Shown here piece after piece: positions 1 through 64,000 of a stretch of 64,000 nucleotides of DNA. Both the position numbers and the translations under genes were made by a program. This DNA comes from Planctomycetota bacterium (GTDB lineage Bacteria > Planctomycetota > B15-G4 > JADJEK01), in NCBI GenBank assembly GCA_044225365.1, contig JBGAIQ010000012.1, positions 1 to 64,000 on the forward strand, written 5' to 3'. Position 1 is the first letter of the stretch; the number at the start of each line of letters is the position of its first letter. Below the pieces are notes generated by a model. The model was given only the letters and a program-made list of their open reading frames with translations. It searched no databases and was not told the origin of the DNA.

Positions 1-316
1 GCTGATCGATCGGAGTCGGCCGCAGCAACTTCACCGTGTATTCGGCCGTCACGGTGCAGGGCGGCTTGTCGGCGCCGCGCTTCTTCATGAGGTGCCATGC
101 CGCGGTCCAGTTGCAGTGGCAGTCGAGCAGAGCGCCGATGATGCCGCCGTTCATCATGCCGGGGAATGCCTGATGATGCGGCGAAGCCTGCCACGTCGCG
201 ACGACCTCGTCCCCGACGGGAATGCTCTTGATCCGCAGTCCCTGGGCGTTGGCCGGGCCGCAGCCGAAGCAGGCGAGGTTGGGGGCGAATCGATCTTGGA
301 GCGCGTGTTCGTCCAT
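1..316 (-). CDS. PaaI-family (hotdog-fold) thioesterase, runs off the window edge
   Basis: Absent from the ORF track. Manual translation from the ATG at 316 gives MDEHALQDRFAPNLACFGCGPANAQGLRIKS...HQAFPGMMNGGIIGALLDCHCNW...TVTAEYTVKLLRPTP, with the CFGCG and GGxxxxLLD motifs of PaaI-like thioesterases. Confidence 0.85.
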   Translation of the reverse strand, partial: MDEHALQDRFAPNLACFGCGPANAQGLRIKSIPVGDEVVATWQASPHHQAFPGMMNGGIIGALLDCHCNWTAAWHLMKKRGADKPPCTVTAEYTVKLLRPTPIDQ

Positions 317-379
317 GGCCCCGATCATAGGGTGGGGCAGGCCGACCACAACGCCGCGCGCCCATCGACGCGGCTACGC

Positions 380-985
380 TCAAAGAGGCAGCGGCGCTTC
401 CAGACGGGCGCCTCGATGCGGTCGGCGCGATATCCCCGACTTCTTCGAGCTCTGCGACGAGGTGGATGGATCTTCGGCACGCTTCGATGACAGGAGCGCA
501 CAGACGAATTCCGCCGATGGAAAGAACTCGGGATCGGGAGGCAATTCGCGGGGGCGATGCTTCGAGGCACCCGTCGACGAACAAGGACGCCGAGCGTCCG
601 AGAGGTAGTCGAGAACGAGGCCGTCGACGACCTCGAAGCGATCTCGAAGCTCGACGATCTCCGGATGGATCTTCTGCGCGACCAAGATCACGCGGACACT
701 GGAGAGCGTCGGAATCGATCGGAGGATTCGAAGCGTCTGTTCAACCTTGGAGATCTCGGCGTCCACATCGAGTATCGCGAGATTCGAGCGATCCTCCACC
801 AGGTGGAGCATGAGCTCGCAGTCGGTCGCAGCGTTCCGAAACCGAATTCCGTGGGGAGCGAGAGTTTCCTCGATGCTCGCTGCGACTCTCGCGTCACCGA
901 TGAGTCCCGTCAGTTCGACGAGGGTATCCTCGTTGGGGTTCGCCACGTCGATCGATGTTGGACGCAGCTCGTCGGATCTGGACAT
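380..985 (-). CDS. degenerate (pseudo-)receiver domain protein
   Basis: GGAGAGG RBS before the ATG at 985. The segment NLAILDVD...LRILRSIPTLSSVRVILVA resembles REC beta3-beta4, but the acidic pocket and the KP motif are missing. It is the last gene of the left signalling arm. Confidence 0.55.
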   Translation of the reverse strand: MSRSDELRPTSIDVANPNEDTLVELTGLIGDARVAASIEETLAPHGIRFRNAATDCELMLHLVEDRSNLAILDVDAEISKVEQTLRILRSIPTLSSVRVILVAQKIHPEIVELRDRFEVVDGLVLDYLSDARRPCSSTGASKHRPRELPPDPEFFPSAEFVCALLSSKRAEDPSTSSQSSKKSGISRRPHRGARLEAPLPL

Positions 986-1144
986 GGTGGCCTCTCCAGC
1001 GGGCGGGCATGGGCGGGTCGAATCCGGCGGTGAAGCACGCTCGAGGGTGGCTGGCGCTGACAGCCCGAAGTAAGACTGGTCGGCATGCCCGGCTGCGAAG
1101 AATCCGCGCATCGCCGGACGTCGTCGTCCTATTCTTCCCGGACG

Positions 1145-1594
1145 TCAGCGAATGGACCACGCCGGGATGTTGCGATCGTCGCGAGCGCGGATGTCGGAGC
1201 TCGCCAGAGGCGCGAGAATCGCCGGCCGGCTCTTCTCCAGTGCGCGCTCGATCGAACTCAGCAGCTCGGCCGGTTCGTAGGGCTTCTCGATGAATGCGGC
1301 AGCGCCCAACTTTCGCGCCTGTTCGCGGAGCCCGGGACGCGAACTTGCCGTGAAGAAGATGAACGGGACACCAGCGGTCGTGCCGTGATTCTGCATTCGA
1401 TCCGCGAGGTCGAAGCCATTTCCCGCCGGCATCGAGATGTCGAGGATCGCGAGATCCGGTCTCTCCTTCACGGCCGCGCTCATCCCGCCGAGGCCATCGC
1501 CTGCAGTGACGACTTCGTAGCCGCTGCGTCGCAATCGAATCGCAAGGGCGCGGCACACATCGGGATCATCTTCAACGATCAGGATCTTCGCCAT
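1145..1594 (-). CDS. single-domain response regulator (CheY-like REC)
   Basis: MAKILIVEDD...AILDISMP...FFTAS...FIEKPY, all REC catalytic residues present; GAGGA RBS. Confidence 0.93.
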   Translation of the reverse strand: MAKILIVEDDPDVCRALAIRLRRSGYEVVTAGDGLGGMSAAVKERPDLAILDISMPAGNGFDLADRMQNHGTTAGVPFIFFTASSRPGLREQARKLGAAAFIEKPYEPAELLSSIERALEKSRPAILAPLASSDIRARDDRNIPAWSIR

Positions 1595-1602
1595 GGTAAT
1601 CC

Positions 1603-2823
1603 TCAGAGGTCGACCGTCTCGCGAGAGACCACTCGCGGAACCGTGAAGTGGAAGACGCTTCCGACGCCCATCTCGCTCTCGGCCCAGATTCGACCGCCAT
1701 GCATTTCGACCAAGTCCCGACAGATGTTCAGTCCTAGTCCGAGCCCTTCGATCGATTTCTTGTCCCGCTCGACCTGAAACAAGCGATCGAACACCGCGTC
1801 GAGATCCTTCCTGGGTATCCCGCACCCCGTATCCGCCACGGAAATGCGAATCCACGCCGCTTGCGTTTCGTCGCTCGTCGTCGAGATCGATACGGCGATC
1901 CTCCCACCAGGGGCCGTGAAGCGAATCGCGTTCCTCAACAGATTCGACAGAACCTGCTCGATGAGACTCGAGTCGATGTAAGCAAATGGACTCGTCGGAT
2001 CCGGCACTTCGGTGACTTCGACTCGAGCCCTCTTGATCGAATCGTGAAAGCGATCGAGCACCATCGACGAGAGTTCGTTGATTCGCGTTTGCTCTCGATC
2101 AGGGGTCACCTGACCGGACATGAGGCGCACGACCTTCATCATGTCGGCCACGTAACAGCCGACTCGCCGACAACTACGATGGGCAGTCTCGAGATAATCG
2201 CGCTGTTGTTCGTCGATCGACCCGTTGGGGTTCTCGAGTACGAGGGCCAAGAACTCGAGCGCCGCGCTCAATGGGGTCCGGAGCTCGTGCGAAAGCGAGT
2301 GATAGAAACTCCGGATCTCGATGTTTCTGCGGTCGAGCGCCTTATGCGCCTCCTCGAGGTCGCGTGCGTAGCGTCTCAGTTCCGTTCGCAGTCGCTGTCT
2401 CTCCATCACGCTCGAGAGGCAGCGCAAGAGGGAGTGAGGATTCAACTCCGGTCGTGGGATGCACTCGACGACGACGGTGCCGAGAGGATCGTGATCGAGT
2501 TTCGGAGATCGATCGTCAACGAGGAGGATCACGGGCGGCGGAGGATCGTTCGATTCATCCGAAACGGACCGGATGAACTCGTCCGTACTCATGTCGCGAG
2601 GGTTGGAATCAAGGACGACGCACGACACGTTCGTCGCGCGCAGGCAGTTCAACGCGGCGGCGGCTGAGTCGATCTCGCGCACTTCGGCGCGCGTTGATAG
2701 CGCCGCGACGAGGAGTTTCGAGTAGCCGTCGCGGCGATCGCGTGAGGAACTCACGAACACCACGGTATCGAGCGCAGCCGCGCACGCGGTAGTAGGGATG
2801 CTCTCCTGCAACGTCGAACTCAT
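1603..2823 (-). CDS. sensor histidine kinase with N-terminal atypical REC (REC-HisKA-HATPase)
   Basis: H-box SHELRTPL, N-box NLLRNAIRF, G1 DTGCGIP, G2 GLGLGL. The ATG at 2823 overlaps the upstream stop (ATGA); the longer ORF extension overlaps the upstream regulator. Confidence 0.92.
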   Translation of the reverse strand: MSSTLQESIPTTACAAALDTVVFVSSSRDRRDGYSKLLVAALSTRAEVREIDSAAAALNCLRATNVSCVVLDSNPRDMSTDEFIRSVSDESNDPPPPVILLVDDRSPKLDHDPLGTVVVECIPRPELNPHSLLRCLSSVMERQRLRTELRRYARDLEEAHKALDRRNIEIRSFYHSLSHELRTPLSAALEFLALVLENPNGSIDEQQRDYLETAHRSCRRVGCYVADMMKVVRLMSGQVTPDREQTRINELSSMVLDRFHDSIKRARVEVTEVPDPTSPFAYIDSSLIEQVLSNLLRNAIRFTAPGGRIAVSISTTSDETQAAWIRISVADTGCGIPRKDLDAVFDRLFQVERDKKSIEGLGLGLNICRDLVEMHGGRIWAESEMGVGSVFHFTVPRVVSRETVDL

Positions 2824-3263
2824 TCCGTGAGGACGGAATGCACGGCGGCAGCGATCTGGGCGCTGAGCGTGGGTTTGAAGAAGAGCCGTCGGATGGCGTT
2901 CCAGCCGTCGATCACGTCGAATAGCGCGACATCTCTGCTGCCGGTGATGATCACGATCGGCAGGCCATTCGTTCGCGGATCCCGACGCAGACGCATCAGC
3001 AGATCCGTTCCGTTCAACTTCGGAAGTCCCAGATCCAGAACGATCGCGCTGGGCCGATTCTCCGTCGCCGCCTTCCAACCCGCGAGGCCGTCGTACGCGC
3101 TGATCACCTCGTGGCCGTAGGCCCCGATCTTCGTCGCCAGGAGACGGTTCATGTCGTGATGATCCTCGACGACGAGGACCTGTGCACGGCAGGTGCTCAA
3201 CGCGGGGATCGCGCCATCGATGCAAGTCGGCGCCGCAGCTACTTCGTACTCGATCGTGCTCAT
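2820..3263 (-). CDS. single-domain response regulator
   Basis: VLVVEDH...IVLDLGLPKLNG...LPIVIITG...FFKP REC motifs. Confidence 0.88.
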   Translation of the reverse strand: MSTIEYEVAAAPTCIDGAIPALSTCRAQVLVVEDHHDMNRLLATKIGAYGHEVISAYDGLAGWKAATENRPSAIVLDLGLPKLNGTDLLMRLRRDPRTNGLPIVIITGSRDVALFDVIDGWNAIRRLFFKPTLSAQIAAAVHSVLTE

Positions 3264-3769
3264 CGATGTGGCTCGTAGGCGTTCCGGGCAGGAAACGCAC
3301 CGAGGCCAGATCGGCGTTGCGATGCGGTGGCTTTCGAGACTGCCCACGAAAAGCCGTCGGACTTGTTGAGCGATCGAGCGGAACCCTTGAGATCTCCGTG
3401 CCGAAATCGAGTTGCAGCGAGCAGATTTGAAACACCAGGAACACTCCGAGCACCGGCCCGATCTCGCTCGGGCTGGATACCATGCTCGCCGAGGTTTGGA
3501 TCCGATCTCCAGGGCGGAGGTCCACGAAGGACGAGAGAGCGCACGAAGCCGGCGAGAACGTGGTCGCACGCTATTGAATTCGCGAGGCCGCGAGGAGCGT
3601 CAGAGATGAGTTCGGGGTCCGCGATGAAGGAAGTGACGCAACCACCGCTGCGCTCGGACGACGGCGTGCAGGAGTTCGGCGACCGTTCGAATCGGCGGCC
3701 GTGCGGTCGAGTCGAAGTGGTGGACGTCGAATGCGGGCCGACGGAGTGCGAGCTCCAAGGTGGGTCGCG

Positions 3770-6457
3770 ATGCGACTGACGCAGAAGCTCACGACCTGGA
3801 TCGGCGCGGTCGTGCTGCTATCTTCGCTCGTGAGTGGCACGCTCGCCCAATTCCACCTCGCGCGAACCCTCGAGCCTTACGAGGCCGAACGAATCTCCTG
3901 GGAATGCCGCGACCGGGCCATGATCCTCTCACGTGTCGTCGAATCGTGCGAGGCCGACGTCCGAATCCTCGGTGCGATCCCGGCTGCACAAGGGGTACTG
4001 GACGCACTCGATTCGGGCGCTGATCCACGAGACGGAACCAAGCTAGTCGTGTGGAAGGAGCGGCTCGCGTCGATCGCGGAGGCGTTCGCCCGGGCAAATC
4101 CAACGTACTTGCAGGTCCGCCTGATCGGTGCGGCCGAAGACGGCCTCGAGCTCATACGGGTGAATCGGACGGAATCTGGGGCGGTCGAGGTCGCTCCCGA
4201 CGCCGAACTCCAGAGAAAGGGAAGTCGCCCTTACTTCGGGGCGACGATGCGACTTCCCGTCGGGAGCATCTACTGCTCTCCGATCGAATTGAACGAGGAG
4301 CATGGTCGGATCCAGGTACCCCACGTCCCGGTGATCCGAGTCGCGACTCCGGTAGCGAATGCCGCGAATCAGGTCGCGGGAATCGTGATCATCAATGTCG
4401 ACATGCGTCCCATCCTCGCGTCGATGTTGCCGGACGATCGGGCGCGAAGGGATATTCATGTATTCGACGACGACGGTCGATTCCTGGTGCACCCGGATCC
4501 GTCGCGCGAGTTCGCTCCGGAATTCGACGCCCGCGCCGAATTTCCGGAGGTAGCGAGTCACTTGAAGGACGATCGAGACTCGATCGTCCAGCTGTCGAGT
4601 TCGGATAACGCTGGCCGCAGTGCGGCGATCTCTCATGTGGACCTTCCGAACGGGATGCGGCTCACCGTCGTCGAGGTGGTCCCGGACGATGCGATCTACG
4701 CAGCGTCGCGGTCCGCACGGAACTCGTGTTGGATCAGTGCGGGCCTCGCAGGGCTCCTGGCCCTTGCAATCTCTGCCTTCCTCGCGCGTACATTGGTGCG
4801 TCCGATAGAGTCTCTCACCCGCGCCGTGGAAGCCTTTCCTGGCCCGACGCCGCTGGCCGTGACGAGCTCCGCCGCAGATGAGATCGCGGCGCTGGAGAGG
4901 GCGTTTCGCCGGATGGGAGAACGCGTCACCGAGAACGAGCGAATCGCGAGGGACGAGTTGGCCGCGCGCGCGAAGGCGGAGGCGGCCCTGGTGCAGAAGT
5001 CGGATCGCGAGCGGCTCTTGGTCGCAGCGATCGAATGTGCCAACGACGCGGTGATCCTGAAGAGTCTCGACGGAGTCGTGCTGTCGTGGAATGCCGCAGC
5101 GCAGCGCATCTACGGATACACCGCTGAGGAGATGGTGGGGAAGAAGATCCACGCAATCGTACCCCAGGAGTTGCACTCGGAGGTGGAAGAGATCCTCCGA
5201 CGGATCCGGAACGGCGAGGAGACACTCAACTTCGATACTCGAAGGATGACTCGAGCGGGGCGGGTCATCGACGTCTCCTTATCGATTTCTCCCGTACGAG
5301 CAACGTCGGGTCAACTCATCGGCGCATCGGCAATCGAGCGAGACGTGACCGATCGTGTCGCGGCCGAAGAGCGCTTCCGGGTCGCTGTCGAAGCCTGCCC
5401 CAGCGGCATGCTCATCGTCGATTCGAAGGGGTTCATTCTCCTGGCGAACGGCGAAGCGACACGTCAATTCGGTTATTCGCGGGAGGAATTGATCGGCAGT
5501 TCGATCGAGGCGCTCGTTCCCAAGCGATTCAGAGAAGATCACACTCAGTTACGAGAGACCTATAAACGATCGCCGCATCCACGGCTCATGGGATCGGGCC
5601 GCGACTTGTACGGGCTCAGGAAGAACGGCACTGAATTCCCGATCGAGGTTGGTCTGAATCCGATCGCGATTCGATCCGGACCGATGGTCATGTGTGTCGT
5701 AAGCGATATCACGCTACGCAAGCAAGCTCAAGATGCTGCGGCTCGCCACGCCGCCGAGCTGGAGCGGTCGAACAGGGAACTCGAGGAATTCGCCCATCTG
5801 GCGTCGCACGACCTCCAGGAACCACTGCGAATGGTAGGGAGTTACACGGAATTGATCGCGGCGAAGTACAAAGGGAAACTAGATCCTCAGGCGGACAAGT
5901 ATATCCAATACACCGTCGAGGGTGCGCTGAGGATGAAGACGATGATCACCGATCTGCTAGCATACTCGCGAATCTCGTCGCAACCCGGAGTGCCCAAACC
6001 GACGGATTTGAACAAAGTCATGGACGACGTCGTCGGGGAGCTGGCGGGGTCGATTCGGGAATGCGAGGCGAGCGTGACATGGAAGGGCTTGCCGATCGTC
6101 GAGATGGACCCGAGACAGGCGAAACAGCTCCTCAGAAACTTGGTCGCCAACGCTCTCAAGTTCCGGCGACCAGGAGTGAAACCGGTGATCGACGTCGCAA
6201 GTCGAGCGTCCGGGTCCGTTCGGACGCTCTCGGTCGCGGACAATGGCATCGGCATCGATCCCTCGGATAGCGGAAGGCTCTTTCAGATGTTCCAGCGACT
6301 CCACGACCGCGCCAGCTATCCTGGAAACGGTATCGGCCTCGCGATCGCAAAGAAGATCGTGGAAAATCACGGCGGGCGCATCTGGTTCGAGTCGGACCCT
6401 GGGAAAGGGACGACCTTCTTCTTCGAATTGCGACCGTTCCCTGGAGATGAGTCATGA
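3770..6457 (+). CDS. membrane sensor histidine kinase (TM-Cache-like-TM-HAMP-PAS-PAS-HisKA-HATPase), Cph1/COG4251-type kinase core
   Basis: Two hydrophobic TM segments, HAMP (RPIESLTRAV...DEIAALERAF), two PAS domains (WNAAAQRIYGY, ANGEATRQFGY), H-box ASHDLQEPLR, NLVANALKF, DNGIGI, GIGLAIAKKIVENHGG. Confidence 0.95.
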   Translation: MRLTQKLTTWIGAVVLLSSLVSGTLAQFHLARTLEPYEAERISWECRDRAMILSRVVESCEADVRILGAIPAAQGVLDALDSGADPRDGTKLVVWKERLASIAEAFARANPTYLQVRLIGAAEDGLELIRVNRTESGAVEVAPDAELQRKGSRPYFGATMRLPVGSIYCSPIELNEEHGRIQVPHVPVIRVATPVANAANQVAGIVIINVDMRPILASMLPDDRARRDIHVFDDDGRFLVHPDPSREFAPEFDARAEFPEVASHLKDDRDSIVQLSSSDNAGRSAAISHVDLPNGMRLTVVEVVPDDAIYAASRSARNSCWISAGLAGLLALAISAFLARTLVRPIESLTRAVEAFPGPTPLAVTSSAADEIAALERAFRRMGERVTENERIARDELAARAKAEAALVQKSDRERLLVAAIECANDAVILKSLDGVVLSWNAAAQRIYGYTAEEMVGKKIHAIVPQELHSEVEEILRRIRNGEETLNFDTRRMTRAGRVIDVSLSISPVRATSGQLIGASAIERDVTDRVAAEERFRVAVEACPSGMLIVDSKGFILLANGEATRQFGYSREELIGSSIEALVPKRFREDHTQLRETYKRSPHPRLMGSGRDLYGLRKNGTEFPIEVGLNPIAIRSGPMVMCVVSDITLRKQAQDAAARHAAELERSNRELEEFAHLASHDLQEPLRMVGSYTELIAAKYKGKLDPQADKYIQYTVEGALRMKTMITDLLAYSRISSQPGVPKPTDLNKVMDDVVGELAGSIRECEASVTWKGLPIVEMDPRQAKQLLRNLVANALKFRRPGVKPVIDVASRASGSVRTLSVADNGIGIDPSDSGRLFQMFQRLHDRASYPGNGIGLAIAKKIVENHGGRIWFESDPGKGTTFFFELRPFPGDES

Positions 6458-6891
6458 GCGAGATCGTCACCGTCCTCCTGGTCGAAGACAACGACGCCGA
6501 CATCGATCTGGCACGGGCCCTTCTCGAGGACAGCCGATTGCACGTGAATCTCAACGTCGTGAAGGACGGTAGAGAGGCGCTCGACTATCTCAACCGAGTC
6601 GGAAAGTACGAAAGTGCTCCACGTCCCGATCTGGTCTTGCTCGATCTCAATCTTCCCAAGCTTGACGGAAAGGGCGTCCTCGCGATCGTCAAGAAGGACC
6701 CAAGCCTCCGAATCATCCCGATCGTGGTACTCACGAGCTCGGAGGCGGAGGCCGACATACTCCGTAGCTACGATCTCGGGGCGAACTGTTACGTCGCGAA
6801 GCCCGTGGGTCTCTCTGCGTTTCAGACGATCGTGAAGTCGATCGAGGGTTTCTGGTTGACCGTGGTGAAGCTCCCGGTAGCGCGACCGTGA
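6454..6891 (+). CDS. Rcp1-like single-domain response regulator
   Basis: LLVEDN...PDLVLLDLNLPKLDG...IPIVVLTSS...YDLGANCYVAKP...SIEGFWL, the Rcp1 family signature; ATGA overlap with the kinase. Confidence 0.93.
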   Translation: MSEIVTVLLVEDNDADIDLARALLEDSRLHVNLNVVKDGREALDYLNRVGKYESAPRPDLVLLDLNLPKLDGKGVLAIVKKDPSLRIIPIVVLTSSEAEADILRSYDLGANCYVAKPVGLSAFQTIVKSIEGFWLTVVKLPVARP

Positions 6892-7180
6892 ATTCGCGGC
6901 GGTGCATGGATGAAGCGCTACGGACTCGCTTTGCGTCTCCAATCTGTACGAAGTGGCGGGGCGCACAGAACACGCGCGCACTACGTCGCAGGTCGTGATC
7001 GAGATTCGAGCGCGATGAGCCGGTGATCGCGCAGGACGAATTCGTTGCCAGGTGGTTGCGGCAAGAACTTGGATCGGGGCTACAAGTTCAACAAGGCGGT
7101 TTGGTGATCTTCGTGTAGGGTGCGCGCCCAGGCGATTCGCGCCCGGGGCTTCGAGGTGGTCGACGAGTGAGGTAGCGGAG

Positions 7181-7489
7181 ATGATCTATCGACTTCGGCT
7201 CTACGTCACGGGACGGACGGCGCAGTCGCAGCGGGCGATCGAGAACCTGCGGCGAATCTGTGAAACGGAAACCACGGAGAAGTTCGAGATCGAAGTGATC
7301 GATGTCCTCGAGCACCCTTCGCTGGCAGAGAACGAGAAGATCCTGGCGACTCCCACCCTCGTCAAACGCTTACCCGAGCCCGTGAGGAAGATCATTGGAG
7401 ATCTCAGCGATCGCGAGAAGGTCTTGCTCGGTCTCGACCTCATCCCGACGTCCTTGGCTCCTCCGAAGTCGAGAGCGACTGACGGCTGA
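7181..7489 (+). CDS. kaiB: circadian clock protein KaiB (copy 1)
   Basis: LRLYVTG...[50 protein letters not shown] matches cyanobacterial KaiB nearly residue for residue; GAGG/GGAG upstream of the ATG at 7181. Confidence 0.96.
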
Positions 7490-7843
7490 CCACTGAGGTC
7501 GCTGCACCGCAAACCCGTGCTATCGAGGTTCGATCATGACCGAACGGAATTCGGCCCACGTCATGAACGCAACGTTTGGCTCCGAGTCGGATCGCGCCTC
7601 GGGTCCCTGCGCGCGAGGACGAACCACGGTGGATCTCTCGATGCCGATGATCGAAACGTGGGATTCGAGATCGCTCGCACGCGCGTGCTCGCGCTGGGCC
7701 GGTCGTCGTGGTGAGACGAGCCTTGGCGTCAACCCCACACGCAGTGCTCGCCTGAATCGGACAGAGGCACGGCTTCGCTTACGCATCACAAGAACGACGA
7801 TCGAACGAGCGAAGGAAGCCGAGCGGCGCGGAGGGATGGCCTG

Positions 7844-8692
7844 GTGAAGAAACCGACGGATGCGCCAACACGGATCCTGTTGCTCGTGGAGGACAATCCA
7901 GCCGACGCGACGTTGGTGCGGGAATACCTCGACGACTCTGACGAGCGACGCGCTTTGCCAGGCGGCGATGCCGGCGAGTATGAAGTAATCCATGTCTCTC
8001 GTATCGCGGAAGCGGTGCGAGAACTGCGGTCTCGTCACGTCGATGTGGTCCTGCTCGATCTTCGCTTGCCCGATGGCACGGGGATCAAAACGGTCGCATC
8101 CGTAAAGGCGGCAGCGAGCGACGTTCCGATCGTCGTCATGACGGGTCTCGACGACGAATCGCTCGGCGAATCGTGCGTTTCCGCAGGGGCAGAGGACTTC
8201 ATCAGCAAATCGGAAATGCGAGCGATTCCGCTCCGGCGCGCTGTTGGCTTCGCGGTGTCCCGTCATCGGGAAGCGGAATTGCGGAACGCGAAGGCAACGG
8301 AAGAACAATTCCGATCACTCACCTCGGAAGGCGTGGGGACCAGCGTCACTGCGGCGATGACAGGCTCCGGCTCGATCAAAGAGCGGATTCCAGCGAAGTT
8401 CGCGGAACTCGTTAATACCTATTGGAGTGTACTCGAGCGGTACCTCGAGCAGTTGGGCTTGAAGAAGGAAAAGCCCCGCATCGAGATGGAAATGCTCGTG
8501 ACGATCATCGGCGAACACGGGGGCGGACCGAGGGATCTCATTGATATTCACGTCGCGGCGATCGAACGAGCAGCAAGCGTCGGAAACGGCGGAATTCACG
8601 CCCGAGCTGTCGCGACGGAGGGCCGACTCATCGCGCTGGAGATGATGGGACTCCTCGTCGATTACTATCGCGTCGGACATCGCAGGAGGTAG
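7844..8692 (+). CDS. kaiA3: REC + KaiA-like C-terminal domain protein (KaiA3-type)
   Basis: N-terminal REC intact (VEDN, LLDL, MTG, ISK). The C-terminus LVNTYWSVLERY...PRDLIDIHVAAIE...EGRLIALEMMGLLVDYYR aligns by eye with the KaiA C-domain (Y..IL..Y, ILEIH, RL.LID..AHLCEMYR). It lies between two kaiB genes, upstream of kaiC. Confidence 0.8.
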   Translation: MKKPTDAPTRILLLVEDNPADATLVREYLDDSDERRALPGGDAGEYEVIHVSRIAEAVRELRSRHVDVVLLDLRLPDGTGIKTVASVKAAASDVPIVVMTGLDDESLGESCVSAGAEDFISKSEMRAIPLRRAVGFAVSRHREAELRNAKATEEQFRSLTSEGVGTSVTAAMTGSGSIKERIPAKFAELVNTYWSVLERYLEQLGLKKEKPRIEMEMLVTIIGEHGGGPRDLIDIHVAAIERAASVGNGGIHARAVATEGRLIALEMMGLLVDYYRVGHRRR

Positions 8693-8697
8693 CCAGG

Positions 8698-8979
8698 ATG
8701 GAGAAGGCAACGCGATATCGCTTGCGACTCTATATCATCGCCGGACGGACCTATGCGAAGATCTCCGTCGAGAATCTGAAGTCCATCTGCCAAACCGTTC
8801 TTGCGGGTCGGCACGAGCTGGAGATCATCGACGTGTCCGAGAAGACCGCGCTAGCGGACGAGGATCGTGTTCTCGCGACACCCACCTTGCTTCGACTCGA
8901 GCCCAAACCCATCCGACGAATCGTAGGCGACCTGAGCGATCGAGCTCGGGTCATGCAAGCGTTGGAAATCGACCAATGA
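8698..8979 (+). CDS. kaiB: KaiB family protein (copy 2, divergent)
   Basis: YRLRLYI...LEIIDV...ADEDRVLATPTLLRLEPKPIRRIVGDLSD; AGGAGG upstream. Confidence 0.93.
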   Translation: MEKATRYRLRLYIIAGRTYAKISVENLKSICQTVLAGRHELEIIDVSEKTALADEDRVLATPTLLRLEPKPIRRIVGDLSDRARVMQALEIDQ

Positions 8980-9018
8980 GTGCGGGCACGACGAAGAGAG
9001 AGAAATAGGAGTCCTATC

Positions 9019-10575
9019 ATGGTTCAGATAGCGGAACCGTATCAGCTTCCCAAGATGATCACGGGCATCGCGGGATTCGACCAAATCTCCGAAGGCGGTC
9101 TGCCGCGAGGCAGGAGCACGCTCATCTCGGGTACCGCAGGAAGCGGAAAGACCGTATTCGGACTGCAGTTCATCGCGGTCGGCGTGCGCGAGTTCGGCGA
9201 ACCGGGCGTCGTCGTTACTTTCGAGGAGTCGCCGAGCGACCTGTTCCAGAACGTCAGAACGTTTGGCTGGGACATGGAGCGCATGACCAAGGAAGGAAAA
9301 GTCGCCCTGGTCGATGCGACACCCGACCTTCACGGAGAAACCGTCGAGACAGGATCGTTCGACCTCTCCGCGCTACTCGCCCGCATCGAGCACGCGATCC
9401 GGAACACCGGAGCGAAGCGAGTGCTCCTCGACGCCATCGGCGGCTTGTTCCCACAATTCTCGGACGGGAATGTCGTGCGTCGCGAGCTCGGCCGAATCCT
9501 CGGAGGATTGAGACGGCTCGGAGCGACGACCATCATCACGATGGAGCGCACCGACGAAGACGGCAAGATCGGCCGTTTCGGGGTCGAGGAGTTCATTGCG
9601 GACAACGTACTCGTGGTTCGAAATCGACTCGAACTCGAGAAGCGTCGCCGCACGATCGAGATTCTGAAGTTCCGCGGAACACAGCATCACAAGGGCGAAT
9701 TCCCATTCACGATCGACAAAGAATCCGCGGTCACGATCATTCCGCTGTCTTCGATCGAACTGAAGCAGAAGTCGTCTGCGGTTCGAATCTCCTCCGGCGT
9801 GCAGGAACTCGATCAGATGTGTGGCGGAGGGATGTTCCGCGATTCGATCATCCTGGTGTCCGGCGCAACTGGCACGGGCAAGACTCTGACCGTCGCCGAG
9901 TACGTGAAGGCCGCGATGCTGGCAGGAGAGCGGACTCTCCTGTTCGCTGCCGAGGAGAGTCGAGAGCAACTCACTCGCAATGCGACAGCGTGGGGCGTCG
10001 ACTTCGACCAAGCCGAGCAGGACGGACTGCTTCGGATCATCTGTCGATATCCGGAGACGATGCCGCTCGAAGATCATCTGCTCCAGATGAAGCGGGACAT
10101 GCGCGACTTCTCACCCCACCGCGTGGCCGTCGACAGTCTCTCGGCGTTCGAACGGGTATCGACAATGAAGTCGTTCCGTGAGTTCGTGATTGCACTAACG
10201 AGCGCGATCAAACACATGGAGATCACGGGGATGTTCACCAACACGACCTCGTTGTTGGTGGGAAACGAGTCCATCACGGAGACGCACATCTCCACGATCA
10301 CGGACTCGATCATTCTGCTTCGGTACGTCGAACTCCACGGGGAGATGCGTCGCGGCCTCACTGTCCTAAAGATGCGAGGCACGTGGCACGAAAAGGGAAT
10401 TCGCGAGTATACGATCGACGGGAATGGAATGCATATTCATGAGGCATTCCGTGGCGTTCACGGGATTTTGACGGGCCAGCCGACTTATTATGCGATTCAG
10501 GACGAGCGCACTCGGTTGGACGACATGTTCGGGCCGTCCAAGGCCACAGGAAAATCCGGCACCGGGGGCGGGTAA
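9019..10575 (+). CDS. kaiC: circadian clock kinase/ATPase KaiC, full-length double-domain (518 aa)
   Basis: Two Walker A motifs (GTAGSGKT, GATGTGKT), catalytic EE pairs (TFEES, AEESREQL), arginine fingers (LKFRG, LKMRG), phosphosite loop ITETHISTITDSIILLRYVE; AGGAG RBS. Confidence 0.97.
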   Translation: MVQIAEPYQLPKMITGIAGFDQISEGGLPRGRSTLISGTAGSGKTVFGLQFIAVGVREFGEPGVVVTFEESPSDLFQNVRTFGWDMERMTKEGKVALVDATPDLHGETVETGSFDLSALLARIEHAIRNTGAKRVLLDAIGGLFPQFSDGNVVRRELGRILGGLRRLGATTIITMERTDEDGKIGRFGVEEFIADNVLVVRNRLELEKRRRTIEILKFRGTQHHKGEFPFTIDKESAVTIIPLSSIELKQKSSAVRISSGVQELDQMCGGGMFRDSIILVSGATGTGKTLTVAEYVKAAMLAGERTLLFAAEESREQLTRNATAWGVDFDQAEQDGLLRIICRYPETMPLEDHLLQMKRDMRDFSPHRVAVDSLSAFERVSTMKSFREFVIALTSAIKHMEITGMFTNTTSLLVGNESITETHISTITDSIILLRYVELHGEMRRGLTVLKMRGTWHEKGIREYTIDGNGMHIHEAFRGVHGILTGQPTYYAIQDERTRLDDMFGPSKATGKSGTGGG

Positions 10576-10579
10576 TCGC

Positions 10580-12466
10580 GTGGTTCACGTCGAACGCCTG
10601 GCGCTTCGCGTTCTTCTCGTCGAGGACAGCGAATCAGACGCTGACCTCACGAAGGAGCGATTGTCCGACTCTCCGCAGTACGACCTGCGCATTCGGTGGG
10701 TCAGGACATTGAAAGAGGCCCGCGAAGCCCTCGGCAGCGGGAAGTGCGATGTCGTCTTCCTCGATCTGAATCTCCCCGATTCTCGCGGCATCGAGACACT
10801 GCGCGCTCTGAGATCCGTGCGCGACGATACCCCGATCGTCATTCTCTCGGGAATCGAGTCGGAGGAGGCGAAGAATCTCGCGTGCCGGCTCGGCGCACTC
10901 GACTATGTCGGGAAGAACGAGTCCCAATCACGACTCTTCGCGCGAGCGGTTCTGTACGCGCTCGAGCGCCATCGAGCCCAGGAACGAGAACGACAGATCG
11001 AGAAGCTCGTCTCGCAGAATCCGGATGGCGTCGTCGTGGTCGACGGCGGCGGCGCAGTTCAGTTCCTGAACGAAGCCGCCGTGGAACTCTTCGGGCGGTC
11101 TCGAGAAGAGATCATTGGCGAGCCCATCGGCTTCTCGGTTCTCGAAGGACACGCTGCCGAAATCGAGATCCTACGCGGCAAGGAGCGTCGCTTCTGTGAG
11201 ATGCGCGTCGTAGATATCGAATGGCAGGGAAGGTCGGCTCATCTCGCAACGTTGCGCGACACGACCGAGCAGCGCAGGCTCGGGGAGGCGCTGCGACAGT
11301 CACAACGGATCGAGGCAGTAGGCCGAATGGCGGGAGGTATCGCCCATGACTTCAACAACCTCCTGACGGTCATACTCGGTTATAGCGAAATGCTATTGAT
11401 GTCCTCTCCGCTCGACCCCGAGAAGAGCGGGGCGATTCTGGAGATTCAAAGGACTTCGGAACGCGCAGCGGCTCTCACTCGGCAGCTTCTGGCCTTCAGT
11501 AGGAAGTCCGTCATCACGCCGGTCCGAACGGACATCAATGGTGTGATCACGGAACTCCAGAAAATGCTGACGAGACTCATCGGCGAGGACATTCAACTCT
11601 CTCTGGCGTTGGATCCAGCGATCGCGCCCGTGCTCGTCGATCGGTCTCAATTCGAGCAGGTGGTACTGAATCTCGTCGTGAACGCGCGAGATGCGATGCC
11701 GACAGGGGGGAGTCTCAAGATCATTACGCGAAATGTCACGGTCGATGCGAGCGGGACCATGCGAAGCAGCGCGATCGCTCCGGGTAACTATGCGGTTGTC
11801 TCCGTTGCGGACGACGGATGCGGAATCGCGCCGGATGTGCTCGGGCACATCTTCGAACCGTTCTTCACGACGAAGGCGGACGGGAAGGGAACCGGCCTTG
11901 GCCTCGCAACGGTCTACGGAATCGTCACGCAGAACAACGGACACGTTCTCGTCGCGAGCGAAGTCGGGCAAGGAACGACGTTCGACGTCTTCCTTCCGGC
12001 GATCCATGCGAAGCTCTCTGCGGACGAGCCCGAGCCCACTCCGTATTCGATCCCCTGCGGAATGGAGACGATCCTTCTCGCGGAGGACGACGCGAGTGTT
12101 CGTGATCTCGCGCAGTTGATCCTGGAATCGAGCGGATATCGAGTGATCACGGCGGTGGACGGGGTCTCCGCACTTCAGATCGCAAATTCCCATCGCGGAG
12201 AGATCGAGCTTCTCATCACCGACATCGTCATGCCCAAGATGAGTGGGCCGCGTCTAGCCGAACAGATCCGAATCCGACATCCTAGGATAAAGGTGTTGTT
12301 CGTCTCCGGTTATCACGACGACGCGATCACCCGGCACGGTCTCGACGCCACCACGATGAACGTGCTTCACAAGCCGTTCACCGCAACGCTCCTGGCCCAG
12401 CATGTGAGGCAGGCTTTGGAGAGCGCCTCGACCCAACACTCGGCCTCGATCGAATTCGGCGTGTGA
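10580..12466 (+). CDS. hybrid histidine kinase REC-PAS-HisKA-HATPase-REC
   Basis: REC (LLVEDS, FLDLNLP), PAS, H-box [32 protein letters not shown]-terminal REC ([16 protein letters not shown]). GTG start 4 bp after the kaiC stop. Confidence 0.94.
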
Positions 12467-14502
12467 TGAAGATCGATCCAACGACGCGCGAGATGCGAGA
12501 CAACGGTCGGCGACTCCTCGTCGTTTCGACCACTGGGGATGCATCGGACCCGGTCATAGCGAAGGTTCTACGGAACCTCGGAGATTCGTTCGTCGTCGAT
12601 GTCGTGGCACCGAGTCGTGCCGACGACGAAGTGATTCGGCCTTCGATCGCGGACGCTGCGATCGTCTACACGCGCGAGACCGAGTCGTGCCGTAGCGTCC
12701 TCGTCAGGATCAGCCGGACCTTGCCGGGCGTTCCGATCGTTCTCATCGGGCCGGCAAAGGTGCACTCGATCGCATCGCTCGAGGCGAACGTGCACGACGC
12801 CCTCGAACTCGACGAGATCGAGAGCGTTCGAATCTCAGGAGTCGTGCTCCGTGCGATCGATCGTCACCGAGCGCTCTCGGCGATCCGAGCTCGCGAAAAA
12901 TGGCTGCACGCGATCCTCGACGACAGCAGCGACGGAGTTCTCGTAGTCGATCCGGACGGAGAAATTCTCTACGCGAATCCGGAAGCGGCGCGAATGTTCG
13001 GTCGGACCGCCCACGAGCTCGTCGGCCGCAATTTCGGAATACCGATCATCGTCGCTCGGTCGACTCCCATCGATATCGCCCTGGGTCGAAGCGCGGAACT
13101 GCGAGCGGCCGTGACGACATGGAAGGGGAAGCCGGCGATCACTGCCATCCTGAGGGATGTGACGGAACAACAACGTCTCGAGCAGGACATGCGCAGGACC
13201 AACGAAGAGTTGCTCCGCGCCAATCAGTTCCTCGAGCGTCTCGCGAGCATCGATCCGTTGACGGAGTTGCTGAATCGCCGTGGACTCGAAGCCGTCCTGA
13301 TCGAAGAACTCTCGCGCGCCAGCCGCTACGGCTCGCCGCTGTTCTCGATCCTGATCGACACCGATCGCTTCAAGGAGATCAACGACTCCTTCGGTCACGA
13401 TATCGGGGATCTCGTGCTCAAGGAGATTGCGATGCGGATTCATCGCGCGCTCCGGCCGGTGGATCGGATCGGTCGGGTGGGGGGTGACGAGTTCCTCGTG
13501 CTCCTTCCCGAGGTGCGCGCCGCCGCCGCCATGGAGATCGCGGAACGACTCCGCGTCGCCGTCGCCGCGAATCCGATGGACTTCGCTGGCATTCGGATCG
13601 GCTCGACGATCAGCCTTGCCGTCATCGAGCTCCGGAAGGGCTCGGTTACGATCGCGGATCTCCTGAACCAGTCGCATGAGGCGCTGATGGCGTCGAAAAC
13701 GGCGGGGCGAAACCGGGTGGCGGGCGGCGTCGGGCTCGAGGATGAACGCCGGCGCCTGATCGAGGATCGACGTCGAACGATCCAAGCCTCTCTATCGAAG
13801 GCCATTTCATCGGTCGCCGTTGAATCGCTCTTCGAACTTCAAAGGCGCCAGCCAATGGGCGTAGCGCTTCGAGTGGCGGGCGGCGAGAACGGATCGGGAA
13901 TGCCCACCGAGTTGCTGAAGATCTGCGAGGAGGACGGTTGCCTTGCCGAGGTGGATCTGCGTTGCCTGGAGGCATGCGTGCGTGCGCCTTTGGCTTTGAA
14001 CAATGGAGATTGGATCCACTTCGGGATCTACGCTCACACGTTGTTGAAGACGCCCGAAGACGAGTTGCTGGCACGAATCGGACTTCCGCCGGAATTACGC
14101 ATCCGATTCGAGATCAGCGATCGAGAATTCGTCCGCGACATGGAAGCGCTCCAGAAGCGAATGCGCTCGCTTCGTAGCTGCGGAATCGAGTTCGTGCTGA
14201 CCCATGTCGGTTGCGCACGATCGTCCTTGGAGTCGCTGATCCTCCTCGAGCCCGAGGTGATCCGCCTCGATTCGGCGTTTGTGCGTGGGTGCGCAGAAGA
14301 TGCCTCGAAGCGTCGTTTCCTGACGCACATGTCGCGACTTGGCCGTTCCCTGCAAACGACGCTGATGGCGGATGGAATCTCCAACCTGAACGACTTCGAT
14401 CAGGTGCTTGCTTGCGGGATCACTCACGGCCAGGGCCCATTCCTGGCGCAGGCCCGTACCGTCGACGGCGCGCTGGGGATCGACTCGACGAACCTCGTCT
14501 GA
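12463..14502 (+). CDS. diguanylate cyclase: degenerate REC-PAS-GGDEF-degenerate EAL
   Basis: DPLTELLNRR, RxxD I-site (RPVD) five residues before GGDEF. The EAL-like C-terminus lacks the EAL and DDFGTG motifs (THVGCARSSL instead). GTGA overlap with the upstream kinase. Confidence 0.92.
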   Translation: MMKIDPTTREMRDNGRRLLVVSTTGDASDPVIAKVLRNLGDSFVVDVVAPSRADDEVIRPSIADAAIVYTRETESCRSVLVRISRTLPGVPIVLIGPAKVHSIASLEANVHDALELDEIESVRISGVVLRAIDRHRALSAIRAREKWLHAILDDSSDGVLVVDPDGEILYANPEAARMFGRTAHELVGRNFGIPIIVARSTPIDIALGRSAELRAAVTTWKGKPAITAILRDVTEQQRLEQDMRRTNEELLRANQFLERLASIDPLTELLNRRGLEAVLIEELSRASRYGSPLFSILIDTDRFKEINDSFGHDIGDLVLKEIAMRIHRALRPVDRIGRVGGDEFLVLLPEVRAAAAMEIAERLRVAVAANPMDFAGIRIGSTISLAVIELRKGSVTIADLLNQSHEALMASKTAGRNRVAGGVGLEDERRRLIEDRRRTIQASLSKAISSVAVESLFELQRRQPMGVALRVAGGENGSGMPTELLKICEEDGCLAEVDLRCLEACVRAPLALNNGDWIHFGIYAHTLLKTPEDELLARIGLPPELRIRFEISDREFVRDMEALQKRMRSLRSCGIEFVLTHVGCARSSLESLILLEPEVIRLDSAFVRGCAEDASKRRFLTHMSRLGRSLQTTLMADGISNLNDFDQVLACGITHGQGPFLAQARTVDGALGIDSTNLV

Positions 14503-14690
14503 CCGCCCTCCAGGTCAGCTTTCTCCGAATCAGGGTATGCGCATCGATTCCGAACAATGCCCGTGCCGTTCGATGGACCCGCGTTGCATGACGGAAACGC
14601 AGCATCCTCTCGTATCGACTCTTGGAGCCGATTCGAGCGCAAGTTCCTCGCTCTCGGAGTTCGATCAAACCCACGAGGGCAGCAGTATCG

Positions 14691-16100
14691 ATGGGACACT
14701 CGAGTCGGCTGACGATAGGAATTGCGATTCTCGCCATGACGATCCACGCGATCGTTTCCTGGTGCTGCAGTGAACTCGTTTCCGCGGGGAACGTCGAATC
14801 GGCGGCGTCCGACCGGTCGACTCTTCCATTCGGGAATGCCTGGCTCCTTCACTCTCTGATCACGCTCCTCGTCGTGTCGATCGGCGTCCACTTCGCGCGG
14901 ACCGGGCGACCTCCGGCAGGTAGCGTTCCAGACACGGGTCGCGAGGACGACCGATTCGAACTCGGAGCACGAGAAGACGCCGAACGGGCTCCACGACGCA
15001 TTACCGCTCGATCGATCGACGCTAGCAACCCCACAACCTGTTCCTCGTCTCGCGAATGCTCGATCGCACGTTCGATCGTGGAGCAGGATCTCGACGCAAT
15101 TCTCGCCGTCGACGCGGCGGGGCGTGTGATCCACTCCAATCCGGCGGCGTCGCAGCTTCTTGGCCCTGACCTCACGGACGAACTGGGACGGTTGGCCGAA
15201 TCGTCGATTCGTGGGGCGAGCGGGGAATCGGACCGCGAAGCCATCGCTCGGGCGCTCGACGGTTACGTCGTGATGAACCGCGAAGAGAGTCGAGTCGCCG
15301 CGGATGGCCGCCGCGTCAGGACGCTCACCACGTATTCACCCGTTCGCGATGCCCACGGGGAAGTCATCGCGGCGTCGATCCGGTTGCGTGTGCGTCACGA
15401 CTCCAACGGCGAAGTCGCAGAGTACGCACACTTGATCGCTCACGATCTTCGAGCGCCGCTACGCGGGATCCGATACTACGCCGACTTCCTCGCTCAGCAA
15501 TATGCGCATCTTCTCGACGAGAAGGGGCGGTCCAGACTCGAGGCGCTTCCTCGATTGTCCGGCAAGTTGGATTCGATGCTCGAGTCGCTGCTCGAGTGTT
15601 CCCGCGTCGGTGGAACTCCAATCGATCTACGCCCCGTCGATCTCAACACGATCGTCCACGACGTCATCGATTCGCTGAGTCCGTTCCTCGAGGAGACCGG
15701 AGCCGAGGTCCGCGTCCACGAGCCGCTGCCTCGTGCGACGTGCGACGCAAAACTCGTTCGTGAGCTCGTCGCGAACTTGGTCACGAATGCCGCGAAGTAC
15801 AACGACAAGGTGAACAAGCTCATCGAGATCGGATCGATGAACAATGCGATCTACGTACGGGACAACGGCATTGGCATCGATCCCGATCATTCGGAGATGA
15901 TCTTTCAAGTATTTCGAAGACTGCACGCGGAGAGTTCGTTCGGGGGTGGAACCGGTACGGGACTCACGATCGCACGATCGATCGTTGCGCGCCATGGAGG
16001 CTGGCTGTGGGTGGAGTCCGATCCCGGCGAGGGAAGCACGTTCTTCTTCGTGCTCGACTCGAAATCGCAAGCACCCCTGAGTGTCCCGAGTTCCTCGTGA
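14691..16100 (+). CDS. membrane PAS sensor histidine kinase (Cph1-like kinase core)
   Basis: Two hydrophobic segments, PAS (SNPAASQLLG), H-box IAHDLRAPLR, NLVTNAAKY, DNGIGI, GTGLTIARSIV. The start is uncertain. Confidence 0.88.
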   Translation: MGHSSRLTIGIAILAMTIHAIVSWCCSELVSAGNVESAASDRSTLPFGNAWLLHSLITLLVVSIGVHFARTGRPPAGSVPDTGREDDRFELGAREDAERAPRRITARSIDASNPTTCSSSRECSIARSIVEQDLDAILAVDAAGRVIHSNPAASQLLGPDLTDELGRLAESSIRGASGESDREAIARALDGYVVMNREESRVAADGRRVRTLTTYSPVRDAHGEVIAASIRLRVRHDSNGEVAEYAHLIAHDLRAPLRGIRYYADFLAQQYAHLLDEKGRSRLEALPRLSGKLDSMLESLLECSRVGGTPIDLRPVDLNTIVHDVIDSLSPFLEETGAEVRVHEPLPRATCDAKLVRELVANLVTNAAKYNDKVNKLIEIGSMNNAIYVRDNGIGIDPDHSEMIFQVFRRLHAESSFGGGTGTGLTIARSIVARHGGWLWVESDPGEGSTFFFVLDSKSQAPLSVPSSS

Positions 16101-16239
16101 TGAGCGAACGACGCACGAGAATCGAATCGACGAATCGATTCGCCGAAGACCACGAGCGTGGAACCCCACGCGCGGGACCGCACCCGTCGGCGCGCGCACA
16201 AGGTGATTGGCTTCGACTGGGACCGAGGAGAGAGCGATC

Positions 16240-17427
16240 ATGTCCGTGAAGACCGAGAAGTCGCGAGTCCTGAAAGTGCTCGTGATCGACGACAGCGAGG
16301 TCGACCGCGACATCGTGAAGCAACTGCTCGACGGTCACGACTCGATGCCTCTCGATGTCTGCGAAGCCGAGAGCGGCAGCGACGGTCTCTCCGCGATGCG
16401 GACCCACCGACCCGACTGCATCCTGCTCGATTACTCCCTCGGGGACATGACTGGGGTGGACTTTCTGCGCCGGTTGCGATCCGCGGATGGCGGTTTGCCA
16501 CTGCCGGTTCTGTTGCTCACGAGTCACGGGATGGGACCCGTCGTCGAGTCGGCGATGCTGTCCGGAGTCGCGGACTACGTGAGCAAGAACGCCATCTCGG
16601 GCACCGGACTCGTACGCGCGATCACGAACGCGGTCGAGAAACACGAACTGCGACAGTCGCTGCAGCGTGCCACGTCGCGCATGGAAGCCGCGAACGCCGA
16701 ACTCATGCGTAGGAACGACGAGATCCAGAGCTTCTATCACACGCTCTCGCACGAGATGAAGACTCCGCTGACGGTGATCCATGAGTTCCTCTCGCTCGCT
16801 CTCGAGGGAATCGCAGGACCGGTGGAGGGAGATCTCCGCGAGTACATCGAGATCGCCCGAACGAATTGCGCCCGTCTCACTACGCATGTGAACGATATCC
16901 TCGACGTGACTCGGGTCGAGACCGGGAAGTTCGCGCTCACGATGCGAACGGGCGATCTCGCCGAAGTGGTGTCGACCGTCGTCCGCTCCTTCGCGCCCGA
17001 ATCGGACCAGCGGTCCATCCAGCTCTCGTTCACGTCGGGTCGGGATCTACCGACTTGCCGATTCGATGAACTTCGGATCGTTCAAGTGGTGACGAACCTC
17101 ATCACGAACGCGCTCAAGTTCAGCTCCGCTGGAGGATCGATCGAAGTGATCGTCGATCGCATCGACGACGAGGGCGAGGTCGCCCTCATCGTCAAGGACA
17201 CGGGCTGCGGCATTCCGGAGGAAGCGCTGTCGCGGTTGTTCGATCGGCTCTTCCAGGTGCGAGAGCCCGAGAACTCACGATGCGGACTGGGTCTCGGGCT
17301 CTTCATCAGTCGGCAGATCATCGAGCAGATGGGTGGAAACATTTCTGTAGCGAGTCGAGTGGGATTGGGAACGACGTTCACGGTGCGTCTGCCGGCGTGC
17401 CAGACGGACGCCGTCGTCCCGGTGTGA
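16240..17427 (+). CDS. histidine kinase REC-HisKA-HATPase
   Basis: VLVIDD, ILLDYSL, H-box SHEMKTPL, NLITNALKF, DTGCGIP, GLGLGL; GAGGAG RBS. Confidence 0.93.
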   Translation: MSVKTEKSRVLKVLVIDDSEVDRDIVKQLLDGHDSMPLDVCEAESGSDGLSAMRTHRPDCILLDYSLGDMTGVDFLRRLRSADGGLPLPVLLLTSHGMGPVVESAMLSGVADYVSKNAISGTGLVRAITNAVEKHELRQSLQRATSRMEAANAELMRRNDEIQSFYHTLSHEMKTPLTVIHEFLSLALEGIAGPVEGDLREYIEIARTNCARLTTHVNDILDVTRVETGKFALTMRTGDLAEVVSTVVRSFAPESDQRSIQLSFTSGRDLPTCRFDELRIVQVVTNLITNALKFSSAGGSIEVIVDRIDDEGEVALIVKDTGCGIPEEALSRLFDRLFQVREPENSRCGLGLGLFISRQIIEQMGGNISVASRVGLGTTFTVRLPACQTDAVVPV

Positions 17428-17447
17428 ACGACAAAGGGGCTTTTCCA

Positions 17448-17912
17448 ATGACTTCCATCCTGCGCAAGAAGATCCTCGTCGTGGAAGACGATCCCGATAC
17501 TTCACATGCATTGTGCATCCGCCTGCGAGTCGGTAGCTACGAAGCGATCCCGGCGTTCGACGCGACCTCGGGACTCGCCAAGGCGATCGAAACGCATCCC
17601 GATCTCGTCGTTTGCGACGTTGGGATTCCTGGGGAAAGCGGACTCGACCTCGTGGAGCGCATTCGCAGCATCCCGAGTCTCAAAGGTACACAAGTCCTCT
17701 TCGTCACGGCGAATCGCCGGCCCGAAGTTCGGAGTCGTGCCGCCGCTCTCGAACCGGTAGCCTTCCTCGAGAAGCCCTATCGATCGCAGGATTTCATACA
17801 AATCGTGAAGGACGCCGTCGGGCCAGGCTGTGTGCAGGCATCGAGCGGCGATAGTCGAAGGAACCACGACAACGGTGTCCTCGACCCCGAGTCGACTCGA
17901 TTGGTTACCTGA
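17448..17912 (+). CDS. single-domain response regulator
   Basis: KILVVEDD...VVCDVGIPG...FVTA...FLEKPY. Confidence 0.9.
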   Translation: MTSILRKKILVVEDDPDTSHALCIRLRVGSYEAIPAFDATSGLAKAIETHPDLVVCDVGIPGESGLDLVERIRSIPSLKGTQVLFVTANRRPEVRSRAAALEPVAFLEKPYRSQDFIQIVKDAVGPGCVQASSGDSRRNHDNGVLDPESTRLVT

Positions 17913-17985
17913 GTCCGAGTGCTCCGACGGCGTAGTGCGAGTGCTTGGCTGACTGCGGCTGGCTCGACGACCCGCGAATTCGAAT

Positions 17986-19050
17986 TCACTCGAACAGCAC
18001 GGCCTCGGCCACGAGACCGGGTCCGAACCCAAGAGCGAGCGTCTTGCCCGTCCTGCCGAGCGCGAACTGTCGTTCGAGGATGAAGAGCACCGTCGGCGAC
18101 GACATGTTTCCGTACTCCTTCAGCACGGCGCGCGAGAGCTCCGTGTGCGAACCGGAGAGCCCGAGTGACCTCTCCACGCTCGACACGATGCGTGGTCCGC
18201 CAGGATGGATCACGAAGTTCTCGATCGAGGCGAGGGTCGTACCCTGCCGGCCGAGCCATTCCTCGAGCCAGGGTCGCAGGTGTTGCTCGATCCTCTGTGG
18301 CACGAGGGGCGAGAGCGACATCGAGAACCCATGGTCTCCGATCCGCCAGCTCATCAAGTCCGACGATTCGGGGAAGAGCAAACTCCCAACGGCGCGGAGC
18401 GCATGCCCGCGACCTGGAGTCGAACTCCGCCGGAGGACGGTAGCTCCCGCGCCATCGGCGAAGAGCGCATTCGCGACGATCTGCTCGGGATCGTCACCGT
18501 AGTGGAAATGCAAACTGCAGAGTTCCACCGCGGCGAGGAGCACGACCGCGTCCTCGTCGTTCGCGAATGCCTGCGCGACGCGCAGGCCGGCGAGCACCCC
18601 GTAACAGCCCATGAAGCCGATGTGAGCGCGGGCCGTCGTCCGCGGGAGCTGAAGCCTCTCGATCAGCTCGACGTCGATGCCAGGCGCGCTCGCACCGGTG
18701 CACGAAACCGTGACGAGGTGAGTCACGCGTTCGGGCGAGAGGCGTGCCCCCGCGAGTGCCTTGTGCGCTGCATCGACAGCGAGCGGGGGCGCGAGCAGTT
18801 CGAACATCCGCATTCGCTCCGCCGTCGAGGGCGATTCGTCCTTGGAATCGGCCGTACGGAGTGGCGCTCCGCTGCCGGGATCGAGAACGACGCGTCGCGA
18901 ACTCACGCCGGAGCGCCGATACAAGGCATGCAGCACGCGATCCACTTCACCGTCGTAGCGATGAAGTCGACGCGCGAGGGCGAGCGCTTCGTCCTGGGTA
19001 GCGATGAACGGCGGAGACGCCGTACCGATGCCGATGAGTTCGACGGTCAT
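17986..19050 (-). CDS. type III polyketide synthase (chalcone/stilbene synthase family)
   Basis: Catalytic Cys-His-Asn triad in GFMGCYG, IHPGG and YGNMSS; also ALFADGAGA and GFGPGL. Confidence 0.95.
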   Translation of the reverse strand: MTVELIGIGTASPPFIATQDEALALARRLHRYDGEVDRVLHALYRRSGVSSRRVVLDPGSGAPLRTADSKDESPSTAERMRMFELLAPPLAVDAAHKALAGARLSPERVTHLVTVSCTGASAPGIDVELIERLQLPRTTARAHIGFMGCYGVLAGLRVAQAFANDEDAVVLLAAVELCSLHFHYGDDPEQIVANALFADGAGATVLRRSSTPGRGHALRAVGSLLFPESSDLMSWRIGDHGFSMSLSPLVPQRIEQHLRPWLEEWLGRQGTTLASIENFVIHPGGPRIVSSVERSLGLSGSHTELSRAVLKEYGNMSSPTVLFILERQFALGRTGKTLALGFGPGLVAEAVLFE

Positions 19051-20177
19051 GAGGCCGCCTCGAGCGGAGCGGCGTCGAAGCGCCGAACGACGCTTCTCGC
19101 GAACCCCGGGAACTCGGAGAAGAGGGCCATGGCGATTTCGATGAGCGGCGGATGGCGGAGCGACCAGGCGATGGCACGACAGCCGCGCTGGCGCCTGCGA
19201 GTCCACGCGGCGATCGCGCGGGAGTAGGACTCCATCGCGGAATCATCGCCGCGGGCGGCGGCGAGGAGATGCGGTGCGAGCGCGATCGCGGATTCGAGCG
19301 CCCAGCCGATTCCTTCCCCCGTGAACGGTTCGACGTATCCGGCAGCATCGCCGACGGCGAAGATGCGATCGCGCGCCACGGTGCGCGGGCTGCGCGTCAG
19401 CGAGGGCGTGCCCAGGAGACGCGCTCCGTCGAGCCCCTCGAGCCTCGGAAAACCGGCGCTCGCGAGAATGGCGCGGAACGCGCCCGCGAGGCCCCCGTGA
19501 GCGGCCACGGCGCGCCGATCGATTGCGGCGGCGAGGTCGAGTCGTCCATCTTCGAGGCGTACGGCGCCGACGTAGCCGATCGAATCGACGGCCATGTAGA
19601 GAACACCCGTTTCGTACTCCCGCGATCCCGTGGCGACGATCCCACCCGCGCCGATGTACGACGCATCGTCGATCCATGCGGCGCCGAGGAGTCGGCTCGA
19701 GAGTCCATCGGCCGCGACCACCGTGCGCGCGGACCTTGTCCGCACCGCACCGGTATCGTCACGGAGTTCTACGCGAATCCTCTCCGCGCTCGGCTCGACG
19801 CCTAGACAGGTCGCATTACGGAATTCGACGCCGCTCTTCATCGCGGCTTCGAGCAGTGCGTGATCGAGGGTCGAGCGCGACAACGCGTAGTGATGGTGGA
19901 GCGGGACCGCGACGACATCTCCGCGGTGGGCGAGTCGAAACCCGTGAAGCTGAATCGCGCCGCTATTCGAGGGAAGGGAAGCGAACGCGGGGCCGGCTTT
20001 GGCGAGCGCTTCGACCACCCGACCGTTCAACGTGCACCCGCAGACCTTGTCGCGTGGGAAAGTCGCCTTGTCGACGAGCAGCACGGAGAGACCGGCTTTC
20101 GCGGCGAGCGTCGCCGTGAACGAACCCGCGGGACCCGCGCCCACGACGAGGACATCGAGATCTGCGCGTGGAGTCAC
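19047..20177 (-). CDS. FAD-dependent oxidoreductase (geranylgeranyl reductase family)
   Basis: VVGAGPAG, FPRDKVCG, AADG, VGDAAGYVEPFTGEGI; 4-bp overlaps with both neighbours. Confidence 0.9.
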   Translation of the reverse strand: MTPRADLDVLVVGAGPAGSFTATLAAKAGLSVLLVDKATFPRDKVCGCTLNGRVVEALAKAGPAFASLPSNSGAIQLHGFRLAHRGDVVAVPLHHHYALSRSTLDHALLEAAMKSGVEFRNATCLGVEPSAERIRVELRDDTGAVRTRSARTVVAADGLSSRLLGAAWIDDASYIGAGGIVATGSREYETGVLYMAVDSIGYVGAVRLEDGRLDLAAAIDRRAVAAHGGLAGAFRAILASAGFPRLEGLDGARLLGTPSLTRSPRTVARDRIFAVGDAAGYVEPFTGEGIGWALESAIALAPHLLAAARGDDSAMESYSRAIAAWTRRRQRGCRAIAWSLRHPPLIEIAMALFSEFPGFARSVVRRFDAAPLEAAS

Positions 20178-20878
20178 TCGCGCCTCCACTCGATGCGATA
20201 GCGTTCGGGCCAAACGCTCTCGACCCGTGCATTCGTCACCCCCGAGTCCGCGATGATGGCGTTCACCTCGTCGAGCGAGTATGCGGCGCGCACCGACGCA
20301 AGAGCGTCGAACCGGACGATGTGCGAAGTGGTGAGGAGACGCGAGGCGAGATAGGCGAGCGCGAATCCGAGACGCGTTCGGAGGAGATCGACGGCGATGA
20401 ATGCGAGGCGCGCCGCGTCGCACATCCTGCGAACGAAGCGCGAGGCATCGCCGGCGTCGAGATGATGCAAGAACAACGAATTGACGATGACGTCGGGCGC
20501 AAGCGTCGAGAGATCGTCGTTCAATACGTCGCAAGGATGAAAGGTGACGTTCGCGCCGCAAGCCTTGGCGTATTCGCGGGCATGCATCACGGCGACTTCG
20601 CTGCGATCGCAGCCGTGGAACTCGAGAGGCAGTCTCGCGAGCGCCCGATCCTTCGCGAGAGCGACGATGCCGTCGCCCGCACCGCAGGCGACGTCGAGCA
20701 CGCGCAAGGTGCGCGAGCTTCCGCGCGCGAGCGCGAGGATCGGTGCTCGCTTCGCGCGCGCGCTCGCCGCCGCGATGTTGAGGCGAGCGAGTCCTCGCAA
20801 GGCGTGACGATGTTCGAGCGGATCGAGATCCTGGCGATCCATGATCTCGGGCTCGCGGATGCGGATTTCGGGATCCAT
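20174..20878 (-). CDS. SAM-dependent methyltransferase, type III PKS-associated
   Basis: EPEIMD, VLDVACGAGD, SLFLHHL, DLLR, FDALASVRAAY motifs. Confidence 0.9.
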   Translation of the reverse strand: MDPEIRIREPEIMDRQDLDPLEHRHALRGLARLNIAAASARAKRAPILALARGSSRTLRVLDVACGAGDGIVALAKDRALARLPLEFHGCDRSEVAVMHAREYAKACGANVTFHPCDVLNDDLSTLAPDVIVNSLFLHHLDAGDASRFVRRMCDAARLAFIAVDLLRTRLGFALAYLASRLLTTSHIVRFDALASVRAAYSLDEVNAIIADSGVTNARVESVWPERYRIEWRRE

Positions 20879-20882
20879 CCCG

Positions 20883-22142
20883 TCACTCGCCTCTCACGGG
20901 GACCTCGATCCGCGCGGTCGCGACGGGAATGCCAGCGACGTAGCGACCCTCGAGCGAGTGATACTTGAAGTTCTCATCGCTGATTCGATACTTCGAGCTC
21001 ACGAGTTCGAGCGTCAGATCACCCTCCTCGGGCGCGTTGAATTCGAATTCGATGACGCGCTCCTCACCCGGTTTCAGCCGATTGTCGGAGATCTTCTTCA
21101 CCGGATTCCACTCGTACACCGTGCCGATTCGCTCGAGTTTGCTCGCGAGGATCTCGCCGTTCGCCGTCTTGACCTTCGCATCGACGAGGATGAAGCGCTC
21201 CGGATCGCCGGTCGGAAGCATGTGGCCGGCCTTTGCGTTCTTGATCACGAAGCGGACCGTCGACTTCGTCGCGGGCGCGAACTGCTTCGGCGGGTCCTTC
21301 CATTCGACCGTGAATCCGTCGACGTAGAACGCACGCATGCGCTTCATGTCCGATTCGAACTCCGGCTTCTTCGGGATGAGGCAGCCTCCGAAGAAGTGGC
21401 GTCGTCCCATCCGCGGGAGCGTCGGGGGAAAGTTGGAGAGCGCGCGGTGCACTTCGGGCATGTGGCAGGACTGGCACGTCTCGCCCTTCTTCGAAGGCTC
21501 GGTCGAGGCGTGCTCCAAGCCCGTATCGAAGACGCATGCGAGTGCGACGTCGTCGAGTGTCGCGTTCGCCTGATGGCATTGCAGACATACTTCCGACGAG
21601 AGGAGCGCTGGATCCTTCTTCACCGGATGGGGAGCGCGAGTGTCTCCGAATGGACCGACGACGACGCCGTCGCGTACGTGGCACGTCGCGCAGGTGATCG
21701 CTTCTTCTTGCATCCTGCGGTCGAAGTTCGGATTCGCGACGTACTGCGGTTTGCCGCGATGCCCATCGGTGAGTCCGACGACGAGCTTCTCGAGCTGAGC
21801 TTCGAACGGCGTGTGGCAATTGATGCACATCCACGCCGCATCTTGCTTCCCATCGCCACCCTGGTGCTTCTTCAACTCCTCCTGGAATTGACTGTCGTCG
21901 AGGAAGGCCCTTGCGTGCGTCGAGACGCGCCATTCGCCGTAGATCTCGGCGTGGCACGTTCCACACGACGCGGCTCGCACGTCGGAAAGACCCACGACCC
22001 GCGCGTCGCCGAGGACGGGCTGGAGGTAGCGCGGCTGCGATCGATAGAACTCGCGGGCGCGGGAAACGACGTCGGTGTTCGTAACGGCGAACGCAGCGCT
22101 CGCGCACAGCAAGAAGATCGAGATGACTTTGGGGTTCGGCAT
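20883..22142 (-). CDS. secreted multiheme (5x CxxCH) c-type cytochrome
   Basis: CGTCH, CINCH, CATCH, CLQCH, CQSCH; N-terminal signal peptide; AGHMLPTG motif typical of c554-like multiheme proteins. Confidence 0.9.
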   Translation of the reverse strand: MPNPKVISIFLLCASAAFAVTNTDVVSRAREFYRSQPRYLQPVLGDARVVGLSDVRAASCGTCHAEIYGEWRVSTHARAFLDDSQFQEELKKHQGGDGKQDAAWMCINCHTPFEAQLEKLVVGLTDGHRGKPQYVANPNFDRRMQEEAITCATCHVRDGVVVGPFGDTRAPHPVKKDPALLSSEVCLQCHQANATLDDVALACVFDTGLEHASTEPSKKGETCQSCHMPEVHRALSNFPPTLPRMGRRHFFGGCLIPKKPEFESDMKRMRAFYVDGFTVEWKDPPKQFAPATKSTVRFVIKNAKAGHMLPTGDPERFILVDAKVKTANGEILASKLERIGTVYEWNPVKKISDNRLKPGEERVIEFEFNAPEEGDLTLELVSSKYRISDENFKYHSLEGRYVAGIPVATARIEVPVRGE

Positions 22143-22495
22143 GACGACCGCGGGAGCCTTTCGAAGGTGCAGTGTACTCGTCGCGCGGGAGTGCAACCGA
22201 TTGCGTCGTCCGCGATGTTCAAGAACGGAACCTCGCACCGTCTTGATTCCGTCCAAAGCGAATTCGCCTCGAATCACGGCACTTTTGCAGAATCCGTCGC
22301 GTCTCAACCGCGTGAGCCGCTGACGCTTCACCCGGCGTTCTCCCGGTGGTTCATCCCGAAATCACGAACGCGACAAAGCACTTCGCCCCGTTGATGGGGC
22401 ATCGTGGCCGGCGGCTCGTCAACGATCGTGATCGTTTTCTTCGTCCGTTTTGTCGTCGCGCCCCGACGCACCCACCCGACGAACCCTTGGTACCC

Positions 22496-25051
22496 ATGGT
22501 TTTGCACCCTGGTCGGATCCCCTTTCTCCTGTTCGCGATCGCTTTTTCTGACATCTCGAAAGCGGACACTCTCGATCTCGGAACCCCCGTCGTGCTCCAC
22601 GACGAACTCGGTCTCGCCCGCGACAACGAACTCGTCACGCTCCCATTCCCATGCGCCGAGAGCGCAGCGATCACCGCGCCCGGTCAACTCCGAATCGTCG
22701 ATCCGAACGGCAACGAGGTCGCCGTGCAGTGGCGGGTCCTCACCCGCTGGTATGGGAAGCCCGACGATCCGACCAAGCCGATCAAGTTCCTGAACGCCAT
22801 GTTTCGCGCGACGCTCGATCCCGGCGCGTCGCTCACGTTCACGGTGAAGCGGCGGAAGCCCTCCGATCCACCGGCGCCGCTCACGAAAGCGCCCGTCACC
22901 GTGACGGCGATCAACGGACTCATCGTGGTCGATACTTCTGCGGCGCGTTACGAGATTCCGGTGAGTCCGTGGACCCTCTTTCGCTCGGTGTCCGTCGATC
23001 TGAATCACGACGGGATCTACGGTTCGACTCCACCCGAGCTCGTCGTCGCACCGGGTGAGACGCTCGGTCCCGTGCTCGTCGATCCGCTCCTTGGGATCTA
23101 CGTCGGTGCGGGCGACCCGAACATCAAGGTGGCGATCGAGGAGAAAGGCCCGCTGCGCGTCGTGCTGCGAGTCGAAGGCTCGCATCAACCGTTCGGACCT
23201 GGTTCCATCGGTCGCGACTACCTGAAGTTCCAAACGCGTTATACGTTCACTTCGCGATCGACGGCGGTCCGCGTCGAGCATTCGCTCGAGAACACGTATC
23301 TCGCGAACCCGCTCGGTGCGATCGAGGTCGGTCGCTACACCCTCCATACGAAGCTCGCTTCGGTGGGTCCCACGCTCGTGCGCTTCGGCGGGGACGAAGG
23401 GACGGCGACGATGTCGCCGCTCACTCTGCCGCTCGGCACCGAAGCCTCGCTCTACCAGGACTCGTCGGGAGGACCGACGTGGAACCAAACGGGGACGACG
23501 TTCTCGGGCTGGCGTCTCTATGGAACACTGCCCCTCGCGATCGCTCCCAACGCGTATCCGCAAACACCTCCGTTCGCCGCGGGCTCGCAAGCAAAGGGGT
23601 GGATGGACGTTTCCTGCGTGGGCCACGGCTTGTTCACCGCTCTGCGTTATCCGTGGCAGAACTATCCCTACGCGATGCATGCCTACTTCGACGGCACGGC
23701 GCTGATCGATCTCGTCCCGAGCGAATTCGCGGGTCCCCAGTGGCTCGATGACGAGCAGAAGAAGACGTGGACCCTGATGGTCGTACCGCACGGCGATTCC
23801 TTCGATCCGAACCTCGCTGCGAGGACATTGCAGTCGCCGCTGCGGCCCCGTCCCGCGCTCGACTATCTCCGCGAGACAAAGGCGTGGGGTGACCTCGGAT
23901 ATCTTCGTGATCCAAAACTCCCGGAAGAGGAGATGATCGCCGAGGGCTCGAAGGAACTCGGCATCTTCTACGGCACTCTCGAATCGAAGGGAGGATTCGG
24001 TTGGCCGAACTTCGGCGAATACGTGTGGGCAAAGAGTACGCACGCCACGGGCTCGCCGCGCAATCGGCTCACGTGGTTCGACCACTTCATGACCTGTGGC
24101 GGGAACGGTTGGTTCGAGCGTGCCGAGATCTTCGCGCAGCATTCGATGACGATGCGCCCGTATCACATCGATGGCTTCAAGGCGGAGGAGCATCCGGGAA
24201 CGATCCTCGCGGAGGGCGTGCCCGCGTGGCCCAGCACCGACATGCTCGGACGCGACTCGATCCCCGCGAGTCTTGTTCCCTACAAAGTGAACATTCCGAC
24301 CGGCGGCAGCGGCTGGAACGGGTTCGACGGCGAGCACATGACCGTCGACGACATCTACGAATACTACTTGATGACGGGATCGCGCGATGCACTCGAAGCA
24401 TTGCGCCAGATCGGCGAGGCGATCCTCACCTGGAAGAAGTCGATCGACGTCAACAAGCCGATTCCGAGCACGCGCTTCATCGGCTGGGTCCTGCGTGCAC
24501 TCGTGAAGATCTACCAGGTGACGGGCGACGATCGCATGCTCGAACAGGCGCACGACGTCTGCATCATCGCCGACAAGTTCCGCGGACTCACCCCGTCACC
24601 CGTGACGGGCCTCGTCTACAACTACTTCTCGCGCGAGATCTACGGCGGCGCGAGTCACAACATGCCCGGCGACTATGATTGTCCGTGGCAGATGGCCGTT
24701 GGGATCTACGGACTCGGTTTGTACTACCGGGAGACTTCCGACCCGCTCGCGCTGCCGATCGTTCACGACGTCGCGCAGTACATCATCGATCACTGCGTGC
24801 AGCCCGGCGACGTCGTCGTCGAGGCAATCCTCTGCGACGATCACAAGGTGATCAACCCGAAGCCGAAGAACGACGGCGTCAACATGTGGATCACGTCGGC
24901 GCTCGCGTATGCTTACCTCGTCACCGGCAGCGAACCGATGCGAGCGCTTTCCGAGAAGATCTTCGACGACAACTCGACGGACTTCATGAAGTCGGGCGAC
25001 AACTATCACTGGTTCCACATTGCGGGCGAGATCTTGCACAAGGATCCCTGA
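22496..25051 (+). CDS. large secreted protein, PcRGLX/YetA-like (RIFT barrel, beta-sandwich, alpha/alpha toroid); possible polysaccharide lyase
   Basis: Signal peptide; N-terminal ELVTLPFP...LRIVDPNGNEVAVQWRVLTRW pattern; EEKGPLRVVLRVEG; YYLMTG/YQVTGD/YLVTG helical-toroid repeats. Confidence 0.6.
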   Translation: MVLHPGRIPFLLFAIAFSDISKADTLDLGTPVVLHDELGLARDNELVTLPFPCAESAAITAPGQLRIVDPNGNEVAVQWRVLTRWYGKPDDPTKPIKFLNAMFRATLDPGASLTFTVKRRKPSDPPAPLTKAPVTVTAINGLIVVDTSAARYEIPVSPWTLFRSVSVDLNHDGIYGSTPPELVVAPGETLGPVLVDPLLGIYVGAGDPNIKVAIEEKGPLRVVLRVEGSHQPFGPGSIGRDYLKFQTRYTFTSRSTAVRVEHSLENTYLANPLGAIEVGRYTLHTKLASVGPTLVRFGGDEGTATMSPLTLPLGTEASLYQDSSGGPTWNQTGTTFSGWRLYGTLPLAIAPNAYPQTPPFAAGSQAKGWMDVSCVGHGLFTALRYPWQNYPYAMHAYFDGTALIDLVPSEFAGPQWLDDEQKKTWTLMVVPHGDSFDPNLAARTLQSPLRPRPALDYLRETKAWGDLGYLRDPKLPEEEMIAEGSKELGIFYGTLESKGGFGWPNFGEYVWAKSTHATGSPRNRLTWFDHFMTCGGNGWFERAEIFAQHSMTMRPYHIDGFKAEEHPGTILAEGVPAWPSTDMLGRDSIPASLVPYKVNIPTGGSGWNGFDGEHMTVDDIYEYYLMTGSRDALEALRQIGEAILTWKKSIDVNKPIPSTRFIGWVLRALVKIYQVTGDDRMLEQAHDVCIIADKFRGLTPSPVTGLVYNYFSREIYGGASHNMPGDYDCPWQMAVGIYGLGLYYRETSDPLALPIVHDVAQYIIDHCVQPGDVVVEAILCDDHKVINPKPKNDGVNMWITSALAYAYLVTGSEPMRALSEKIFDDNSTDFMKSGDNYHWFHIAGEILHKDP

Positions 25052-25136
25052 TGAAGTCCGCAGAGGGAGTCGGATACGCGGTGACCGCTATGATGCGCCG
25101 CGAATCCAACTGCCCCGACTCGCCTGCGGAATCTCG

Positions 25137-26387
25137 ATGACCCAGCACGAAACGAACGCGCCTCCCGACCGACCCGCCGATCCATCGATCGATCCGATGT
25201 CCGAGTCGATGCGCGAATCGCTCGAACGCGATCCGATCGGCGCGGCGCAGAGCCTCGCGCTTCGCGACGACGCCGTCGTGGCGCGAGTCCTCGAAGCGAC
25301 CGATCCGATCCTCGCGCAGTGGATCATCGACGAGCTTCCCGAGGAGAAACGAACGACCGTTCTCGAGCTCGTCTCGCAACGGATACGCGAGGTCTGGACG
25401 ACGAACTCGAAGTACCCCGAGGACAGCGTCGGCCGACTGATGGAACCGCCGCTCGCCGTGTTCCCCCCGTCGCTCACGGTGGGGGAGGCGATCGAGCGCC
25501 TGCGCGTCCTCGTCAAGCAGTCGTTCATCACGTACGGCTACGTCGTCGACGATCGACTACGGCTCATCGGCGTGCTCGTGATGCGCGATCTGCTCTTCGC
25601 GCGCAAGGAGCAGACGCTCGAAGAAGTGATGCTCCGCGAGATCTTCGCGCTGCAGCCCGAACTCTCGATCGAAGACGCGATGCGGACCACGGTCACGCGC
25701 CACTTCCCCGTCTATCCCGTCGTCGATGCATCCCAGCGCCTCGTCGGACTCGTCCGTGGCGGGGTGCTGTTCCAGGCGCACGCCATCGAGATCACGGCGC
25801 AGGCCGGCTCCATGGTCGGCGTCGAGAAGGAAGAGCGCATCGCGACGCCTTGGCCGCGGGCCCTCAAGTTCCGCCAACCGTGGCTCCAGGTCAATCTGCT
25901 CACGGCGTTCGTCGCGGGCGCCGTGGTGTCGGCGTTCCAAGGAACGATCGACAAGCTCGTGATCCTGGCATCATTCCTGCCCGTGCTCGCGGGGCAGTCG
26001 GGCAACACGGGATGTCAGGCGCTGGCCGTGACGCTTCGCGCGCTCACGCTCGGCGAATTGAAGACCGGCAAGGAACGCGCGCTGATGATGAAGGAGGCGT
26101 TGCTCGGCTTCCTCAACGGTTTTCTCGTCGGGATCTCGGCGGCGGTCGGCATGTACGTTCTCGCTCGGTCCCAGCAACGACCCGACGCACTCCTGCTCGC
26201 GTTCGTGGTGTTCATCGCGATGATCGGAAGCTGCATCGTCTCCGGAATCGCGGGCGCCACGGTGCCTTTGATCCTTCGCCGCTGCGGCGCCGACCCCGCG
26301 ACAGCGTCGAGCATCTTCCTGACGACCGCGACGGACGTCGCGAGCATGGGCCTGCTGCTGAGTCTCGCCACCTGGCTCGTCCTGTAG
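25137..26387 (+). CDS. mgtE: magnesium transporter MgtE
   Basis: YPEDSVGRLM, CBS pair, RQPWLQVNL, PVLAGQSGNTGCQ, DPATASSIFLTTATDV. Confidence 0.93.
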   Translation: MTQHETNAPPDRPADPSIDPMSESMRESLERDPIGAAQSLALRDDAVVARVLEATDPILAQWIIDELPEEKRTTVLELVSQRIREVWTTNSKYPEDSVGRLMEPPLAVFPPSLTVGEAIERLRVLVKQSFITYGYVVDDRLRLIGVLVMRDLLFARKEQTLEEVMLREIFALQPELSIEDAMRTTVTRHFPVYPVVDASQRLVGLVRGGVLFQAHAIEITAQAGSMVGVEKEERIATPWPRALKFRQPWLQVNLLTAFVAGAVVSAFQGTIDKLVILASFLPVLAGQSGNTGCQALAVTLRALTLGELKTGKERALMMKEALLGFLNGFLVGISAAVGMYVLARSQQRPDALLLAFVVFIAMIGSCIVSGIAGATVPLILRRCGADPATASSIFLTTATDVASMGLLLSLATWLVL

Positions 26388-26561
26388 GGGCGCACGGCTG
26401 TGCGCCCGAGTCGTTGTGAATTACGAATACAACGACGGGCAGACAGCCGTCTGCCCCTACGAAGAAATGCAATGCCGGACCGCCGCGCTCCAGCGCGGCT
26501 CCGATCTTCTCCGTCGGGACGCACCGGCTTCAATATCGGGCAGACAGCCGTCTGCCCCTAC
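26384..26561. repeat. GTAG-type REP palindromes (REPIN-like inverted pair plus a third copy)
   Basis: GTAGGGGCGCACGGCTGTGCGCCC at 26384-26407; inverted GGGCAGACAGCCGTCTGCCCCTAC at 26437-26460 and 26538-26561; internal hairpin GTCGTTGT/ACAACGAC. Confidence 0.85.
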
Positions 26562-26565
26562 GAGA

Positions 26566-27309
26566 TCACGGGTCGAACGTGTGCTTCAGGTGCAGGTGCG
26601 CCTGCTTCTGCCACCAGTCCCACTGGTGATGAACGTCCTTGCCCCAGAGGTCGAGATAATTGCTGATGCCCTTCGCGGTGAGCAGGTCGGCGAACTTCTG
26701 CGTCTCCTGCCAGTTTCCGTCTTCCCACTTGCCTTGCCCGCAAACGAGCGTGAGGTGCGTGTGGCGCTTCACGCGATCGAGATGTTCGCCGTGGAGATTG
26801 CCGGTGAAGGCCATCGGGTTGTTGAAGTAGACGTCGATGCTCGAGAGCCCGCCTGCGAACTCCGAGATGTCGTAGCGGCCGCTCATGCACAATGCGTAGT
26901 GGAAGATCTCGGGATGCTTGAGCGCGCAGTTCGCCGCGTAGAACGCGCCCAAACTGCATCCGGCCGCCGCGAGGCGGATGTCCGGCATCTGGCAATCGTT
27001 TCGGATGAACGGCACGAGTTCGTTCACGACGAATCGCTCGTACGCGATGTGACGCTGGATGCGCCACGCCGGGTCGTTCTCCTTCTTCGTCCACGCCTCG
27101 GCGACGTTGGACTCGACGCAGTAGAACTTCACCTTCCCGCGATGACATAGATTCGCGAGGGATTCGATCATCCCGTGGTTCTCCCACTCGTGCGCCATGC
27201 CGGCGGCGGAGGGGAATACGAGCACGGGCGCTCCGAAGTCGCCGTACTGCCACAGGTAGATCTTGCGACCCATCGACTCGCTGGGGACGAGATGTGCGCG
27301 TTTGAACAT
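26566..27309 (-). CDS. putative esterase (alpha/beta hydrolase)
   Basis: GCSLG nucleophile elbow, MSGRYD, DLWGKDVHHQWDWW. This family is usually found beside ATP-grasp ligases. Confidence 0.85.
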   Translation of the reverse strand: MFKRAHLVPSESMGRKIYLWQYGDFGAPVLVFPSAAGMAHEWENHGMIESLANLCHRGKVKFYCVESNVAEAWTKKENDPAWRIQRHIAYERFVVNELVPFIRNDCQMPDIRLAAAGCSLGAFYAANCALKHPEIFHYALCMSGRYDISEFAGGLSSIDVYFNNPMAFTGNLHGEHLDRVKRHTHLTLVCGQGKWEDGNWQETQKFADLLTAKGISNYLDLWGKDVHHQWDWWQKQAHLHLKHTFDP

Positions 27310-27358
27310 GGCAGTAGGAAACTCGATCGAGTTGGAATCGTCAATCCACGGGCGCAGC

Positions 27359-28402
27359 TCAGCGCCGAGCGCCGTCGCGAGAGAGCAGAGTGAAACCGAT
27401 CAGCTTGTACAGCATTCGCGCGCCCACGTTGGCGTCCCATTCGTCTTCGCCGCTCGGCGCGACTTCGACGAGATCGAATCCGACGATCGTCTTGCCGCGC
27501 CGCACGATCGTGCGGAATAGGTAGGAGACCTCATGGAACGTGAGACCACCGGGCACGGGTGTGCCGGTGCTCGGGCAGAGCGCGGGGTCGAGTCCGTCGA
27601 TGTCGAACGACACGTAGACCTGCTGCGGCAGATCGTCGATGACGCGCTCGGCGAGCTCGCGAAACGTCGTTCCCTCGATCCGCTCCCGCGCGAAATCAGC
27701 ATCGTAATGAGTTCGGATGCGGCCGTTGCTCTCCTCGACCGCGGCGGCCTCGTCCTCGCAGAAGTCGCGGATGCCGACCTGCACGATGCGCGCGACGTTG
27801 AGCAACCTCCGTGCGACGTTGTCCATGATCGACGCGTGCGACCAGTCGAAGCCCTCGTAGTTGCGTCGCAGATCCGAATGCGCGTCGATGTGGAGGATTC
27901 CGAGGCCCGGGTACCGCTCGGCATGCGCCGCGATGGCGCCGAACACGGCGCCGTGATCGCCGCCGATCGTGCCCACGATCTTGCCGCGCCCGATCTGCTC
28001 GCGCACGACGCCGTGGAGCCATTGATTCAACCGCCCGCAGTCGGCGTTCACTTCGCGGCGCGCATCGGTCGCGGCGAGCGCGTCGTTGCGGCTCTCGGCG
28101 TCGCGCATCGCCTCGGCGCACTTCTTCGCGTTCTCGTTCCATGACTTGACGGTCGCGTCTTCGTCGAGCATCGCGATCCCGCCTTCGTAGGGGCGGCCGG
28201 TCTCGCGGTCGTAGAGATCGACCTGTTTGCTCGCATTCAGGATCGCGGACGGTCCCTCGCTCGTGCCGCCGCCGTAGGAGGTCGTGGCTTCGAACGGAAC
28301 GGGCACGAGGACGACGCGGGCGTCGACCGGGGTCGACGGCAGGCCGAAGACGCCGGCGTCGGCGCCGGCCGCAGCATTGGGATCGAAGGGGACGGGGTTC
28401 AT
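27359..28402 (-). CDS. speB: agmatinase / ureohydrolase family
   Basis: GGDHG, HIDAHSD, SFDIDGLDP, TGTPVPGGL, FDLVEV Mn-binding motifs. Confidence 0.88.
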   Translation of the reverse strand: MNPVPFDPNAAAGADAGVFGLPSTPVDARVVLVPVPFEATTSYGGGTSEGPSAILNASKQVDLYDRETGRPYEGGIAMLDEDATVKSWNENAKKCAEAMRDAESRNDALAATDARREVNADCGRLNQWLHGVVREQIGRGKIVGTIGGDHGAVFGAIAAHAERYPGLGILHIDAHSDLRRNYEGFDWSHASIMDNVARRLLNVARIVQVGIRDFCEDEAAAVEESNGRIRTHYDADFARERIEGTTFRELAERVIDDLPQQVYVSFDIDGLDPALCPSTGTPVPGGLTFHEVSYLFRTIVRRGKTIVGFDLVEVAPSGEDEWDANVGARMLYKLIGFTLLSRDGARR

Positions 28403-28591
28403 GCCGCGCAGTCTATCGGTCGCTCATGGGTGCTGTTGTCGGCCACCCGTGGGATTTGGAGTTTCTCCTGAGACTCGCTCGTCGATGCAAGGATTCAAAG
28501 GAAGAAGGCGCCATGCGTCGATCGCTCGACCCGGCTCGATTCGCCCCCAATCCGCCCGAAGGTCGAGCGGATGCTTCCAGCGAGAGGCGTG

Positions 28592-30106
28592 ATGGTTCAT
28601 CCGATGATTCGTTCGCGACTTCCGTGGTGCGCTTCGATCCTCGTTCTTTGCGGAACGGCGCTCGCCGGGGACTTCAACGGAGATGGTTACGAGGACCTGG
28701 TCGTCACGGCCTTTGGTGAGGACATCGAAGGACTGGGTCTCATCGACGCCGGTGCGGTTCACGTATTCTTCGGGAGCGCGAGCGGAATCACAACTGCCGG
28801 AAACCTGTACCTGACGCAGAGCGATCTCGTCTCCACGGAAGGGACGGAGGCGGGCGACTATTTCGGATCGGAATGCGCAGCGGGGGATTTCAATGGGGAC
28901 GGTTTCGATGACCTCGCCATCTCTGCCGTGGGGGAGTCGACGGCCGGCGATCCGGAGGACTACCCACACGGAGTCGTGCATGTGGTGGACGGGAGTGCCG
29001 GCGGTCTCGTCGTCGGACACGCGATTTCGTTCTTCCGTACGAATCAGGGAGTGACTTCGAACCCGGCGGCGAAGATCTCGAAGCACTGCGCCTTCTTCGG
29101 AAACACACTCGCGGTGGGCGACTTCGATGGCGATGGCCGCGATGACCTCGCCATCGGCACCTACGAAGCCGTGAAGGGAAAGCTCAATGCCGGTTCGGTC
29201 GTAATCCTTCGCGGATCTCCCACCGGTCTACAGTCCAAGAGTGCGAAGGTGTGGACGCTCGATTCGCCAGGAGTGAAGCGGTCGTCGACGACGTCCGGGT
29301 TCTTCGGCTACCGGCTCGCGTCCGGTGACTTCAACGGTGATGGCAAGGATGACCTCGCGATCGCGGACGATCCGACTTTGATCAGTGCCGCCGTGACGGT
29401 GTTGTTCGGCGGCAAGCACGGTCTTCGCGCGAAGCACTCCGTATATTTGCGCGAAGAGGATCTAGCGACTCCGGCGGGGCCGAATCTCGGGCTCGGGAGC
29501 GCCCTGTGCGCCGTCGACATGAATGGAGACGGTCACGATGAACTCGTGGTCGGTGCGTACCTCTCACTCCACACGGGCCTGAATCAATACAACGGATCGA
29601 TCCTGGTCTTCCGTGGCAAGTCCTCGGGACTCGAGGCAGAGCCGCTGCAAACTCTGTTCGGTACGGAGAACCTGGAGAATTTCGGGTGGGCCATCTCCGG
29701 AGGAGATTTTGACAACGATGGATTCGATGATCTGATCGTGGGATCGCCGTATCACGACTCCCTCCTCGCGACCGATTGTGGCGCCGTGCGAGTGATGAGG
29801 GGAACGGCCTTCGGATTCTCGTTTCCAACCGCGTGGGTCGAAGGGGACGGTCATCTTCCGGGGTCTTCCGGGACCAATGAGCGACTCGGTTTCGCCGTGG
29901 CGACCGGCGACTACGACGGAGACTCGATCCCCGACGCCGTGATCGGAGTGCCGTGGGAGAACGACGCCGGCGAGATTCTCCTGCTCCGAGGTCATACTGT
30001 GTCGGGCCTGTCGGCCTTCGCACTGTCGACGATCGATCAGAACACGAACGGTGTTTCGGATCACAGCGAATCCTCGGATTGGTTCGGCCGCGTCTTCAGT
30101 CGCTAA
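28592..30106 (+). CDS. secreted FG-GAP repeat (integrin-alpha-like beta-propeller) protein
   Basis: Seven GDFNGDGxDDL-type repeats with FG..L/GAV motifs; signal peptide. Confidence 0.9.
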   Translation: MVHPMIRSRLPWCASILVLCGTALAGDFNGDGYEDLVVTAFGEDIEGLGLIDAGAVHVFFGSASGITTAGNLYLTQSDLVSTEGTEAGDYFGSECAAGDFNGDGFDDLAISAVGESTAGDPEDYPHGVVHVVDGSAGGLVVGHAISFFRTNQGVTSNPAAKISKHCAFFGNTLAVGDFDGDGRDDLAIGTYEAVKGKLNAGSVVILRGSPTGLQSKSAKVWTLDSPGVKRSSTTSGFFGYRLASGDFNGDGKDDLAIADDPTLISAAVTVLFGGKHGLRAKHSVYLREEDLATPAGPNLGLGSALCAVDMNGDGHDELVVGAYLSLHTGLNQYNGSILVFRGKSSGLEAEPLQTLFGTENLENFGWAISGGDFDNDGFDDLIVGSPYHDSLLATDCGAVRVMRGTAFGFSFPTAWVEGDGHLPGSSGTNERLGFAVATGDYDGDSIPDAVIGVPWENDAGEILLLRGHTVSGLSAFALSTIDQNTNGVSDHSESSDWFGRVFSR

Positions 30107-30181
30107 CGTCCAATGACCGTCGCTACCACGGGCGCGCGGCTTTCATGGTAGCGACAGTCAATGGACGCGAGCGGTGATGCG

Positions 30182-31687
30182 ATGCTGAAATGGATTCGAC
30201 TCGTCATCTTCATTCTTGGCGTGTTTCAAAAGCCCACTCTGGGCGGTGACTTCAACGGCGACGGATTCGATGACCTCGTCATCGGTGCGCCGGGGGAAGG
30301 GATCGAATCGGCCGGCCTCGTTCACGCGGGCGCGGTCCACGTCGTCTTCGGCAGCGCGAACGGGCTGTCGAGCGCGAACGACGTCTTCTTCGTTCAATCG
30401 GACTTCCCGCTCGCGGGAGGCGGTCCCGCGAACGACAACCGATTCGGCAGCGTCGTCGCGAGCGGAGATTTCGATGGAGACGGCTACTCCGATCTCGCGA
30501 TTGCCGCGCCCGGGCAGGGCTTCTTGGGCGAACCGCTCGTGGGCGTCGTCCACGTCATCGCGGGCGGCCCGACTGGCTTCGATACCTCGAGCAAGACGAC
30601 GCTCGTCCGTACGAAGCACTCGATCTCTTCGAAGACGACGGCCAAGGTATCGAAGACGTGCGCGGGATTCGGCTATGCGCTCGCCGCGGGTGATTTCGAT
30701 GGCGACGGAAGGGACGACCTCGCGATCGGCTTCATCGAGCAGAAACCGAATCTCACCTACGGAGCGATCGCCGTCGTCCCCGGATCGAGCACGGGCCTTC
30801 GCACCAAGAAGACGCGCATCTGGACGCTCGAGAGCAAGGGCGTCGCGGGCAAGTCGACGATCGAGCACGGCTTCGGCGGCGCTCTCGCGGCGGGCGACTT
30901 CGATGGCGACGGAATCACCGACCTCGCGATCGGGACGAAGGCCAACGCGGCGTCGTCCTCGGTCACGATCCTGCGCGGCGGCAACAAGGGCCTGACTTCG
31001 AAGCACATTGTCCGCTTGCGCGATGTCGATGCGCTGCCTCTCGGATTCACGGGCGTTTCGCTCTTCGGCAGCGCGCTCTGCGCGACCGACATGAACGGCG
31101 ACGGAATCGTAGATCTCGCCGTGGGTGCGCCGCAGTCGACCGATCCGCAGTCGAGCCTTCCGACCGGTGTTTGTTATGTTTACTTGGGACAGCCAACCGG
31201 AGTGCAAACGACACCGTGGCAAACGCTCGCTGCCGGCGCTGCGGACGATCGGATGGGGGCGGCCCTCGGTGGCGGGGATTTCGACGGAGACGGGTTCGGT
31301 GATCTCGTGATCGGCGCGCCGCTGGCGGATTCGTTCAGCGCCGTCGACTGCGGCAATTTCCGGATTGCCAAAGGTTCCGCCATCGGCATCAGTCTCGGTG
31401 GCGCCGTCATCGAAGGCTCCCAGCTCGTTCCTGGCACGAACCTGGCGAACACGCGTCTCGGCGCTGCGATCCTCGGCGGCGACTTCAACGGCGATGGCTC
31501 GAAGGACTGCGCCGTGAGCATCCCCTTCGACGCGACGAGCGGCGCGGCGATCGGTTCCGTGCGGATCTTCGACGGCTACTTCGGGATCGGCCTCGCCCCG
31601 TCCTCGACTCCGTTCCTCGATCAGGACACGGGCTCGATCCAGGATGCCGGCGAAGCGGACGACGAGTTCGGCGCGGCGCTCGGATGA
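30182..31687 (+). CDS. secreted FG-GAP repeat protein, paralog of the upstream gene
   Basis: Seven GDFDGDG repeats, collinear with 28592-30106. Confidence 0.9.
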   Translation: MLKWIRLVIFILGVFQKPTLGGDFNGDGFDDLVIGAPGEGIESAGLVHAGAVHVVFGSANGLSSANDVFFVQSDFPLAGGGPANDNRFGSVVASGDFDGDGYSDLAIAAPGQGFLGEPLVGVVHVIAGGPTGFDTSSKTTLVRTKHSISSKTTAKVSKTCAGFGYALAAGDFDGDGRDDLAIGFIEQKPNLTYGAIAVVPGSSTGLRTKKTRIWTLESKGVAGKSTIEHGFGGALAAGDFDGDGITDLAIGTKANAASSSVTILRGGNKGLTSKHIVRLRDVDALPLGFTGVSLFGSALCATDMNGDGIVDLAVGAPQSTDPQSSLPTGVCYVYLGQPTGVQTTPWQTLAAGAADDRMGAALGGGDFDGDGFGDLVIGAPLADSFSAVDCGNFRIAKGSAIGISLGGAVIEGSQLVPGTNLANTRLGAAILGGDFNGDGSKDCAVSIPFDATSGAAIGSVRIFDGYFGIGLAPSSTPFLDQDTGSIQDAGEADDEFGAALG

Positions 31688-31709
31688 TCGCGAATCGGAT
31701 CCTGCTCGC

Positions 31710-32723
31710 TCACGTCTTCAATACGACGCGGAACCGTGCCTTGCCGCTCAACATCCGGTCGTACGCCTCGGCGGCTTTCTCGAGCGGATAGATCTCGCTC
31801 ATCGAGCGGACGCCGGAGAGCGCGCTGAATGCGAGCGTGTCCTGCGAATCGATCGAGGTTCCCGAATACCACGCGACGATCGATTGGCGGCCGCCGATCA
31901 GCATGCTGGGGTGGATCGTGAGCGACTCGGGCGCGCCGAGGATCATGAATGTGCCGGCAAGGCCAAGGCCTCCCATGACCGCTGCCATCGCGTCGCCGTT
32001 CGTCACCGTGGCCACGATCACGCGCGCTCCACCGAGCTTCTGCAGTTCGGCCGCGGCGTCGCCTTTCTCGCTGTCGATGTAGGCGTGCGCGCCGAGTTCC
32101 TTCGCGAGTGGTGCTTTGTCCTGTCCGCGCGCGATGGCGATCGTGCGAAAACCCATCTTCGAAGCGAACTGCACCCCAAGGTGCCCGAGGCCGCCGACGC
32201 CGAGGATCGCGACGAGATCGCCGGGCTTCGCACCGCTGTTGCGGAGTGCGTTGTAGGTCGTGAGCCCCGCGCACATCAGAGGGGCTGCATCGATCGATGA
32301 GAGATCCGCCGGTACTCGCGCGAGACCGCTCGCGAGCGCGCAGACGTAGTCGGCGTAGCCGCCGTCGCAGTTGATACCCGTGATCCGGCCCGTCGTCGTG
32401 CAGCCGAAGAAGAGACCGCGGCGACACGGATCACAAGCGCCGCAGTATCCACCGTTCCAACCGATGCCGACGCGGTCTCCGACTTCGAATCCTGCGACGC
32501 CCTTCGCGACGGCGTCGACGACACCCACGATCTCGTGTCCGGGAATGCGCGGGAAGGCGGAGCCGGGAAACAGTCCGTCCTTCGCGAACACGTCGCTGTG
32601 ACACACACCACAGGCTTCCACTTTGACGCGCACTTCCCCGTGCGCGGGCTGCGGGATCGGTCGCTCCACGAGTTCGAAGGGGCCGCCGCGTTTGCCGACC
32701 TGTACCGCTCGCATGTTCGCCAT
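31710..32723 (-). CDS. zinc-dependent alcohol dehydrogenase
   Basis: CGVCHSD, GHEIVG, CGACDPC...C, MCAG, GVGGLG. Confidence 0.93.
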   Translation of the reverse strand: MANMRAVQVGKRGGPFELVERPIPQPAHGEVRVKVEACGVCHSDVFAKDGLFPGSAFPRIPGHEIVGVVDAVAKGVAGFEVGDRVGIGWNGGYCGACDPCRRGLFFGCTTTGRITGINCDGGYADYVCALASGLARVPADLSSIDAAPLMCAGLTTYNALRNSGAKPGDLVAILGVGGLGHLGVQFASKMGFRTIAIARGQDKAPLAKELGAHAYIDSEKGDAAAELQKLGGARVIVATVTNGDAMAAVMGGLGLAGTFMILGAPESLTIHPSMLIGGRQSIVAWYSGTSIDSQDTLAFSALSGVRSMSEIYPLEKAAEAYDRMLSGKARFRVVLKT

Positions 32724-32766
32724 TTCGAGAGCTCTTTCGTCGATGCGCCTCGTTGGATGAGACGAT

Positions 32767-32800
32767 AGCGCGCGATCGCGCAGCCGCACGATCGCGCGCT
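32767..32800. other. perfect 12-bp inverted repeat (possible terminator or RNA hairpin)
   Basis: AGCGCGCGATCG-N10-CGATCGCGCGCT between two co-oriented minus-strand genes; no U-tract. Confidence 0.4.
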
Positions 32801-32825
32801 TCCGCCGCGTCCGAGCCGCAGACGA

Positions 32826-34073
32826 TCAGGGAACGTTGACGTAGATCAACTGGTCGGTCGGCAGTGCGTTCCCGAGGATCGGGAAGGGGAAGGGTCCGCC
32901 GATCGGCGCGGTGTAGTTGTCGGCGAGATCGGTGAATCCAGTGAGCGGGAGCCCGTTCGGCAGGAGCTTCGAGAAGCCGCCCCTCGAAGATCCGCCGTAT
33001 TCGATGGAGACGAACGTTCCGGTGCAGGCATCCGTGCGCAGGAAGAGACCTTCATCGACCCACACCGAAGCGTTGCTGGGATAAACCGTGGGGTTCGACC
33101 AGAAGCCGATGCTCGTGGTCATCATGTGGTACCACGGCAGGTTCGGGAAAGAGAAGTTGAGCGAGGTGAACGAGCCGCCGACGCCCGCCGTGTTCACGCA
33201 GGCGTTCGTTCCGTTGATGACGCGGAACGTGTGCTGCTTCGGGAACGTCGCGAAATTGCAGAGGCACGCGCCGCCGAGTCGCGTGATCGTGCCGCCGAGG
33301 ATGGGATCCTCGACGAAACAGCCGCCCGCCGCGGTCAGACTCACGTTGCGCGTCGCCTCGCCCTGGATCGGTCCCTGCGGCGAGAGTTGAACCGCCGGGA
33401 TGAACGTCTGCGCCGAGTTGTGCGGCGCGACGATGGCGAAACCCTTCGTGGGATGGAATGCGCCCGGCCTGCTCGAGAGCGACGGATTGTGGACGAAGAA
33501 GTCGTTCGCGTGATAGAGCACGAGCGTCGCGCGCGGCGGCACCCCGGTGCAGTTGCTGGCGTAGTCGAGGAAGCCGTAGAAGAACGCGGTGTTGTGCGGT
33601 CCGAAGGGCGCGATGCAGTTCGGGATCGGACAGAGCTGCGGGATACCGAAGGTCGCCACCTTCATGTCGGCCTTCGCCGCGAATCGCCAGACCTGGAACG
33701 GCGTGCCGGTGGAATCGAACTCCGTCCACGTGCGCGTGTAGTCGAGGGTCATCACGCCCGCGAGCAGCATGTTCCCCGATCCGACGTCGCGCACGAAGAT
33801 TTGCGACTGGAACTGGCCGCACACGGTCTGGACCGGCGCCGTCCAGTCGATCGTCTGCGGCGCTTGCTGAGTGGGGACGCAGTTGGTCCAGCAGATGCCG
33901 AGGCCTGGAATCTGAACTGCGGGAAACGTCGGCAGCGTCGCGAACGTCGGCGAGCAGCAGCTACCGATATTGAGATTGTCGGGTCCGCATTGCGCGAGCG
34001 CCTCGCCCGCGTTCGAAAGCCATGCCGCCGCGACGAGCAGGCCGAGACGGCCCGCGAGAGATCGGAACTTCAT
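32826..34073 (-). CDS. secreted cysteine-rich hypothetical protein
   Basis: Signal peptide ending ALA-Q; 14 Cys; AGGAGAGG RBS; no family recognised. Confidence 0.85.
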   Translation of the reverse strand: MKFRSLAGRLGLLVAAAWLSNAGEALAQCGPDNLNIGSCCSPTFATLPTFPAVQIPGLGICWTNCVPTQQAPQTIDWTAPVQTVCGQFQSQIFVRDVGSGNMLLAGVMTLDYTRTWTEFDSTGTPFQVWRFAAKADMKVATFGIPQLCPIPNCIAPFGPHNTAFFYGFLDYASNCTGVPPRATLVLYHANDFFVHNPSLSSRPGAFHPTKGFAIVAPHNSAQTFIPAVQLSPQGPIQGEATRNVSLTAAGGCFVEDPILGGTITRLGGACLCNFATFPKQHTFRVINGTNACVNTAGVGGSFTSLNFSFPNLPWYHMMTTSIGFWSNPTVYPSNASVWVDEGLFLRTDACTGTFVSIEYGGSSRGGFSKLLPNGLPLTGFTDLADNYTAPIGGPFPFPILGNALPTDQLIYVNVP

Positions 34074-34158
34074 GATGCCTCTCCTGGATTATGAGACCGA
34101 ATCATCCGCCGGCGGCATGAACGAGCCGTGGGCCCGGATCCCGAAACGACGCGTTCGA

Positions 34159-35106
34159 TCATAACCGGAGGGAACGCGATAGAGCGGCCGCCACGCTCGC
34201 CGCGACGCGGGCCGCATTGCCCTGGATCGCGCGGTGCGCCTCGAACCAGCCCTTCTCGCACGTTCCGTCGAAGATGCAATTCTTACGAACTTCGAGTACG
34301 AATGCGCGCGGCGCCGCCATTTCGGATCGTCGCGCCGCGTGGTGCAGTCGAACCTCGATGGCGCCGTTCGGCAGCAGATAGGGATCGTTGCGCTTCACCT
34401 CGTGGCCTTCGGCGCGCAGCCCTTTTTCGAGCGTGTTCATGAAGCCAGGTTCACACGTCGATCGCAGATCGTCGCTGCGGAGTTCGGGTTCGCGATAGTT
34501 CGGAAGTGCGATTTCACCGCGCGCGACCGATTCGGGGAGATCGAGGAGCGAGAGAGCGGGGCGCGCCGATCCGTCCGGAGACACGGGGTCGTAGGTGTGC
34601 ACGCCGATCGCGACGCATCCCGGCTGCGCCGCGAGCACCGTGTCGACGATTCCGCGTTCGATGGCGGCGTGCGCCGCATTCAGCCACTCGATCCGTTCGC
34701 GATCGAGTGCGACGGTGACATCGCTCGATACGGCGAGTCGGGACGTGTGCGGCGTCAGTCCGTCGTCGAGGCCGAAGAATCGCCCGGCATCGAGCAAGGC
34801 TCGCGCGAGCCGCACGCGGAGGCGCGATGCGAGACCGAGCTCACGCGCAAGCTCGCAGGCGACGGCATCCGCGCCGAAGTCCCGCTCGCGAGTGAATGCC
34901 GACGCGAACTCGGCCGTGAGCCCGCCGTGATCGCGCGCGAAAGGCGGATCGGCGAACAGGTCGGGGACGATGTCGCCGTCGTGGATCGAGTAGACGACGA
35001 CGCGGCCGTCGAGATTGCCGGTTCTGCCTTCGCTCGCGACGAGTTCCAATACATCGGAGATGTCGAGAGCTCGAATCTGCGGCGCGATCGGATCCGGCTC
35101 GCTCAT
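34159..35106 (-). CDS. N-formylglutamate amidohydrolase-like protein
   Basis: YSIHDG, ERDFGAD, RALLDAGR, IGVHTY, RNDPY, LEVRK pattern; 7 bp downstream of leuS. Confidence 0.65.
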   Translation of the reverse strand: MSEPDPIAPQIRALDISDVLELVASEGRTGNLDGRVVVYSIHDGDIVPDLFADPPFARDHGGLTAEFASAFTRERDFGADAVACELARELGLASRLRVRLARALLDAGRFFGLDDGLTPHTSRLAVSSDVTVALDRERIEWLNAAHAAIERGIVDTVLAAQPGCVAIGVHTYDPVSPDGSARPALSLLDLPESVARGEIALPNYREPELRSDDLRSTCEPGFMNTLEKGLRAEGHEVKRNDPYLLPNGAIEVRLHHAARRSEMAAPRAFVLEVRKNCIFDGTCEKGWFEAHRAIQGNAARVAASVAAALSRSLRL

Positions 35107-35113
35107 CGGCGAG

Positions 35114-37537
35114 TCAGCCCTTCACGGCGATCGTGACGAGACGGCCCTTCACGTAGAGGAACTTCACGATCTCCTTGCCCGCGACCGCGGCGGCGACCTT
35201 CTCGCTCGCGAGCGCGAGCGGGCGAACGGCGGCGTCGTCGGCATCGGCCGGGACCATGATGCGATCCTTGATCTTGCCGTTCACCTGAACCGCGACTTCG
35301 ACCGTGTCGTCGACGAGCCACTTCGGATCCGCGATCGGGAAGCTCGCGTGCGAAACGCCGCCCGTCCCGCCGAGGCGTTCATGGATCTCTTCGGCCATGT
35401 GCGGCGCGTACGGTGCGAGCAAGAGAGCGAAGGTCAGGAGCGCGGACTTCGGCCGCACGGTCTGCTTCGTCATCTCGTTGACGAAGACCATCATCGACGA
35501 GATCGCCGTGTTGAAGCGCAGTGCGTCCGTGTCGGCCCTCACCTTGTCGATCGTGCGGTGGAGCAGCTTGTTCAGCTCGTCGCTGAGCGGGACGTCTTGC
35601 ACGCTTTCGAGCAGTTCGTCCGTGCGGTCGTCGAAGTAGAGGCGCCACACGCGATTCAGGAAGTGGCGCGCGCCTTCGAGGCTCGTGGTGCTCCACGGCT
35701 TCTCGACGTCGATCGGGCCCATGAACATCTCGTACACGCGCAATGCGTCCGCGCCGACGTTGTCGACGACGTCGTTCGGGTTCACGACGTTGCCGTAGCG
35801 CTTCGACATCTTGCGGTTGTCCTCGCCGAGGATCATGCCCTGGTTGACGAGACGCTTGTACGGTTCGTCGACGGGGCAGAGGCCGAGGTCGAAGAGGAAC
35901 TTGGTCCAGAAGCGCGAGTAGATGAGATGGCCGACGGCGTGCTCGGCGCCGCCGATGTAGAGGTCGACGGGCATCCATCGCTTCGCGAGTTCGAGATCGC
36001 AGAAGACCGTGTCGTTCTTCGGATCGATGAAGCGCAGGAAGTACCACGACGAGCCCGCCGAGCCGGGCATGGTGTCCGTCTCGCGGCGCGCGGGCGCGCC
36101 CGTGCCTGGGACCTTCGTCTTCACCCAGTCCGCGGCCCGCGCGAGCGGTGATTCGCCCGTGCCCGTCGGCTGGTAGTTCTCGATGCGCGGCAGCTCGAGC
36201 GGCAGATGCTCGAACGGCAGGGCGTGCACTTTGCCGGCGTCATCGATCACGGTCGGGATCGGCTCGCCCCAGAACCGCTGGCGGGCGAAGATCCAATCGC
36301 GCATGCGATAGCGGATCTGTCGTTTGCCGATGCCCTGGCTCTCGAGCCACGAGTTCATCTTTGCGATCGCGGGCTGGTTCGTGAGACCGTCGAGGATGCC
36401 GGAGTTCACGTGCGGGCCGTCGCCGTCGTAGGCGGCCTTCGTCACGTCGCCGCCCGAAACGACCTCGACGATGGGGAGGCCGAACTTCTTCGCGAAGGCG
36501 TGGTCGCGCTCGTCGTGCCCCGGCACGCACATGATCGCGCCGGTGCCGTAATTCATGAGCACGTAGTCGGCCACCCAGATCGGGATCGGTCGACCCGTTG
36601 CGGGATTCGTCGCATGCGCACCGGTGAAGACGCCGCTCTTGCCCGCCTCGGGGCCCGAGCGCGCGACGTCGGACTTCGCCGCCGCCTCGGCGCGATAGGC
36701 GTCGATGGCCGCGCGCTGCGCGGAACTCGTGATGCGGTCGACGAGCGGATGCTCCGGCGCGACCACGCAGAACGTGGCGCCGAACATGGTGTCGGGTCGC
36801 GTCGTGAAGATCTCGAGCCGAGCATCGTGACCGACGATCGGAAACGCGGCGTCCGCGCCCTCGCTCTTGCCGATGCGATCGCGCTGCATTGCCTTGATCG
36901 ACTCGGGGAAGTCGACCTTGTCGAGACCGTCGAGCAGCCGATCCGCGTACTTCGTGATGCGCAGCATCCACTGCTGCATCGGGCGGCGCACGACGGGATG
37001 CCCGCCGCGCTCGCTCTTGCCGTCGATGATCTCGTCGTTCGCGAGCACGGTGCCGAGCGCCGGGCACCAATTGACGAGCATCTCGGTCTTGTAGGCGAGA
37101 TCGTTCTCGAGCAGCTTCAGGAAGATCCACTGCGTCCACTTGAAGAACGCCGGATCGCAGGTGCCGACCTCGCGCTCCCAATCGTAGGAGAACCCGACGC
37201 GCTGGAGCTGCGTGCGGAAGTTGTCGATGTTCGCCCGCGTCGTGACCTCGGGGTGCATTCCCTTCTCGATCGCGTACTGCTCGGCGGGCAGGCCGAACGC
37301 GTCCCAGCCCATCGGGTGCATCACTTCGAAGCCGCACATCCGCTTGAAGCGCGCGACGATGTCGGAGGCCGTGTATCCCTCGACGTGGCCGACATGAAGT
37401 CCCGCGCCCGACGGATACGGGAACATGTCGAGCACGTAGTACTTGGGCTTGCTCGACCTCGCGTCGGTGCAGAACGTCCGTCGCTCCGCCCACCGCTTCT
37501 GCCACTTGCTCTCGATCTTGCTCGGGTCGTACGCCAT
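35114..37537 (-). CDS. leuS: leucine--tRNA ligase
   Basis: MFPYPSGAGLHVGH (HIGH), GWDAFGLPAE, FTTRPDT, YGTGAIM editing domain, KMSKR, VQVNGK. Confidence 0.98.
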   Translation of the reverse strand: MAYDPSKIESKWQKRWAERRTFCTDARSSKPKYYVLDMFPYPSGAGLHVGHVEGYTASDIVARFKRMCGFEVMHPMGWDAFGLPAEQYAIEKGMHPEVTTRANIDNFRTQLQRVGFSYDWEREVGTCDPAFFKWTQWIFLKLLENDLAYKTEMLVNWCPALGTVLANDEIIDGKSERGGHPVVRRPMQQWMLRITKYADRLLDGLDKVDFPESIKAMQRDRIGKSEGADAAFPIVGHDARLEIFTTRPDTMFGATFCVVAPEHPLVDRITSSAQRAAIDAYRAEAAAKSDVARSGPEAGKSGVFTGAHATNPATGRPIPIWVADYVLMNYGTGAIMCVPGHDERDHAFAKKFGLPIVEVVSGGDVTKAAYDGDGPHVNSGILDGLTNQPAIAKMNSWLESQGIGKRQIRYRMRDWIFARQRFWGEPIPTVIDDAGKVHALPFEHLPLELPRIENYQPTGTGESPLARAADWVKTKVPGTGAPARRETDTMPGSAGSSWYFLRFIDPKNDTVFCDLELAKRWMPVDLYIGGAEHAVGHLIYSRFWTKFLFDLGLCPVDEPYKRLVNQGMILGEDNRKMSKRYGNVVNPNDVVDNVGADALRVYEMFMGPIDVEKPWSTTSLEGARHFLNRVWRLYFDDRTDELLESVQDVPLSDELNKLLHRTIDKVRADTDALRFNTAISSMMVFVNEMTKQTVRPKSALLTFALLLAPYAPHMAEEIHERLGGTGGVSHASFPIADPKWLVDDTVEVAVQVNGKIKDRIMVPADADDAAVRPLALASEKVAAAVAGKEIVKFLYVKGRLVTIAVKG

Positions 37538-38065
37538 GGGATGCCGGCCTTGGGATTCACACGAAACGGGGGATCATAGCAGTCCAAGGCGGCATCGCGA
37601 TGCCGCGATGCCCTGGCGGGGCGAGATGGCCGCGACCATGCGCGATGGGAGGAACGAGTCGCGGAACGTCGCAGATGGAGGCTTCCTCTGCGGCCTCACC
37701 TGGCCGCACGCAGATCGCGGAGGAGACCTCGTTGCGTTCCGCGTACACGATGGAATCGAGAGGGCTCGCGAGCGCGTCGTCATGACCTGTGTTGAATCGC
37801 TTGCCCGCGCGGAGAGGGATTACGCTTCGGAATCCCTCGGTTACGAATCCGTATCGATCGATCCCGCGACCGGGTGGGGAATCACGAGAAGAATATTGAT
37901 AAACTTGCAAGTGGGATCGCCTAACAAAAGGGGCGGGGCGTGGTTGTGCCGGGGCCATTCTCGACTCGAGGACTCGCCGGCGAGTTGGCCCCATCGTTGC
38001 GAGCCGTCGATGACGCGCCCTTCGCGCATCCATCGCGATCCCGGCCACCAACGAGGTACAGTTCG

Positions 38066-38899
38066 ATGACGACTCAGCATCGGTTCATGCCGTTCCTACT
38101 CGCCTTGATCTGCGCGACGACGCTTCCGCTCGCATCGGGATCCACCCAGACCGTCGCGTGCGGTGTCCCGGGTGTCTCGGTCGTATATGATCCCGTCGTG
38201 AGCGCTGGCACTCTGGTCACGATGACGATCAACAATCGAAGCGCCTTCGACCTCTTGTTCACTTCGAATTGTTATCTCGGCGCAATTTACTATGGGTCGT
38301 CTTGCTCCGGGCTCCCGGCGTCGAAGGCTTACTGCGGAGCGGTGGATATTTTGCTGCCGAAGGACACTTCCGTGACCACGAACAGCGTGGCGTCAACTTA
38401 TGTCCTATCACCGGGTCCCTACTTCGTTCCGATCACCTACTCGGCCGGAGGCGTCGTCTTCAAGTGCTGCCTCCCGATCACGATCCAATCCGGGCTTCAG
38501 TTCTACGGTCCGAGCAAGCCCGGCACCGACGGAGTGAGTCCAAACCTCGGCGTGGTCCCGCAAACGGGTCCCAAGATCGGGACGAAGTTCCTGCTCGAAC
38601 TGAGATCACCCGCGAACGACGTTCCCGCGGTGCTCTTGATGGGAGGCGCAGCGGCTTCAGTCCCTCTTCCGTGGGGAACGCTCCTCGTGGCGACGACGCC
38701 TCCTTTCATTGCAGCGCCCCTCTTCATCGATCAACCGTTCCCATTTGGACCCGGGGGATCGGCCACCATCTCCTTCCAGCTTCCGAATGTTCCGGCGCTG
38801 GTCGGATTCACGGGTTTCGTGCAAGCCGTAGTTCAAGATCCCGGGGCGGCCGGAGGAGTCTCGCACACCAACGGCATGAAGATCACCGTCGGCATCTGA
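38066..38899 (+). CDS. secreted hypothetical protein with the recurring C-terminal domain
   Basis: GAGGT RBS, signal peptide, Cys-containing N-domain, C-terminus QAVVQDPGAAGGVSHTNG. Confidence 0.8.
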   Translation: MTTQHRFMPFLLALICATTLPLASGSTQTVACGVPGVSVVYDPVVSAGTLVTMTINNRSAFDLLFTSNCYLGAIYYGSSCSGLPASKAYCGAVDILLPKDTSVTTNSVASTYVLSPGPYFVPITYSAGGVVFKCCLPITIQSGLQFYGPSKPGTDGVSPNLGVVPQTGPKIGTKFLLELRSPANDVPAVLLMGGAAASVPLPWGTLLVATTPPFIAAPLFIDQPFPFGPGGSATISFQLPNVPALVGFTGFVQAVVQDPGAAGGVSHTNGMKITVGI

Positions 38900-39140
38900 C
38901 CGCGTGCGCGCGGAGTCAGAAGGACCGTTCACGATTCGGACCGGCCTGCGACCGGCGACGAGCCGCGGATGCATCGTCGGACCTGCTCAACGGGTCCTTT
39001 CGCAGGGCGGTTCTGTACAGTGCGCTTCGGGATCGTTCGCCCACCACGCTCGGGCGCATCGCGCATTCGTTGGAATGCTCCAAGGCGGAACGAGCGACGG
39101 AACGGCTGGAGCTCGTGAAATGCATGCCTCTAGGAATCGA

Positions 39141-39929
39141 ATGAACGGTCTCACGTTCTTCTCGCTGCTGCGGACATGCGTGCTCTTGGTCCTGGGTTCC
39201 ATTCCATCTGCGTGCGTTGCGGGATCGAGCGAGACGACGCACCGCGAGATCGAGGTCCTTCTCCACGATGCGTCACGGGACCGCGACGTGCCGATCGTGA
39301 TCTACGAACCCGAATCCTCCCGACCCGCATCGCGCGTGGTCTTCATCAGCGGCGGCTATGGCGGGGAGACGACGGCGTACTCGTTCATTGCGCGCGATTT
39401 CACCGCACGCGGCGACCTCGTCGTGAGCATCCAGCACAACCTGCCTGGCGATGCGCCCATCGCGACGGAGGGCGATCTAAGAACGCTTCGAATGCCCGTC
39501 TGGCGACGAGGCGAAGCGACGATCCATTTCGTGAAGCATGAACTCGCGAGTCGATATCCACAGTTCGATTGGACGCGATTGATCCTGATCGGGCATTCGA
39601 ACGGCGGCGACATCTCGACGATCACGGCGACGGACGATCCCGCGCTCGTTTCGCATCTCATCACACTCGATCATCGTCGCGTGCCGCTGCCTCGATCGAT
39701 GGCGACGCGGGTCTTGTCGATCAGGGCCTCGGAGTACGAAGCTGACCCCGGTGTCTTGCCCGACGCGCGGGAAGCGGAGGAGTTCGGCATGACCATCGTT
39801 CGATTCGAGAACACGTCCCATATCGCGTTGTCGAACGTAGGGGACGAAGCCCTGAGGAAGTGCGTGCTCGACGTGATTCACGAATTCCTCGATCGCGATG
39901 CGCAAGCGACCGTGGCGCTCCCCCGATAG
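39141..39929 (+). CDS. alpha/beta hydrolase (possible lipoprotein)
   Basis: DASRDRDVPIVIY, GHSNGG, LITLDHRR. Confidence 0.82.
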   Translation: MNGLTFFSLLRTCVLLVLGSIPSACVAGSSETTHREIEVLLHDASRDRDVPIVIYEPESSRPASRVVFISGGYGGETTAYSFIARDFTARGDLVVSIQHNLPGDAPIATEGDLRTLRMPVWRRGEATIHFVKHELASRYPQFDWTRLILIGHSNGGDISTITATDDPALVSHLITLDHRRVPLPRSMATRVLSIRASEYEADPGVLPDAREAEEFGMTIVRFENTSHIALSNVGDEALRKCVLDVIHEFLDRDAQATVALPR

Positions 39930-39941
39930 CCGATAGCAAAG

Positions 39942-40469
39942 ATGGCACCGCTTCGACGATCAAAGAAGAGAACCGAATCGAGCGCGGTCCGCGAGGCGCT
40001 TGCTCGGTTCGAATCCGCCAAGACGAAGGATGAGAGCGAGGATCGTCTCGACGACCTCGCCCGGATCGCCGGCCATCATGTTTCGGAGATCCTCGACTTG
40101 TACTCGCGAGGATCGAGGTCGGCGTTCGCGCTCGTCTGGTGCCTCCAAGGTGTACGAGAGCCACGGGTGGTCGAGTTCTTCGAGAGCGCCTTGCGCGATC
40201 GGGACGCGTTCATTCGCTGGGCGGCCGCCGAGGGGCTGAAGCACTGTGAGGACGAGCGGCTGATTCCCGTGTTCTGTCGTGCGCTTCGTGATCGCGCCCA
40301 TCTGGTGAAGGCTGTGGCGATCGAGTGGCTGGGAACACACGGAGACGATCGCGCCATCGCGCCGCTCGAGCGACTCTTCGAGCTAAGAAGTCTCGAGAAG
40401 AGCGCGCCCGGTCTCCTCACGGCGGCGGCCCGATCGATCTCGAGCATTCGCGCGCGCATGAGCGAGTGA
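39942..40469 (+). CDS. HEAT-repeat protein
   Basis: Repeats ALRDRDAFIRWAAAEGL and ALRDRAHLVKAVAIEWL. Confidence 0.75.
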   Translation: MAPLRRSKKRTESSAVREALARFESAKTKDESEDRLDDLARIAGHHVSEILDLYSRGSRSAFALVWCLQGVREPRVVEFFESALRDRDAFIRWAAAEGLKHCEDERLIPVFCRALRDRAHLVKAVAIEWLGTHGDDRAIAPLERLFELRSLEKSAPGLLTAAARSISSIRARMSE

Positions 40470-40601
40470 CGAAGGCGATCGCGATCTCCTTCGATGCAGA
40501 CGAGGAGCGAAGGCCATGCTATCGGGGTGCCGATCCCGCGATCCTCGATCGCGAAGACCGTGGGATCGAACCGTGAACCCCGAACGAAAAGGTAGAAGTC
40601 C

Positions 40602-41345
40602 ATGGACAAGCGACTCCAGAATCGAACCGCATTCGTCACGGGCGGGAGTCGTGGAATCGGCGCCGCGATCGTGAGAAGACTCGCGAGCGAGGGAGCGAGC
40701 GTGGCATTGACCTACGTCAGCCGTTCGGATCAGGCGGAAGACACTGCTCGTGCCGCGCGCGCCCTTGGCGTGAAGGCGATGGCGATCAAGGCGGACAGCG
40801 CGGAACCGATTGCCGTGGCTGCGGCCGTCGACCAGGCAGCGGAAGAATTCGGAGGGATCGACATCGCCGTCTGCAATGCGGGCATCGCCGTGATGGCGCC
40901 CGTCGAGCGATTCACTCTACAGGAGTTCGATCGTATGATCGCGATCAACATCCGCTCCGCGTTCGCCGTCATCCAAGCCGCGGCCCGACACATGAAGACG
41001 AACGGCCGCGCGATCACGATTGGGAGCTGCAATGCCGAACGCATGCCGTTCGCGGGCGGCGCAGTGTACGCGATGACGAAAGCCGCGCTCGTTGGGCTGG
41101 TGAAGGGCCTGGCGCGCGATCTCGGGCCGCGCGGAATCACGGTGAACAACATCCAACCGGGGCCGGTCGATACGGACATGAATCCCGCGAACTCGGAATT
41201 CGCAGCGACGCTCAAGACGTTGATGGCGCTCCCCCGCTACGGCGCCGCAGACGAGATCGCGGGAATGGTCGCATACCTTGCGAGTCAGGAAGCGGGTTTC
41301 GTCACGGGAGCCAGTCTGACGATCGACGGCGGGTTCACGGCGTAA
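40602..41345 (+). CDS. short-chain dehydrogenase/reductase
   Basis: TGGSRGIG, NAG, YAMTK, QPGPVDT. Confidence 0.93.
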   Translation: MDKRLQNRTAFVTGGSRGIGAAIVRRLASEGASVALTYVSRSDQAEDTARAARALGVKAMAIKADSAEPIAVAAAVDQAAEEFGGIDIAVCNAGIAVMAPVERFTLQEFDRMIAINIRSAFAVIQAAARHMKTNGRAITIGSCNAERMPFAGGAVYAMTKAALVGLVKGLARDLGPRGITVNNIQPGPVDTDMNPANSEFAATLKTLMALPRYGAADEIAGMVAYLASQEAGFVTGASLTIDGGFTA

Positions 41346-41391
41346 TCGATCACGGCTCTCATCACCGACTGCGGAGAGGTATGCTGATCCG

Positions 41392-41880
41392 ATGCGCTAC
41401 GCGATGCGACAAAAGCTGTTCTGTTTTGGGGACGACTTCACGATCCAGGACGAAGAAGGACGCGATCGCTACTATGTCGATGGGGCAGCGTTTAGCTTCG
41501 GCGATCGACTGTCGTTCGAGGACATGGAGAGACGAGAGCTCGCACACATCAGCGAGCGATTGCTTTCCTGGGGCCCGACGTACGAGATCCATCGTGGGGA
41601 TCGATTGGCTGCGGTCGTCAAGAAGTCGATCTTCACTCTGTTCAACTGCCGGTTCTCGGTGGACGTTCCCGGTCCCGACGATCTCGAAGCCGAGGGCAGC
41701 TTCACCGATCATGAATACACGATCCACCGCGCCGGACGCGTAGTCGCCACGGTCTCGAAGCGCTGGTTCTCGTTCACCGACTCCTATGGTGTCGACATCG
41801 CGAGCGGCGAGGACGATGTTCTCATTCTCGCGTGTACGGTCGTCATCGACATGGCGTGCCACCCGGATGAGAAGCGTTGA
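41392..41880 (+). CDS. LURP-one-related (Tubby C 2) family protein
   Basis: MRQKLFCFGDDFTIQD...VSKRWFSFTDSYGVDI...LILACTVVID. Confidence 0.9.
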   Translation: MRYAMRQKLFCFGDDFTIQDEEGRDRYYVDGAAFSFGDRLSFEDMERRELAHISERLLSWGPTYEIHRGDRLAAVVKKSIFTLFNCRFSVDVPGPDDLEAEGSFTDHEYTIHRAGRVVATVSKRWFSFTDSYGVDIASGEDDVLILACTVVIDMACHPDEKR

Positions 41881-41902
41881 ACGGCTCGCCGATCGCTCGC
41901 GT

Positions 41903-42274
41903 TCAGCGTAGGCGGTTCGCCGCGACCGCAACGCTCAAGAGTGCGAGGCCAAAGAGTCCGAGGTAGACGCAGAGTCGAATCGACCGAGGGCTGTGTCGAT
42001 TCGCTGTGCCCATCCAGAACGAACCCAGCCAGCGATGGTCGGAGAGTCCGGCCGACACCGAACCGAGGAACATGGCGCCGCCCCAAACCCAATACGCGAA
42101 GAGATCGGGCTCAAGCCAGCTCGAATGGACCGGGAATCGTCGGAAGTGCAGGAGATCGCTCGAATCACGAAGGCCGTAGTAAGCAAGGAACGCACCGAGC
42201 CCGGCGCCGGATACGAAGAAGATCGCCCAAGCCATCCAGTCAGCGCGGGTCTCTCCCCTTGGGCACTTCGTCAT
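41903..42274 (-). CDS. hypothetical membrane protein
   Basis: Three hydrophobic segments; fills the gap between genes; start uncertain. Confidence 0.55.
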
Positions 42275-42381
42275 CCGAGTCCTACACCGGAAGTTTCGTT
42301 CGTGGGGGGCCGAAGCCTACTACAGTAGAACGTCGTCGATTCAAATCGACTTCGAGTCCGATGACGGAGAAGTGTTCCTTC

Positions 42382-43107
42382 ATGCCTATCCAGGTCTCCG
42401 AGATCGCTCCGGACGTCTTCCGAATCGCCACGTATCTGCCCGGGCCCGATCTCCAATTCGCTCAGTTCGTCGTCCGCGACGAGGAGCCGTTGCTCTATCA
42501 CACCGGGTCGAAGCGGATGCTCGAAGATGTGCTCGAGGGCGTGCGGAAGGTCGTCGATCCCGCCCGCATCCGATGGATCGGATTCAGTCACTACGAATCG
42601 GACGAGTGCGGCTCGCTGAACGACTGGCTTTCGATCGCCAAAGACGCGACCGCGGTATGCAGCTTCGTCGGCGCGGAAGTGAGCGTGAACGACACGTCGA
42701 TCCGGCCAGCGCGCGGAATGCGGGACGGCGAGGTGTTCTCGACCGGGAAGCGCCGTTTCAGATTCCTCTCCACGCCGCACGTCCCGCATTGTTGGGAGGC
42801 CGGCCTCCTGTTCGAGGAGACCGAAGCCACGCTGTTCTGCTCCGACCTGTTCCATCAGAACGGTGATGTCGAGGCTCTCACGGAGAAGAGCGTGCTCGAT
42901 CGAGTGCGGAATACCCTCGTGATGTATCAAGCCTCGCCGTTTGCGAACTACCTTCCTTACACGGGACACACCGACGGAATCGTTCGGAGTCTTGCCAAAC
43001 TGGGGCCCAAGACGCTCGCCACGATGCACGGATCGATCTTCCATGGCGACGGCGCACGGGAGATCCACGGGCTCGCGGATGTCCTGCGCGAGGTGCTGGC
43101 ACACTGA
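42382..43107 (+). CDS. metallo-beta-lactamase-fold protein (FprA/ODP-like)
   Basis: [32 protein letters not shown]. Confidence 0.87.
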
Positions 43108-43155
43108 CGATGATTCCGATCCAACAACGAGGGTGCTGGCCAACACGGGCAGCGA

Positions 43156-43659
43156 ATGAAGATCACAGCGAAGATCACGGATATCACGAAGTGCAAGGTC
43201 GAGGCGATCGTGAACGCGGCGAACGAGCAGCTCGCTCCGGGCGGAGGCGTATGCGGCGCGATCCATCGAGGAGCTGGGCCCGGACTCGCGGCAGCCTGTA
43301 AGCGTATCGCGCCGTGCCCGACTGGGGAGGCGCGAATCACTCCGGGCTTCGAACTCGAAGCGCTGTTCGTCATCCACGCTGTGGGTCCCGTCTGGCGCGG
43401 CGGACAGATGGGAGAAGCCGATAAGCTTGCGTCGGCCTATCGCAGCGCTCTCGAACTGGCGGAGAAGAACCGCGTGAAGTCGATCGCGTTCCCCGCGATC
43501 TCGACGGGGATCTACGGGTTTCCGCTCGCCGCGGCAACCTCGATCGCGGTGCGAACCGTGCAGGAGTTCGCGCTCACGGCGCGATGCCTGGAGACGGTCG
43601 TCTTTGCCTGCTTCAACGCCGATTCCCTCGCATCCTACCGCAGCGCCGGCATTTCGTAG
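43156..43659 (+). CDS. macro-domain O-acetyl-ADP-ribose deacetylase (YmdB-like)
   Basis: DIT...AIVNAAN..L.PGGGVCGAIH, VIHAVGP, SIAFPAISTGIYGFP. Confidence 0.93.
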   Translation: MKITAKITDITKCKVEAIVNAANEQLAPGGGVCGAIHRGAGPGLAAACKRIAPCPTGEARITPGFELEALFVIHAVGPVWRGGQMGEADKLASAYRSALELAEKNRVKSIAFPAISTGIYGFPLAAATSIAVRTVQEFALTARCLETVVFACFNADSLASYRSAGIS

Positions 43660-43721
43660 GGGCGCACGGCTGTGCGCCCGAATTCGGCAATCAAGCCGGG
43701 CAGACAGCCGTCTGCCCCTAC
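43656..43721. repeat. GTAG-type REP inverted pair (REPIN-like)
   Basis: 24-mers identical to those at 26384 and 26437, here at 43656-43679 and 43698-43721, between convergent genes. Confidence 0.85.
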
Positions 43722-45946
43722 GGGAGCTCGCGCGTGGCGACGGCGGATTGCACCGGATTCGGCGACGTTCCGGCCTCCGTTGCCTGGAAATGGAGCGTCA
43801 AACCCGAGAGGCCCGGAGGAACGCCGACGCTCCACGTCACGGTTCCTGCGGCATTCGCGATCCCGGTGAAGATCACGTATGCGAACGGATTGGGAAGGAC
43901 GGCGAGGTCGAGGTCGACCGCCCACGCCGGATCGGTGAGGGCGAAGGTCCCGATCGCCGTCGAGTAGAGAACGGCTTCGAACGCGCTGGCATCGCAACCG
44001 CCCAGGGTGAAATTCGCGGTGCTCCCCGCGGACAGCGAGAGAGGTAGATTGAGCGAGAGCGTCGACGGCTGCCCGATGGCGAACTCCGCGAGCAATCGAA
44101 CGTACGCCGCCTGCATCGGGATGTGACACTCCGTGAGCTCCCATGAGTTCTGCGGCCAATCCGCGTTCCAGTCCTTGAAGCTCTTCAGAACCGGCTGTCC
44201 CATGGGGGGCACGAGTGGCGGGCCCGCGTAGGCAGGATCGGGTGCGAACGATGGATTCACACCGCCGACCAAGTATCCGGGCGGTGGCCCGCTCGGCGAA
44301 GTGAGCGCGTTGTCGTAGATCGTGCCGTCCGCGAACCAGGCGGAGTAGAACTCGGGAAGGCTGTTCTCGGCGCCGAGCGACGCCATGTTCGTCAGATAAC
44401 AATAACCCGTGGGGTTCACTCCGTGGATGTAATGTAGGTAGTCCTCGGCCGCCGTGCGATAGAGGGCGGCATTCGGCGTATCGAGCCCGCGACGGTTCAT
44501 CGCCATGAACATCGAGCCCTCACGGCACTTGGTCCGATTGGAGCCCCAGGTGTGGTCCTGGTCGTAGAGGAATGCGCGATACGCGTCGCTCTGCCCTGTG
44601 AATTGCGCCAGGTGATCCGCACCCTTCATCAAGTTCGCGTACGTGGTGCGAATCGTTTGCGCGAGCGAGAGCGTCGCGCCCGGAGTTTCCGCGTATGTCA
44701 GGAGCGCTTCCTGCCAATCCTGCTCGAAGGGAGATGCCCATCCCCATTGGATCATGTGCGACGCATTCGCATTGCTCTCGACGAAAGTCTTGTACTTGGC
44801 GAGTTTCGTGGCGCGATACAAATGCACCGCGGCACGCATCCGGTTCATCTGTTGTTCGTAGGCCGAGTCCTCCGCGGCGGCGTTCTGGAATCCGGCATTG
44901 TCGTAGGCGGATGGGATCTGTGCGGGATGCGCTTCCAGCCAATTCCACGCACCGATGGCCGCAACGCGTAATTGCGCTCCAAAGGCCTGACTCGAGGCAT
45001 CGGGGCGAGCTTCGAAGTCCAGAGCGGCGCGCGCGAACGCGCCGCAGGCGGAGATCGTCGCCGAGGCCGTCGCCGGCGCGTAGCGTCGAGGAGCGGTGTC
45101 CGTGCTCGGTGGACTACCCGCCGCGAAATTCGTCACCGATACCTTGTGAAGCACCGATCCGTCGGGGTTCTGCATCTTCAGCATCCACGAGAGTTCGTAA
45201 CGGATCTCGTCGAGGATGTCGGGAACGCCGTTGCCGGACTCGGGAATGCCTTCGTCGTCGGGCCAGCCGAGCGGATCGATCTCGTACGCGCCGAGCAGAT
45301 CCTGCAACGCGTCGTCGGCGTAGTTGATGTACTTGTTGTAGTCCCCAGCGTCGTGCCAGCCGCCCGACAAGTCCTTCGATGTTGCGGGAACAGGATTGCT
45401 GACGAGCCGACAATCGAGGTCCTGTTGGCCGTGGAGATGGCACGCGGTGTCGGTCCACTTCGAACCCGTGAACGGAGTCGATTTCGGCGCTCCGCATCGT
45501 TGCTGGTAGTACATCTTCATCGCGGTTCGAAGGACGGAATCGTAGACGTCCTTGTCGATCGGGAAGTCCTCGGAGCGCGCCGCCGTCGCGGGATCGATCA
45601 CGTAGAAGACGCCGGGCGATTGAAAGGAACTGAAGTCGAACCACCAGACCTTGTCACCGGATTGCGAGTGCGTCGCTCCGGCTTTCCAGGGGATCGCTTG
45701 TCCGGAGAATACGACCGCGTCGTCGCTCGATCGCTTCACTTGGATCGTCGACGGCGACGTGTAGTTCGCGGGAGCGTCGTAGCCCGTTACGGGCGCACGG
45801 AAGATCGCCATCTTCGTCGCTCGGGGCCGATAGCCGAACGGATCGACGCGGACGTGAAGGTCGCTGGGGGCACCGGATGCCGTGCTTGCGAAGAATACGA
45901 TTAGGAACGAAGCGGCCAATGCACCACCGCGCGAAGACATGAGCAT
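43718..45946 (-). CDS. glycoside hydrolase family 9 (Ig-like N-domain + GH9 + C-terminal domain)
   Basis: RVDPFGY..K.A Ig-domain start, YYQQRCG, DLSGGWHDAGDYNKY, PDILDEIRYEL, SWELTECHI; GGGAGG RBS. Confidence 0.92.
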   Translation of the reverse strand: MLMSSRGGALAASFLIVFFASTASGAPSDLHVRVDPFGYRPRATKMAIFRAPVTGYDAPANYTSPSTIQVKRSSDDAVVFSGQAIPWKAGATHSQSGDKVWWFDFSSFQSPGVFYVIDPATAARSEDFPIDKDVYDSVLRTAMKMYYQQRCGAPKSTPFTGSKWTDTACHLHGQQDLDCRLVSNPVPATSKDLSGGWHDAGDYNKYINYADDALQDLLGAYEIDPLGWPDDEGIPESGNGVPDILDEIRYELSWMLKMQNPDGSVLHKVSVTNFAAGSPPSTDTAPRRYAPATASATISACGAFARAALDFEARPDASSQAFGAQLRVAAIGAWNWLEAHPAQIPSAYDNAGFQNAAAEDSAYEQQMNRMRAAVHLYRATKLAKYKTFVESNANASHMIQWGWASPFEQDWQEALLTYAETPGATLSLAQTIRTTYANLMKGADHLAQFTGQSDAYRAFLYDQDHTWGSNRTKCREGSMFMAMNRRGLDTPNAALYRTAAEDYLHYIHGVNPTGYCYLTNMASLGAENSLPEFYSAWFADGTIYDNALTSPSGPPPGYLVGGVNPSFAPDPAYAGPPLVPPMGQPVLKSFKDWNADWPQNSWELTECHIPMQAAYVRLLAEFAIGQPSTLSLNLPLSLSAGSTANFTLGGCDASAFEAVLYSTAIGTFALTDPAWAVDLDLAVLPNPFAYVIFTGIANAAGTVTWSVGVPPGLSGLTLHFQATEAGTSPNPVQSAVATRELP

Positions 45947-46119
45947 GTTGCCTCCCTGGATGGTGCTTCGACGAACCGCAGCGCGAAAGGTTCGCGAAAG
46001 CCGTGAATCGAGTCCTTGTCGGCGTGGTCCGACCTCCGTTGCAGGTAAATGCCCTCTCGACGTCACGACTTGGCGCGTACAGTTGCGGCCGATTCCGATT
46101 TGTCTCCCCGAGCATCGTC

Positions 46120-46605
46120 ATGCGAATCCTCATCTTCGGAAACTCCGGCTCCGGCAAATCGCACCTCGCGAAGCGACTCGCCCGTGAGCACTCCCTTCCC
46201 CATCTCGACCTCGACACGATCGTATGGGAGCCTGGCAAGATCGCGGTGCAGCGAGACATGGAATCCGTACGAGGAGACCTCGCAAGGTTCATCACGGAGC
46301 ACAGCGGATTCGTGATCGAGGGATGCTACGGCGAACTCATCGAATGGGCGCTGCCGCATTGCGACGAGCTGGTGTTCATGAACCCAGGACTGGAGACGTG
46401 CGTCGAGAACAACCGTCGCCGGCCTTGGGAGCAGCACAAATACGCGTCGAACAGCGCGCAACAGCGGATGCTTCCGATGTTGCTCTCGTGGGTCGAAGAT
46501 TATTATCGGCGCGACGACGCTTGGTCGCTTTCATTCCATCGCCGCTTGTTCGACTCGTTCACAGGTCGCAAGCGTGAGGTCACCACGCAGGATTCCACAC
46601 CATGA
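46120..46605 (+). CDS. P-loop kinase, AAA_18/FlaR-like
   Basis: GNSGSGKS Walker A, HLDLD, VIEGCY. Confidence 0.85.
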   Translation: MRILIFGNSGSGKSHLAKRLAREHSLPHLDLDTIVWEPGKIAVQRDMESVRGDLARFITEHSGFVIEGCYGELIEWALPHCDELVFMNPGLETCVENNRRRPWEQHKYASNSAQQRMLPMLLSWVEDYYRRDDAWSLSFHRRLFDSFTGRKREVTTQDSTP

Positions 46606-47036
46606 ATTTCTCGCCCACGTGGGTCCATTGGGCGCTGTTCTCGGCTGGCTTCGCCGCACTGACGGCCATCTTCGCGAAGATAGGACTGAAGGGAATCGAT
46701 TCCGATCTCGCGACGCTCGTTCGCACCTTCGTCATCATCCTCGTCCTCGGCGCATTCGTGTACGCGACGGGCAAGTGGACCAATCCGCTCGCGTTGCCGA
46801 ACAAGACGCTCGGCTTCCTCGTGCTCTCCGGACTCGCCACGGGCGCCTCGTGGGTCTGCTATTTCCGCGCACTGAAAGCGGGCGACGCATCGAAGGTGGC
46901 GCCGATCGACAAGCTCAGCGTCGTGCTCGTCGCGATCTTCGCCGTGATCTTCCTCGGTGAGCGCCCGTCCGGCCGTGAGTGGCTGGGAATCGCAATGGTC
47001 GGCGCCGGAGTTCTCGTCCTCAGTCTCAAGAAGTGA
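46602..47036 (+). CDS. EamA/DMT family small transporter
   Basis: AALTAIFAKIG, LSGLATGASWVCYFRAL, APIDKLS; ATGA overlap. Confidence 0.92.
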   Translation: MNFSPTWVHWALFSAGFAALTAIFAKIGLKGIDSDLATLVRTFVIILVLGAFVYATGKWTNPLALPNKTLGFLVLSGLATGASWVCYFRALKAGDASKVAPIDKLSVVLVAIFAVIFLGERPSGREWLGIAMVGAGVLVLSLKK

Positions 47037-47063
47037 GTGTCCAATTTCGTAGAGGGTTCCTTC

Positions 47064-47549
47064 ATGACGCTTCACATCGAGATCGCGAAGCGCGCGGATT
47101 CACGATCCGTCCTGCGATGTACGCGAGAGGACGGAACGCAGACCTGGCAGAAGAAGCTCGGTGCGCAGTCCGCGTTCTTCCCGTTCCACGATATCGTTCA
47201 CTACAGCGTCGAATCGGTGCTCGGCCTCCGGCAGGGTTTCTATGGGCTCGTCGCGTCGGGGTGGGACATCGAGGACACCGATGGAAAGGGCAAGCGCGGC
47301 GCGATCCCGAAGGCCACGATCCTCGCGGAGCACATCGTCAATCTGTTCGCGAACGAGCTGACGAGTGGGAAGTCGTGGGAGATCACCGAACTCAACGAGC
47401 AGCTCGCGTTCATCGCGTCGAAGGACGATCTTCCGCCACCGCCCCGCTTCACGGACGCCGTCGCCGAGCGCGTGCGTTCGAGGATCGCGGAGCTGCTTGC
47501 GAGGTATTCCTCGTTGGAAGCGGGCGAGAGACTCGAGCTCGAATTCTGA
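47064..47549 (+). CDS. conserved hypothetical protein
   Basis: Typical coding pattern; FPFHDIVHYSVE...GFYGLVASG motif; fills the operon gap. Confidence 0.75.
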   Translation: MTLHIEIAKRADSRSVLRCTREDGTQTWQKKLGAQSAFFPFHDIVHYSVESVLGLRQGFYGLVASGWDIEDTDGKGKRGAIPKATILAEHIVNLFANELTSGKSWEITELNEQLAFIASKDDLPPPPRFTDAVAERVRSRIAELLARYSSLEAGERLELEF

Positions 47550-47617
47550 GTGCATGGATCGGAGCGCTGAGTCGCTGCGCGATGGCGCAACGCGCCGATC
47601 AGCGTTAGATTCGGGCC

Positions 47618-49975
47618 ATGATCGGAATCTCCTTCTCCACTCTCGTCCTCATCTCCTTCATTTCGCCCGCGCCGGTTCTTCCGGCGGCTTCCGGGACGGC
47701 TCCCTCGGCGCTCGAGCGCGCGGGAGGGAATCGCTCCGAGATCGAGAAGGCTCTGACGACGGCGCCCGACGAACAGAAGTCGGCGATGAAGTGGCTCGTC
47801 GATCACATGCCCGAGGAGGATCTGCGGAAGCTCCCCGCGAGTTTCCTGCTCGGCAATTGTGACGAGGCATATCGAGCGTGGAAGGCCGCGCCGTGGCAGG
47901 AATGCGTCCCCGAGGACGTGTTCCTCGACGCGATCCTGCCCTACGCGAGCATCGACGAACGGCGCGACGATTGGCGCCATGACTTCCACGAGCGATTCAT
48001 GCCGTTCGTGATGGATGCGAAGACCGTCGCGCAAGCGACGACGATCCTCAATCGCGAGGTGTTCAAGACGACGGGCGTTCATTACTCGACGAAGCGACCG
48101 AAGGCCGATCAGAGCCCGTACGAGACGATCGAAGCGAAGCTCGCGTCCTGCACCGGACTCTCCGTCCTGCTGATCGATGCGTGTCGCGCGTGCGGGATTC
48201 CCGCGCGATTCGCGGGCACGCCGCTCTGGTCCGACGACAGCGGCAATCACTCGTGGGTCGAGGTCTGGGACGGCGCCTGGCATTTCACGGGCGCGGCGGA
48301 GCCGCCCGGTGATGGCGCGCTCGACAGCGCGTGGTTCGCGGGGCGTGCGGCGACGGCGACGACCGATGATCCGCGGCACGCGATCTACGCGGTCACCTGG
48401 CGCGAGTCGCCGATCTCGTTCCCCATGGTCTGGAAGCCGTGGGACAAGAGCGTCCGCGCGATCGACGTGACCGACCGCTACACGACCGCGGCGAAGAAGC
48501 CGGAACCCGGAATGGCGCGCGTTCGCTTCCGCGTCGTGGACAAGGCGGGTCGGGTCGCGACGAAGGTCACGGTGCAGGATGCGCAGCAGCTAAGCGGCAA
48601 GCCACTGTTCGAAGGCCTCTCGAAGGACGAGCGGTTCGACGCCAATGACCATCTGACGGCGATCCTGCCGATCGGTACGAAGGTGAGGATCGTCGTCGGC
48701 GGCAAGGAGTCCGACCAAACGATCGAGCGCGACGAGCAGCTCTTCGACTTCTCCCTCGACGATTCCAAGGAAGCGGCGGCCGTCGCTCCACCCTCGCCCG
48801 CGGTGAAGAGCACCGCGATCGCGAGCACCGCCGCGAGCGCGCTCGCCGCGTACCTCGAGAAGAACGGCACGGCGCAGCTCGGCGATCAGGACTTCGCGAA
48901 GGCGCAGATTCGCAAGTCCGAGGTCGACGGCATCCTCGACATCCTGTGGAAGCACCACGTCGCGACGATTCGCAAGGAGCGCGCGAAGGAAGTCGAGTCG
49001 CGCCTCATCGAGATCACCGGGCACAAGATGCCGTTCTGGTATCGCACGTTCGGGGAGAAACCGAAGAACGGACGCAGTCTCTACATCTCGATGCACGGCG
49101 GCGGCGGGGCGCCGAAGGAAGTGAACGATCAGCAGTGGGAGAATCAGAAGAAGTTGTACGCGCCCGACGAAGGGATCTACCTCGCACCGCGCGCGCCGAC
49201 CGATACCTGGAATTTATGGCACGAAGCCCATATCGACGCTTGCTTCGACCGCCTCATCGAGGATCTCATCGTCTTCGAGGACGTCGATCCCGATCGCGTG
49301 TACATCATGGGCTACAGCGCGGGCGGTGACGGCGTCTACCAACTCGCACCGCGAATTGCCGACCGACTCGCCGCCGCGGCGATGATGGCGGGCCACCCGA
49401 ACGAGACGCGGCCCGACGGACTGCGCAACATCGGCTTTGCCCTGCACATGGGCGCGAACGACTCCGCCTACGATCGCAACAAGATCGCCGCGCAGTGGAT
49501 CGAGAAGCTCGATGAACTGAGCAAGAGCGATCCCGGCGGTTACGTTCACGTCGGCGAACTCCATGCCGGCAAGGGCCATTGGATGGATCGCGAGGACAAA
49601 GTCGCCGTGCCGTGGATGGCGAAGTTCACGCGCGATCCTCGGCCGCTGAAAGTGGTGTGGCTGCAAGACGACGTCACGCATCGCCGCTTCTACTGGCTCG
49701 GAATGGATGATCCCAAGGGCGGCGAACGCGTCGTTGCGAAGCGCGGAGGTCAGACCTTCGAGATCCTCGAAGCCACCGGCGTGAGTACGTTGAGGATCTA
49801 TCTCGACGACATCATGGTCGACCTCGACGACGACGTGATCGTGACGTGGGGCGGCAAAGAAGTGTTCCGCGGCAAGGCCACCCGCAACATCGCGGAGATG
49901 TCCCGCACTCTCGACGAGCGAGGCGATCCGCACGGCGTCTACAGCGCCGAGATCACCGTGCACGCGCCCGATTGA
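47618..49975 (+). CDS. secreted transglutaminase-like domain + alpha/beta-hydrolase fusion
   Basis: ASCTGLS (Cys), NHSWVEVW (His) transglutaminase core; HGGG, GYSAGG, GHWM hydrolase motifs. Confidence 0.85.
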   Translation: MIGISFSTLVLISFISPAPVLPAASGTAPSALERAGGNRSEIEKALTTAPDEQKSAMKWLVDHMPEEDLRKLPASFLLGNCDEAYRAWKAAPWQECVPEDVFLDAILPYASIDERRDDWRHDFHERFMPFVMDAKTVAQATTILNREVFKTTGVHYSTKRPKADQSPYETIEAKLASCTGLSVLLIDACRACGIPARFAGTPLWSDDSGNHSWVEVWDGAWHFTGAAEPPGDGALDSAWFAGRAATATTDDPRHAIYAVTWRESPISFPMVWKPWDKSVRAIDVTDRYTTAAKKPEPGMARVRFRVVDKAGRVATKVTVQDAQQLSGKPLFEGLSKDERFDANDHLTAILPIGTKVRIVVGGKESDQTIERDEQLFDFSLDDSKEAAAVAPPSPAVKSTAIASTAASALAAYLEKNGTAQLGDQDFAKAQIRKSEVDGILDILWKHHVATIRKERAKEVESRLIEITGHKMPFWYRTFGEKPKNGRSLYISMHGGGGAPKEVNDQQWENQKKLYAPDEGIYLAPRAPTDTWNLWHEAHIDACFDRLIEDLIVFEDVDPDRVYIMGYSAGGDGVYQLAPRIADRLAAAAMMAGHPNETRPDGLRNIGFALHMGANDSAYDRNKIAAQWIEKLDELSKSDPGGYVHVGELHAGKGHWMDREDKVAVPWMAKFTRDPRPLKVVWLQDDVTHRRFYWLGMDDPKGGERVVAKRGGQTFEILEATGVSTLRIYLDDIMVDLDDDVIVTWGGKEVFRGKATRNIAEMSRTLDERGDPHGVYSAEITVHAPD

Positions 49976-49984
49976 GAAATCGCT

Positions 49985-50767
49985 CTACTTCCGGAGTCGA
50001 TGGGTATTGACAGCGGAGATCGCCGCCGCGGCGAGCGCGTTGTTCGAATTGCGCTCCGCGACGGCAGCCGCTTGCAGTCCGAGCGCCGCGAGTGCCACCT
50101 CGACCGTGCGACCCATCGCCGCGATCGAGGTGCGACGCAGGCACGCCTTCGCGCGTTCGGGGCCGATCTGCTCGACGATCGCGGTGACGGCGGAACCCGC
50201 AGCGAACGTCACGGCGTCGATCTCTCCCGCGAGGAGCGATTTCTCGAACGCCTCGATCGCGGTGAGCGGTGCGGCGACGTTCGAATAGACGACGACCTCG
50301 TCGACGGTCGCTCCGGCTTCGCGTAGCGCCACGGGGAGCACCGCGTCCGCGCGGTCGCCGCGCGCGACGAGCACTCGCACACCTCGCACTTGCCTCTCGA
50401 GTTCGCTCGCGAGCGTACGGCCATCCGTGGCGACGACCGCGGCGCTGAAGCCTCGTGCTTTCAGAGCTTCCGCCGTCTTCTTCCCGACCGCCGCGAACCG
50501 CACTCGCGAGAGTCCTCCGCGATCGATCGGATCGGCGAGGAGCGTGTCGACGCCGTTGACGCTCGTAACGACGACGTAGTGAAAACTCGCAATGCCACGG
50601 CGCGCGGCGGCGAACGCAGCGAGGTCGGGAGCAGGGCCGATCACCGACGTCGGGTGTAGAACGACACGTGCACCGAGCGCCTCGATCGCGCTCTTCAGCT
50701 CCGCGGCGGAGTGGGCGGGGCGCGTCACGGCGACGATGGGTGCGTTCGAACTCATGGTGGGCGTCAT
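49985..50767 (-). CDS. hemD: uroporphyrinogen-III synthase
   Basis: VAVTRP, VVTSVNGV, AAVGKKTA, VVVYSN, AAMGRT. Confidence 0.85.
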   Translation of the reverse strand: MTPTMSSNAPIVAVTRPAHSAAELKSAIEALGARVVLHPTSVIGPAPDLAAFAAARRGIASFHYVVVTSVNGVDTLLADPIDRGGLSRVRFAAVGKKTAEALKARGFSAAVVATDGRTLASELERQVRGVRVLVARGDRADAVLPVALREAGATVDEVVVYSNVAAPLTAIEAFEKSLLAGEIDAVTFAAGSAVTAIVEQIGPERAKACLRRTSIAAMGRTVEVALAALGLQAAAVAERNSNNALAAAAISAVNTHRLRK

Positions 50768-50960
50768 TCTCTCTGCTTCGCGGGACGTCTGGAGATTCGC
50801 GGTTCCGCGAATCATGCACGCTGGATGTGATGTTACTCCGGGCTGCTCGAATTCGTGCGAAGGATCACGGAGCCGGCGGAGCCCGTACTGTCCCGTCGCG
50901 TCATTCTGGAGTACGCTGTTCGTGGAAGACCGCCGAGAAGTCAACTCTGGAGATTCATCG

Positions 50961-52760
50961 ATGCAGTTTCTGGTTCTGGCGACGTCGCTCTGCGCCCTGG
51001 GGACGGTGAGTACGGGGACTGCGGGCGGACTCTCGATCGTCGCGCCAGGCGGTCAAGGCGGAGTGGGCGCATATCCCGTAGCGACGCCCACGACGAATTG
51101 TGTGCCGCAGGAACTCGAGGACAAGATCCACGCGGCCCTCGTGCGGTGGCAAGCGGCGCATCCCGGCACGCCGGAGAAGCAGCTCGCGGGATCGCCGCTC
51201 CTCGCCTCGACGTCGCTCGGGGCCGTCGCTTCCGAGGACGGGATCAACGGCAATTTCGTCGACCTCGATCCGACGTTCGGGTTCACGGACTTCTCCTGCC
51301 ACGATTTCACCTACGACGGTCACGCTGGCCACGACATCGGATTGCGCAGCTGGGCCGAGATGCAGATCGGCGTGCCGGTGTTCGCGGTGCGCGACGGCGT
51401 CATCGCGTTCGCGCAGGACGGCTTCCCGGACATGAACAATCAGCCCGGGGCGGACGACGGCAACTACGTGATCGTCGATCACGGTGGCGGCCAATTCGGT
51501 TGGTACTTCCATCTCAAGAAGAACAGCGTCGCGTTCGGCATCGGCCAGAGCGTGAAGCAGGGCGATCAGATCGGTCTCGCCGCATCGTCGGGATACAGCT
51601 ACGGGCCGCACTTGCATTTCCAGATCGAGCAGAACAATGCGGTCGTCGAGCCCATGGCGGGGCCGTGCGGGAACAAGACGAGCCTCTTCGCGCATCAAGA
51701 GCCTCTCGTGCTCGAACCACGTGCGATCGACTTCGGCGCGACGACGACCGATCTCTTCCAGTTCGGCCAACCCCTGCCGCTCGAACAGCCGAAGCAGGGA
51801 CAGATCCCACTGAACGCGGGATTCGTCTACTATTGGATGCAGCTCATGAACGTGCCGGCGAACGCGCAGGTCCACGTGCAGTTCCAGCGGCCGAATGGAA
51901 CGATCGCATTCGATACGACGTTTGGATTCGGTAACCCAACGCTCCTGCGCTACTGGCCGGGCTTCCTTTACTGGTGGGTCGCGGACATGCAGACGACGGT
52001 CGGCACCTGGCACTACCTCGTCGATTTCAACGGCACGAACGTCATCAACGCGCCGATCGACGTGGTCACGACCGTCAATCCCAACGCCAATCACGTCCCC
52101 GAGGCGGTGACGCCGACCTTCGATCCGCCGACGCCCTCGCCGAACATGGCGCTGTTCTGCTCGGTCAACGGCTCGCCGATCGTCGACGACCGCGACTGGG
52201 ACGTCGTTCGTTATCATTACGTTTGGAAGGTGAACGGATCGACCGTGCGCGACGTCGTTACAGCGGGGCGTCGCGATGCGCTCGCTCGGAACAAGTTCAG
52301 CGCGGGCCAGACCGTGTCCTGCACCGTCACGCCGAACGACGGCAAGATCGACGGTCCCGTCGCGACGGCGAGCGCGATCGCGGCCGCGGATCCGTGGACT
52401 TCGATCGGCGGCGGCAAGTACGGCACCAACGGTGTTCCCTATCTTTCGGGCACCGGCTCGCTCGCGCCGCTCTCGTCGGGCACATTGTCGCTCGCGCAGG
52501 CCAAGACCAACTCGCTCGCGCTGCTCTTCCTCGGCGTCGCGGCCGGCAACATCCCGTTCCTCGGCGGAACGCTCGTGCCCTTCCCGATCCTCACCTCGAT
52601 TTCGCTCAACACCGGTCCGACGGGCGGATTCACGCTGCCCTTCACGTGGCCCTCCGGCGTGCCGAGCGGAACGGTCGTCACCCTGCAGATGTGGATCCAG
52701 GATCCGTCGGCATGGCTCGGCGCTGCGTCGAGCAACGGTGTGAAGATCGTCGCGCCATGA
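50961..52760 (+). CDS. secreted M23 family metallopeptidase with the recurring C-terminal domain
   Basis: YDGHAGHD (HxxxD), GNYVIVDHG, YFHL, GPHLHF; GGAG RBS. Confidence 0.88.
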   Translation: MQFLVLATSLCALGTVSTGTAGGLSIVAPGGQGGVGAYPVATPTTNCVPQELEDKIHAALVRWQAAHPGTPEKQLAGSPLLASTSLGAVASEDGINGNFVDLDPTFGFTDFSCHDFTYDGHAGHDIGLRSWAEMQIGVPVFAVRDGVIAFAQDGFPDMNNQPGADDGNYVIVDHGGGQFGWYFHLKKNSVAFGIGQSVKQGDQIGLAASSGYSYGPHLHFQIEQNNAVVEPMAGPCGNKTSLFAHQEPLVLEPRAIDFGATTTDLFQFGQPLPLEQPKQGQIPLNAGFVYYWMQLMNVPANAQVHVQFQRPNGTIAFDTTFGFGNPTLLRYWPGFLYWWVADMQTTVGTWHYLVDFNGTNVINAPIDVVTTVNPNANHVPEAVTPTFDPPTPSPNMALFCSVNGSPIVDDRDWDVVRYHYVWKVNGSTVRDVVTAGRRDALARNKFSAGQTVSCTVTPNDGKIDGPVATASAIAAADPWTSIGGGKYGTNGVPYLSGTGSLAPLSSGTLSLAQAKTNSLALLFLGVAAGNIPFLGGTLVPFPILTSISLNTGPTGGFTLPFTWPSGVPSGTVVTLQMWIQDPSAWLGAASSNGVKIVAP

Positions 52761-53896
52761 TTGCCTTTTCGCTCGCGCTGCTCGGTCTCGGCATCGTCCT
52801 CGACGAAACGCCTTCCTCCCGCTTCGTCGTCGAGACGATCGCGGCGGATTCGGATTTCGAAGCGAGCGGCGTCGGCGACATCGACAAGGACGGGGATCTC
52901 GACATCGTGTGCGGCGATCGCTGGTACGCGGCGCCCGATTGGAAGCCGCACGGCATCGCCAAGATCGAGAAGCGCGATGGCTATCGCCTCGACTTCTCGA
53001 ACGTGCTGATGGACATCGACGGCGACGGCTACCTCGACATCGTGTCGTGCAATTGGCACGAGGCGTCCGTCCTGTGGCGACAGAACCCGGGAAAGGACGT
53101 GAGCACGAGCGACACGTGGGCGACTCACGTCATCGACAAACCCGGCAACATGGAGACCGCGATCGCGGTGGATGTCGATGGGGATGGCAAGCTCGACTTC
53201 TTGCCCGACGTCGCGCAGAAGACCGTGTGGTACCGCGTCGAGAACGGCACGCTCGTCCCGCACGAGATCTCCGCGACGGTCGGCGGGCACGGCATCGGCT
53301 TCGGCGACGTGAACGGTGATGGTCGGAGCGATGTGCTGAAGCCGACGGGATGGTTCGAAGCGCCCACCGATCGCATTCATGGCGAGTGGAAGCTCCACGC
53401 GGAATGGAGCCTTGGCGCCGTCGGGATCGGCATCCTCGTGAACGACTTCAACGGCGATGGCCTGTCCGACGTGTTCACTGCACTGGGCCACGATTACGGC
53501 ACGTTCTGGCTCGAGCAATCGAAGTCCGAACCGAAGTGGATTCGCCACGACATCGACAAGGACTGGTCGCAGGGCCACGCGCTGCGGCTCGTCGATCTCG
53601 ACGGCGATCGTCAAATGGAAGTTCTCACGGGCAAGCGGAAGTACGCGCACGAAACCGATCCGGGTGCCGAGGACGATCTCGTCGTCTTCTCGTACGCCTT
53701 CGACCGCTCGAAGAGCACGTTTCGACGTGACACGATCGTTCGCGGCAAGTCGGTTGGACTCGGCCTCGAGCCGACGATCGTCGATATCGATCGCGACGGC
53801 GATCTCGACATCGTCGCACCGGGGAAGAGTGGGCTGTACTGTTTGATCGCCAAGTCGCAGGATTCGACGAAACCGGCCAAGGTAGGGGGATCATGA
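52757..53896 (+). CDS. FG-GAP/VCBS repeat protein
   Basis: DIDKDGDLD, DIDGDGYLD, DVNGDGRSD repeats; ATGA overlaps at both ends. Confidence 0.9.
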   Translation: MIAFSLALLGLGIVLDETPSSRFVVETIAADSDFEASGVGDIDKDGDLDIVCGDRWYAAPDWKPHGIAKIEKRDGYRLDFSNVLMDIDGDGYLDIVSCNWHEASVLWRQNPGKDVSTSDTWATHVIDKPGNMETAIAVDVDGDGKLDFLPDVAQKTVWYRVENGTLVPHEISATVGGHGIGFGDVNGDGRSDVLKPTGWFEAPTDRIHGEWKLHAEWSLGAVGIGILVNDFNGDGLSDVFTALGHDYGTFWLEQSKSEPKWIRHDIDKDWSQGHALRLVDLDGDRQMEVLTGKRKYAHETDPGAEDDLVVFSYAFDRSKSTFRRDTIVRGKSVGLGLEPTIVDIDRDGDLDIVAPGKSGLYCLIAKSQDSTKPAKVGGS

Positions 53897-56445
53897 ACTC
53901 GACGACTTCGATTGGAACACGTGTCCGCATTTCGGCGAGCCTTCTCGCGGGCGCATACGCTGTCTGCGCGGATGCGACGAGTGGTGAGTCGATCTATCCG
54001 GTAGACCACTATTCTGGAGCGGGGCTCGCGGTGGGGACCGCGGACTTGGACAACGACGGCGATCCCGATCTCGTCGGAGTCGGTGGTTCGGGGCTGACAT
54101 CGCTCAGGAACGATGGAAACAGCCACTTCACGCCCGTCTTCGCGTTGACCGATCAGTACTACGGCTCGATCGAGATCGCCCGGCTCGACGCCGATCCCTA
54201 TCCCGACGCGTTGATCCACACGTTCAACGAGATCATCGGGATTCGCGGCGACGGCGCGGGTGGCTTCCTTCCCGGAATCGTTCTGCTGGTGGGGACCGAC
54301 ACCGGAAATCCGAAGGCGGGCGACTTCAACGAAGACGGCAAGCAAGATTTCGTCGTGGGAACGATGACGGCGGGTTCAGGCCTTCGCGTCTTCTTCGGCA
54401 CGCCCGTCGGACCGGTCAATCCACCGGTCACCATTGCGGGTGGCGGCGGTGGCGCCGTGCATACCGAAGTCCGCGATTTCAATGGCGATGGCCATCTCGA
54501 TGTCATCGATGTCGGCCATTCGCTGAACCTCTGGCTCGGCGACGGCGCCGGACACTTCACGCTCACCTCGAACGTCCCGCTCGGTCTCGCGTCGCACGTT
54601 GCGGTCGCCGACCTCGATCAGGATGGCAAACTCGACGTGCTCCTCGACGCGCTACTCCTCGGGAACGCGGTGCAGTTCTTCAAGGGCAACGGGCTCGGTG
54701 GGTTCTTTCCGCCTCTCAGCACGTCGTTGCCGAACACGGCGACGTATCGTCCGGCGGACATCGACAATGACGGCAAGATCGACCTGGTAGCGGCCGACTC
54801 CGCATTCGTGAACGGCGTGCGCATTCATCGCTCGACGGGCCCCATGCAGTTCGCGACCGCAGTCGACATCCCGCTCGCGAAGTTCGTCGCCAGCGCATTT
54901 CCCACCGACGTGGATCTCGACGGAAGCGTGGATCTCGTCCTTGGGCTCGGTGTCGGTATCGCGGTTTCCCGCGGACGTGGAAACGGGGATTTCGATCACG
55001 ACGAGATCCTCGCCAAGCCATCGGTACTCCAGCTCGCAACCGGCGACGTGAACGACGACGGATACGACGATCTCGTCGCGACTCGCGTCGGAAGTCTGCT
55101 CGGCGTCAGCCTCGGCCAGGCGAACGGTTCGTTCGCGTCGTTCGTCGATCTCCCCGACGGAATCAACGTCGCCCTTTCGCTCGAACTCGGCGACCTCGAT
55201 CTCGACGGCGATCTCGACGCGGCGACTTCGTCCGGTTTCGGGCTGCATTCATTGCTCGGCGACGGCACCGGATCCTTCTCGCCGGGCGTGAGTCAGCTCG
55301 CCGGTACGATGGGTCTGAACGGATTTGGTCTCGCGGATCTCGATGCGGATGGTCGGCTCGATGTGGGGTTCTCCACGACCGACACCGCGGGTCATGCGAC
55401 GCTGTCTTCGGTCCAATACTCGAAGGGTCAGGCCGGTGCGTCCTTCTCGTTCCCGACGACCTTGTACACGAGCTCGCAACCGGGGACGAGTCTGCTGGTC
55501 GACGATCTGAATGGCGACGGCGCGGCCGATCTCGTATTCGCGCTGTCGACCGGACCCCTTCAATACCTTGCCTCCAATGGTACCGGCGGATTCCAGTCGG
55601 CGCAGTCGCTCGCGTTTCCCGGAGTGACCTTTCGTTCGATCACCGGCGGCGATTTGAATGCAGATGGTGTTCGCGACTTCGCGGGCTTCGACTCCGTGGG
55701 AGATGGCGTCCGAGTGTGTCTCGGCAACGGGACCGGCTTCGTTGCGGGTCCGGTGACGCCGTCGAGCTGGAATCCATCGGAGACGCTGTCGCTGCGCAGC
55801 GGCGATGCGGATGGCGACGGCCGTCTCGACGTCCTGTTGCTCGGTGATTTCGCGGGTTCGACCTCCAATGGCGTCGAGATCCTCCGCGGGAACGGAGCGG
55901 GCGCACTGCAGCCGCTGGATCGGTTCGATGCCGCGCTCAAGACTCACGCTGCGATCCTGCGTCCGTTCGACGCCGATCACGACGGCCGACTCGACGTTGC
56001 CTTCGCATCCTCGGCGTCGAACGGCGTGGAGATCCTGCGCGGCGCGCTTCCGGATTACTTCTCGTACTCCGGCGCCGGCTGCATCGGCAGCGGCGGATTC
56101 ACTCCGCGCTTGCGCCTCGATGGGGTCGCGACGCCCGGCGGCTCCGCGACGCTGTCGCTCGAGAACGCGAAGGGCGGGGCGACCGCGCTCCTCTTCAGCG
56201 GCGTGACGCCGGGCAACGTGCCGCTCCCCGGCGGTTGTCCGTTGCTCGTCTTCCCGCTGCTGCCGATCGTGTTCAACCTGCCGCTGTCGGGAACGCAACC
56301 CGGCGAGGGCAGCTTCCATCTCGGCGGACCGCTTCCTGGTTCCCTCGGTTCCGGATCGGTCTTCTATCTACAGGCGATCGTGATCGATCCGGGCGCGCCG
56401 TTCGGCTTCGCCGCGACGAATCGCGCGCAGATCAGCGTTCATTGA
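53893..56445 (+). CDS. large FG-GAP/VCBS repeat protein with the recurring C-terminal domain
   Basis: More than ten DxDxDG repeats; signal peptide; C-terminus QAIVIDPGAPFGFAATN. Confidence 0.92.
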   Translation: MNSTTSIGTRVRISASLLAGAYAVCADATSGESIYPVDHYSGAGLAVGTADLDNDGDPDLVGVGGSGLTSLRNDGNSHFTPVFALTDQYYGSIEIARLDADPYPDALIHTFNEIIGIRGDGAGGFLPGIVLLVGTDTGNPKAGDFNEDGKQDFVVGTMTAGSGLRVFFGTPVGPVNPPVTIAGGGGGAVHTEVRDFNGDGHLDVIDVGHSLNLWLGDGAGHFTLTSNVPLGLASHVAVADLDQDGKLDVLLDALLLGNAVQFFKGNGLGGFFPPLSTSLPNTATYRPADIDNDGKIDLVAADSAFVNGVRIHRSTGPMQFATAVDIPLAKFVASAFPTDVDLDGSVDLVLGLGVGIAVSRGRGNGDFDHDEILAKPSVLQLATGDVNDDGYDDLVATRVGSLLGVSLGQANGSFASFVDLPDGINVALSLELGDLDLDGDLDAATSSGFGLHSLLGDGTGSFSPGVSQLAGTMGLNGFGLADLDADGRLDVGFSTTDTAGHATLSSVQYSKGQAGASFSFPTTLYTSSQPGTSLLVDDLNGDGAADLVFALSTGPLQYLASNGTGGFQSAQSLAFPGVTFRSITGGDLNADGVRDFAGFDSVGDGVRVCLGNGTGFVAGPVTPSSWNPSETLSLRSGDADGDGRLDVLLLGDFAGSTSNGVEILRGNGAGALQPLDRFDAALKTHAAILRPFDADHDGRLDVAFASSASNGVEILRGALPDYFSYSGAGCIGSGGFTPRLRLDGVATPGGSATLSLENAKGGATALLFSGVTPGNVPLPGGCPLLVFPLLPIVFNLPLSGTQPGEGSFHLGGPLPGSLGSGSVFYLQAIVIDPGAPFGFAATNRAQISVH

Positions 56446-56497
56446 GCGGTTGGAGCGGCGCGCGTCTTGGACTCGCGCCCAAAGATGGTTCTCGCCC

Positions 56498-59038
56498 ATG
56501 AGTCGAATTCGAATCGATTCGGTCATCGTTTCCATCCTCGCCGCGATCCTGGCGCCGGCGACCTTCGCGGAATCGATCTACCCCGTGCCGTTCCATGCGG
56601 GACAAGGCACCGCGATCGCATCCATCGATCTCGACGGCGACGGCGACGTGGATCTCGCGACCGCTGGAGTGAATGGACTCCTGACGTTGACGAATGACGG
56701 CACCGGCAACTTCATTGCCGGGCCGAAGCAGACGAGCAATCTGAATCTCTTCACCGTCACCCTCGCAAAGCTGAACGCCGACAACGCTCCAGATGCACTC
56801 GTCCGGAATTTCACCTCGATCTTGGCCTATCCCGGGAACGGCGCGGGCGGTTTCCTGAATCCTCTCACGCTGCTCGTGGGGACGCAGTACGGGTCACCGC
56901 GGACCGGAGATTTCAACGAGGACGGTCGTACCGACGTCGTCGTCGGTCATTCAGCGGCCGGAGTCGGCCTCACGGTCTTCTTCTCGACCGCTGCGGGCCC
57001 GGTGAATCCACCCGTCGTGTTCCCTGGAGGCGGTGGTGGCGGTGGCCCGATGATCGTCTCCGACATCAACGGCGATGGTCATCTCGACGTGATCGACGTC
57101 GGAAACACCATCAACACCTGGCTCGGAGACGGATTCGGCCACTTCGTGAACACGTTCAACTCGGGCGCTTCCGGGACCGTGATCTACGCACTGCTCGTCG
57201 ATTTCGATCACGACGGGAAGCTCGATCTCCTCTACGAAGCGCTCACCGGCGGCACGAGTGAGCTGTTTCGGCGCGGGGATGGCGCCGGTGGATTCGCGCC
57301 CGCCATCGCGACTTCGATGGTGGCGATGCAGTACGTCGCCATCGATTTCGATCACGACGGCGTCACGGACCTCATCGGGATCGACACGAACAAGCCCGGC
57401 ATCGCGGAGCTGTTTCGCGCCGTAGGACCCGTTCAATTCGCGCCGGCGATCGATCTGCCGGTCGCGCAGAGTATTTCTTCCATCGCACCGATCGACGTCG
57501 ATGCCGACGGCAATCTCGATCTCGTGATCGCGATTCCGAACGGTGTCTGCGTGCTCCGCGCCAAGCCGAGCGGCGGATTCGTTTCGAACGAGTCCTTCGG
57601 TCCCATGAACGGCAAGAGCATTGCGACGGGCGATGTGAACGACGACGGATACGAGGATCTCGTCACCGTACAGGGCACGGTCCAGCTCGGAGTCAGCCTC
57701 GGTTCGAGCGGCGCACCTTTTCCTCCGTTCGTCTTCGGACCGACGGTTTCCATTTGGCCCGCGCTCTTTCTCGATCTCGGCGACCTCGATCTCGATGGCG
57801 ATCTCGACGCCGCCGTGATCGCGACCAACGAGCTCGATGTCCTTCACGGCGATGGCACCGGCGGTTTCTCGCTCGCGCAGGCGCAGACCCAATTCGGCCA
57901 GGTCTACTCGCTCCTCCATGCGCGGTTGATCGATTCCACCTCGGACGGCGTCCCGGACCTGACGTATGCCTATTCGATCAATGGCGGGCATGCGGGCTTC
58001 TTCTCGGGAGTCGTCCTCGCACGCGGAATCGCCGGCGGCACGCTTGGAGTCGCGACCCCGATCCTGACGGGAAGCCAGGAGTTCACGGACCTCCTCGTCT
58101 CCGATCTCAACGGGGACGGCGCGGCCGACTTCGTCGTCGCGCTCCCCAGCGGAACTCCGCTGTACGTCCGGACCGACGGGATCGGCGGATTCCTCGCGCC
58201 TCTGCCGATTCCCGTTTCGGGAGCTGCTGTACGCAAGATCGCGAGCGGCGACGTGAATGGCGATGGGAAGCAGGATCTCGTCTTCGCGAGCTCGAATCTC
58301 CCGCTCGGGCTGCTCACGATGCTCGGCACGGGATCGGGATTCGCGTTCGGTTCGATCACGGGCTTGCTGTCGTCGCCGAGCGGAAATCTGACTCTCGCCT
58401 GTGCCGATGTGAACGGGGACGCGAGGCTGGACGTCCTCGCTCTCGGAGACTACGGAACTCCGATTCTCGAGGTCCTGCGGGGGGATGGCGCTGGCAACTT
58501 CGCGGATTCCGTTCCCTTCGCGGTCGCCTCGAACGTGACCGCCTCGAGACTTCACGTGTTCGACGCGGAGCACGACGGTCGCGTCGACGTCGTGTTCGCG
58601 GCGCCCGCGAGCAGCCGCGTCGAGACCCTGCGCAATGCACTTCCCGACTTCTTCGACTACGCGGGTGCCGGCTGCGCGGGGAGCGGCGGATTCGTTCCGC
58701 GCTTGCGCCTCGATGGCGTCGCAACGCCCGGCGGCTCGGCGACGCTGTCGCTCGAGAACGCGAAGGGCGGGGCGACCGCGCTCCTCTTCACCGGCGTGAC
58801 GCCGGGCAACGTGCCGCTCCCCGGCGGTTGCCCGTTGCTCGTCTTCCCGCTACTGCCGATCGTGTTCAACCTGCCGCTGTCGGGAACGCAACCGGGCGAA
58901 GGCAGCTTCCATCTCGGCGGACCGCTGCCCGGCTCCCTCGGTTCGGGATCGGTTTACTACATGCAGGCGATCGTGATCGATCCGGGCGCGTCGTTCGGCT
59001 TCGCCGCGACGAATCGCGCGCAGATCAGCGTGTACTGA
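56498..59038 (+). CDS. large FG-GAP/VCBS repeat protein, tandem paralog of 53893-56445
   Basis: Collinear repeats; near-identical C-terminal domain. Confidence 0.92.
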   Translation: MSRIRIDSVIVSILAAILAPATFAESIYPVPFHAGQGTAIASIDLDGDGDVDLATAGVNGLLTLTNDGTGNFIAGPKQTSNLNLFTVTLAKLNADNAPDALVRNFTSILAYPGNGAGGFLNPLTLLVGTQYGSPRTGDFNEDGRTDVVVGHSAAGVGLTVFFSTAAGPVNPPVVFPGGGGGGGPMIVSDINGDGHLDVIDVGNTINTWLGDGFGHFVNTFNSGASGTVIYALLVDFDHDGKLDLLYEALTGGTSELFRRGDGAGGFAPAIATSMVAMQYVAIDFDHDGVTDLIGIDTNKPGIAELFRAVGPVQFAPAIDLPVAQSISSIAPIDVDADGNLDLVIAIPNGVCVLRAKPSGGFVSNESFGPMNGKSIATGDVNDDGYEDLVTVQGTVQLGVSLGSSGAPFPPFVFGPTVSIWPALFLDLGDLDLDGDLDAAVIATNELDVLHGDGTGGFSLAQAQTQFGQVYSLLHARLIDSTSDGVPDLTYAYSINGGHAGFFSGVVLARGIAGGTLGVATPILTGSQEFTDLLVSDLNGDGAADFVVALPSGTPLYVRTDGIGGFLAPLPIPVSGAAVRKIASGDVNGDGKQDLVFASSNLPLGLLTMLGTGSGFAFGSITGLLSSPSGNLTLACADVNGDARLDVLALGDYGTPILEVLRGDGAGNFADSVPFAVASNVTASRLHVFDAEHDGRVDVVFAAPASSRVETLRNALPDFFDYAGAGCAGSGGFVPRLRLDGVATPGGSATLSLENAKGGATALLFTGVTPGNVPLPGGCPLLVFPLLPIVFNLPLSGTQPGEGSFHLGGPLPGSLGSGSVYYMQAIVIDPGASFGFAATNRAQISVY

Positions 59039-59053
59039 GCCACCGGCTCGTAC

Positions 59054-60316
59054 TCAGAGCGGCGATGCGAAGAATCCGAGTCGGGTCTTCACCATGACAG
59101 CGGCGATGACGTTCTGCAGAATCACACCGACCGCCGTCGCGATCGCGGCGCCTTCGATTCCGTAACGCGGGGCGAGCACGACGTTCAGCCCGACATTGCA
59201 CACGAGCGCCCACACCACGCTGTTGCGAAACGCTCGTTCATGGCCGGACATCACGAGCAACAAGCCGACCGAGCCCGTTGCAACGTTGACGAGTTGGCCG
59301 ACGGCGAGGATGCGAAGGCAGTTGCCGCCCGCTTCGAAATCTCCGCCGAACAGATGGAGCACCGGGATCGGGAGGATGACGAAGGCGAGGAAGATCGGCA
59401 ACGCTTCGAGCGTCATCCGCTTCGTCGCACTTCGCGCGAGCGTCTCGATCGCCGCGCGATCGCCGCGCGTGTGGAGCGCGGCGAATTCGGGACCGAGGAT
59501 CGCATTGTGCCCGAGGAGGATGAGCTGCAGGAACATCGCGGCGGCTTGGCAGACGCCGTAGATGCCGACTTCGGAATCCGCGCGGAACTTGAAGAGGACG
59601 AGCGTCGGGATCGAGCTCTGGATGAGGTTCAGGACCGAGAGTTGGTAGAGCGGCGCATACGCCCGCGTGAGTTCACCGAAGTCGAATGGGCTCCTTCGCT
59701 TGTTCGGCATCCCACCGAAGGCTTCTCGCACCGCATAGATTCCGACGGCCGCTGCGAGGGCGTGGGCGAAGATCTGCGTGACGAGCGCGCTCGTGAGAGC
59801 GAATCGATCGAATGCACGTAACGCCAATGCGAGGAGGATCGCCACGAGAGGCACGGCGAGATTGATGAGGAACTGCGAGAGCGCAACTCGGCCGAGCCCG
59901 CGAAGGGTTTCGCCGTGGAGTCGATACAGCACGATCGGAGCGATGCAGAATGCCATGACGAAGATCGGCGTCGCGGCGGGGGGCTTCCTGAACCCGTGCT
60001 CGGCGAGCGGAACGGCGAGCACGGCGCAGATCGCGGTCCCGATGAGCGAGAGCACGATCGCGCGGCGGAACACCCGATCGTAGACGCCTCGCGCGCCTTC
60101 GAAGTCGCCGATCGCGATTCGCGAGGCCGTGAAGCGAACGGCCGCGAGTTCGAGTCCGCCGCGGCAGAGGATCGCCATCACGTTCGCCACCTGGAACGCG
60201 AGGAAGAACGTTCCGGTATCCGCAGCGCCGAGTCGACGTGCGAGGAGGAATTGGAAGACGAGTCCTAGAACTGCGCCGCCGAGGCGTTGAGAAACCGCGA
60301 GCGCGCTTCCCTTCAT
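59054..60316 (-). CDS. Wzx-like polysaccharide flippase (MOP superfamily)
   Basis: LARRLGAADTG, many TM helices, EVGIYG, LAPRYGIEGAAIAT. Confidence 0.88.
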   Translation of the reverse strand: MKGSALAVSQRLGGAVLGLVFQFLLARRLGAADTGTFFLAFQVANVMAILCRGGLELAAVRFTASRIAIGDFEGARGVYDRVFRRAIVLSLIGTAICAVLAVPLAEHGFRKPPAATPIFVMAFCIAPIVLYRLHGETLRGLGRVALSQFLINLAVPLVAILLALALRAFDRFALTSALVTQIFAHALAAAVGIYAVREAFGGMPNKRRSPFDFGELTRAYAPLYQLSVLNLIQSSIPTLVLFKFRADSEVGIYGVCQAAAMFLQLILLGHNAILGPEFAALHTRGDRAAIETLARSATKRMTLEALPIFLAFVILPIPVLHLFGGDFEAGGNCLRILAVGQLVNVATGSVGLLLVMSGHERAFRNSVVWALVCNVGLNVVLAPRYGIEGAAIATAVGVILQNVIAAVMVKTRLGFFASPL

Positions 60317-60329
60317 CCGTCGTATCCGT

Positions 60330-60761
60330 TCAGGACGGCTCGATCGCGAGCGTCGCGAAGTAGCGACGGAGGCGATCTCGAATCTGGTCCCGCACTCGTC
60401 GAAACGAAGTGAGCCGTTCGTCGTCCGATCCCGTCTCCGCCGCGGGATCCGAATGCGGCCAATGCAGACGTTCGGCACTGCCGAGGAACACGGGACAGAC
60501 CTCTTCGGCGCAGAGCGTGATGACCGTCCGCACGCGGGCACTTTCGATGCTGTCGACGCTCTTGCTCGAATGACCGGAGATGTCGATGCCAATCTCGCGC
60601 AGAGCTTCGATCGCGAACGGGTTGACGCGACTCGGCATCGATCCCGCGCTCATCACCTCGACGCCGCGAGGAGCAAGGGTCCTTGCGATGCCTTCTGCCA
60701 TCTGACTGCGCGCCGAATTCGCGACGCACAGGAAGAGGATCACGTTGCGCTTCTCGCCCAT
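60330..60761 (-). CDS. arsC: arsenate reductase (LMW-PTP fold)
   Basis: [21 protein letters not shown]....[17 protein letters not shown]. Confidence 0.88.
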
Positions 60762-60768
60762 CTCTTCA

Positions 60769-61992
60769 TCAGCTCGCGTAGATCTGCAGATCGGTGCCGA
60801 CCGCGTCGGCCATCTCGCACGTCATCTTCAGGTCGGGGTGGCGCACCACGAGGAAACCATCGGACACGAGCGTCTGCTTCCAGTTTCGACGTTTCGTGCC
60901 GACCGGCTGCAGTTCGACGTGAGCGACGTGCGGGCCGTAACGGCGCATGATCGAGTCGAGCCCATCGATGCGGTGGATCGTTCCTTCGCCATTCGCCCGC
61001 TTGAAGATCATCGCCGCGTTGTAGGCGCGCTCGACGCGACCGCGCATTGCCCCGTAGGCGATGACCTCGGCCCAGCAGTGATAGAGATCGACATCGTGCG
61101 CCCAGTTCATGAGATCGACGGTTCGCGCTCCAGGGGGCCGCGCGCCGATCTCGCCGAACACCGCTTCGCCGTTCTCCTTCAGGAACCACTCCATGTGGGT
61201 GAATCCGTAGTCGAAGCCGAGCGCGTCGATGACCGCTTGGCCGAGCTTCCTCCCTACTTCGAGATGGGGAACATCGGGATCGCGCAGGATCACGGTCTGG
61301 GGGCTGATCCACTCGTTCTGTCGCGCAATGAGTGCGCGTGGGCGGTACCAGCAGATGTTGTGGAACTGGATCTTGCCCTTCGCCGTGATGGTATCGAAGG
61401 TGAACTCCTCACCCGTGATGAACTCCTCGACGCTGACCTCCGGGACATGGCGCGTGAGTTCGATCGCGCGCGCGAGTTCGGAGTCGTTGTCGCAGCGGTA
61501 GGTGTCGGCCGAGCCCGCACCCGCGATCGGTTTGATGATGATCGGGAAACCGATCTTCTTCGCGGCTTCCTCGACCTCGGACTTCGTACTCGCGCGATAG
61601 TGCTTCGGCGTGCGAATGCCCTTCTGGTCGAGCGCAGCCTTCATCGCTTCCTTGTCGCGGAAGAGGATCGTCTGCGCGATGTCCATTCCGGGCACCTTCA
61701 GGGCCTCGCGCAACTTCGCGGCGAGGATCATCGTGGGTTCCCAGAGCGATTCGATGCGGTCGAAGACGATGCCCTTGGTCTTCGCCTCGTTGACGACCTC
61801 GCGGATCACCGCGTCCTCGTCGAAGATCGAGCGGATCTGCAGGTACGCGGTGAGCGAGTGGCGAAGCGTCGGTTTGAACGAAGCGACGGTCTGCTCGCCG
61901 ACGCCGAACACCCGAACGCCGAGGTTGGCCAGCGCGATCGTGAAGCCGCTCATCTCGAGCGGGAAACCAGGCGAGAGCACGAGGACATTCAT
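60769..61992 (-). CDS. ATP-grasp domain protein
   Basis: [43 protein letters not shown]; AAGGA RBS. Confidence 0.92.
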
Positions 61993-62249
61993 GACCGGTT
62001 CCTTGTGGGCGCGTGACCGCCTCACTTTAGTGAAACCGATTCGATCTTTCTCCGTCGCGAATGCCCTCAATCCCACAGTGGGTTCGCCCGAAATGGAGTC
62101 TGCCAGGAGCTGCCTCGACAGCTCATCGACGAACGAACGGCGCCACGGAGACCGCAAGGCCGGGCAGATCCTCGCACGCTGAGCCTCCCCGATGACGTCC
62201 TGGATCCTCCGCGGTAGGCTGGTTGCGCCTGCCGCGGAGGTTCTTTTTC

Positions 62250-63095
62250 ATGCGCAAGCTGTTCCAGTTCGGGCTCATCGCCATCGCGGTCGCATCGTCG
62301 GCTCTTGCGGAAGGATTCAAGGTTCCGTGGCCGAGCCCTTCGGCGAAACTGACGCAGGCGATCGGGATCACCGAGATCTCGGTCAACTATCATCGTCCGG
62401 CGTTGAAGGGCCGCGACCTGGCGCAGGAACTGAAGAGCGCGGGCAAGATCGTCTGGCGCTTCGGCGCGAACGAAGCGACGCAGATCACATTCAGCGATCC
62501 TGTGACGTTCGGCGGCGAGGAGCTCGCCGCCGGGGAATACGGACTGTTCGCGATCCCGGAAGCCGACGAGTGGACGATCATCGTCAGCAAGCAATCGAAG
62601 ACCTGGGGCGCCTACGCCTACGACCCGAAGCAGGACGTGACCAGGATCTACGTGAAGCCGAAGAAGTGCGAAAGCGTCGAGTACCTGACCTTCGCGATCG
62701 ATCCCACTTCGGATCATTCGGCGCAGTTGAAGTTCGCATGGGGAACGGTCGCACTCGACATCCCGGTCGAGGTCGACGTCGACGGCCTGATGAAGAAGCA
62801 GATCGAGGAGCAGATCGCGACGCTCGCCGCGACCGATTGGGACACGCGACTCCAGATCGTGAAGTACTGGGTGAATCGCAAGGAGAATCTCGAGCGAGCG
62901 CTCACCCTTGCGGACGAAGGCGTGAAGATCGACAAGAACTGGTGGACGCTCGAATGGAAGGCGCGCACGCTCGACCTGCTCGGTCGCAGGAAGGAAGGGC
63001 TGCCGATCCTCGAGGAAGCACTCGTCGCCTCGCGCGGCAAGACGCCGATCGAGTATCAGAAGGGACTCGAGAAGATGATCGCGGAGTGGCGTTAG
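62250..63095 (+). CDS. DUF2911 family protein with C-terminal TPR-like helices
   Basis: PSPSAKLTQAIG.T.I.V.YHRP..KGR, WRFGANEAT, GEYGLFAIP, W.IIVSK; GGAGG RBS. Confidence 0.88.
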   Translation: MRKLFQFGLIAIAVASSALAEGFKVPWPSPSAKLTQAIGITEISVNYHRPALKGRDLAQELKSAGKIVWRFGANEATQITFSDPVTFGGEELAAGEYGLFAIPEADEWTIIVSKQSKTWGAYAYDPKQDVTRIYVKPKKCESVEYLTFAIDPTSDHSAQLKFAWGTVALDIPVEVDVDGLMKKQIEEQIATLAATDWDTRLQIVKYWVNRKENLERALTLADEGVKIDKNWWTLEWKARTLDLLGRRKEGLPILEEALVASRGKTPIEYQKGLEKMIAEWR

Positions 63096-63115
63096 AGAAG
63101 GACGCCGGTGGAGAA

Positions 63116-63253
63116 GGAGCGCCGGGCAGAGCCCGGCTCTTGTCGAACCGATGCCGGGCAGAGCCCGGCGGTCCGTTGAGCGAGGCTTGAACTGGGAGCG
63201 CCGGGCTCCGCCCGGCTCTTGTCGAACCGATGCCGGGCAGAGCCCGGCGGTCC
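63116..63253. repeat. tandem 59-bp REP-like doublet (each unit holds two GCCGGGC-N3-GCCCGGC hairpins)
   Basis: 63116-63174 and 63195-63253 are identical except one loop (AGA vs TCC); between convergent genes. Confidence 0.85.
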
Positions 63254-63262
63254 CGGTGACCT

Positions 63263-64000
63263 CTACTTATAAATGAGCCGCGCGGGTTCGCCCGCGGGCG
63301 GGGCGAGGATCACGGGCGGGTGGTACAGCAGGTCGATGGGGAGGGCGTTCTCGCAAGCGAGCAGCGCGTCGCCGTTGCGGGCGCGCCAGCGAAGTAGCGC
63401 GAGGCGGAGTTGCGACGCGATTTCGGGCCGTTCCTTCGATCGATCGAGATTCGTCGACTCGAAGGAATCGAGATCGAAGAGGGATTCGAGAGCCATCTCG
63501 GAGATCCGGCCCTTGCTCTGCTGGACGAACTGCCAGCGACCGGACGACACGCGGTACACGCCGGCCGCTCGATCGCCGGCGAACGAATAACGCCCGGCTT
63601 CGCGCGACTCGTCGTCGAGCAATCGCTCCAGTTTCGATCGAACCTTTACCGGCGCCATGAAGTCGGAGAGCGCCTCGCCGAGATCGATGGGATCGATGGG
63701 AATCGGCGATCGCCTGCCTCCGGCGACGGCATTCGGGAACTTGACGAGAGTCGGCATCGCGAGACTCGACGGGTCGAGCGGCGAGTTCGACTTCGAGCCG
63801 CCGCGCAGGACCGTGACGGCGACGAACAGCGCTTTCCAATCGTCGATCCGGGAGAGGAAGGAACGAAGCTGCGTGAGCACGATCGCAGGGTCGTATTCGC
63901 GCGCGTCGAATTCGATGTAGAGGATTCCGCCCGACCAGTTCGCCGCGGGATCGAGCCAGTCCGCGATGGGGACGAGGCGCGCGGGCAAGCGGAGAAGGAC
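63263..64000 (-). CDS. 3' part of a gene entering from beyond the window; degenerate sulfatase-like C-terminus
   Basis: MPTLVKFP...IDPIDL and GRWQFV...LFDLDSFESTNL...PEIASQLR resemble the sulfatase C-terminal pattern; the frame is open to the window edge. Confidence 0.55.
   Translation of the reverse strand, partial: VLLRLPARLVPIADWLDPAANWSGGILYIEFDAREYDPAIVLTQLRSFLSRIDDWKALFVAVTVLRGGSKSNSPLDPSSLAMPTLVKFPNAVAGGRRSPIPIDPIDLGEALSDFMAPVKVRSKLERLLDDESREAGRYSFAGDRAAGVYRVSSGRWQFVQQSKGRISEMALESLFDLDSFESTNLDRSKERPEIASQLRLALLRWRARNGDALLACENALPIDLLYHPPVILAPPAGEPARLIYK

What the first reader, a model, noticed from the sequence alone, without database searches (positions are those of the whole stretch)
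7844..8692. KaiA-like effector under a phosphorylatable receiver: possible two-component entrainment of the clock
Seen: the REC keeps the acidic pocket (VEDN), phospho-Asp (LLDL), Thr (MTG) and Lys (ISK). The C-terminal LIDIHV and EGRLIALEMMGLLVDYYR mirror KaiA's ILEIHV and RLTLIDVIAHLCEMYR. Established: canonical KaiA has a pseudo-receiver without the phospho-Asp. Inference: one of the five neighbouring kinases could switch KaiA activity by phosphorylation, coupling environmental sensing to KaiC cycling.
Basis: partly seen in the sequence, partly recalled or inferred. Interest (0 to 1): 0.8.

Follow-up and report, generated by a model that had tools for sequence, protein, structure and literature searches.

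The report
KaiA3-type clock regulator beside kaiBC

Summary
The ORF at 7844-8692 (+) is real and encodes 282 aa. It has a receiver with every phospho-acceptor residue, a long linker helix, and a C-terminal four-helix domain.

- **Fold:** the C-domain model has KaiA C-domains as the top 3 of 48,161 solved chains (Z 11.0, 10.4, 9.6).
- **Orthology:** the protein is the reciprocal best hit (32% identity, E 3e-33, full length) of the Synechocystis sp. PCC 6803 protein that fits published KaiA3 (Sll0485).
- **Context:** it heads a kaiA3-kaiB-kaiC operon.
- **Prior art:** Köbler et al. 2024 (PMC11372060) already describe this chimera, its conserved Asp and its presence outside cyanobacteria. They also say that an unidentified histidine kinase could feed it. 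This scan has noted the same kind in at least 8 other genomes.

- A Cache-HAMP-PAS kinase plus a small receiver lie upstream in many non-cyanobacterial loci, and in 0 of 20 cyanobacterial ones.
- One genome fuses Cache-HAMP-PAS directly to the KaiA3-type C-domain.
- The C-domain is a C-terminal output module behind REC, PAS, GAF or MEDS sensors (1734 cluster representatives).
- This window carries an extra kaiB.

Phosphorylation and its effect on KaiC remain untested. Novelty: new member of a known kind. Interest 0.3.

The parts
7844..8692 (+). kaiA3-like gene, 282 aa. It encodes a receiver, a long linker helix and a KaiA-fold C-domain.
   Evidence: ORF and translation. It is the full-length reciprocal best hit of the Synechocystis KaiA3 candidate P0122. 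AF2 model pLDDT 88.0.
7871..8212 (+). Receiver (REC) domain, residues about 10-123. D72 is the phospho-acceptor. E16/D17 form the acidic pocket. T100, F119 and K122 are also present.
   Evidence: Pfam PF00072 E 2.2e-17. E16, D17, D72 and K122 are invariant in 43 homologues. Whole-model Foldseek returns only receiver proteins.
8222..8341 (+). Long linker helix, residues 127-166. It is followed by the family-wide conserved motif TSVTA (residues 166-170).
   Evidence: DSSP of the AF2 model shows H127-166, with pLDDT under 50 at 166-169. T166 and A170 are invariant in 9 sequences that include cyanobacterial KaiA3.
8354..8689 (+). KaiA-like four-helix C-domain, residues 171-282.
   Evidence: Model pLDDT 88.4. 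KaiA chains rank 1-3 of 48,161. KaiA fills 8 of the first 11 Foldseek rows. The profile hits KaiA in register at E 0.11.
8698..8979 (+). kaiB (copy b, 93 aa). It is divergent and sits in the canonical slot between kaiA3 and kaiC.
   Evidence: Pfam KaiB 73.7 bits. NCBIfam KaiB 70.6 bits, below the 110 cut-off. AGGAGG lies before its ATG. It is 34-57% identical to other KaiBs.
9019..10575 (+). kaiC, double-domain, 518 aa from ATG 9019. It carries the HISTITDS phosphosite motif.
   Evidence: Pfam KaiC E 6.9e-115; NCBIfam KaiC 705 bits against a cut-off of 408. It is the only double-domain KaiC in the genome. Alignment. Start and SD.
7181..7489 (+). Extra kaiB (copy a, 102 aa from ATG 7181), upstream of kaiA3. 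It is flanked by spacers of 289 and 354 nt.
   Evidence: Pfam KaiB 102.9 bits. NCBIfam KaiB equivalog 113.8 against 110. It is absent between REC1 and kaiA3 in two genomes of the same family. The N-terminal extension of the mechanical ORF has GC2 0.74, unlike coding sequence.
3701..6457 (+). Sensor kinase HK1: Cache-type sensor, HAMP, two PAS, HisKA, HATPase. It is the best candidate for the input kinase.
   Evidence: Pfam. Homologues lie upstream of kaiA3-like genes in L001, L002, L149, L150, L151 and L152 among others, and in 5 of 9 plus 5 of 9 metagenome loci.
6454..6891 (+). Single-domain receiver REC1. Its start overlaps the HK1 stop by 4 nt.
   Evidence: Pfam PF00072 E 6.3e-18. It is conserved next to HK1 in relatives. 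It is 32% identical to the KaiA3 receiver.
10580..12466 (+). Hybrid kinase REC-PAS-HisKA-HATPase-REC directly after kaiC. The start is approximate.
   Evidence: Pfam. Homologues lie after kaiC in L001, L002, L147, L150, L151, L153 and others. Its N-terminal receiver is 36% identical to the KaiA3 receiver.
12463..14502 (+). PAS-GGDEF-EAL protein, same strand, start overlapping the end of the hybrid kinase.
   Evidence: Pfam. The same order is seen in L153.
14622..16100 (+). PAS histidine kinase.
   Evidence: Pfam.
16207..17427 (+). REC-HisKA-HATPase kinase.
   Evidence: Pfam.
1603..3525 (-). Histidine kinase on the opposite strand. It is the fifth kinase of the island.
   Evidence: Pfam HisKA and HATPase_c.

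Best explanation
The gene is a non-cyanobacterial orthologue of KaiA3 and the first gene of a kaiA3-kaiB-kaiC operon.

Shown here:
- A receiver with an intact phospho-acceptor site.
- A long linker helix.
- A C-terminal four-helix domain of the KaiA fold.
- Full-length homology to the experimentally studied Synechocystis KaiA3.
- The position directly before kaiB and the genome's only double-domain kaiC.

Inferred:
- Two C-domains form a KaiA-like dimer that holds the C-terminal tail of KaiC and so promotes KaiC autophosphorylation. KaiB opposes this.
- Phosphorylation of D72 changes receiver and linker-helix pairing. That sets whether the two C-domains are placed to act on KaiC. The receiver is therefore an input switch to a Kai timer.
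- The most likely phospho-donor is the Cache-HAMP-PAS kinase at 3701-6457. It would feed its adjacent single receiver REC1 and the KaiA3 receiver in parallel.
- The hybrid kinase after kaiC is more likely an output or feedback element.
For: Identity
- BLASTP to P0122 gives 32% identity, E 3e-33, over 5-276 of 282 against 2-274 of 299.
- P0122 is named 'NarL subfamily [Synechocystis sp. PCC 6803]' by its sources. It has 299 aa and Asp65 and is followed by kaiB but not kaiC. All of this matches what the paper says of Sll0485/KaiA3.
- Reciprocal best hits: E 2.2e-27 against the next hit at 4e-8, and E 1.8e-27 against the next at 3.3e-16.

Fold
- KaiA chains are ranks 1-3 of 48,161 and 8 of the first 11 Foldseek rows.

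Receiver
- D72 and the acidic pocket are invariant in 43 homologues.
- Of the best 150 family representatives, 81 carry this type of receiver, and 70 of those 81 keep the Asp.

Context
- kaiB and kaiC follow with Shine-Dalgarno sites and gaps of 5 and 39 nt.
- No Pfam KaiA was found in the genome, which is 94% complete.

Input module
- Upstream kinases in the genome-derived non-cyanobacterial loci:
  - HK1-REC1 homologues lie directly upstream of the kaiA3-like gene in L001, L002, L149, L150, L151 and L152.
  - REC1 is seen at the contig end in L153.
  - Other kinases lie upstream in L004, L146 and L148.
- Among metagenome loci with at least 1 kb upstream, a same-strand kinase lies within 3 kb in 5 of 9 (at least 43% identity) and 5 of 9 (33-42%).
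- 0 of 20 cyanobacterial loci show HK1 or REC1 similarity in the roughly 1 kb upstream.
- One genome encodes dCache-HAMP-PAS fused to the linker and C-domain.
- 53 of the best 150 representatives are longer than 340 aa, with the C-domain last. Of these, 43 have PAS, 28 REC, 10 GAF and 3 MEDS. The N-terminal part is therefore a variable sensor.

KaiC tail
- The complex prediction used two C-domains plus the last 45 residues of KaiC. It gave weak support: score 0.51, best of 3 controls 0.02.
- The mark was reached by 116 of 157 solved complexes and 2 of 215 mismatched pairs. At 0.60 or under, only 18 of those 157 reached it, and so did both mismatches that passed.
- The runs agree in at least 63% of contacts, and the partner's pLDDT is at least 50.
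- A KaiA-KaiC peptide complex is solved (5c5e), so this pass may only reflect that likeness.
Against: - No Pfam KaiA match even at E up to 10.
- phmmer and a 6-sequence profile found no KaiA in the PDB. The 20-sequence profile reaches KaiA only at E 0.11-0.18.
- hhalign against 21 cyanobacterial KaiA C-domains gives 27.7% probability, E 6.4e-4, over 59 columns.
- Z of 10-11 lies within the range the tool says helical bundles can reach by chance. RsbR N-domains follow closely at Z 9.3 and 8.4.
- The KaiC tree does not resolve the window's KaiC into the cyanobacterial KaiC3 clade. The backbone is open, and only exclusion from KaiC1 (100/100) and KaiC2 is clear.
- The KaiA histidine that aligns in ...AHLCEMYR is Leu here and Tyr in cyanobacterial KaiA3. 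That this His matters for KaiC binding is recalled, not from a call.
- One genome (G653, 93% complete) has HK1-REC1-kaiA3-like-hybrid kinase without kaiBC in the locus. No KaiC was found there with this window's KaiC at E 1e-10. The C-domain may therefore have partners other than KaiC.
- About half of the metagenome loci have no kinase upstream.
- Microcystis-type KaiA3 lacks the Asp, so the family can work without phosphorylation.
- No experiment on this protein exists.
Confidence: 0.7

Rival explanations
1. The protein is an output or adaptor response regulator of the Kai system, not an activator. The hybrid kinase after kaiC, controlled by KaiC/KaiB, phosphorylates its receiver. The helical C-domain docks it to KaiC or to the kinase.
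For: - A hybrid kinase directly after kaiC is as widely conserved as the upstream kinase.
- Its N-terminal receiver is the closest paralogue of the KaiA3 receiver in the island, at 36% identity.
- In L151 the kaiA3-like gene is followed directly by the hybrid kinase, with no kaiBC.
Against: - The Synechocystis orthologue raises KaiC3 phosphorylation in vitro with no kinase present (PMC11372060, passages).
- The gene keeps the kaiA slot before kaiB-kaiC.
- Sensor domains (PAS, GAF, MEDS, Cache-HAMP-PAS) replace the receiver in relatives. That fits an input domain, not an output domain.
Confidence: 0.12
2. The receiver is not used for phosphotransfer from island kinases. Either it acts as a constitutive dimerisation or ligand-sensing module, as the pseudo-receiver of canonical KaiA does, or it is charged by small phospho-donors such as acetyl phosphate.
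For: - Canonical KaiA uses a pseudo-receiver without the Asp (PMC11372060 introduction).
- Microcystis-type KaiA3 has Ser at the site.
- 8 of the 81 receiver-bearing representatives have another residue at the site, and 3 show a gap.
- 4 of 9 plus 4 of 9 metagenome loci have no kinase within 3 kb upstream.
Against: - The full set of catalytic residues is invariant in 43 homologues of the window's clade. That argues for selection on phosphorylation chemistry.
- HK1-REC1 is recurrent upstream.
Confidence: 0.13
3. The C-domain is a generic helical protein-binding module related to RsbR/RsbU N-domains. The protein has no KaiA-like action on KaiC, and its place next to kaiBC reflects only shared regulation.
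For: - RsbR N-domains score Z 9.3 and 8.4, close to KaiA.
- Sequence links to KaiA are sub-significant.
- The G653 case has no KaiC found.
Against: - All three KaiA representatives rank above every other chain.
- The protein is a full-length homologue of a protein shown to drive KaiC3 phosphorylation.
- kaiB follows the gene in 20 of 20 cyanobacterial loci, and kaiB-kaiC follows it in most other loci.
Confidence: 0.05

Closest known systems
KaiA3 (Sll0485) of Synechocystis sp. PCC 6803 and its listed orthologues (Köbler et al. 2024, Nat Commun 15:7674, PMC11372060; Rru_A3293 of Rhodospirillum rubrum in PMC10931921)
   Same: - Same architecture: a receiver with the phospho-Asp, a linker and a KaiA-like C-domain.
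- Full-length homology and reciprocal best hit.
- The gene lies directly upstream of kaiB(-kaiC).
- The partner KaiC is closest to the paralogue that carries S423/T424, as published for KaiC3: 59-61% identity against 53-54% for KaiC1 and 37-39% for KaiC2.
   Different: - Only 32% identical.
- It belongs to a separate non-cyanobacterial clade with an ...ALEMMGLLVDYYRVGxRR end.
- A Cache-HAMP-PAS kinase and a single receiver lie upstream. This was not seen in 0 of 20 cyanobacterial loci.
- A hybrid kinase and a GGDEF-EAL protein lie downstream.
- A second kaiB lies upstream.
- The genome has no KaiA1B1C1 system.
- Function is untested here.
Canonical KaiA (Pfam PF07688; structures 1r8j, 1q6a, 1r5q, 5c5e)
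   Same: The C-terminal four-helix fold, and the EIH... and RL...L...YR motifs in register. The domain order is also the same: a receiver-like N-domain, a linker and the C-domain.
   Different: - No Pfam match.
- 10-16% identity in the structural alignments.
- The N-domain is a true receiver with the Asp, not a pseudo-receiver.
Response regulators with a helical stalk after the receiver (dual sensor kinase 6oap, DgcR 6zxb, WspR-like 3bre, LvrB 8vc9)
   Same: These are the best whole-model structural matches: a receiver followed by a long alpha-5 stalk. In these proteins phosphorylation is known to act through receiver and stalk dimer geometry (general knowledge, not from a call).
   Different: Their outputs are kinase or cyclase domains. 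Here the output is a KaiA-fold protein-binding domain.
N-terminal domains of RsbR/RsbU (stressosome; 3zta, 2bnl)
   Same: A similar helical fold, Z 9.3 and 8.4. The paper also notes the KaiA-RsbU likeness.
   Different: They rank below all three KaiA representatives. There is no sequence link, and the genomic context is different.

Membership tests
KaiA3 family (Köbler et al. 2024) | N-terminal response-regulator receiver with the phospho-acceptor Asp | tested here: met
   Pfam PF00072 E 2.2e-17. D72 aligns with D65 of P0122. It is invariant in 43 homologues.
KaiA3 family (Köbler et al. 2024) | C-terminal domain of the KaiA four-helix fold | tested here: met
   Model pLDDT 88.4. KaiA ranks 1-3 of 48,161 with Z 11.0, 10.4 and 9.6. 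Foldseek best hit 1q6a, probability 0.99.
KaiA3 family (Köbler et al. 2024) | Full-length sequence homology and reciprocal best hit to Sll0485 | tested here: met
   E 3e-33, 32% identity. Reciprocal best hits. P0122 is tied to Sll0485 by source name, 299 aa, D65 and kaiB downstream. The accession itself is not in the paper's main text.
KaiA3 family (Köbler et al. 2024) | Gene directly upstream of kaiB, usually followed by kaiC | tested here: met
   kaiB at 8698-8979 and kaiC at 9019-10575.
KaiA3 family (Köbler et al. 2024) | Partner KaiC of the KaiC3 type | tested here: inconclusive
   Identity is 59-61% to the S423/T424 paralogue, against 53-54% (KaiC1) and 37-39% (KaiC2) in 5 genomes. The tree excludes it from KaiC1 and KaiC2 but leaves the backbone open.
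KaiA3 family (Köbler et al. 2024) | Binds KaiC and stimulates its autophosphorylation; opposed by KaiB | not testable with these tools
   Only a weak-support complex prediction exists (score 0.51, best control 0.02). No biochemistry.
Canonical KaiA (Pfam PF07688) | Match to the KaiA family profile | tested here: not met
   No hit at E up to 10 for the protein or its C-half. None in the genome at E up to 1.
Canonical KaiA (Pfam PF07688) | N-terminal pseudo-receiver lacking the phospho-Asp | tested here: not met
   D72 and all catalytic residues are present.
Two-component response regulators | Acidic pocket, phospho-Asp, Thr/Ser, aromatic switch residue and Lys | tested here: met
   E16/D17, D72, T100, F119 and K122.
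Two-component response regulators | Phosphotransfer from a cognate histidine kinase | not testable with these tools
   Only synteny with HK1-REC1 and one sensor fusion.

The most novel reading that the evidence does not exclude
In non-cyanobacteria the KaiA3-type regulator is the end point of a dedicated two-component input. The Cache-HAMP-PAS kinase at 3701-6457 senses an external or periplasmic chemical cue. It phosphorylates D72 of the KaiA3-like protein, with REC1 as a parallel acceptor or sink. Phosphorylation then gates KaiC autophosphorylation. The Kai timer of this bacterium would thus be set by a chemical signal rather than by light or redox. The extra conservative KaiB and the divergent operon KaiB would give two different off-switches. 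This would supply the cognate input kinase that the KaiA3 literature says is still missing.
Probability: 0.3. Interest if true: 0.6.

Novelty: new member of a known kind. Interest (0 to 1): 0.3.

Why it matters
KaiA3-KaiB3-KaiC3 is the only KaiA-containing oscillator type known outside the standard cyanobacterial clock. Its input is unknown: the 2024 paper says the cognate kinase has not been identified.

Loci like this one place a candidate kinase and a small receiver next to kaiA3. The direct Cache-HAMP-PAS fusion, and the many PAS or GAF fusions to the same C-domain, show that the N-terminal half is a swappable sensor.

That makes a clean biochemical test possible in a small set of proteins: kinase to D72, then the effect on KaiC phosphorylation. 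As a finding it is ordinary, a further member of a published family that this scan has already met in at least 8 other genomes.

Tried and rejected
- **Whole-model fold search.** It gave only receiver proteins, so the C-domain was folded alone.
- **Sequence searches for KaiA.** None reached significance:
  - Pfam found nothing at E up to 10.
  - phmmer against the PDB found no KaiA.
  - The full-length profile returned only receivers.
  - The 6-sequence C-domain profile found no KaiA.
  - hhalign gave 27.7% probability.
- **Genome-contig scan with the full-length alignment.** The receiver pattern swamped it. Only 3 of 79 loci (L001, L002, L004) were full-length relatives.
- **103-aa ORF at 7536-7847, which overlaps the gene's start.** I rejected it as a gene for these reasons:
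  - It has no Pfam or NCBIfam hit.
  - It shows no similarity to the ORFs at the same place in L001 or L002.
  - It is absent in two genomes of the same family.
  - Its GC2 is 0.66 against 0.35-0.47 in the neighbouring genes.
- **145-aa 'long KaiB'.** It is an artefact of the mechanical start. The likely start is ATG 7181.
- **Search for longer fused forms with the window's own C-domain.** It found none. The profile search then found many.
- **KaiC tree.** It did not settle KaiC3 membership.
- **Promoter, terminator and Rfam scans around the gene.** They gave nothing above background.
- **Earlier notes of this scan near this place.** There were none.
Full report
**1. The observation**

The frame 7844-8692 (+) is open for 282 codons from a GTG. 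A GGAGG lies about 9 nt upstream of it. Pfam finds a receiver at residues 13-123 with E 2.2e-17, and nothing else, even at E up to 10.

In 43 full-length homologues E16, D17, D72 and K122 are invariant, and T100 is kept in at least 90%. The C-terminal strings LIDIHV and EGRLIALEMMGLLVDYYR are present too. A profile of 20 C-domains aligns them in register with VLEIHV and RLTLIDVIAHLCEMYR of solved KaiA C-domains. That match is only at E 0.11-0.18.

**2. Fold**

The full-length AlphaFold2 model has pLDDT 88.0 and pTM 0.65. It shows a receiver, one long helix (127-166) and four further helices (183-206, 212-224, 229-246, 250-281).

Searching with the whole model returned only receiver proteins. 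Several of them have a helical stalk after the receiver: 6oap, 3bre, 6zxb, 8vc9.

The C-domain was then folded alone, giving pLDDT 88.4 and pTM 0.82.
- Foldseek gave KaiA entries in 8 of the first 11 listed rows. The best was 1q6a: E 0.086, probability 0.99, TM 0.61/0.63.
- A search of all 48,161 representative chains, independent of Foldseek, put the three KaiA representatives first: 1r5q Z 11.0 (rmsd 2.8, 90 aligned), 5c5e Z 10.4, 5jwr_E Z 9.6. RsbR N-domains came next at 9.3 and 8.4.
- The tool warns that helical bundles can reach such Z values by chance. The fold match therefore counts together with the homology below, not alone.

**3. What it is**

The protein has 377 homologues at E up to 1e-3 in the near-length search. 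The listed ones are full-length, about 270-320 aa, and named only 'response regulator'.

A profile of the C-domain found strong matches in 29 of 401 sampled cyanobacterial genomes. The 20 fetched loci align to residues 12-276 of the window's protein at 28-33% identity.

One of these proteins, P0122, is letter for letter the protein that sources name 'NarL subfamily [Synechocystis sp. PCC 6803]'.
- It has 299 residues and an Asp at position 65.
- It is followed by kaiB but not by kaiC.
- All of this matches what Köbler et al. 2024 report for Sll0485 = KaiA3 (PMC11372060; passages read). The accession itself is not in the paper's main text.
- BLASTP of the window's protein against P0122 gives 32% identity and E 3e-33 over nearly the full length.
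- Each is the other's best hit in the other genome, far ahead of plain receivers.
- A Microcystis-type group has Ser at the phospho-site, as the paper states.

The window's protein is therefore a KaiA3 orthologue of a separate, non-cyanobacterial clade.

**4. Context**

Downstream genes on the same strand:
- kaiB (8698-8979), 5 nt after the stop, with AGGAGG before its ATG.
- kaiC (ATG 9019, with AGGAG before it).
- A REC-PAS-kinase-REC hybrid kinase.
- A PAS-GGDEF-EAL protein.
- Two more kinases.

Upstream genes:
- A Cache-HAMP-PAS-PAS kinase (3701-6457).
- A single receiver that overlaps the kinase stop (6454-6891).
- A second kaiB.
- A fifth kinase, on the other strand.

The genome is 94% complete. 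It holds one double-domain KaiC, these two KaiBs and no Pfam KaiA.

The KaiC carries the HISTITDS phosphosite motif. In 5 cyanobacterial genomes it is 59-61% identical to the paralogue with S423/T424, the published KaiC3 sites. It is 53-54% identical to the KaiA-adjacent KaiC1 and 37-39% identical to the long KaiC2. A maximum-likelihood tree excludes it from KaiC1 (100/100) and KaiC2 but leaves the backbone open. KaiC3 membership is therefore likely, not proven.

**5. The kinase question**

I used tblastn with the window's own proteins on fetched loci.

*Genome-derived loci.*
- The order kinase (HK1-like), receiver (REC1-like), kaiA3-like, kaiB, kaiC, hybrid kinase recurs in L001 (Vicinamibacterales), L002 (Jiella endophytica), L149, L150 and L152.
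- L153 shows the same order, cut at REC1 by the contig end.
- L146, L148 and L004 (Roseiflexus) have other kinases upstream.
- L151 has HK1-REC1-kaiA3-like-hybrid kinase without kaiBC.

*Cyanobacterial loci.* 0 of 20 show HK1 or REC1 similarity in the roughly 1 kb upstream. 20 of 20 have kaiB downstream.

*Metagenome loci (80 fetched), counting those that have the receiver part and at least 1 kb of upstream sequence.* A same-strand kinase lies within 3 kb upstream in:
- 5 of 9 loci at 43% identity or more,
- 5 of 9 loci at 33-42%,
- 0 of 18 loci at 32% or less.

Several of these loci are near-duplicates of one another, so the counts are not independent.

*A direct fusion.* One genome (L147) encodes a 647-aa protein with dCache, HAMP and PAS fused directly to the linker helix and C-domain.
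- It aligns to residues 140-276 of the window's protein at E 2e-10.
- It aligns to the HAMP-PAS part of HK1 at E 1e-11.

*The wider family.* A profile search of 1.84 billion cluster representatives finds 1734 proteins at E up to 1e-3 and 1435 at E up to 1e-10.
- The domain lies at or near the C-terminal end in nearly all of the listed 150.
- 53 of those 150 are longer than 340 aa. They carry PAS (43), REC (28), GAF (10), MEDS (3) or MASE3 (1).
- 81 of the 150 have a KaiA3-type receiver, and 70 of those 81 keep the Asp.

The N-terminal half is thus a variable input module.

The hybrid kinase after kaiC is equally conserved. Its N-terminal receiver is the closest paralogue of the KaiA3 receiver, at 36% identity. 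Synteny alone cannot exclude it.

**6. Mechanism**

Shown: the architecture, the fold, the orthology and the operon position.

Taken from the literature on the orthologue: KaiA3 binds KaiC3 and raises its phosphorylation, KaiB3 opposes it, and the three proteins oscillate in vitro (PMC11372060, passages).

Inferred here: a KaiA-like C-domain dimer holds the KaiC tail, and phosphorylation of D72 acts through the receiver and stalk-helix dimer geometry.

A complex prediction was run with two C-domains and the last 45 residues of KaiC.
- It gave weak support: score 0.51, best of 3 controls 0.02.
- The mark was reached by 116 of 157 solved complexes and 2 of 215 mismatches.
- At 0.60 or under it was reached by only 18 of those 157, and by both mismatches that passed.
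- Runs agree in at least 63% of contacts, and the partner's pLDDT is at least 50.
- A KaiA-KaiC peptide complex is solved (5c5e), so this may only restate the likeness.

**7. Against, and open**

- Sequence links to canonical KaiA are sub-significant.
- G653 (93% complete) has a kaiA3-like gene, but no KaiC was found there with this query.
- About half of the non-cyanobacterial-type metagenome loci lack an upstream kinase.
- Some family members lack the Asp.
- Nothing has been tested on this protein.

**8. Novelty**

The chimera, its conserved Asp, kaiA3B3C3 synteny outside cyanobacteria and the possible kinase input are all in print (PMC11372060). [quoted passage not shown] PMC10931921 (passages) names Rru_A3293 of R. 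rubrum as such an orthologue.

Full-text searches for 'KaiA3' found 18 papers (17 listed). By their titles and abstract starts, none is about KaiA3 outside cyanobacteria; besides the 2024 paper I opened only PMC10931921.

Earlier notes of this scan describe the same kind in at least 8 other genomes. One of them has the same kinase-receiver-kaiA3-kaiB-kaiC order.

It is a new member of a known kind, interest 0.3.

Noticed in passing
window 7181-7489 (+) and 8698-8979 (+): The window holds two kaiB genes for one kaiC.
- The upstream copy is conservative: 53-81% identical to the KaiBs of the other loci examined (47-50% to those of two same-family genomes and to a second copy in L147), and above the NCBIfam KaiB cut-off.
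- The copy in the operon slot is divergent: 34-57% identical to other KaiBs, and below the cut-off.
- The two copies are 45% identical to each other.
- Two genomes of the same family have only the divergent type and no insert between REC1 and kaiA3.
   Followed up: partly
window 6892-7180 and 7490-7843: Two spacers of 289 and 354 nt flank the extra kaiB. The mechanical ORFs over them (the N-terminal extension of the 145-aa 'KaiB', and a 103-aa ORF overlapping the kaiA3 start) have GC2 of 0.74 and 0.66, unlike real genes here. No Rfam family, promoter or terminator pattern was found in them.
   Followed up: partly
L147:9196-11139 (-): A 647-aa protein with dCache, HAMP and PAS fused to a KaiA3-type linker and C-domain. 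A kaiB lies upstream, and kaiB-kaiC-hybrid kinase lie downstream. It is a one-component version of the kinase-plus-KaiA3 pair.
   Followed up: yes
L151 (G653), kaiA3-like at about 9277-10005 (-): The gene order is HK1-REC1-kaiA3-like-hybrid kinase, with no kaiB or kaiC in the locus. No KaiC was found in that genome (93% complete) with this window's KaiC at E 1e-10. This is a possible Kai-independent use of the C-domain.
   Followed up: partly
window residues 166-170 of the protein (8339-8353): The motif TSVTA lies between the linker helix and the C-domain. It is conserved from this clade to cyanobacterial KaiA3 (T166 and A170 invariant in 9 sequences), but it is the least confident part of the model (pLDDT under 50). 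It might be a partner-binding strand, as the KaiA linker is for KaiB. The KaiA comparison is recalled, not tested.
   Followed up: no
window residues 33-42 of the protein (about 7940-7969): A roughly 10-residue insert (DERRALPGGD) in the loop after helix 1 of the receiver. It is absent from the 42 other homologues aligned and from the two same-family genomes. The model is less confident there.
   Followed up: no
window 2000-18000: The kai and kinase island has slightly lower G+C (0.594-0.622 in 2-kb bins) and lower GC3 (0.67-0.79) than most of the rest of the window (about 0.62-0.67 G+C; GC3 mostly 0.72-0.91). The C-domain occurs in only 3 of 41 genomes of the same order and 10 of 401 of the phylum. 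Both fit a patchy, possibly transferred island.
   Followed up: partly
window 17986-19206 (-) and 19047-20561 (-): A type III polyketide synthase (chalcone/stilbene synthase family) and an FAD-dependent monooxygenase-like gene lie next to the island. Further on there are four large FG-GAP repeat proteins (28571-31687 and 53893-59038).
   Followed up: no
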